Assembly: GCF_004010195.1 (NCBI RefSeq)
Contig: NC_057719.1
Location: forward strand, 47,927,748-47,969,331
Reading direction: 5' to 3'
DNA: 41,584 nt
Source: Chiloscyllium plagiosum
Lineage: Eukaryota
The translations under genes and the position numbers were made by a program. The notes beneath the pieces were generated by a model. That model was not told the DNA's origin, did not search any database, and saw only the letters and a list, made by a program, of their open reading frames with translations. Below, in pieces: positions 1 through 41,584 of this stretch. How positions within the stretch are numbered: the first letter of the stretch is position 1; every line of letters starts with the position of its first letter.

Positions 1-332
1 CAAGGATTTTTCCCTGGAGTGATGGAGTTCAGAACTAGAGGGCATAAATTTAGGGTGAGAGGGGAAGGATATGAAAGGGACCTAAGGGACAACTTTTTCA
101 CATAGAGGGTGGTAGGTGTATGAAATGAGCTGCCAGAGGAAGTGGTGGAGACTAGTATAATTACAGCATTTAAAAAAGGCATCTGGATGGTTATGAGTAG
201 GCAGGGTTAAGAGGGATATGGGCCAAGTGCTGGCAAATAGGATTAGATTAGGTTAGAATATCTAGTCGGCATGGATGGATTGGACCGAAGGGTCTGTTTC
301 TGTACTGTATGCCTCTATGACTATGACTCTAT
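1..332 (+). mobile_element. CR1/HER1-like LINE, 3' end (cut by window edge)
   Basis: Typical CR1 ORF2 C-terminus/3'UTR (agaactagagggcat..., aactttttcaca.agagggtggt, gaccgaagggtctgtttc) ending in a tctatgactatgactctat tail. Similar to other copies in this window. Confidence 0.85.
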
Positions 333-344
333 TTAGGATGGATA

Positions 345-795
345 TTGAACCTTAGACAGTGCACAAAAGGAGAATGGTAACAGTAATGAGAGATTTTAGA
401 TACAAGGAAAGATTAGAGAGAAATTGATTTGATTCTTCGTTGCAGGGAAATTTAAGTGGTGATCTTATTGACATGTTCAAAATTGTAAGCAATTTTCATA
501 GGGTAAAGAAGGATATTCTTTTCTACTGGTTGGTATATCATTAGCTAGGAATCACAATTTCAAGATTGTCAGAGAGCCAAAAGTCAGATTTACTCAGTTG
601 TTAGGATTTAGAATCTGCTGCCTGGAAGAGTGGTGTCAGAATGGGGAGCTTTTCTCTAACTGGAGTCATACCTAGCACAAAAATAGTTGTGGTTATTGAA
701 AGGTAATTTTCTCAGTACTAGGACATTGCCCTGAGAAACTCCTGCAGCAATGTCAAGTCCAATCGTCTTCAGCTGCCTCATCTATGGTCTTCCTT
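345..795 (+). mobile_element. Decayed LINE fragments: old CR1 piece (~345-640) and a piece of the second LINE family (~640-795)
   Basis: Degenerate similarity to the CR1 ORF2 3' region. ggagtcatacctagcaca and tcttcagctgcctcatc match 25866-25990 in this window. Confidence 0.45.
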
Positions 796-1296
796 ATATC
801 AAGTACTACACTGTCAACATCTGATAAAGCAGGACCAGAGAGCCAAGGGCAAATAGAGAATGAAATTCTGTCAGTAAATGTGAAAAAGTTATACACTGTC
901 AAAGTTGTCAACACGCGTGTCAACCTTTGAACCTTAAAAAAAAATCTTAAAACAGAGTTTGACGGAAACAGAACAAAGTGAACCATCAGTGTAGATGGCC
1001 ACCATTTTGAAATAACAACGTAAAATGCAAAGAGAGGGTTTTCTTAAATTATTATGCATCTTCTCAACACAGGTTGTATCATTGCTTGATCTCTCATAGC
1101 CAGTTGTAGGATTCTGATAAGTAAAGCATGCATTTGTGCAATGAAAAATTGAAACTGCTAATGAGAGTAGCATGTCATAGCTAAACAAATGGTGGAGTTG
1201 ACTTAAATGCCAAATATATGCAAAACACAATGTATAGTTATGGTATTGCCAACATAACCTAGAATCACCTCAATTCACCTCAATTTCAAGCCTGTA

Positions 1297-2009
1297 AGAA
1301 CATAGAACATAGAAGAATACAGCGCAGTACAGGCCCTTCGGCCCTCGATGTTGCGCCGATCCAAGCCCACCTAACCTACACTAGCCCACTATCCTCCATA
1401 TGCCTATCCAATGCCCGCTTAAATGCCCATAATGAGGGAAAGTCCACCACTGCTACTGGCAGGGCATTCCATGAACTCACGACTCGCTGAGTAAAGAACC
1501 TACCCCTAACATCTGTCCTATTCCTCATACGGTCTTCCTTCCATACCAGGCAACATCCTGGTAAACCTCCTCTGCACCCGTTCCAGTGCCTCCACATCCT
1601 TCCTATAGTATGGCGACCAAAACTGCACACAATACTCCAGATGCGGCTGCACCAAAGTCTTATACATCTGCAACATGACCTCAGGACTCCGGAACTCAAT
1701 TCGTCTACCAATAAAAGCCAGTACGCCATATGCCTTCCTCACTGCACTATTTACCTGGGTGGCAACTTTCAGAGATTTGTGTACATGGACACCAAGATCC
1801 CTCTGCTCATCCACATTACCAAGTATCCGACCATTAGCCCAGTACCCCATCTTTTTATTACTCTTACCAAAGTGAATCACCTCACACTTAGCTACATTGA
1901 ACTCCATTTGCCACATTTCTGCCCAGTTCTGCAGCTTATCTATATCCCGCTGTAACCTGCCATATCCTTCCTCACTGTCTACAACTCCTCCGACTTTCGT
2001 ATCATCCGC
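1297..2009 (-). mobile_element. Young 5'-truncated CR1 LINE with internal deletion near 1520
   Basis: ORF 1518..2102 reads ADDTKVGGVVDSEE...LEYCVQFWSPYYRKDVEALERVQRRFTRMLPG (RT C-terminal half). The 3' tail appears as agaacat repeats on the + strand at ~1297. Confidence 0.93.
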
Positions 2010-2599
2010 AGAAATGGGGTAAGTGGATGTAATTTCACAAAACGTTAGGAGAAACAATAAGTGACTGAATTGAAATTTGATATCTGCACATGATCTGAAC
2101 ACACGAAATAGGAAAATATTTTCTTGGCTATTAATTCCATGGTACTAATTAGAATATTTCAGTCTGTCTTAGAATCCTGTGAAGATGTTTTTCTTAAAAC
2201 AGAATAAACTTGTTATTTTGGTGACATGCTGCATGATTTTTCTCATTTTATCTTTTCTTTTTTGTCATCTTCAAATTTCTTGTTCATTGCAAGTTTAAGC
2301 AGAATTGTCAAAATTCTAAATGCAAAATTCTAAAATCTGCACCCTTTTCTCCTATAGTACAAATTATTCTGGTTTGAAATTTGGCCTTTTTGCATTTGTC
2401 CTGATGAATTCAAGTCAAAAAGCTTCAAAATGATGTTGTCTCTCTTTTTAGCAATACTCAAGTACCAATTTTATTTTCTGCTGCAGTTAGACTCCTCAGT
2501 TTCATTGATACATACCTGGGCCTCCAAGTTTTCATTCTACATTAAGACCATAAGCTAAGTCAGTCATGAATAGGCTCCTAACAATGTGAATTAACAGCT

Positions 2600-3570
2600 G
2601 TAAATTAATAACTAAGATTAGTCAAAGTGTGGGCCACTTAACAGACAAGGATAGGAGAAATGATATGGAATAAGGAAATTGCAGAGAAATGAAACTTCGT
2701 TTCTGGCTTTATGGTAGAAACACGTTAACCTCTCTGGAAATAGTGAGGAATCATGTTTAGTGATAAGTAGAAACTTGAAGGAATCAGTATGAATAGTTTG
2801 AAAAGAAAGAAAAATTTATGGGCCTAATAGCTATGAAACTGCTGATGGCTTACATCTTAAGTTTTTATAAAAGGTGACTAGAGATGGTGAACAGTGAATT
2901 TGGTTATTCAGAATGCCCTAGATTTTTGAATGCTTCTTGATTGGAAATGTAAAATTTGTAATCCTGGTATTCAAAAATGAGGTGTCAGAAACAGAATTTC
3001 AGGCCACAGCCGGAGATCAGTAGTGAGAACAGTGCTAAGATCTATTATTGGGAACACAGTGGCAGGATACTTTAAAAATGTTATTAAATCAAGTTGGTAC
3101 GAATCTACAGAATGGAAGTTAGTTCTAACAGATTTTTCCAGTCTATTTGCGTTTGAAGTTGTAAGTGACAAGACAGATAAGGGGAACCCTGTAGATATGT
3201 ACTTGCAACTTCAAAATTCATTTAATAAAAGGTGGTAAAAAGAGGCTATTATACAAAAAAAAAGGGCTCCTGGGACTGGGGGCAATATTAACATAGATTG
3301 AGGATTGGTTACAAACAAGCTAAGTAAAAATTGCAAATTATTCATAGAATGACAAATTACTGCAAGATTCAAAGCTTGGGCGTCAGGTACTTGCACTCCA
3401 GGAACATATCAATGACTTGACTAAGAGATGATTTGTGTGTTGGTTGATGATACAAAGACAGGTGGAGAGTAAGCTGTAGGTTGGATGCAAAGGAGCTTCA
3501 GAAAGGGATGTTGACAGATTTAAAGAATTGGCACAAAGCTGGCAGAATAAACATCAAGTTGTATGAAGTT
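2600..3570 (+). mobile_element. Highly decayed CR1 ORF2 fragment
   Basis: Remnant motifs (DKGNPVDMYL, gatgatacaaag = DDTK) lie in the same order as in the younger copy at 18300-19330. Confidence 0.6.
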
Positions 3571-3789
3571 AAACTCACCGTCAGTCACCTGTTTTTACTG
3601 ACAATGCAACCTGTAATCTTCTGGGACTAATGTGAACTTTCACTTATTCCAGATTTGCAGAGATTTCTTAAGTTTATTGATACTGTCTTGCAGTATAATT
3701 GGAGTTAAATTATTCATTGCATTAGAAACAAGAGTTTTTTAAAAAAAGAAAACTGCTGTGCTTAGCAATATATGTGTTTTATATATATG

Positions 3790-4300
3790 TGTGACAAAGA
3801 GACAGAATCATCCAGAAGGTCAGGCAGATCAAGGTGCTGTTAGTTAAGCAGTTTTGAAAAATATCGAGCTACAAAAAAGCTCTAAAGTCTCTTAGAAGAA
3901 ATCTCCAAAGGCTGAAGATTCCTGGAAGCTGAAGGTATAGAAAATCCAAATACTTGTTTAGAGAGTTTCAGTAAGAAGAAAGCTCCAGACACCAATTACA
4001 TCAAAGCCAACTAAACAACAAACTTTAAAGTGAGAGTGTCTGTCAAGTCGCCATTGAGGATAAAAGGGTTGTATCTTTGTTTCTGATATTTGTTATAAGA
4101 GCATTTCAAATTCTCTAATATATTGTAAAAGAGTTTATGTCTTTTCCCTTGTGTAATGAACTTTGGCAACCTCTTCAGAATATGTTCAGTGACTGAACAA
4201 CAGAGTCAACAAATAGCAAAAATAAAAAAACTTATAGTCTATTGAGGTTTTACGCTGGGATCTAACATGTCCAAGATTAGCATCAAGTGGGATCACAGCA
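3790..4300 (+). mobile_element. Possible solo LTR
   Basis: TGTGAC...CAGCA termini with TATG/TAAG flanks (4-bp TSD with one mismatch), ~510 bp long. The 3' end ctgggatct...gggatcacagca resembles LTR ends. Confidence 0.4.
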
Positions 4301-5734
4301 TAAGAAGACATTGCTATATTATTTCAAAAGCTGGAAATGCCTTAATTAAACAACCTATTGTAATTACAGAAAGACCCTAAATGATCCAAAGGAAAATGGC
4401 CTTTAATTGTAGAGCTCTGCTTTACAGTGTGGGAACAATAACAAGTGTATTAAACAGAAACAAAATCTGAAGGACTTCAGTAACCATTTACTACAGAAAC
4501 CCTGGTTCACCCCAAAAAAGCTAAAAAAAGGCAATATATTGTTTATTTCTGAGTTACACATGTATAAGGCTAGGCCATAAAATGGGGCTCAAAATTATAC
4601 ATGTGATATAGGGTTGCAGAAAGCAATCTTCGATTTCTTTCAACAATCCAGGTGTTAAAAGTCTGCTGCTTGGAAACATAAGTAGGATTGCAAATGAATT
4701 CAAATGCTAATCCAAAATTCAATTTTTATGCAGATTAGCAAAGTCACAAGTACTCAATTTCTTTCTTTTGCTCAAATAATTTGGCACAGAACTCAAAAAT
4801 ACTTGTTAAAAACCCAACTAACTGTAGTTCTCCTCTCCAAAAGAAGGCACTCTGAAAAGGAGGCCTTGATAGAACATGCAACCTCTGCATTCAAAAATGG
4901 ACAGACATGGTATAACTAACTATATTTATAACAAATGCATTCAAGAAGGTGAAGAGCAAAGAGATTGCCAAGTGATACATTATGGGTTTTTAATTCATAG
5001 GATTACTTTCAGTATCAACTATTTCACTAACGGGAATACTTTAATGATCTTGGCTTGGATCAATGCAACTGGTTTGATACACTCGTGCAGATTTTTTTTT
5101 AGAAAAGTGTGTAGGTGATCTTTGAAATTAAGTTGTACTGAGAAAGTATAAAATTATCTAAATTCAGACTAAACCCTAATCTTCTATCACCAGGAGCCTT
5201 GCCAGCCTTCATTGCTCCCATTTCTCCAAGACATGAAAATCCTTGTCATGAATTAATGATTTGCCCGCCCATTTATAGAAATAATGGTTTCTTAATGCCT
5301 GCACGCTTCACTCTGGGCGACTATGCGTCCTCCAAACTAAATTTGCATTACAACTGAAATGTTCTCTCCAAATCAGTCTTGCCTTGTTATCAATGTTCAA
5401 CACCTTGGATTACAAATACAATCACCCCAAAATCTGCCCTCCATGTCTAGTTCTTCCCCCATTCCAACACCCCAAGTAGTGTTAAGGCATTTTACTGTAG
5501 AAAATGAGCAATAGAAATGCATGTTCTATTAATTTCAAACCTCAAAATCCACTGTTGAAAGTTGCTATTCACTGGCCATTTCGATACTTAGACCTACAAA
5601 ACATTCCAGTAGATTCAAATGAATATCTTTCAAAACAAAAAATAGTTGAAATCAACAATGAATAATGAAATGAAATTGAACCATTTAAGCCTGAAATGGA
5701 AGTACAAGAAAGCCAGTCCTGGAGTATTCTGTAC

Positions 5735-5902
5735 CTGCTGAATTGTTGGTGGGTGAGAACCAACCCTTCTAATCTGATGGGGAATTTCACATCACAACTT
5801 CCAACCATGTTTTGGATTTTAAAATCAAGAAACTTCGCTGGAAATCCGAGTTTCTGAACAACACGTGCATATTTCCTAGCTGCTAATCGAGACTGTTCTT
5901 CA
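5735..5902 (-). CDS. tbpl2: TBP-family coding exon, 168 nt: (S)[55 protein letters not shown](S)
   Basis: Hand translation gives the TBP core repeat junction. Acceptor cctaacag| and donor |gtacag. Phase is continuous with the preceding exon. Confidence 0.95.
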
Positions 5903-6019
5903 CTGTTAGGATGAAGAAAAGAGATGCCTGTTAATTAAAATCACGGACATACATCCTGAGTAACTTTCCACAAATTGTGTCGAACTTCAGTGTTTCAAAA
6001 CAGAAACAAGATATTATAC

Positions 6020-6111
6020 CTTTTGGCTCCAGTGCAAACCATCTTGCCTGAACTGAAGATTAACGCTGTCGTTCTGGGCTCTCTTATTCGCATTATCACT
6101 GCAGCAAACCG
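6020..6111 (-). CDS. tbpl2: TBP-family coding exon, 92 nt: [30 protein letters not shown](S)
   Basis: Matches the TBP/TBPL2 core. Acceptor ttaatag| and donor |gtataa. Followed by a 117-nt intron. Confidence 0.95.
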
Positions 6112-6299
6112 CTATTAAGCACAAGTTAGAACAAACTTAGGTCTAGGTGATAAACAATCTACGTCTTTAATACCAGACTGTAAACATTTTTTAAAAGCTG
6201 CAAAAAAAAAGTACTCTGACTCAAACTTATGAAAAGTTGACAAAATTAAATTGAAAACTGCAGATAAGAAATAATTACATTTGGATGCATAGTTTAAAG

Positions 6300-6550
6300 A
6301 TGAAGGATCTCCTTTCTAAGGTTTGATAAGGAGCCACTTTCTTTCTCTCAGAGCATTGTCAATTTATGGAATTCTCTTCCCTGGAGGTTGGGTCATTGAA
6401 TATATTCAAGGCTGAGTTAGACAGATTTTTGATTGTCAAGGCACAGGGATACACAGAAAAGGGAGGTTGAGGCTACAAATCAGATCAGCCATGCTTTCAC
6501 CAAATGGCAAAACAGGCTTGAAGGATTGAATGGCCTACTCCTACTTGCAA
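6300..6550 (+). mobile_element. Old CR1 3' end fragment
   Basis: Contains tggaattctct..., atattcaaggctgagttagacagattttt, cagatcagccatg and gaatggcctactcct 3'-end motifs. Confidence 0.65.
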
Positions 6551-7574
6551 TTTTCACTTTTTTGTGTATTTTGGAAAGGAATCCAAAATAATTGGAATAC
6601 ACAAAATGAACATAAGTTATAGCACCCTCTTTTATTTATTGTTAAATTTGCTGAATCAACCTTTTTGACTCAACATTATATGGTACACTGCACCCCTACA
6701 TACTTCTCTATGGATACCAAAATCTATTTTGTTTTTAATTCATTGGATGTAGGCATGGCTACTAGGCCAGCATTCATTGCCCATCTACTCTCAAGCTCCC
6801 TCAGTTGAGCAAAAGGGCAGTAGATATCTCAAAGCTCATCCAAGTCACCGTTATTCATGAGGCAGTCTTGACTGCTAGCTCAATCAATTTACATAAAAGG
6901 GCAAGGACAATGGTTCAAATATTGTCCCAAATCTCTATTTTCCCCATTTAGAATTAGATAGTTAATGGTGTTTGAGGTGGGATCTCTGCCTGTTACTTTT
7001 CTAGATTCTGGTGATTATCCTAACCAGAAATGGATAGTTGAAGTAAATCAGTGCAGATTAGAGATAAGATCCAAGATCATTCTTCGCACAATGTCTAACG
7101 TTCCTTGTACAAAGCCTTGGTTTTACCAAGAAACGATTACAAACCTATTCCTAAATGTTTGTCAATGGTATCTAAAATGGCCATAAAAAGGGGAGCAAGT
7201 CTCAAACCAGAGAACCTATGAACTTCAAATTTCCAGCATCTCTAATGGCCTAGCCAAGACCAAAAACTCTCAAAATCAAATAAACATTCTCAGTCATATA
7301 CCTTAAACTTGTACTGTAATCTTTTCTGATCCATTAGGAAAAATGTTCTGAATTTACCTTTCCTATAATACAACTGACTCGCATATATTAACATTTGCTA
7401 CCGAAGATCAAGGGTAATATTTTGCCATCATCTAACTTGTAGATAATGCAGTGGATTAGAAAAAAAGTTTTTACTTTTTTAATCTAATTTAACAGGATGC
7501 AAGATTGAAGCTCTTAGTGATGGAAAAAAAATGAATTAGCACATGAAACATTAATACCCTGTTTGAAAAATTAC

Positions 7575-7662
7575 CTTTGGATTATATTCAGCATTTCTTG
7601 CACATAAAGCTATTCTCTTCAGGTCCAATTTGCAGGCCAAATTAACAGTGGAAACAATATTT
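7575..7662 (-). CDS. tbpl2: TBP-family coding exon, 88 nt: (Q)[29 protein letters not shown]
   Basis: Acceptor tctttattttttccacag| and donor AAG|gtaatt. NLACKLDL (Ala) is TBPL2-type, whereas vertebrate TBP has NLGCKLDL. Confidence 0.95.
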
Positions 7663-7894
7663 CTGTGGAAAAAATAAAGAAACCTAAAAGGTTATGTACT
7701 CTAAATCTGCACAAGCATTTTGAACAGTTGTACCCAAAAGTCAAGATCACAAATTTCTAACTAAACTGATTGTTAGTGTACTTCAAATCTCTTCCACTCA
7801 TGCACAGGCAGGTGTACACTCACAAAATGGGCAGATTGCAAACTTTAGCCTCTTTAGGATTGGAAGCAGGTCAGAGACATTCATTAGATTTATT

Positions 7895-8390
7895 CAGAGA
7901 TGAAAGGCTTGTTTTACGAGGAGGGGTTGAGCAGTTTCAGCCTATACTCACCAGAAGTTAGAAGGATGAGAAGATATACAAGTGGAAACTGAATTGAGAT
8001 TTAAAGATGCTAAAGGGGATTGACAAAGTAGGTGTAGAAAGAATGTTTCCTCGTGTTTGATTTATCCTAGGATTCTCTGGGAAGCAAGGGAGGAGATTGC
8101 AGATAGAAAGAATGTTTCCTCGTGTTGGGTAATCCAGAATGAGAAGTCAGGTTTAGGATAAGGGGTAGCAGATTTAAAACAGAGATAAGGAAGAATTACT
8201 TCTCTTAAAGGGTCGTGAATTTGTGGCTTTCACTACCCCAGACTGCGGCGACATTAAAAATCCATTTCAAATTTATTCAAATAGTTATGGGAGCAGCAGG
8301 AAAGTGAAGTTGAGGCAGTGCTGAGATCAGTCATGATTGTATTGAAATACAGAACAGGCACAAGAGGCTGAATTGCCAACTCCTGCTCAG
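7895..8390 (+). mobile_element. Old CR1 3' fragment containing a small templated insertion
   Basis: CR1 3'-region motifs (aggaagaattacttctct, gagatcagtcatgat, ggctgaattgccaactcctgctc). Confidence 0.7.
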
Positions 8391-8984
8391 AGTGCTGAAG
8401 TTCTTGTCAACTTAGGTTACTTAGATAAACACATTTCCCACTATTGAAGATTGACAAAATTCCTACTAGGTGAAACTTCAATTCTCTTAAGTCAACCCAG
8501 TGATACCAATCCAGGGGCTTGGCCAAGCACAGCCAGTGGGAATGGTCAGAGTTGCAATCCTGCGAGGAGCCAAATATTGGACAGCACAATATTTGACTTG
8601 ACTCTTTCCATTTTCCTCTTTGAAGGAGAGGGAGGAAGATATGAAAGGAGAAGAAACTATGTGGTACAACTCTTTCTTTGGTACAGATGTGTGAGCGATT
8701 AGACAGCACAGAAGGCATGCAGGTTTAGTGGTACGTGACAACAAAGTAAGCAAAGATATTACAGGCAAGAGTGAGACCGGTAGATGGGAGGCAGAGACAT
8801 AGTCGTGCGACAATACATGATTTCAAAGGGGATTTGTTCTGTCCTGTTTCTCTTAAAGGGTGTTGTAAACCTGGTGCTGAAGTGTTCTATCGAAAGCAGA
8901 GTAAATAGCTTTGCTTTTTTAAAAATGTAGACAAAAGAAGCACAAGTGGGTAGAGTCAGGCTCACACAGACCCAGGATTTTATA

Positions 8985-10468
8985 CAGTCAGAATCACACA
9001 GCATGGAAACAGACGCTTCGGTCCAACCAGTCCATGCCCAAGATAATCCCAAACTAAACTAGCCCCATCTGGCTCCTCCTGGCCTATATCTCTCCAAACC
9101 TTTCCTATTTATGTACTTGTCTAAGTATCTTTTAAACAATGTAACTGTGCCTCCATCCACACTTCCTCAGGAAGGCTCATTCCACACGCAAACCACCATC
9201 CTGTATAAAAGGTTTGGCCCCTCATGTGTTTTTTAAATCTCTCTCTTTAAAAATATGCCCCCAGTCTTGAAATTCCAAAGGAAAAGGCACCTATTTTTAA
9301 CCCTACCTATACCCACCATGATTTTATAAAACTAACCTCTGTAAGGTAACCTCTCAACCACATACATTCCAGTGTAAAAGAAAATCACAGCCTTTCTTTA
9401 TAACTTAAACTTTCCACACCTGGCAACATCCTGATAAATCGCTTTGGAACCCTCTCTAGCTTAATAATATCCTTCCTTTAACTGGGCGATCAGAACTGGA
9501 CAAAATACTCCAGCAGAGGCCTCACCAATGTCCTGTACAACCTCAACTTGATGTCCCAACTCCAATACTCAAAAGAACTGAGCAATAAAGGCAAGCGTGC
9601 TAAACACCTTTACAACCACCCTGTCGATAAGTGATGCAAACTTCAAAAGAATCATGTCCCTGAACACCTCTGTTCTGCAACACTACCCATTGCCTCAATT
9701 AATTGTATAAGCCCTACCCTTGTTTGTTGCCTCAAAATGCAGTACCTTGTGATTATCTACATTGAACGCAATCTGCCATTTTTCAGCCCATTGACCCATC
9801 TGATCAAGATCCCTTTGTAATCTTAGAAAATGTCCTTCACTGTCTACTATGCCACCAACTTTCGTGTCATTTGCAAACTTACTAACCATAAAAGGATGTT
9901 GCCAGGGGTGGAGGATTTGAGCAAGAGGGAGAGGTTGAATAGGCTAGGGCTGTTTTCCCTGGAGCGTCGGAGGCTGAGGGATGACTTTAACGGTGGTTTA
10001 TAAAATCATGAGGGGCATTAATAGGATAAATAGACAAAGTCTTTTCCCTGGGGTGGGGGAGAACAGAACTAGTGGGCATCGGTTTAGGGTGAGAGGGGAA
10101 AGATATAAAAGAGACAATTGCAACATTTAAATGGCATCTGCATGGGTATATGAATAGGAAGGGTTTGGAGGGATATGGGTGGGGTGCTGGCATGTGGGAC
10201 TAGACTGGGTCGGGATATCTGGTCTGCTTGGACCAAAGAGTCTGTTTCCGTGCTGTACATCTCTATGACTTTATGTCTTCTATATTCTCATCCAAAGCAT
10301 TTATAGGAATGACAAACCAAAGGGGATGTAGAACCCAATCCCTGTGGAACACTGCTGGTGACAGGCCTCCAGTCTGAAAAGCACTTCAACTCTGTCTCCT
10401 GCCATTAAGCCAATTATGCATCCAATTGGTATTTTGCCCTGAATCCTACGTGACCGAACTTTACTGAA
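8985..10468 (-). mobile_element. CR1 LINE (3' end plus RT region) interrupted by an opposite-strand CR1 copy
   Basis: ORF 9695..9889 reads MVSKFANDTKVGGIVDSEG.... The sequence resumes collinearly at ~10275-10468. Confidence 0.85.
9891..10272 (+). mobile_element. Short 5'-truncated CR1 3' fragment nested in the minus-strand CR1
   Basis: Runs from aggatgttgccaggg to the gtacatctctatgact tail. Confidence 0.85.
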
Positions 10469-10677
10469 TTAGTTTTGCTTTCACTTGTTGAAGTTGTAGT
10501 TTTGGAATTGAAGCTGCTAGATATAGTTGTTTCTCTGCTGCTAGCTTCATTCTTTCGGTTTCTTTCCTCTCCTAGACTGGAGGAGGTAGAAAGTGAGGGA
10601 AATCTGTTTTGCTGTTTTTGCCTTTGCCAATGATGTGTTTATGGGATGCTGCTATTTTGAAACAGTTGAAGCGTAGC

Positions 10678-11180
10678 AGAGTCATAGAGATGTACAGCAT
10701 GAAACAGACCCTTCGGTCCAACCCGTCCATGCCGACCAGATATCCCAACCCAATCTAGTCCCACCTGCCAGCACCCGGCCCATATCCCTCCAAATCCTTC
10801 CTATTCATATATCCATCCAAATGCCTCTTAAAGATTGCAATTGTACCAGCCTCCACCACATTGTCTGGCAGCTCATTCCATACACGTACCATCCTCTGCG
10901 TGAAAAAGTTGCCCCTTAGGTCTCTTTTATATCTTTCCCCTCTCACCCTAAACCTATGCCCTCTAGTTCTGGACTCCCCGGCCCCAGGGAAAAAGACTTT
11001 GCCTATTTACCCTATCCATGTCCCTCATAATTTTGTAAACCTCTATAAGGTCACCCCTCAGCCTCCGACACTCCAGGGTAAACAGCTCCAACCTGTTCAG
11101 CCTCTTCCTATAGCTCAAATCCTCCAATCCTGGCAACATCCTCGTAAATCTTTTCTGAACCCTTTCAAGTTTCACAACAT
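10678..11180 (-). mobile_element. Young 5'-truncated CR1 3' fragment
   Basis: ORFs 10963..11175 (KLERVQKRFTRMLPGLE) and 10755..10946 (RGNFFTQRMVRVWNELP), plus the tail. Confidence 0.92.
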
Positions 11181-11182
11181 AT

Positions 11183-11363
11183 GTTGTGAGTTCAAGCCCA
11201 ATTCCACATATTCGAGTATATAATCTAGGCTGACACTAAAATGCAGTACTCAGGATGTTCTTTGTTCAGGGTGTCCTTCAACTGACACTCATAACTGACC
11301 TGGGGTGATACTGAACCCACAACTTCCATTAATCACAGACAAAAGTGCTACCTACAAAGCCAC
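11183..11363. mobile_element. Two decayed tRNA-derived SINE pieces in opposite orientation
   Basis: B-box-like gagttcaagcc on +, and gtggct...ggtagc...gggttcagt on -. Confidence 0.4.
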
Positions 11364-12522
11364 TTGCTGACTGTGAAGAGCAAATTAGATTGATTGTGGT
11401 TGTCACTTGTGTATTAAATTGAGGGATGCAGCAGGAAGACTGAAGTGAGGGGAAAGGTTCCACAGTTTGGTTTCTGAGTGGAGTTAGGGAGAATAAGAGC
11501 TGATGGCTTTAGCCTTGGCAAAACCAGGGATAAGGAGAGGGAATATGACTTATTCAGAACTTCAGGTTACTCTGAAAGTTGATGCACCCACTCCCACAGT
11601 TCAGTAATCAGTGTTTATGGTCTGGAGCTTTCAAATCATCTCATACACAGAGGTGGGTGAAGAATAGCACTTTGAACGTGTGCAGCAAGGCCACTTGTTA
11701 CTCAATCCCACTTCCTGCCAAAGGGTCCAAATGTGGAGAGGTAAATTCAGCAAATTTGAACTCTTAATTCTCCTTAAAAACCACACACCCAGGTTGATCT
11801 TGCCTCAGCCCACAGTCTTCAACGCTTTCCATTTTCTCCCCCTTGGAGACACAACTTTTCACAGACTTCCCGATGAAGTTGTTCCTCAGAGTTTGTTGCT
11901 GTTCCTAACAGTCACTGATGGGGTAATGCTAATTACAATATGTCAGCCAGATGGAAAGAACGAGTAAAGGCAAGTCCAGAAAGTTTATCCATGGCTCCTG
12001 AAAAGTGCTGGTGACAGTTGCCAGAAGAAGCCTCTTTTTGAAACCCGGCCATGAAAATGCAGAGAGCTTAGTAAGCATATCAAAACTTAAACAAAATAAA
12101 ACAGAAGCAGGAGTGGGCCATTCAAACCCTTGAGCTCTGCTCCCCCATAAAGTGATGGCAGATGTGGCTTGAACTCCACTTGCCTGCTTGTCCCATTGAT
12201 TCCTGACCAGAACAAAATAACAATTGGGAATGTTTGGTACTAATCTGATGTGGAATTCCATTTACAAAGACCCAAGTTATTTCTAACTTCGCAGAGTCAT
12301 AGAGAATGAGAAGGAAGATATTCAGCCCATTGTGCTAGCACTGGTTCTAATCTCTAGTGCCAATCTTCTGCCTTTTCCCATATACCAGCTCAATATTTCA
12401 ATCCAAATACCATCCAATGCTCTCTTGAATGCCTCAATTGAATTTGCCTCCATCACATGTCCAGGCAGTGCATTCCATACTTTTCAGTTCTATCAGTTCC
12501 TCCTCAGTTCTTTTGTTAGTTT

Positions 12523-12642
12523 TAGAGCTTATGCTCGAAACACCAACTTCTCCTACTCCTCGGATGCTACTTGACCGGCTGTGCTTTTCCAGTGCCACAC
12601 GTTTTGACTCTGCTATCCAGCATCTGCAGTCCTCACTTTCTC
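12523..12642 (+). mobile_element. Penelope-like terminal (pLTR) fragment
   Basis: Similar to 24494-24606 and 41461-41565 (gcttatgc.cgaaac...ccagcatctgcagtcctcactttctc). Confidence 0.7.
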
Positions 12643-13063
12643 TTAGTCTTACCTGTCAATCAAAAGGATCTGTCTAGAATCATACAATACAAGAAGAGGC
12701 CCTTTGATCCATCAAGTCTGTACTGTAAAAAAAAACCTACAACCTACACTCGTCCCACCATCCCGCAGTAGGTGCATAGCTTTGAGTAGGAGATAGTGTC
12801 TACCTTAGCCTCCACTGGGGAAGACAATTCCAAACACTGAGAACCTTCTGAGGGATAAAATTCTTCTTCATCTCTGTCTTAAACAGGGGACTCCTTTTTT
12901 TGAAGTGATGTTCCCTAGTTCTAGATTCCCTCATGACTAAGAGAGGACAGAGAAATAGGAGAAGATAGGGGATGAAAGTAGATGAGAAATAGGTGCAATG
13001 GGAGTGGTCAGAGAATCAGAGAGGGTCTTCTCCTAGGCCCAGAAGTAGATCTAAGGATCCTCT

Positions 13064-13398
13064 TTTCCATCTGCCACTTCTCAGCCCATTGGCCCATCTG
13101 GTCCAGATCCTGTTGTAATCTGAGGTAACCCTCTTCGCTGTCCACTACACCTCCAATTTTGGTGTCATCTGCAAACTTACTAACTGTCGCTCTTATGCTT
13201 GCATCCAAATCATTTATGTAAATGACAAACGAGGGCCCAGCATCGATCCTTGTAGCACTCCACTGGTCACAGGCCTCCAGTCTGAAAAACAACCTTCCAC
13301 CACCACCCTCTCTCTTCTACCTTTGAGCCAGTTCTGTTTCCAAATGGCTAGTTCTCCCTGTATTCCGTGAGATCTAACCTTGCTAATCAGTCTCCCGT
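13064..13398 (-). mobile_element. CR1 internal RT fragment
   Basis: ORF 13008..13292 reads FVIYINDLD...SKFADDTKIGGVVDSEE. Confidence 0.9.
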
Positions 13399-14319
13399 GT
13401 TAACTATTTCAATAGAGTTAAAGTTCTGCCAATTTTTCTTTCTTCGTCATATTTTAACTGGTACAAGAATAAAGCAAGTTTTGCTGAAAGCCTAGTAGTT
13501 TGATGAATCAATTCAGTGTCTTATATCTGGCTTTAAATAAACATTGGGTCTCGGCTATCTCCTTGATATATCTCGAGAGAGTTTGGGCTGATCCAGAACA
13601 GCAGAGATAAAGTGAGCATGAGGTATCAGAGAGAAGATGGTGGCACTTACAGTGGCAGAATGTGGTGCTTGTTGTGCATTCCTCCAGACAGCTTAGACTT
13701 GGTTGACAATAATTGGACCAGGCTAGCATGATTTGGTGTCATGTCCACTGTTGATCCCAGGGTAAGAAGTCTTGCCCCTATACCATTCTGTTCACCAGTC
13801 CTCAAGGTTTCTGTCTGCAAGTCAGGGTGCCCAATCTTTCTTAGTCTACCATGTCCAGGACAATTACCAGAACCATGCAGAGTAGATTCACATTGCACAC
13901 AGACAACAACTGACAACAATTGATATCAAGAAAATCTTTAAGATAGAGATAAATGAGGCACCAAACATGATGATAAAGAATGTTTTTTTCTTGTTGAGTA
14001 CAGGTAAAGCTTTAGGCACGAAGTAACAGAACAGAAGCTTTTGGAGAAACACAATTAGATCTGATTAATAAAAATTTGTGATCAGATATACATCAAAAAG
14101 TTACATTCCATTGACATGAGATATTAACTATACATTTTGTTTCCTGGGAAACCAAACACAAAAATGGAGACCAATCATTTCATGAAAGCTCTCTTGAAAT
14201 ATGTGAGAAATAACACCACATTTGCAGCAAAAACTGATGATTGGAAGTCTGGATTTAGACCAGTAATAGGAACAACTATTAATAAAGGCATATTAAAATC
14301 AGGAATTAAATTTTTAAAA

Positions 14320-14600
14320 ATCATCAGTAAACTAATGGAAAGTGTCATCAACAGTTCTATAAAGCAGCACCTGCTCAGTAATGTCCAATTTAGGTTCCAC
14401 CAAGGCCACTGCACTCCTGACCTCATTACAGCCTTGGTCCAAACAGCTGAATTCCAAAGGTAAAGTAAGCTCGATATCATTAAGTGTGGCATCAAGGTGA
14501 CCGAGCAAAACTGGAGTGAAGGGGAAATAAGGGTGGAGAAATCTCCACTTGTTGGAGTAATACACGAGACAAAGATGGTTGAAGTTGTAAGAAGAAAATC
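14320..14600 (+). mobile_element. Decayed fragment of the second LINE family (RT region)
   Basis: IISKLMESVINSSIKQHLLSNVQFRFHQGHCTPDLITAL. Homologous to 25620-25890. Confidence 0.7.
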
Positions 14601-14844
14601 TGAGGCAAGAATATAAACGTGCAGTTAGCTGACAAAACAAGACGATTTGTGCAGTCGGCAGAGGGACTATAAATTTTCATAGATCAATTAAATTTAAGTT
14701 TTAAAATCTAGATGGAGTATGAACAACTAACAGATAAAATCAACACTCAAAGAATGCACCAGAAATAACTAGACTGGAGTGGATGTTGTCACACTGCAGT
14801 AAATAATTAGGAATTAACGTTACTGTCACAAGTACTCACGAGTA

Positions 14845-16198
14845 CAGGAAAATCATAGTCTAATGTGGTGCCATAATTTAAGGAAGATGGTAAGGAAAAG
14901 CCAGGGAATAATAAACTGGTGAACCGAACATCAAGTTGTTGGAAGAGATCCTGATGGACAGGGTCTACATGCATTTGGAAAGGCAACAACTGATTAGGGA
15001 TAATCAACATGGTTTTGTGCTTGTGAAATCATGTCTCACGAACACGATTTAGTTTTGTGAAAAAGTAATGAAGAGAATTGATAAAGGCAGAGCATTGGAC
15101 GCGATGTATATGGACTTCAGTAAGGCAAGGTTTGACAAGAGTCCGCGTGATAGATTGGTAAGCAAGGTTAGATCACATGGAATACAGGGAAAACTAGCCA
15201 TTTGGATACAGAACTGGCTCAAAAGATGGGAGAGAAGGGATGGTGGTGCAGTGTTGCTTTTCAGACTGGAGGCCTGTGAGCAACGGTGTATCACAAGGAT
15301 CTGTGCTGGGTCCACTCCTTTTTGTCATTTATATAAATGATTTGGATGTGAACATAGAAGGTATGATTAGTAAGTTTGCAGATGACACCAAAATTGTAGT
15401 TTAATTTAGATAAATGTGAGGTGCTGCGTTTTGGAAAGGCCAATCAGGGCAGGACTTTATACACTTAATGATAAGGTCCTAGGAAATGTTGCTGAACAAG
15501 TCAGACCTTGGAGTGCAGGTTCATAGTTCCTTGAAAATGGAATGGCAGGTAGACAATAGTGAAGGTGGCATTTGGTATGCCTGTCTTTATTAGTCAGTGC
15601 TTTGAGTTTAGGAGTTGGGAGGTCATGTTGTGGCTGTACAGGACATTAGTTAGGCTACTTTTGGAATATTGTGTGCAATTCTGCTCTACTCCCACAGGAG
15701 GGATGTTGTGAAACATGAAAGGGTTCAGAAAAGATTTACAAGGATGTTGCCAGGGTTGGAGGATTTGAGCTATAGGGAGATACTGAATAGACTGGGGCTA
15801 TATTCCCTGGAGCATCGGAGACTGAGGACCAGAGACCATATAGAGGCTTATAAAATGATGAAGGGCATGGATAGGGTGAGTAGCCAAGGTCTTTTCCCTG
15901 GGGTGGGGAGTCCAGAACAAGAGGTCATAGATTTGAAGGGAAAAGGTTGAAAAGGGACCTAAGGGGCAACGTTTTCTCACAGAGGGTGGTGAGTGTATGG
16001 AATGAGCTACCAGAAGTAGTGGTGGAGACTGGTACAATTACAGCATTTAAAAGGCACCTGGATGGGTATCCAGGAAGGGTTTAGAGGGATATGGGCAAGT
16101 GCTGGCAAATGGGACTAGATTAATTCAGGATATCTGGTCAGCATGGACAAGTTGGACCAAAAAGGATTTGTTTCCATCCTGTATAGTTCTAGACTCCA
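14845..16198 (+). mobile_element. 5'-truncated, frameshifted CR1 LINE
   Basis: DAMYMDFSKA.FDK, tttgcagatgacacca (FADDT) and ERVQKRFTRMLPGLE, followed by the 3' tail. Confidence 0.9.
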
Positions 16199-16676
16199 TT
16201 TGATCAGAGCTGGAAAGCTACAGAGATCACTTCTGGGTGGCAACATGTAGCACAAGAGAAAGAGGTCAACCTAGGCATAGCTGAATGAAAGATGTGACAG
16301 AGTGGTTGCAGACATGCAGTGGATGTGCGAGGATGTGACAGGCAAGCATGGCAGATTATCACAGCAGATCTGGCAAGGGTAGCCACAAGCAGTAGCAGAT
16401 GGAAGCAAGGTCATTAATGAAACTGAAAACAGTGTAGCCCGAGAAATATGCTGAGGAATTTCTGTGGAAACATGTTTGGGGTTTCTCAATTCTTAAATCC
16501 TCATGCATTATGGAGGTAGACTGTTCTATCATTCACCAAGGTCCCAGATGTTCTGTTGCTTTGATTATGCACTGATCAGTTCACATTTCCAGCAACTTGG
16601 GCAAAAAGGAATTAATCACACAAGAACAGGTCTATTTCACTGGCAAAATTAATAAAGGCAAGGGGATGCTTTGATG

Positions 16677-16677
<1 letters not shown>

Positions 16678-16725
<48 letters not shown>
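16678..16725 (+). repeat. (TAA)16 microsatellite
   Basis: Perfect trinucleotide run, counted directly. Confidence 0.97.
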
Positions 16726-16727
<2 letters not shown>

Positions 16728-19700
16728 GTTTTGGATACTGTCGGGGGAAGATGGCTCACCGGGGAGGGCAGCAGTTGTCAAGATCATGGCACCATGGCGG
16801 GTACTGCTGTTCAGAAGGGCGGGAAAAAGACACGTAGGGCCATACTCATAGGGGATTCCATTGTGAAGGGAGTAGACAGGCGGTTGTGTGGCCAAAACCG
16901 GAACTCCTGGATGCTATGTTGCCTCCCAGGTGCTCGGGTCAGGGATGTCACTGATCGGCTGCAGAGCATTCTAAAAGGGGAGGATGAACAGCCAGTTATC
17001 TTGGTGCATATAGGCACCAACGATATAAGTAGAAAGCGAGACGAGGTCCTGAAAGCAGAATTCAGGGAGCTAGGAGAGAAGTTAAAGTGGAGGACCTCAA
17101 AAGGTAGTGATCTCGGGATTACTACCAGTGCCATGTGCTAGCCAGCGTAGAAGTGAAAAAAACAGACAGGATGAACACGTGGATTGAGAGACGGTGTAGG
17201 AGGAAGGGGTTCAGATTTGTTGGACATTGGGACCGGTTCTGGGGAAGGTGGGACTATTACAAAAGGGACAGTCTACATCTGAACCAGACCAGAACCAATG
17301 TCCTTGGGGGAGTTTTTGCTACTGCTGTTAGGGAGGTTTTAAACTAATGTGGCAGGGGACTGGGAACCAGAAGAGAAAACGAGTAGGCAGTGAGGTGGAG
17401 ACTGGAGACTGTAAGAATTATGAAGATAGCACTAATAAAAAGGAAGAATAGGCAGAGAGCAGGTGAATGCAAAAGAACTGGTGGCCTGAAATGCATCTAC
17501 TTTAATGCAAGGAATGTAGTGTGTAACGCAGATGAACTTAGGGTTTGGATTGGTGCCTGGGAGTATGACATTATTGCTATTACAGAGACTTGGTTGAAGG
17601 AAGGGCATAACAAATAGGTAAACAGATTATGAATAGATGTAGAGGCAATAGGGTAGTGGTGATGGGAGATTTTATTTTTCCCAATATTGACTGGGATACA
17701 CTTAGCGTCAGAGGGCTGGATGGAGTAGAATTTGTACGAAGTGTCCAGGAAAGTTTTCTAGAGTAGTATGTCAATAGTCCGACAAGGGAAGGTCCATATT
17801 GGACCTGGTACTGGGGAACGAGCAAGGACAAGTGGTAGAAGTTGCGGTGGGGAATTTCTTTACAGTGACCACAATTCTGTAAGTTTTAGAATACTCGTAG
17901 ATAAAGAAGAGAGTGGTCCTTGGGGAAGAGTACTAAACTGTGCCAAAGCCAATAATATCAAAATTAGGCAGGAGCTGGGAAATGTGGATTGGATACAGCT
18001 ATTTGAAGGAAGCCTCCCACATCTCAAATGTGGACTTTTCAAAGATAGGTTAACGGTAGTGCAGGATAGGCATGTCCCGTTGAAGGCAAAGGATAAGAAG
18101 GGCAAGATTCGTGAACCATGGATGACAGGAGAAATTGTTCAACTAGCCAAGAGGAAAGGGAAGTGTACATAAGGTCTAGGCAGCTAAGAACAGAACGGGC
18201 CCTTGAGGAATATCGGAAGAGTAGGACAAGTCTTAAACAAGGAATCAAGCAGGTGAAAAGGGGTCATGAAATAGCTTTAGCAAGCAGAATTAAGGAAAAT
18301 CCCAAAGCATTTTATTCTTATATAAGAAGCAAGTGGGTAACTAGAGAAAGGATTGGTCCACTAAAAGATAATGAAGGAAGGCTGTGTGCCAAACCTGAGA
18401 GAATGGGTGAGATTCTGAATGATTACTTTACATCAGTGATCACTGAGGAGAGGAACATGATGAATCTTGAGATTAGAGATAGAAGTTTGATTCGTCTAGA
18501 TCACGTTGGCATAAGTAGGGACGATGTGTTGGGTATGCTAGAGGTTATTAAGGTGGACAAATCCCCAGGACCGGATGGGATCTATCCCAGGTTGCTGAGG
18601 GGGGTGAGAGAGGAAATAGCTGGGGCCCTGACAGATATCTTTGTGGCATCCTTGAATACAGGTGAGGTGCCGGAGGACTAGAGGGTAGCTTATGTAGTCC
18701 CCTTGTACCAGAAGGGTAGTAGGGATATTCCAGCTAACTATAGACCAGTGAGCCTGACATCAGTGGTGGGGAAGTTGCTGGAGAGGGTACTAAGAGATAG
18801 GATCTATTTATATTTAGAAAAGAATGAGCTTATCAGTGATAGGAAACATGGTTTTGTGTGGGGGAGATCATGCCTTACCAACTTAATAGAGTTCTTCGAG
18901 GAAGTGACCAAATTGGTAGAAGGGCTGTTGATGTCATATACATGGACTTTAGTAAGGTGTTTGATAAGGTTCCCCATTGTCGACCAATGGAGAAAGTGAA
19001 GTCACATGGTGTGCAGGGAGTTCTAACTAGGTGGATAAGGAACTGGTTGAGCAATTGGAGACAGTAGTAGTTGAAGGGAGTTTCTCGAAATGGAGAATGG
19101 TGACCAGTGGTGTTCCACAGGGGTCAGTATTGGGGCCACTGTTGTTTGTAATATATATGATGATCTAGAAGAGGGCACTGTTGGTATGATCAGCAAATTT
19201 GCAGATGACACAAAGATTGATGGAGTAGCAGAAAGCATAAGGGACTGTCAGAGAATACAGGAGGATATAGATAGACTGGAGAGTTGGGCGGAAAAAGTGG
19301 CAGATGGCTTTCAATCCAGACAATATGAGATGTTGCATTTAGGCAAGTCTAATTCTAGAGCGAATTATACAATGAATGGAAGAGCCTTGAGAAAACTTCA
19401 TGGGCAGAGAGATCTGGGAGTGCAGGTCCATTGGACCCTGAAGGTTGCTGCACAGGTGGATAGAGCGGTCAAGGAGGCATATAGTATGCTTGCCTTCATT
19501 GGACGGGGTATTGAGAAGAGCTAGCAAGTCATGTTAAAATTATACAAGACATTGGTTTGGCCACATTTAGAATATTGTGTACAGTTCTGGTTGCTACATT
19601 ACCAAAAGGATGTGGACGCTTTGGAGAGGGTGCAGAGAAGGTTTACGAGGATGTTGCCTGGTATGGAAGGTGCTAGCTATGAGAAAGAGTTGAGTAGGTT

Positions 19701-20116
19701 AGGTTTATTTTCACTAGAAAAAAGGAGATTGAGGGGGGGACCTGATTGAGTTTTACAAAATCATGAAGGGCATAGACAGGGTGGATAGAGACAAGCTTTT
19801 TCTCAGGGTGAAGGATTCAATAACCAGAGGTCATGCTTTCAAGGGGAGAGGTGGAAAGTTTAAGGGAGGATACACGCGGAAAGTATTTCACATAGAGAGT
19901 GGTGGGTGTTTGGAATGTGTTGCCAACAGAGGTGGTAGAGGCAGGCACGGTAGATTCATTTAAGATGCGTCTGGACAGATGCATGAGTAGGCGGGGAGCA
20001 GAGGGATACAGATGCTTAGGAATTGGGTGACAGGTTTAGACAGTACATTTGGATCGGCTCAGGCTTGAAGGGCTGAAGGGCCTGTTCCTGGGCTGTAAAT
20101 TTTCTTTGTTCTTTGT
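16726..20116 (+). mobile_element. Near-full-length but disabled CR1 LINE: ORF1 SGNH/GDSL esterase domain, ORF2 APE endonuclease (partly deleted near 17610) plus RT
   Basis: ORF1 has IGDSIVKG...CLPGARV...VHIGTND. The ORF2 start reads CIYFNARN...IIAITETWL, then KSPGPDGIYPRLL, NYRPVSLTS, DFSKVFDKVPH and KFADDTK. Tail is ttctttgttctttgt. Many stops and frameshifts. Confidence 0.95.
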
Positions 20117-21129
20117 AATAATACTGTTTCACATGTCCAGGGTATTCTAGGAGCAGTAATAGAATTTAAGTCACAAATTCTAATGATTATTTCCTTAGAA
20201 GATATTTTGTCATAGCTTTTTGTCTTGCACTCATCTGTATAATTTGTAAAAAGTACCAAGGAAAATAAATATTTATACTTTATGAGAAGACAGTGCTAAT
20301 TGATTGAGATGTTGTCATTGAAAATGCACTGTTCAAAGATGGTTGCAAGTTAACTGTCAAGCTTGAAATTTCAAACCAGGCACGTTACTTATTTGTCAAA
20401 TGAAATGAATCATAGAATGGCGTTCACCTGTTTTGTAGAGTTGAAATAGACTGTGTACATGTTCCTTCTTTTCGCAAAGAACAGTGTGTGCACTTGCACA
20501 AATAGAAGGCCACATATATTAATATGCAGAAACCGGTTGTATTTAGGTTTGGTCAGATGAACAGAGAGAAGGGTTGTGGGAATCAGTCTGAAAATATGGT
20601 ACGAGTGGGAGATGAGACTCTGGAGCATGGGAGCTCAAGTTAAAATCCTGGAAAAGGGATGCAAAACTCGATCAGGGCATTGGTCAAGAATCAGCGACAA
20701 TGAAAGATATGGGTTGGCCAGGCTGGCACTAATAGATAAAAGTGATGGGGTTAGGGGCAAGATGAAAGCTGGAAAGCAGTAGGATTTTGTAATTATGGGT
20801 ACACAATCAAGCAGAAAGGTGGGGGCAAAAACACTCCTTTCGGCAGATTACCAGAATAATAAAATTTGCATGATCCATTTCCTTTAAACAGCAGACACTG
20901 CTGTTTTAAATAACTTAAATCATACATATGAAATTGTGAAGCTTAAGTTATTGAGAAACTAGCTCTTGGGTCCCGCTGCCAGCAATTACATGACAGGGCT
21001 CAAGGTATGAAAACGGATCCAGCTCACCACACCTTGAAGATGTGGGTTAGAATAATCACACACTGAATTACCTCTCTCGAAAATACAAACTGGATAACTC
21101 AAGCCAGGGAAAGAAAAAGCTTCAGAGAA

Positions 21130-21340
21130 TTTTGAGGCAGGGCCCTCAACAGACTGTTTCATCTCCTGCACTTTTGCCCTCCCTCCCAGAACATTGATAG
21201 AGATCCTCTTGTCCTTACAAGTCTGGTGGAATGGAAAGTAAGTAAAAGGACCATCCTCGGTCATGTCTGCCACCTCCAGTAGGATACCACCACCAAGCAC
21301 ATCTCCTGTCCCCAGCACTGGCAGTATTCCACAAGGACCA
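21130..21340 (+). mobile_element. Old Penelope-like element, RT-to-endonuclease linker fragment
   Basis: Degenerate PLVLT...HLQ.DTTTKHI.P.P-like coding. Appears to continue at ~26900. Confidence 0.5.
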
Positions 21341-22032
21341 TTACATTGATGGAGGACTGAATCACTTAAAACTTCCTAATTCCCCATGTAAATCAATAAA
21401 AGAAATGAAATGAAACCAGACAGATCATCTGGCATTGACGTGGGCACTGGAAAAGACAAAAGCAGAAACAGCCCTGTTAATCCTGCAAAGTCCTCCTTAC
21501 TAACATCTGGGGGCTAGTACCAAAATTGGGAGAGCTACTTCACAGACTAGTCAGACAACAGCCTGACACAGTCTGTAAGATATGATTCCGTGAGTATGAC
21601 TAGGTTCCAGACACCACCATCACCATATCTGGATGTGTCCTGTCCCACCAGCAGAGATGGCAGCACAGCGGTATACAGTCGGGATCTGGGAGTCCTCAAC
21701 ATTTGGCACCAGGCCCCATGAAGTCTCATGGTTTCAGTTTAAACATGGGCAAGGAAACCTCTGGCTGATTACCATGTACCATTCTTCCCTCAGCTGATGA
21801 ATCAGTAACCCTCCATGTAAAGCTAAACAGAGGATGGCAAGGGCACAAAATGTAGTCTGGGTGGCAGAAAACATTGAAAGTCCTCAAGAGTGTCTCGGCA
21901 GCAGTACTGTTGATTAAGCTGCTAAGGACCTGAAGGACATAGCTGCTCGGCTAGGTCTGTGGCAGGTGGCGAGGGAGCCAACAAGAGGGAAAAGCATACT
22001 TGACCTCATCTTTACCAATCAGCCAGGTGCAG

Positions 22033-23479
22033 ACCCGAGGCAAGAGCGAGGCCATGCTCTTCGGGAACTGGGCCGATCAATCCTCGATCCCCTTCACCGT
22101 CAGGACCAACCACCTGAAGGTGCTGGGTATTTGGTTCGGAGGGGCTGAGGCGTGCGCCAAGTCTTGGGAGGAGCGTATCAGCAAAGTGAGGCAGAAACTG
22201 GGCAGATGGAAGCTACGGTCGCTCTCCATCGCGGGAAAAAACCTGGTCGTCAGGTGTGAGGCACTGTCATTGCTATTATACGTGGCACAGGTCTGCCCTA
22301 TTCCCAGAACCTGTGCCGCTGCAGTCATCCGGGCCACCTTCCAGTTTATATGGAGGTCAAAGATGGACCGGGTCCGAAGGGACTCGCTGTACAAAGATCT
22401 GGGCAACGGGGGAAAAAATACACCCAATGCCACCCTCACCCTGATGGCCACCTTTGTGTGTGGCTGCCTAAAGCTGTGCGTGGATCCCCGGTAAGCAAAC
22501 ACCAAGTGTCACTACGTACTGAAGTTCTACCTGTCCTCGGTGTTGCGAAGGATGGGCCTGGCCTCGCTGCCGCGGAACGCTCCGAGTAGTTGGAACGTTC
22601 CGTATCACCTGTCCTTCGTGGAGAAGTTTATGAAGAAAAACACCTTTGACCACAAGTCCATCAGGAAGTGGTCAGCACATAGTGTCCTTGAGACCCTTCG
22701 GGAAAAGGAGAGAGCGGATCCTATCGAGCGGTTCCCTGAGCAGACTGTCAAAGCCATTTGGCAGAATGCCTCATCGCCAGAACTTTCCAACAAGCACCAA
22801 GACATGGCTTGGCTGGTGGTGAGAAGTGCTCTGCCTGTGAGATCCTTTATGCATGCCCGGACTCTCAGCCGCACCGCACGCTGCCCTCGAAGCGGCTGCG
22901 GGGGGGACGAGACTGTCACACACCTCCTTCTGGAATGTGCCTACGCAGAAGTCTGGAGAGGAATGCAGTGGTGTTTGTCGAGGTTAGTCCCAAGCAGCGC
23001 CGTGACGCGGGACTCCGTGCTCTACGGCCTGTTCCCCGGGACGCACACCGAGACGAACATCAACTGTGCCTGGAGGATCATCAACTCAGTGAAGGACGCT
23101 CTCTGGGGGGTCCAAAACCTGCTGATCTTCCAGCTGGAGGAGTTGACCCCAACTGAGTGTTGCAGACTGGCACATTCCAAGGCCCAGGACTACGTGTTGA
23201 GGGACGCGCTGAAGCTTGGGGCAGCTGCTGCCAAGGCGCAGTGAGGAAAGACCACCGTGTAACATCTGCCTGCCTAAAGACGAACAGGGGGCCCGCGCAG
23301 TCACTTGGGCTCTGCTGACGCCTCAGCTAAAAATGTAATCGTACAGATCTGTAAATAGGAATGATTACTCTGTTTTCAGTATGCAAACAAATGGAATGTT
23401 TACATATGTATGGCATGTCCAGTTGTACAGATCATCAAAGTAGTTTATGAATAAAGTATATTTTTGAAATAAAAAAAAA
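22033..23479 (+). mobile_element. 5'-truncated Tx1/L1-clade LINE (RT thumb plus zf-RVT zinc finger), relatively young
   Basis: KSEAML...LKVLGIWF...WKLRSLSIAGK and CPRSGCGGDETVTHLLLEC. AATAAA and poly(A) at 23449-23479. GC- and CpG-rich compared with the flanks. Confidence 0.92.
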
Positions 23480-23736
23480 TCTGTAAAAGCGACCACTGCA
23501 CAGTCCTTGTGGAGACAAAGTCCTGCCTTCACATGGAGAATAACCTCCACTGTGCTGTGTGACACCATCACTGTACTAAATAGGACAGACTTTGAACAAA
23601 TCTAGCAAGTCAAGACTGGACATGCACTGTGGGTCACCAACAGGAGCAGAATTCTACTTGAGCACAATCTGTAACCTCATGACCCAGCATATCCCTCGAC
23701 TTAACCAATACCATCAAGCCAATGGATCAACCCTGG

Positions 23737-25341
23737 TTCACTGGATGTGCAGGACAACCTGCCAGAAGTAGCACCAAGATACCTGAAGATGAGGGGTCAA
23801 TCTAGTGAAGCCACCAAACAGGACTACCTGCACACCAAATAGAAGCAGCAAATGCTAAACAGAGCTAAGTAAACTCAAACTACTTAAAATTGGTGAGGAG
23901 AAAGTGAGGTCTGCAGATGCTGGAGATCAGAGCTGAAAATGTGTTGCTGGAAAAGCGCAGCAGGTCAGGCAGCATCCAGGGAACAGGAGAATCGACGTTT
24001 CGGGCATAAGCACTTCTTCAGCTCTGTTTAGCATTTGCTGCTTCTATTTGGTGTGCAGGTAGTCCTGTTTGGTGGCTTCACTAGTTGACCCCTCATCTTC
24101 AGGTATCCTGGTGCTACTTCTGGCAGGTTGTCCTGCACATCCAGTGAAAAGCTGCGCTTTTCCAGCAACACTTTCAGCTAAGTAAACTCAAAACCAATGG
24201 ATCATATCTAAGCTCTGCAGTCCTGCTGCATCCAGTCATGAATTGTGTTGATCAGTTAAACAACTCTTTGTAGAAGCGTCCACAATTATTCCCTTCCGCA
24301 ATGATGGAAGAATCCAGCCCATCAATGCAAGTGATCAGGCTGAAGTTTTCACAGCAATCTTCAGCCAGAAGTCACAAGTGGATGATCCATCTCAACTCAT
24401 GAATTCCATAAATTGTTTGTTTGACCTTTTATTTCACGGTGGTGTAATTATTAGTTAGTTGATCCATGATCTGCATAAGCCCTTCCTGAAGAAGGGCTTA
24501 TGCCTGAAACGTCGATTCTCCTCTTCCCTGGATGCCGCCTGACCTGCGCTTTTCCAGCAACACATTTTCAGCTCTGATCTCCAGCATCTGCAGACCTCAC
24601 TTTCTCCTCACCAATTTTAAGTAGTTTGAGTTTACTTAGTTCTGTTTAGCATTTGCTGCTTCTATTTGGTGTGCAGGTAGTCCTGTTTGGTGGCTTCACT
24701 AGGTTGACCCCTCATCTTCAGGTATCCTGGTGCTACTTCTGGCAGGTTGTCCTGCAGATCCAGTGAAAAGCTGTGCTTTTCCAGCAACACATTTTCAGCT
24801 AAGTAAACTCAAAACCAATGGATCAGATCTAAGCTCTGCAGTCCTGCTGCATCCAGTCAGGAATTAGCTTTTAGATTAGATTACAGTGTGGAAACAGGCC
24901 CTTCGGCCCAACAAGTCCACACCGACCCGCCGAAGCGAAACCCATCCATACCCCTACATTTACCCCTTACCTAACACTACAGGCAATTTAGTATGGCCAA
25001 TTAACCTGACCCTGCACATCTTTGGATGGTGGGAGGAAACCGGAGCACCCGGAGGAAACCCACGCAGACACGGGGAGAACGTGCAAACTCCACACAGTCA
25101 GTCGCCTGAGGCGGGAATTGAACCCGGGTCTCTGGCGCTGCGAGGCAGCAGTGCTAACCACTGTGCCACCGTGCCGCCCACGGTGGCACAGTTGATCAGT
25201 TAAACAACTCTTTGTAGAAGCGTCCACAATTATTCCCATCCGCAATGATGGAAGAACCCAGCCCATCAATGCAAGAGATCAGGCTGAAGTTTTCACAGCA
25301 ATCTTCAGCCAGAAGTCACAAGTGGATGATCCATCTCAACT
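23737..25341. repeat. Local inverted and direct duplication complex with Penelope pLTR pieces
   Basis: 23737-24020 is the reverse complement of ~24487-24767. 23737-23865 is also inverted at 24021-24148. 24021-24397 is directly repeated at ~24639-25341. Confidence 0.9.
24870..25179 (-). mobile_element. HE1-like V-SINE (tRNA-derived), young full-length copy
   Basis: A box TGGCACAGTGG, B box GGTTCAATTCC, V-domain tgtggagtttgcacgttctccccgtgtctgcgtgggtttcctccggg, and a CR1-like 3' end with a taatc tail. Confidence 0.9.
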
Positions 25342-26899
25342 TCCTCCGGTGGTCCCCAACATTATGAATGCCATTCTTAAGCCAATTCAATAATATCAAG
25401 CAGTGGTTGGAGACATGGATACTGCAAAAGCTTTGGGCCCTGACAACATTCTGGCAACAGTACTGAAGACTTGAGCTCCAGAACTTGCCACTCCCCAGCC
25501 AAGGTGTTCCAGTACAGTTACAACATTGGCATCTTCCTGACAAAGTGAAAAATGCCCAGGTATGTTCTGTACACAAAGACAGAACAAATCAACCTGGCCA
25601 ATTACCACCCCATCAGTCTACTCTCGTTCATCAGTTAAGTGATTGAAGACCTGCTCAGTGATGCCTAGTTTGGGTTCTACCAGGACCACTCAGCTTCTGA
25701 CCTCATTAAATCCTTGGTTTAAACATGGACAAGTCAGCAGAATTCCCAAAGTGAGGGGAAAGTGACAGCTCTTGACATTCAAGCTGCATTTGACAGTGGG
25801 ACATCAAATGAGCCCTGGAAAAACTGGAATCAATGGGAATCTGGGGGCAAACTCTTCGGTGGTTAGAGTCATACCTGACACATAGGGAGATAATCATGGT
25901 TGATAGAGTTCAGTCATCTCAGTTCTCTGCAAGTGTTCCTCAGTATTATGTTCAAGGCCCAAATATCTTCAGCTGCTTCATCAATGACCTTCCCTCTATC
26001 ATAAAGCCAGAAATGGGGATGCACACTGGTGATTGCACAATGTTCACCACTATTTGTGACTCCTCAGATACTGAAGCAGTCCATGTCCAAATGCAACAAG
26101 ATCTGGACAATATCCAGGCTTGGGTGGAGAGGTGACAAGTAACATTCACACCACACAAATACCAGGCTATTACCATCACGATTCTGACCACTGTCCCTGG
26201 ACATTCGATGGTGTTACCATCACTGAATCTCTGAATATCAACATCCTGAGGAGTGTTTACTATTGACTAGAAACTCAACTGACTCACCATGAACACAATG
26301 GTTACAAGAGCAAGTCAGAGGCTAGAACACTGGTGAGTATCCTGACTCCCTAAAGCCTGTCCACCATCTGTGTGACTTTATAGAAGGTGGAAATCAGGAG
26401 TGTGATGCAATATTCCCCACTTGCCTGGACAGGTGCAACTCAAACAACGTTCAAGAAGCTTGACACCATCCATGTGTAAGCAGCCTGCCTTATTGGCACT
26501 ATATCCATGATCACCTACTCCCTCCACCACTGCGCTCAGTAGCAGCACTGTGTATGATTTACAAGATGCACTGGAAAAATTCATAGATCCTCAGACAGCA
26601 CCTTCCAACCCACTTCCATCTAGAAGGACAAGGGCAGGAAATATATGGGAACACCACCACCTCAAGAATCCTCTCTAAGCCATTCACCATCCTGACTTGG
26701 AAATATACTGCTGTTCCTTCACTGTCGCTGGGTCAAAATCCTGGAATTCCCTGCCTTATGGCACTGTGGGTCAACCCACAGTACATAGACTGCAACAGAT
26801 CAAGAAAGCAGCTTTATACCGTGTTCTCAAGGGTAACTAGGGAATTAAAATGTTGGCCAACCAGTGATGCCCACATCCCACAAATGATTTTAAAAAAAT

Positions 26900-27290
26900 A
26901 AAAATCGCAGAAAGTGTGGCAATTACAAATTCAGCTCCTCCCTCCTCACTGTCCATGGTGCCAAACACACTTTTCAGGTGAAGCAACATTTTACTTGCAC
27001 TTCTTTCAATCTAGCTAAATGTTCTTAATACATTCTCATTTACATGGTCCACACCAAATGCAGACTGGATGAAGACTTTACGGAATACCTTTGCTCGGTC
27101 TATAGGAATGACCCTGGCCTTCCAGTTGCTTGCCATTTTAGTAAACCATTTTGTCCTCATGCTAACATTTCTATCCTAGGGATGCTGCAATATTCCAGCA
27201 AAGCAGAGCCCAAGCTAGAGTAACAATATTATACCTCAATTTTCGCTTAAACCCTTCCAACTTAATATTTAATTCCACAATTCGCGGATG
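26900..27290 (+). mobile_element. Old Penelope-like element, GIY-YIG region
   Basis: Degenerate FQVKQHFTCTSFNL...TKCRL...LPVACHF coding. Confidence 0.6.
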
Positions 27291-27681
27291 ACATTTATCT
27301 TCTCCATTGTACTTCCATACTCCCGACTGCTCTCTATATATACTTACATACACTCATGCCTTGTTTGTGTCTTCTTAATTGTGCCCGCAGATTAGTCCAA
27401 TTTTTTCCTATTCTCACTGACCACCCTTTTTTGATCTATATCTTTTCTTCAGCACCAACCTCTCAGAACTTTGTGGGAAGCTAGGAAAGAGACTGTTGGG
27501 ACCCTTGCTAAGATGTGCGTGTCATCAATAGTCATGGGTGAGGTGCCAGAGACTGGAGAATGGCACACATGGTGCCATTATTTAAGAAAGTTGGTAAGGA
27601 AAAGTCAGGGACCTATGGACTGGTGAACTCGATGTCAGTGGTGGGTAAGTTGTTGGAGGAGATTCTGAGACACAAAATCAA

Positions 27682-27995
27682 GGCAGCATGGTGGCTCAGC
27701 GGTTAGCACTGTTGCCACACAGCACTTCGGTCCCAGGTTCGATTCCAGCCTCGGGTGACAGTCTGTATGGAGTTTGCACATTCTCTCAGTGTCTGCGTGG
27801 TTTTCCTCCGGGTGCTCCGGTTTCCTCCCACAGTTCAAAGATGTGCAGGACAGGCAAATTGGCCACGCTAAATTGCCCATAGCGTTAGGCGTATTAGTTA
27901 GAGTGAAATGGGTGTGGGTGGGTTACTCTTCGGAGGGTCGGTGTGGGGACTGGTTGGGCCGAAGGGCCTGTTTCCACACTGTAGGGAATCTAATC
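27682..27995 (+). mobile_element. HE1-like V-SINE
   Basis: A box tggctcagcgg, B box ggttcgattcc, V-domain and taatc tail. Confidence 0.88.
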
Positions 27996-28620
27996 AAGAA
28001 TTTACATGCATTTTGAAGGCAATGACTACTTAAGGATAGCCAACATGGTTTTGTACGTGGGAAGTCATGTCTCACGAACTTGATTGAGTTTTGTGAAGTA
28101 AAAAATGAAGATTGATGAAGGCAGAGCGGTAGACGTTATCTATATAGACTTCAAGACGTATGACAAGGTTCCACATGGTAAACTGGTTAGCAAGGTTAGA
28201 TCACATGGAATCTGGGGGAGCTAACCAACTGGATAAAAAAAAATTGGCTTGTGTAGGAGACAAAGGGTGGAGGTGGAGGGTTGCTTTTTAGACTGGAGGC
28301 CTGTGACAAGCAGTGTGCTACTGCTTTTCATCATCTATACAAACTGTTTTGATATGAATGTAGGAAGTATGGATTTGCAGGTGACAGTGAAATTGATGTG
28401 TAGTGGACAGTGAAGATGATTATCTTCGTGTACAAGGGTCTTGATCAGATGGACTGTGAAGTGGCAGCTCGAATTTAATTTAGACAAATATGAAGTGTTG
28501 CATTTTGGTAAAGCAAATCAGGGCAGGCCTTATATAATTAATGGGAAGGCCCTGGGGAGTTTTGCCAAACAAAGAGACATAAGGTGCAGTTGTATAGTTC
28601 CTTGAAATTGGAGTTGAGGT

Positions 28621-29238
28621 TGAAGGAAAAGATTTGCTAACCCACAATAGGCCCACAAAAGCAATTTGGCCAAATTGTACCAGGACACCCAGAATTCCCG
28701 AGCAGCTCTCAAACTGGGTCAGACAGCACACAGACAGTGGAATACGTTCTAAGCTCCCATGGACATGACAGAGATCTCAAAATCCTAAGGGCAGTTTCAC
28801 AACCCAGCAATACCAAAGCCGTACAAAGAGCAGCACAGACAGAGAGACAGCACAGGACAATGGAAGCACCTCACCACTTTAGAAGAGGCTTTAACACCTA
28901 CCTGTCAAGATGAATGGAACCATGATACTGTCAGGATGTTGCATTGTGTGAAGGAACAGGACATTCATTCAATAAACTGTTTTCCAATTAGCATCCTTGC
29001 AACTAAATTACTCCATTTCCAGTTTCCCATTTCTTAATCAGTGACATTGTGCAGCATGACTATAAAACTGGTCTCAGCTCTGGGAGAAGAAGTTGGATCT
29101 ATCTGTGCAGACTGTCAGTTCTGTGTCAGCCTCGGTCAGTTTCTCCTCCAGCGATATCAGCTTGCAATAAACTGTTTGTCAATTTCACTTCGAGCTGTGT
29201 TTTGTGATCTCTAACCTATTGGACAAATTTCTCCGACA
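28621..29238 (+). mobile_element. Solo LTR (618 bp)
   Basis: TG...CA ends with imperfect terminal inverted repeats. TATAAAA at 29061 and AATAAA at 29166. GAGGT/CAGGT flanks. Cleanly interrupts the CR1. Confidence 0.8.
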
Positions 29239-30076
29239 CAGGTAGACAGGATGGTGAAGAAAACATTTGGCACACTAGTTTTCATTGATCAGTGCACAGA
29301 GTATAGGACTTGGAATGTCATGTTGCAGCTGCAACATGACATCAGTTAGGTCACTTTTGGAATACTGCATTAAATTCTGGTCTCCCTGCGATAGGAAGGA
29401 TGTTGTGAAATTTGAAAGGGTTCAGAAAAGATTTACAAAGGATGTTACCAGGGTTGGAAGGTTGGTGCAATAGGGATAGGCCGAATAGGCTGTGGCTGTT
29501 TTCAGTGGAGCGGAGGCTGAGCGAGACCTTGTTGAAGTTTATAAGATCATGAGGGGCATGGATAGGGTACATAGACAAGGTCCTGTCCCCAGAACAGGGG
29601 AGTACAAAACTCGAGGGCATAAGTTTAAGGTGAACAGGAGAAAGATTTAAAAGGGACCCAAGGGGCAGCTTTTACATGAAGAGGGTAGTGTGCATCTCAA
29701 ATGCATTGCCAAAGGAAGCAGTGGAAGCTGGTACAATTACAGCATTGAAAAGGCATCCAGATGGGTTCATAAATCTGAAGGGTTTGGAGAGAAGAAGCCT
29801 AAATGGTGGCAAATGGGACTAGATCAACTTAGGACACCTGGTTGGCATGGATGAGTAGGACCAAAAGGGTCTGTTTCCGTGTTGTTAAACTCTATGATTG
29901 TATGACTGTGCCTTCAACTCTGAGCACCCTCATGTTGCATTAACTCCTCCTCCTGTCTGCAGCAAAAACAAAACATTTCAGCTCCTTTAAATTTTGAAGT
30001 CGACATACTGGACTTGAAACATTAACTTTATTGTTCTCTTCATAGATGTCAGACCTGAGTTTCTCAAGTACGTTAA

Positions 30077-30400
30077 GGTGGCATGGTGGCTCAATGGTTA
30101 GCACTGCTGCCTCACAGCAGAGACCCAGGTTTGATTCCACCCTTGGGCTGTGTGGAGTTTGCATATTTCCCCCATCTCAGTGTGGGTTTCCTCCAAGTGC
30201 TCCAGTTTAATCTCACAGTCCAAAGATGTGCACATTAGGTAGTTTGGCCATGCTAAATTGCCCGTAGTATTCAGGAGTGTGCAGGCTAGGTGGGTTAGCC
30301 ATGGGAAATATCAGGTGGGGATGGGTCTGGATAGGATGTTCTTTGGAGGATCAGTGGGGACCAGTTGGGCCAAATGGCCCATTTTCACCATATTGAGATA
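30077..30400 (+). mobile_element. HE1-like V-SINE, older copy
   Basis: tggctcaatggttagcactgctgcctcacag, ggtttgattcc and tgtggagtttgca. Confidence 0.82.
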
Positions 30401-30589
30401 CAGTAAAAAGATTTCTGTTTGTGTGTCAGAAAAAGTATACTGGCAACAGCCTGACAAAATAGTGTTCGAGAAATTCAAGACAAAGAAAAAGTGTTCCAGA
30501 AAACACATGCACTGCAAAACGTTTTCAATATTTGGCATAAAGAGGTATAATCTTTAAAAAAAACATATTTTGGGAATGAAAATACTTAC

Positions 30590-31011
30590 TGTAACTGGGG
30601 ACATATTCCAGAACTTTCTACTGGAGTCATTGGTGTTACAGGAGTCATGGGTGTCATTGGTATTGGACAAATAGATGATGATGATTCTTTGATGATTGGG
30701 GTGGAAACTGTATTATTTATTGAATGGTATGACTCCTCGCTGTTACCTTCAGGTCCAAGTGCACCAATAGCATTATTATCCTGGGTTTCTGACAGCATTT
30801 GGCTCTCCTGCATACTTGGCTCCTTACTTGTATTCTCTTCCACATCATTGTCCTCTTGGTCACTGAGAAAACTAAGATCTGCTGAAGTCAGCTCAGCAGT
30901 AGGTTCTTTGGGTTGAAAAAGTTGAGGAGGGTAACAAGGCTCATCAATTTTTAAATCAGAATCATAGGGAATCATAGAATTGTAGATATGGGAATCACCT
31001 GAGAGATCATC
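30590..31011 (-). CDS. tbpl2: TBPL2 N-terminal-domain exon, 422 nt: DDLSGDSHIYNSMIPYD...SADLSFL...PMTPMTPVTPMTPVESSGICPQL(Q)
   Basis: Acceptor atttttcag| and donor CA|gtaagt. Phase joins the 88-nt exon (CA+A = Gln). It has PMT repeats, the PYD and DLSFL motifs typical of TBPL2, and no polyQ tract. Confidence 0.92.
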
Positions 31012-31842
31012 CTGAAAAATCAAAGCATATTTAAGTCACAATTCACACAATCCAAAAAGATCACAGTACTTCATCCTCTTTATAACACATTGACGGAGAC
31101 CTTTCATGGTGTCCTGACGTGCTACTGATCTCCAATGATCTGGAGATGGAAGACTTGTCCTTGGAATATGAACAAGTGGTCAACAGGCAGTGAAACTTTG
31201 AAAATTTGTCCCTATCCAAGTACAAAGGGATCACCCATGAATTGTCCTGATCACTGCACTTGTTCAGAGTAAGTAGCTGCATAAGACTGATCCAGACTAT
31301 TCCAGGTGTGATCCCCCAGTTTGCAGTGAACTGTAGGTCTCAACTAGTAGGGGTTGGTAGATGTAACAATTTTTCTCAGCACAAAGACAGAAGGATAAAT
31401 TCACAATGGATCAACATTATCTAACTATCGCTGAAGAAATATTAGTAATTTGGCTCTTGAGAATTGCAATTGCCATTACATAGTCTTCTGAGACTCAGCA
31501 AGAAGGTTTACAAATAAATAGATATTTGATTAAAGTACTAGAAGTGAAATTCACAGACCAGGCGAAATTTCGTCACGACCAGTTTCAAAACCAGATGCAG
31601 ATGGTGTTTGAGAGTAAAGTACCTGCCAAGTGTGCCAATTCTTAGCTCAATTTCTGACTATTTTTACTGAGACAGGTTTGGCGTCCGACAGTGATGTGGT
31701 GTCAACCAATAAGGTTCATTAGGAGCAATAGAAGGAGACACTAGAATTTCCCAGTCACCCTCCAATTTCTTGATGTGATGGGGGAGTTTCATTGTCTGCA
31801 GCTGACATTCACCAGAAGGCCACAGTGCCTCCACAAAAGGAG

Positions 31843-32050
31843 TTAAAAAACACAACACCAGGTTATAGTCCAACAGGTTTAATTGGAAGCACACTAGCTT
31901 TCGGAGCGCTACTCCTTCAACCACCTGATGAAGGAGTGGTGCTCTGAAAGCTAGTGTGCTTCCAACTAAGCCTGTTGGACTATAACCTGGTGTTGTGTGA
32001 TTTTTAAACTTTGTGCGCCCCAGTCCAACACCGGCATCTCCAAATCATGC
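31843..32050. mobile_element. Palindromic Penelope-derived mini-element (inverted plus direct pLTR)
   Basis: Arms at ~31841-31919 and ~31929-32010. Same sequence as the termini of the Penelope at 39280-40333. Flanked by ccacaaaaggag / ccacaaaggag. Confidence 0.8.
31922..31956 (+). ncRNA. Minimal type I hammerhead ribozyme motif
   Basis: CAC-CUGAUGA-A-GGAGU(GGU)GCUCU-GAAA-GCUA-GUG: core boxes, stem II, palindromic AGCU stem III and a 3-bp stem I. Confidence 0.6.
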
Positions 32051-33989
32051 CCACAAAGGAGGCCTTTCAGTCACCTGTACTGCCGGTTTTACTGCAGGTG
32101 GAGTTAAAGGTTACCCATGTGAAGTTGTCCTCTTCCACTGCACTTTCCAGTGGTGGCCAAGCTGCTTTTTGAAATTAATTAATTTAAATAAAAAGGATGA
32201 CGAGAGGTCATGTTGAAACACCCTAACAGTTTTACCTGCTGCTCCTCAACATGGGGGGTCTCCGATTAGCCCTCTAGCTTCAGGAGCCTATCATTAAATG
32301 CAAAGTCAACGTGGATGCCAATTAAAAATGAGCAACATCGAAAATTCCAGTTCAGCAACTTATTTTACCCTCCCATTCAGAGATAAAAGTTTCAATTCTT
32401 TTTCCTATCCTCAAAAAGTCCAAAACTTACAGCTCACCACCACCTCCTCAAATTAGGAATGAGAAACAAATGCTGATGCTGCCAGGAACATTCAAACCCG
32501 ACAAAAAAAATCTAAGATACACAGACTGTGAAAGGGTAGAGCTCGGTGAGGATAACAGTAGATACAGGGAATCTACTGTTGAGACAAAGAATTAATGTTT
32601 GTGCTCCAATGCTGGTGGATTGTGGTCTCCAAGTATGCTAGTCTTACATTTATGTTCAGGATTAATCAATCATGAAGAGATGGTTTCAAAAATGTTAGGA
32701 CTGAGGAACTTGTTTCAAAGTAGACATGGTATCTGAAAGCTTAATCGGCATGAAGTTGCCCAATTTTCTAATATTAAATGGTGCAGAGACAAATTCCGAT
32801 CACAGGATTTAGAAATGTTTCCATCAGAACAGCACAATATAATGCCAAGGTTTGAAGGTGTGATTTAGTACATAAAAACAGGCCGTTCTTGATTGTTAAG
32901 GTCAAACATAGACCAGAGATAAGACTAGTGTGTGCAAGAGACTTAGAACTGAAAACTGGGAGTAACTTCATTATCGAAATAGTTACATGACTATAAAATT
33001 TATTTATTTTCGGGGATTTTGGTTGAAAACAGAAACAATGTCAATGTCAACATTCAAGATTAGATCAAAGACCTGGATGAATAATGAGTGGAAGGGATGT
33101 CTGAGCAGTAATTAAACAGGATTTAAATGGGTTTTCTTATGATGGCAGATAAACACTTAAGTAGCCTGTTTCAATACTGAAAATTCTCACTGATTCATTG
33201 GACAGAAAAGGCCTTCCCTTCAAGTTTTTCATAGCCGAGAATATGTTTGCAAATACATTGAGTATGAGAACAGCAACACGTGTTAGTTGTTACCAATCAC
33301 TCATGAGTTTCAGAGTACTATTAACATCTAGTATCTCAAGTGATTGGATAGGAAGCCTTCACCCATTCTAGTACTGGACAGCGTTTATGTTTTTCAAAGA
33401 AAAATCTTTAATGATTCTCACAGACTGAAAAGTATTGAAACAGCTTAGCACACGGTACCAATGGCATACTAGATATCTTTATGCTTACTTAGGCCTGCTA
33501 GATTTTTTTCTTGTGATAGGACCAATCTAATTGCAAAGATTTGAAAGTATTAGTAAAGAGTTTTCCAAAATAAGAACATCCTTCCACACTGAAAAGTTTC
33601 ATAAATGGTATAGATAGAGCCCAGTACACATTAAATTGAATACATTTTTCTTTTAAAAATGAATCAGTCTTAACAAAAAAAAGTGACTTAGGTATTCCAA
33701 TCGCATTCCAATTGCCACTCTGCATCAATTTCTTTTCCCCATTAGTACTGCATTCTGTACTTCTTGCTGGGAATTCTGATCATGAGGATCTAAAATCTGG
33801 ATTTTGGCTGTTGTCAGGAGCAACCACTTAATGCATGCTTTTACTAAGTACAAAATTGTATTACCCCAAATCACAAAATCAAAATTAACTGGCAGGATCG
33901 CTTGGTTTTAATTCCTTTACACATTGTCAGTGACCTGTCTCGTTGCCTCATGGTTAATTTGAAGCAAGGCTGCATTAATTCATTGTTAA

Positions 33990-34860
33990 TTAAGATTGGA
34001 AAGATACATTACTACCAGTTGAAGGAATTCTGCATGTGACTGGGGGACAGAGGTATGTATAGCAGATGGAACTCCCAAAAGCTGAGAAGTGATTGTGAAT
34101 GGATATATGAAAAATAAAAAGGGACATGAGAAAAAGTGGAAGGCCACTAAGGTTGAGAAATATACAAACAGGGTTAAAGCAAAAATACTGTAAAATAAAG
34201 AACTTGGATTCTGAGTAGAATCCCAAGATTATGTCTGGCATACCAATCCTTTTTTTTGAGGATAGGTATTTTATTCCTGAATACCCACTGAGCCCCGAAC
34301 ATCTCCTGTTTGTCCCCAGCACATCACCCACCTGTTACAAACCTCTCCTTTTGAAAATGAAGCATCCAATCTTCATAGCCAATGTCATGGGGATGAGTGG
34401 CCTGCGCTATCCTAAACCGGGGCCCGTCCCGGGAAATAAAGTAATGTTAACAGAGCATGCCCCTGACCACAAAAACAAACCGCCCCAATTTGCTCAATAT
34501 GTCCAAGGGTAAATGCAGTGAAATTTTGGGAGTAGCCTGAATAGGAATGGCTTGTGTTACAAGACTGAAAGATGTGCCTGTCTGTCTGACGGAAGTGATA
34601 TACAATTGAACAATAATCAAGAAGCTCAATTACCTTCGTTTAACCCTATACTTTTGCAACATTTTCCACCTGGAGTCACTGACATGATCCGGACCAACAG
34701 TATGAATTAGTCCAGAAATTTCCAGTCACATATATGGTGAGCGGTAGTTTTCTATTGGGATGGCCAGAACGAGACTGAACAACGATGCAAGTTACAAATA
34801 AAACAGATTACATCTTGTGCCCTCGCGATCCCAAATGAAAGGGTTGATTGGAACCAGGAT
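33990..34860 (+). pseudogene. Probable ERV gag remnant
   Basis: Lies between the 5' LTR stub and pol. LPVEGIL matrix-like motif, a Pro-rich stretch and VDWN. Heavily disrupted. Confidence 0.45.
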
Positions 34861-35099
34861 ACCCACTGGGGGCAGAACTTACCTCAGGTGTCCACCCGTT
34901 GACCACTGCTGGGCAAACTTTTCCCGAGGGGACCCTGAAAATGGGGATAGGCAGGCTCCAGCATGACACCTTTGAGACTGGGAACAAGACAGCAAATGGC
35001 TGGCCCTTGCTTTAACTCTTGAAATGTGGCCACTGGGGAGTGGTATGTCTTTACTGTTATCTTGGAGCTAACGTGGGGAATCGACATGCTTTCGTCTTA

Positions 35100-35332
35100 G
35101 CAAAAGGAAAATCTGCAAATCTACGCTGACTTTTCATTGCACTTTTGGTACGATCCACGATTTTGGAGCCTTGTGGGAACATTGAAGATTTTTAACCCCA
35201 AGGAGCAGCATTATATTAATGCTGTTTCATCCAAATCAATCTGCAATTATCAAGATGCTCGGCTTATACCAAGGAAACTGATACTGTTTCCAAGGTTGCG
35301 AGCAAGTGGATGCAGCTGCCAAGCAGACAGCC
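35100..35332 (+). pseudogene. ERV pol RNase H remnant (gamma/epsilon-like)
   Basis: With frameshifts it reads AKGKSAN.YAD...FGTIHDFGALWEH*RFLT...AIIK.SAYTKETDTVSK...VDAAAKQTA. Confidence 0.85.
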
Positions 35333-35636
35333 TTACACCCCAAACTTCCAATCCCATCGAGTCCCCAGCAAATCCCAGTTAGATACAGTATCAGAATGGG
35401 TATGCTAGATCTGGGTAAGCTACAAAAATCACAGGGGAAGCCCTTGCTGAAGGGCACAAACTATGGCCTCAAATAGGGTACTCCCTCGATACTCAAACCA
35501 GAATGTGGGTGATCCCTTCTGGGCAAGTTTGTGTTTCTTCTTTGCTGCTGCCTATTTTAATTGATTATGTGTATTTTGTAGACACTTGGGCAAGGAGGAA
35601 ATGGTTTATACTAAATTACAATGGACACTCAGTGGC

Positions 35637-35750
35637 CTCCAACCTCGTTGGGAAGGACCCTTCCAGGTCCTCTTCACCATCCCAACTGCTGCTAAGGTCG
35701 CCGAACATTCTGCTTGGGTTCACCTCCATCATTGCAAGTTCATCAGATGA
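35637..35750 (+). pseudogene. ERV integrase C-terminus (GPY/F module)
   Basis: LQPRWEGPFQVLFTIPTAAKVAEHSAWVHLHHCKFIR*. The catalytic core is deleted upstream. Confidence 0.9.
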
Positions 35751-36025
35751 GCCCCTTGTTGGGGGAGGGGGAATGATGATGGATGATGATGATGATGGAA
35801 CTTGACCTGCTGTGTGGACTTGCCATTGGTGCATAAAAAGGGACAGTTTACCTCTGCAATCCTGAGCAACCAGAGACTGCGTACCAACTATGCAGAGAAA
35901 AAAATAAAAATCACTGCGTGCCAAGAGACTGAATGTTACCAACAATGACTGTTGCAGTAGTCAACTGCATCAAAAAGATTGAACAGTTCATTTACAGAAC
36001 AAGTCTAAATGGTCTTTACCCTGTC

Positions 36026-37552
36026 ATGGTGTTGTGTGCCAGTTTGATTTCAATTGTGCTATAGGCAACCCTGGTAAGCCTTGTCCCCATTCAAATAGGT
36101 CACACTACGAAAGTGAAATATAACATTTCCCTATCTTCTCTAACAATTTGTTTCTTCAAAGTCACAACAGAATATTTAGCAGGGATGAAGTGGTCTGTTA
36201 CACCCTTACTTCAGCAAAAGGCTGTTTGACCTCTTTTCTTCTCTTGAATCCCAACAAAAGAGTATGGAATGCTACTAAAGTGTTTACCGGACATACCATT
36301 TCTTTTGATTATTACTTATCCCCACCTGCTAGCTGTTTATGGACTTCTTCCAATAAGTCCAGAGTAGTCCATCCGAATTGTTACAATGATAAAGGATGGG
36401 GGTGTACTTACATTAATGTGACCAAGACTACTCCCTGCGTGATGATTAAAATGTGCCAGTCGCAACTGTTCCCCTGTAGGGGCTCGCATCTCATGCGTAT
36501 GCATTGGGGATATAATGTGTCTCTTATCGCTGGTATTCAGGCCCTTTGTGGAATGGGTAATAGCGCCCACCTTCATTAGGATACCCCTAATGGCACCCAT
36601 ATCTTCCCAATTGTGGGATGGAAGGAACCAGTCTGAAACAGTAACCATATGTCTTTCCAAAAGACCTATCTCTTTCTATTGAACAGCTTTCACCTCAAAC
36701 ACTCAGGGCAGCCGGGAAGTCACAAAGACAGGCTCGCTTTTTATTGGGAAGCTCTCTCCATCATTTACACTAAATCTGGTTACTATTTTTTTTTAAACAA
36801 AGGCAAAGCAACCAATTTCCTGGCTCTTAATAAAAAAGGCACTCCCGTGCTGTAGCTGTAGGAACATGGTTCCCTGTCAATTACCTGGTAATGGGAATGG
36901 GATTTCCCTGTCAAACGTTCAATCTCATTGGAGTTCTGCGCAAGTTGGAAGAATCTAAAGGCTTTGAGCACCACTAAGGGTCACTTTCTGGGGTATGCAT
37001 TTCTTAGTATTTTCTTCGTAGGAGGGTCTGCAGGAATTATTAGCCATCAAAACTGAAATTCTCTCATTTGCGGTCTCACCCTCGAGTAACGAGACAACAG
37101 GGGTTAAGGACATGCTTTCAGAATTATGCCTATTGTCCTAACAAAACCAGTATGCCCTTGACTACATACTTGCCAAAGAAGGTGGAGTTTGCGCCATAGT
37201 CAAAGGCAAATGCATCATGGGCGTCACTAACCTCATAGATAACATGCGCACCTTCATCAGCCAAATGACTGAAGGAGCAGGATGGGGAGATTTGGGTTTT
37301 GACTCATGGTACAACTGGCTGATAAATATGGCTGTGTATACTACTATTGCTTTAATTGGTCTTTTTGTTGGAATTGCTATTGTTAAGTGTATTATTGCTA
37401 AAATATTAACTTTTATTGACAGCATCGGTTCCACCCAGAAAACGCTTCTTCTCCATTCAGATGGAGATGAGGAGGAGCCATTGCCACCTCCTACTTCTTC
37501 CTTGGGGGAGGAGGAAGTATGGCAGTCTCTGGCGTCCATTCGGTTAAACTGA
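36026..37552 (+). pseudogene. ERV env pseudogene with a filovirus-GP2-like TM subunit
   Basis: Hydrophobic signal-like MVLCASLISIVL, then a Cys/N-glycan-rich SU and VKR|SIS at 36910-36927. Fusion loop, ISD QNQYALDYILAKEGGVC, Trp-rich MPER and TM helix in ORF 37217..37552. Several stops and frameshifts. Confidence 0.88.
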
Positions 37553-37609
37553 TCTAATTTGTGCCCTCATATCTTATGGGGTGGTCATAGAATGACCAAA
37601 GGGGGGAGA

Positions 37610-38201
37610 TGAAGATCTAAAATCTGGATTTAAGTTGTCAGGAGCAACCATTTAATGCATGCTTTTACTAACTACAAAATGGCTTCTTAATGCAAGTAAC
37701 AGAAAATAACAAAACAAAATGGTTTCGAGGAGCAATGACATCTAACTCTGCTTAAAACTGCTTTCCTGAACTAATTGAAAGATTAGCAAACAATGCCCTT
37801 TCATAGTATGAATTAACTAAATAAGATATGACATTATTAAAGTATCCTAAATTGACCTTGGAAACCAGGGGTCCCGAAGATAAAGAAACGTAAAACAAGT
37901 CAGTTCCCAGAAAATATCATTGGCTTAATTTTATGTCTATTTGTCATTTTCTTACATTTATTGGATTAATTTTGCAATTAAGGCTGTTCTGTTTGTTAAG
38001 AGACCTATAAAAATTGTCAGGGTTTTAAGGTTGTGTGCAGCTTTTCCAGAGTACACAGAGGGGCTTAACCCCTGCGTTGCTAGATAATCTATGCCTGGAA
38101 TCATAATAAATTGTTAAAACTTGCAAAGAAAGACTGATCTGCTAGTGTTTATTTGACCGATCGCAGAACTGAGAGGTCCCTCCCAGGGGTCCAGATTTAC
38201 A
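37610..38201 (+). promoter_or_regulatory. ERV 3' LTR (592 bp) with TATA box and polyadenylation signal
   Basis: Follows the PPT. TATAAAA at 38006 and AATAAA at 38105. The end ccagatttaCA mirrors aaatctgg near the start. Confidence 0.85.
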
Positions 38202-38250
38202 ATCCCAGTTTCTTCACAAAGACAGAGCAGAAATGAAATCAATACATTAC

Positions 38251-38324
38251 CTGGATTGCAGAACAGTGTGTCATGTTAAGAGATTTACATATCCAGCAAC
38301 AAAGCCAGGTACTTTGAACAGCTG
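38251..38324 (-). CDS. tbpl2: Candidate upstream tbpl2 exon (74 nt; ATG at 38274 gives MTHCSAIQ, in phase with the 422-nt exon)
   Basis: Branch-like ctctaac, pyrimidine tract acttcccctttcacag| and donor CAG|gtaatg, phase 0. Only weak similarity to known TBPL2 first exons. Confidence 0.35.
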
Positions 38325-39099
38325 CTGTGAAAGGGGAAGTACACAAACCAAGCATGGGGTTAGAGTGAGGTTATTTAATGAGTTAGCATTTTGAATAGAA
38401 TAGGGTGCCAGCTAAGTGGAGTGCTTAAGGTAAGTGTTGCAGGATGGGGGTAGTAGGTCATTATAGGGCTGGTAGCAAAAGGGAGGTGATGTTGGGGCCA
38501 GAAGTGGGGGCAGTGGTTGGCTGCTGCAACAACTCTGGCCATTGATATATCTGAACCAATAACACTGTTCTAGTTAAAGACAATGTATTGATGAAAATGT
38601 CATCAAAAAAAGGGTTGGTACAAAAAGGGATTTGAATTGAGATACATTGCACAAATTAACACAGGCCACTCAGGCTTTTAAACAAAATGGTAGGTGTCAA
38701 AGGCAACAGGGAGGGATGATTTTTTTTTCCTGTTTGCCTCTTCTTTTGTCGTGAGTTTTGAAAAAAAAATTATTTTTAAGAAGTGCAAGAGGCAGTGGTG
38801 TACTTCCTCAAAACCTGTTTGTAAAGTCCAATTCAAAGTGACTCAGGAAATTCTTCAGGGTCAAACAAAGCCAGGTTTATAACTGCAATTAAAACCCATG
38901 AGAATAATTTGAAACACGTTCACACACACATCCAGACAAGAAGAGAAAGACAAAAGTGGAAATGAGAGGAGTCACAAATTACTTAAAGTTGGGTATTATT
39001 CACATGATCATGAGTCCAGTAAATCTTCTTTTAGTTGACAGCACACACAAGTCCATTTCACAGAAACTGTTTTAGGTCCCTTATTTTAGCAAATACTTG

Positions 39100-40645
39100 T
39101 ACTGGTATTGGAAGCAGTCCAGAGAAGGTTCACTAAGTTGATTCTGGTATGGAAAGATGCTCTTATGTTGAGAGGGTGAGCAGGTTGGGAGTATACTCAA
39201 GAGTTTAGAAAATTGAAAGGAGACCTTATCAAAATATACAAGATTCTTCAGTACTTGACAACATAGATGCAGAATGATTAGGAGGTGCCAGTGTTGATTG
39301 GGGTGGACAAAGTTAAAAATCACAACACCAGGTTATGGTCCAACAGGTTTATTTGGAAGCACTAGTTTTCGGCAAGTACTTATGTGACTCGGTCAACGTT
39401 GTCTCTCTCATACGCTGCAGGCGAGGATGCCGTGAGGCATGGTACATTGGTGAGACCAAGCAGAGGCTACGGCAACAGGTGAATGCACACTGCACAAAAC
39501 TCAACTAACAGAAGTGTTCCCTCCTAGTTGGAGAGCACTTCAACGGTCAGGGACATTTGACATCAGACCTTCGAATGACCGTCCTCCAAGCAGACTTTGC
39601 GACAGGTAGCAACGCAAAGTGGCCGAGCAGATGCTGATAGCCAGGTTCGGTACCCGTTGGGATGGCCTTAACCAGGACTTTGGGTTCATGTCACACTACA
39701 GGTGACCCCACTGCACCCACGCACGCACACACACTCTGAAAACCCATACGCTAACACATACACTCCCACACCCTACCCTCTCACAGACTTATAACCCTTT
39801 ACACTCTCACATACACACACTCTCTCAGACACTCATACTCATGTGCCCTCCAAACCTTCGCGCACACACACCCACATAAGTTTGTGGAGTGAATTTGTAC
39901 TTGCAGAATTACATTTTATTTTGCTCAAAAACTGCATGAATCCATGTAAGAGTCTGTAAATCCCTTTTGTTAAAGATTAGAGTCAGTCTGAACGTTGGAG
40001 CACAGACAGCCTCACACAGGGAACCTCACACCTTCAATGCATTATCTGGGCCAACATGACACCTATTGTTATAATTCACTTGAGAATGTAACTAAGAAAG
40101 TTCTGGAATATACGTATGAAAGAATTGAAACCAACATGCTCATTTTAAAAGAAGAGAGACTTAAACAATCCAGGTCTTTTTCAATATATAATTTCAGTGA
40201 CATCACACTTAAACCTTTGCTAGAAATTGTGTCCTACAATCTTATACTCCACAACCACTTGATGAAGGAGCTTTAAAGTGCTTCCAAATAAATCTGTTGG
40301 ACTATAACCTGATGTTGGGAGATTTTCAACTCTATGCAGAATGATTGTTTCCCCCTCTGACAGCATCTGGGACCAAAGGGCACAATCTTAAAATAAGGGA
40401 TCACTCTTGAAGGTGGAGACTACGATTTTTTCCCCCCTCAGAGGAAGGTGAACCTATGGAATGCTTACCACAGAAGGCTGTGCTGTTAATGCTGAGATAG
40501 ACAGATTTTTAATCAGGAAGGGAATCATCAATGGGTATGGGAAAAAGACAGAAAAACGGAGTGGAGGATAATCAGACTGGTCATGATCCCAACAAATGGC
40601 AGAGCAGATATAATAGGCAAAATGTCCATTTCTGCTTCTACATCC
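39100..40645 (+). mobile_element. Old CR1 3' fragment split by the Penelope insertion
   Basis: ttggaagcagtccagagaaggttcactaagttgattc before the insertion, and ggaatgcttaccacagaaggctgtg...gagatagacagattttt after it. Confidence 0.75.
39280..40333 (+). mobile_element. 5'-truncated Penelope-like element: inverted pLTR, GIY-YIG endonuclease remnant (39371-39705), 3' region and pLTR
   Basis: CDSVNVV.LIRCRRGCREAWYIGETKQRLRQ...VGEHFN...GLNQD. Flanked by the 13-bp direct repeat atgcagaatgatt (39267-39279 / 40334-40346). Confidence 0.9.
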
Positions 40646-41138
40646 TGTGGAATTACTTAAGGTGCAGTAGTTAATTGGACGTTGGTTCACTTCTTTCCAA
40701 AAAGAAAGGGACCCATTTTTGAGAGACCAAGATGAGAGGCAGATGTTAGCTAAGCCTGAAGCTATTTACTCTTCTGGTGTTGAGGAAAGTAGTCAAAAAA
40801 CAGTAAAGTTAAAGGCAACTCAAACAAATCAGCAGTTTGTCATTAGATTGGTGCACTCAGTGAATGAGGTGTGGTTTGATGTCCAAGCCAAAACCTATGG
40901 TATTTTATTGCAGATAACTAAGCAGTCATTCACATCAAGTTAAGTCATAGTGGGTTACTATTATCTCCAATGTTCAGGACTGGCTATATTGGTCATCTAG
41001 TCGACTATTCCTTTATATTAGCTTGGCTGCAACATTCATAAAATGTAAGGAGTGAGAGTCCAGGAGGATGGTGCATGCTTTGTACTACTGATCAGAACTT
41101 TGCAGAATTTGTGGTCAACTGGCATCATGTGATGAGAG

Positions 41139-41577
41139 GTAAAAACAATGACTGCAGATGCTGGAAACCAGATTTTGGATTAGCGGTGCTGGAAGAACAA
41201 TGACTGCAGATGCTGGAAACCAGATTTTGGATTAGCGGTGCTGGAAGAGCACAGCAGTTCATGCAGCATCCGAGGAGCAGCAAAATCGACGTTTCGGGCA
41301 AAAGCCCTTCATCAGGAATAAAGGCAGAGAGCCTGAAGTGTGGAGAGATAAGCTCGAGGAGGGTGGGGATGGGGAGAGTGCCTGCAGGTGTCTCCCCATC
41401 CCCACCCTCCTCTCATTTATCTCTCCACCCTGCAGGCACTCTGCCTGTATTCCTAATGAAGGGCTTTTGCCCGAAACATCGATTTTCCTGCTCCTCGGAT
41501 GCTGCCTGAACTGCTGTGCCCTTCCAGCACCACTAATCCAGAATCTGGTTTCCAGCATCTGCAGACATTGTTTTTAC
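41139..41577. mobile_element. Palindromic Penelope-derived element (two inverted pLTRs) with a 52-bp tandem duplication in the left arm
   Basis: Mirror ORFs 41210..41509(+) and 41259..41558(-), centred on cctgcagg at 41381-41388. 41144-41195 is repeated at 41196-41247. Confidence 0.85.
41284..41319 (-). ncRNA. Minimal type I hammerhead ribozyme motif
   Basis: The minus strand reads AUUC-CUGAUGA-A-GGGC(UUUU)GCCC-GAAA-CGUC-GAUU. Stem I is weak. Confidence 0.55.
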
Positions 41578-41584
41578 TTAAAGG

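What the first reader, a model, noticed from the sequence alone, without database searches (positions are those of the whole stretch)
36907..37552. Endogenous retrovirus whose TM subunit looks like filovirus/reptarenavirus GP2
Seen: after PVKR| the frame reads SISLEFC-ASWKNLKALSTTKGH-FLGYAFLSIFFVGGSAG-IISHQN*NSLICGLTL. After one frameshift at ~37084 it reads SNETTGVKDMLSELCLLS*QNQYALDYILAKEGGVCAIVKGKC, then a Trp-rich segment and a TM helix. The hydrophobic fusion peptide is internal and bracketed by Cys7 and Cys51 (36937, 37069). Known: gamma-type Env has an N-terminal fusion peptide, whereas ASLV TM and filovirus GP2 use a disulfide-clamped internal loop. From memory, Ebola GP2 reads ...HNQDGLICGLRQLANETTQ...[25 protein letters not shown] with similar Cys spacing. 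Inference: this is an LTR-flanked retroviral fossil of the envelope lineage shared with filoviruses and reptarenaviruses. I recall that such ectodomains have been noted in cartilaginous-fish ERVs, so the class may not be new, although this locus or family may be.
Basis: partly seen in the sequence, partly recalled or inferred. Interest (0 to 1): 0.9.

Follow-up and report, generated by a model that had tools for sequence, protein, structure and literature searches.

The report
Shark retrovirus fossil, Ebola-like envelope
This is a dead copy of an old, abundant retrovirus family in a shark-like genome whose membrane-fusion protein resembles that of Ebola and Marburg viruses, a kinship already published for sharks and skates.

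Summary
Window 33783-38201 is a decayed provirus: a 74-nt 5' LTR stub, an unassigned internal stretch, an integrase tail, a broken env, a polypurine tract and a whole 3' LTR. The family has hundreds of candidate copies, and the 3' junction is shared with two other species. The TM has a Cys-bracketed internal hydrophobic loop, an HR1 sequon and an ISD, and filovirus GP2 is its best match among solved structures. In a 44-row tree it sits in a shark/ray Env clade (94/87) next to mammalian filoviruses, but weakly (85/47; the AU test did not reject an alternative). Filovirus-like ectodomains in cartilaginous-fish retroelements are already published (PMC11521997). Added here: the loop cysteines are family-wide; the third Cys of CX6CC is absent (0 of 17 aligned copies), so the usual SU-TM disulfide cannot form; and a low-confidence SU model of a relative matches the GP1 core (Z 6.1), tied with syncytin-2 (Z 5.3). 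Verdict: new member of a known kind.

The parts
33783..33856 (+). 5' LTR stub (first 74 nt; the rest of the LTR, the primer-binding site and the gag start are deleted in this copy)
   Evidence: 89% over 75 nt to 37609-37680; full 5' LTRs with a TGG-starting primer-binding-like word in other copies
33857..35620 (+). Internal stretch shared by many copies; coding origin not established (possibly very decayed pol)
   Evidence: 77-83% DNA identity to other copies, 931 candidates, 40 scored; no relevant Pfam or PDB hit; no significant match to the pol of locus L029
35621..35783 (+). Integrase C-terminal remnant
   Evidence: Pfam MLVIN_C E 8.1e-5, below the curated cut-off; tblastn with pol-bearing locus L029, E 8e-13
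35790..36918 (+). env SU region (start approximate): extra N-terminal domain, then SU core; broken by in-frame stops and a frameshift near 35900
   Evidence: tblastn with natural full-length relatives P0003 and P0195; stop list
36907..36918 (+). Presumed SU/TM cleavage site (PVKR; not a canonical R-x-K/R-R site in this copy)
   Evidence: sequence; basic residues at the same place in relatives; cleavage inferred
36937..37071 (+). Internal hydrophobic loop between two cysteines (predicted fusion loop), with one stop
   Evidence: 45 residues here, 46 in four filovirus GP2, 39 in Tapajos virus, 50 in an Anolis Env
37072..37213 (+). HR1 with N-glycan sequon, ISD and CX6C (no third Cys); one frameshift and one stop
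   Evidence: alignment to filovirus GP2 and syncytin-2; site counts
37214..37552 (+). HR2, Trp-rich membrane-proximal stretch, membrane anchor (about 37325-37405), cytoplasmic tail, stop
37598..37609 (+). Polypurine tract
   Evidence: sequence; same place in other copies
37610..38201 (+). 3' LTR, 592 nt, TG...CA
   Evidence: 40 scored of 516 candidates match over about positions 6-597 of the query at 81-89%; junction bridged in two other species

Best explanation
A dead, internally deleted copy of a multicopy class I (gamma/epsilon-like pol) endogenous retrovirus family of cartilaginous fish. Its env is of the shark/ray lineage already reported as the retroviral relatives of mammalian filovirus GP2. 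Shown: proviral anatomy, many copies, decay, an insertion shared with two other species, TM kinship. Inferred: the ancestral Env was a class I fusion trimer cleaved at a basic site into SU and TM; a disulfide between TM Cys7 and Cys51 clamped an internal fusion loop as in ALV TM and GP2; HR1/HR2 refolded into a six-helix bundle. Because TM has CX6C rather than CX6CC, its four ectodomain cysteines pair up and SU has no CxxC, SU was probably held non-covalently. A receptor-plus-endosome trigger is a guess by analogy. This copy makes no functional protein.
For: LTRs, PPT and integrase tail. 46 matches from 40 scored of 382 env candidates, long ones 71-81% identical; 76 rows from 68 scored of 2922 protein-level candidates, 68 of 76 with stops, none covering the whole protein. 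RT, RNase H and integrase core upstream of env in 1 of 4 loci scanned (L029; the RT hits in L026 look like an inserted LINE), and that RT is closest to MLV/XMRV (E 5e-17), then foamy (4e-8), then HERV-K-type (0.23). An open TM stretch of another copy hits filovirus GP2 at E 2e-13 to 2e-8, syncytin-2 1.5e-7, CAS virus GP2 3e-5, ASLV 0.012, MLV 0.03; same order for a natural full-length relative. Every named close relative is from a shark, ray or skate. Tree. TM model: Ebola GP2 core first, Z 7.4, rmsd 2.2, 74 residues. Published clade: PMC11521997 section 11 and supplement table.
Against: The filovirus sister branch has only 85/47 support and holding the family with three ordinary CX6CC envelopes was not rejected (p-AU 0.17). 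In the metagenomic library an unnamed ordinary Env (P0024, 74 bits), Tapajos GP (71) and a lizard Env (69.4) scored at or above Marburg GP (69.1). The window's own downstream piece ranks syncytin-2 second and Ebola chains low. Retroviral PDB chains are mostly short cores, so the scores are not length-matched. The TM fold ties with CAS virus GP2, syncytin-2, MPMV and ASLV within 1 Z. No ALV, reptarenavirus or MLV row was in the trees. Target-site duplication is unclear (3 of 4 bases here; none seen in the 2 other copies with both ends). No disulfide, cleavage or fusion was tested.
Confidence: 0.85

Rival explanations
1. The family is one more internal-loop ('avian gamma-type-like') Env; likeness to filovirus GP2 reflects retained ancestral features (loop Cys, HR1 glycan) and slow change, not a sister relationship.
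For: Weak branch and non-significant AU test. Loop sequence: z 1.7-3.0 against four filovirus loops, 3.3-3.4 against Anolis and Tapajos loops. Loss of the third Cys is shared with Tapajos and lizard-type Envs, not with mammalian filoviruses. The SU's language-model neighbours are Avian_gp85 and TLV_coat clusters (0.92-0.93).
Against: Filovirus GP2 outranks ASLV TM by about ten orders of E-value; two trees here and the published one (posterior 0.83) all join the two groups; lizard loop-type Envs fall elsewhere in the careful tree.
Confidence: 0.3
2. The env is an endogenised filovirus glycoprotein gene (or a GP2 segment captured from a filovirus by a retrovirus), so the flow ran from filovirus to retrovirus.
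For: Best solved matches for TM and for the SU model are filoviral.
Against: It sits in the normal env slot between integrase tail and PPT/LTR; filoviruses are outside, not around, the shark clade; SU has no sequence match to GP1; fish filoviruses lack the ectodomain (PMC11521997 discussion passage). The trees are unrooted, so direction is not shown here.
Confidence: 0.05
3. The locus is a co-opted host gene (syncytin-like) or an LTR-derived control element for the neighbouring TBP-family gene.
For: The insertion is kept in two other species and lies about 2.7 kb from an exon-like frame of a TBP-family gene on the other strand.
Against: env carries at least nine in-frame stops and two frameshifts. 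No regulatory test was made.
Confidence: 0.03

Closest known systems
[quoted passage not shown]
   Same: Ectodomain in the env slot of LTR elements of about 6 kb (6.1 and 7.4 kb for two complete copies here); best viral hits are filovirus GPs; sister to Ebola/Marburg/Lloviu/Mengla with modest support; the window's nearest named relative is a Leucoraja protein.
   Different: The passages, section 11 and supplements that I read do not describe the fusion loop, the missing third Cys, the SU fold or copy numbers. The published sequences themselves were not compared.
Mammalian filovirus GP2 (Ebola, Sudan, Marburg, Mengla, Lloviu)
   Same: Distal loop Cys exactly 45 residues before the CX6C motif, loop of 45 versus 46 residues, HR1 sequon, ISD-like segment, GP2-like core.
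   Different: CX6C-I/M instead of CX6CC; proximal Cys only 7 residues after the cleavage site; long cytoplasmic tail; SU without sequence likeness to GP1 and with an extra N-terminal domain.
Avian gamma-type TM (ALV/ASLV; Henzy and Johnson 2013, PMC3758190)
   Same: Internal fusion peptide a few residues after the cleavage site, flanked by a Cys pair; ISD; HR1 glycan; no CxxC in SU.
   Different: No third Cys; low sequence score (E 0.012); class I rather than alpharetroviral pol in the one pol-bearing locus tested.
Tapajos virus GP and lizard loop-type Envs (Anolis)
   Same: Internal loop, distal Cys at -45, HR1 sequon and loss of the third Cys.
   Different: Separate branches in the tree; Tapajos is a long branch of unsure place.
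Anamniote gamma-type Envs with CXnC (Chen et al., bioRxiv 10.1101/2021.11.23.469661)
   Same: That survey lists a CXnC subtype, cartilaginous-fish Envs and an 'Alpha_FP' character.
   Different: Its figures and supplements could not be seen, so I cannot say which of its clades this family is.

Membership tests
Endogenous retrovirus (class I) | Paired LTRs (TG...CA) with polypurine tract | tested here: met
   whole 3' LTR, PPT, 74-nt 5' stub; full pairs in L021, L023
Endogenous retrovirus (class I) | pol (RT, RNase H, integrase) upstream of env, RT closest to gamma/epsilon type | tested here: met
   met for sister locus L029; the window keeps only the integrase tail
Endogenous retrovirus (class I) | Target-site duplication | tested here: inconclusive
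   3 of 4 bases agree in the window; none seen in L021 and L023
Gamma-type Env (Hogan and Johnson 2023, PMC9967133) | ISD between HR1 and HR2 | tested here: met
   aligns to syncytin-2, MLV p15E and GP2
Gamma-type Env (Hogan and Johnson 2023, PMC9967133) | CX6CC with a third Cys for the SU-TM disulfide | tested here: not met
   third position Cys in 0 of 17 aligned copies (Ile 12, Met 3, Thr 1, Arg 1; 3 of 20 not aligned); absent in relatives
Gamma-type Env (Hogan and Johnson 2023, PMC9967133) | CxxC in SU (gammaretroviral form) | tested here: not met
   none in 3 of 3 natural full-length relatives
Avian gamma-type / GP2-like TM | Internal hydrophobic peptide flanked by a Cys pair | tested here: met
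Avian gamma-type / GP2-like TM | Disulfide between the two loop cysteines | not testable with these tools
   loop region of the model had pLDDT under 50
Avian gamma-type / GP2-like TM | N-glycan sequon at the start of HR1 | tested here: met
   Asn 13 of 20 copies; sequon in 21 of 21 proteins with the distal Cys
Chondrichthyan filovirus-like ectodomain clade (PMC11521997) | Best viral match is a filovirus GP; lies in a retroviral context | tested here: met
Chondrichthyan filovirus-like ectodomain clade (PMC11521997) | One clade with shark/ray Envs, sister to mammalian filoviruses | tested here: inconclusive
   clade 94/87, sister branch 85/47, p-AU 0.17 for an alternative; published rows not in the tree; 5 of the 14 clade rows are unnamed database proteins
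Orthoretroviral SU / GP1 proximal-domain fold (Hotzel, bioRxiv 10.1101/2021.11.05.467493) | Beta-sandwich shared by SU and GP1 | tested here: inconclusive
   model of a relative, mean pLDDT 47: GP1 Z 6.1 (101 residues, rmsd 4.4), syncytin-2 SU 5.3, HIV gp120 4.2; all under Z 8
Reptarenavirus GP2 clade | Groups with reptarenavirus/tarsier ectodomains | not tested
   no such row could be fetched

The most novel reading that the evidence does not exclude
This shark/ray Env lineage is the closest living record of the whole envelope that mammalian filoviruses took over: not just the GP2 ectodomain but the SU core that became GP1. It would also define a gamma-derived Env type with an internal fusion loop and no covalent SU-TM link, plus an extra N-terminal domain set off by a second basic site in some members, so the GP1-GP2 disulfide was either lost in sharks, Tapajos virus and lizards or regained in filoviruses.
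Probability: 0.3. Interest if true: 0.6.

Novelty: new member of a known kind. Interest (0 to 1): 0.3.

Why it matters
The origin of the Ebola/Marburg entry protein from a retroviral env is an established idea, and shark retroelements are its published best candidates. This locus adds no new principle, but the family is large and widespread in sharks and rays, so it can sharpen a weakly supported tree. Two traits seen here bear on that story: an SU core that may be GP1-like (whole-gene rather than ectodomain capture) and the missing inter-subunit cysteine.

Tried and rejected
Foldseek with the SU model found nothing at E 0.001 or better in viral models or the PDB; with the full-length model the four hits under 0.001 were Mengla GP, PTLV-1 Env, a herpesvirus protein and EAV-HP Env, at low TM-scores. 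The extra N-terminal domain got no usable fold match and only lead-level Env neighbours (0.87-0.90). Three attempts to fetch ALV, reptarenavirus or MLV envelopes for the tree failed. The internal stretch 33857-35620 has words that recall RNase H (from memory), but Pfam on the window and on 21 frames from 5 other copies, the PDB and a comparison with L029 pol gave no support; the ricin-agglutinin and Ig hits there were taken as chance. No RNA holder was listed; one single-cell RNA run laid 14 reads, 2 of them 99% alike, from about 2% of the run: no evidence on expression either way. No tRNA gene in the window. Alignment A4 held one chimeric gene model (P0207), which drew exostosin hits; these were discarded, and the row may have slightly degraded the SU model. 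In one search, 3 of 5 extra genome copies dropped out because the anchoring motif was not found, near-identical cluster members were removed, and the careful search did not finish; one search used 44 hand-picked rows of those 122. Earlier scan notes held nothing on this element.

Full report
Observation. The sequence is as described: a basic site at 36907-36918, Cys codons at 36937 and 37069 around a hydrophobic stretch, stops at 37054 and 37139, a change of frame near 37084, CX6C at 37190-37213, a Trp-rich stretch, a membrane helix and a stop at 37550. The gene was only ever read with X at its breaks.

Anatomy. A 592-nt LTR (TG...CA) follows a polypurine tract at 37610-38201; 40 scored of 516 candidates match it at 81-89%. 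Its first 74 nt recur at 33783-33856. Comparison with ten fetched loci shows that this copy lost the rest of the 5' LTR, the primer site and the gag start. An integrase tail lies at 35621-35783 and env runs from about 35790 to 37552 with at least nine in-frame stops and two frameshifts. The stretch 33857-35620 is shared by many copies but could not be assigned. One of four loci scanned, L029, has RT, RNase H and integrase core before env; its RT is closest to MLV/XMRV among solved RTs, which makes the family class I. LTR pairs differ by 0.063, 0.073 and 0.090 substitutions per site in three copies and 0.074 over 71 nt here. Contigs from two other coded organisms bridge the 3' LTR/flank junction (38028-38700 and 38032-38662) and reach 26 nt into the 5' stub, at about 3-4% difference, so the insertion predates their split. 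I did not turn this into years.

Family. A DNA search with env gave 46 matches from 40 scored of 382 candidates; a protein search gave 76 rows from 68 scored of 2922 candidates, 68 rows with stops and none covering the whole protein. These are floors. Named close relatives come from Heterodontus, Pristiophorus, Mobula, Hemiscyllium, Scyliorhinus, Rhincodon and Leucoraja, so the host is shark-like; I did not identify it further. In 20 copies (window included) the proximal Cys is present in 15, the distal in 12, the sequon Asn in 13, both CX6C cysteines in 17, and a third Cys in 0 of 17 aligned.

Kinship of TM. An open TM stretch of another copy ranks filovirus GP2 chains first among solved structures (E 2e-13 to 2e-8), then syncytin-2 (1.5e-7), CAS virus GP2 (3e-5), ASLV (0.012) and MLV (0.03); a natural 646-aa relative gives the same order. 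The top chain is named only 'Envelope glycoprotein'; I take it as Mengla virus from its length and aligned range. The distal Cys is 45 residues before CX6C in both groups. The careful tree (44 of 122 rows, 131 columns) puts the window in a shark-type clade (94/87), sister to four mammalian filoviruses (85/47), with Tapajos virus next (85/90); the 122-row quick tree gives the same three-way group at SH-aLRT 88. Against this: p-AU 0.17 for grouping with ordinary CX6CC Envs; non-filoviral Envs score as high as Marburg GP in the large library; loop sequences are no closer to filoviruses than to Tapajos or Anolis; ALV, MLV and reptarenavirus rows were missing.

SU. No sequence match to GP1. A low-confidence model of a Scyliorhinus relative (mean pLDDT 47) searched against 48,161 chains ranked filovirus GP1 cores in seven of the top eight rows (best Z 6.1, 101 residues, rmsd 4.4), syncytin-2 SU fifth (5.3), then HIV and SIV gp120 (4.2, 4.1) and HERV-K (3.8) (second look Z 6.2). 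That envelope proteins fill the top is telling, but the scores are under 8, GP1 is over-represented and ties with syncytin-2, and this beta-sandwich is known to be shared by all orthoretroviral SUs and GP1 (Hotzel, 10.1101/2021.11.05.467493, passages). Foldseek found nothing, and language-model neighbours were retroviral Env clusters.

Mechanism. Shown: anatomy, decay, motif conservation, GP2-like core. Inferred: cleavage at the basic site, a disulfide-clamped internal fusion loop, six-helix refolding, and non-covalent SU-TM association, since the TM ectodomain has exactly four cysteines and SU no CxxC in 3 of 3 full-length relatives. It works like ALV TM or GP2; by the strict CX6CC criterion (PMC9967133, passages; PMC3758190, passages) it is not a canonical gamma-type member, and fits the CXnC subtype of Chen et al. 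(10.1101/2021.11.23.469661, passages and section 7; supplements closed).

Prior art. PMC11521997 (abstract, passages, section 11 and searches of its supplements; four large archives and two files not read) reports filovirus-like ectodomains in retroelements of four cartilaginous-fish genera, sister to Ebola/Cueva/Marburg/Dianlo at posterior 0.83, some between LTRs about 6 kb apart. PMC11089739 (passages) treats such cross-matches as a known filtering problem. Two further Hotzel preprints and PMC12813294 had no shark passages for the terms searched. Five paper searches found no description of the loop, the missing Cys or the SU fold for this clade; subscription papers and unseen supplements may hold one.

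Verdict. Real, correctly read, already known in kind. Interest 0.3. The bolder reading, whole-envelope ancestry of filovirus GP with a non-covalent SU-TM variant, has about 0.3 probability and would merit 0.6.

Noticed in passing
window 5572-7691 and 30586-31035, minus strand: Exons of a TBP-family gene: three frames hit Pfam TBP (E 3.5e-13, 7.3e-9, 1.3e-7); the 149-aa frame at 30586-31035 has a PMTP repeat recalled from TBP/TBPL2 N-termini (no Pfam hit). The provirus lies about 2.7 kb on the 5' side of that frame, in the opposite orientation.
   Followed up: partly
L021, L023, L024, L026, L027 versus L029: Most fetched copies carry the unassigned internal stretch and only an integrase tail, whereas L029 (LTR 66% alike) has RT, RNase H and integrase core instead: possibly a non-autonomous subfamily that kept env and spread widely.
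   Followed up: partly
proteins P0195, P0009, P0019, P0209; L023: A second basic (furin-like) site separates an N-terminal Cys-rich domain from the SU core in several relatives; the Leucoraja protein lacks that domain. It could be a shed domain.
   Followed up: partly
clusters of P0009 (52 members) and P0011 (4 members): Scyliorhinus torazame and Heterodontus francisci have many annotated, near-identical env proteins of this lineage, suggesting younger expansions there.
   Followed up: no
P0036 cluster: Turtle (Mauremys) Envs with two Cys around an internal hydrophobic stretch after the cleavage site, ALV-like by eye.
   Followed up: no
window 23737-24767, 31845-32003, 41193-41575: Long near-perfect inverted repeats (91-98%); earlier scan notes describe Penelope-type palindromes in this genome.
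   Followed up: no
window 1-330, 9388-11180, 13069-16147, 18819-20006, 28016-29907: Many fragments of a few dispersed repeat families that look like LINE 3' parts (family name not tested).
   Followed up: no
tally: Among 119 classifiable TMs of 153, 16 of 21 with the distal loop Cys lack the third Cys, against 4 of 98 without it; the exceptions are four filovirus GP2 and one lizard Env. Rows are related, so this is not an independent correlation.
   Followed up: partly
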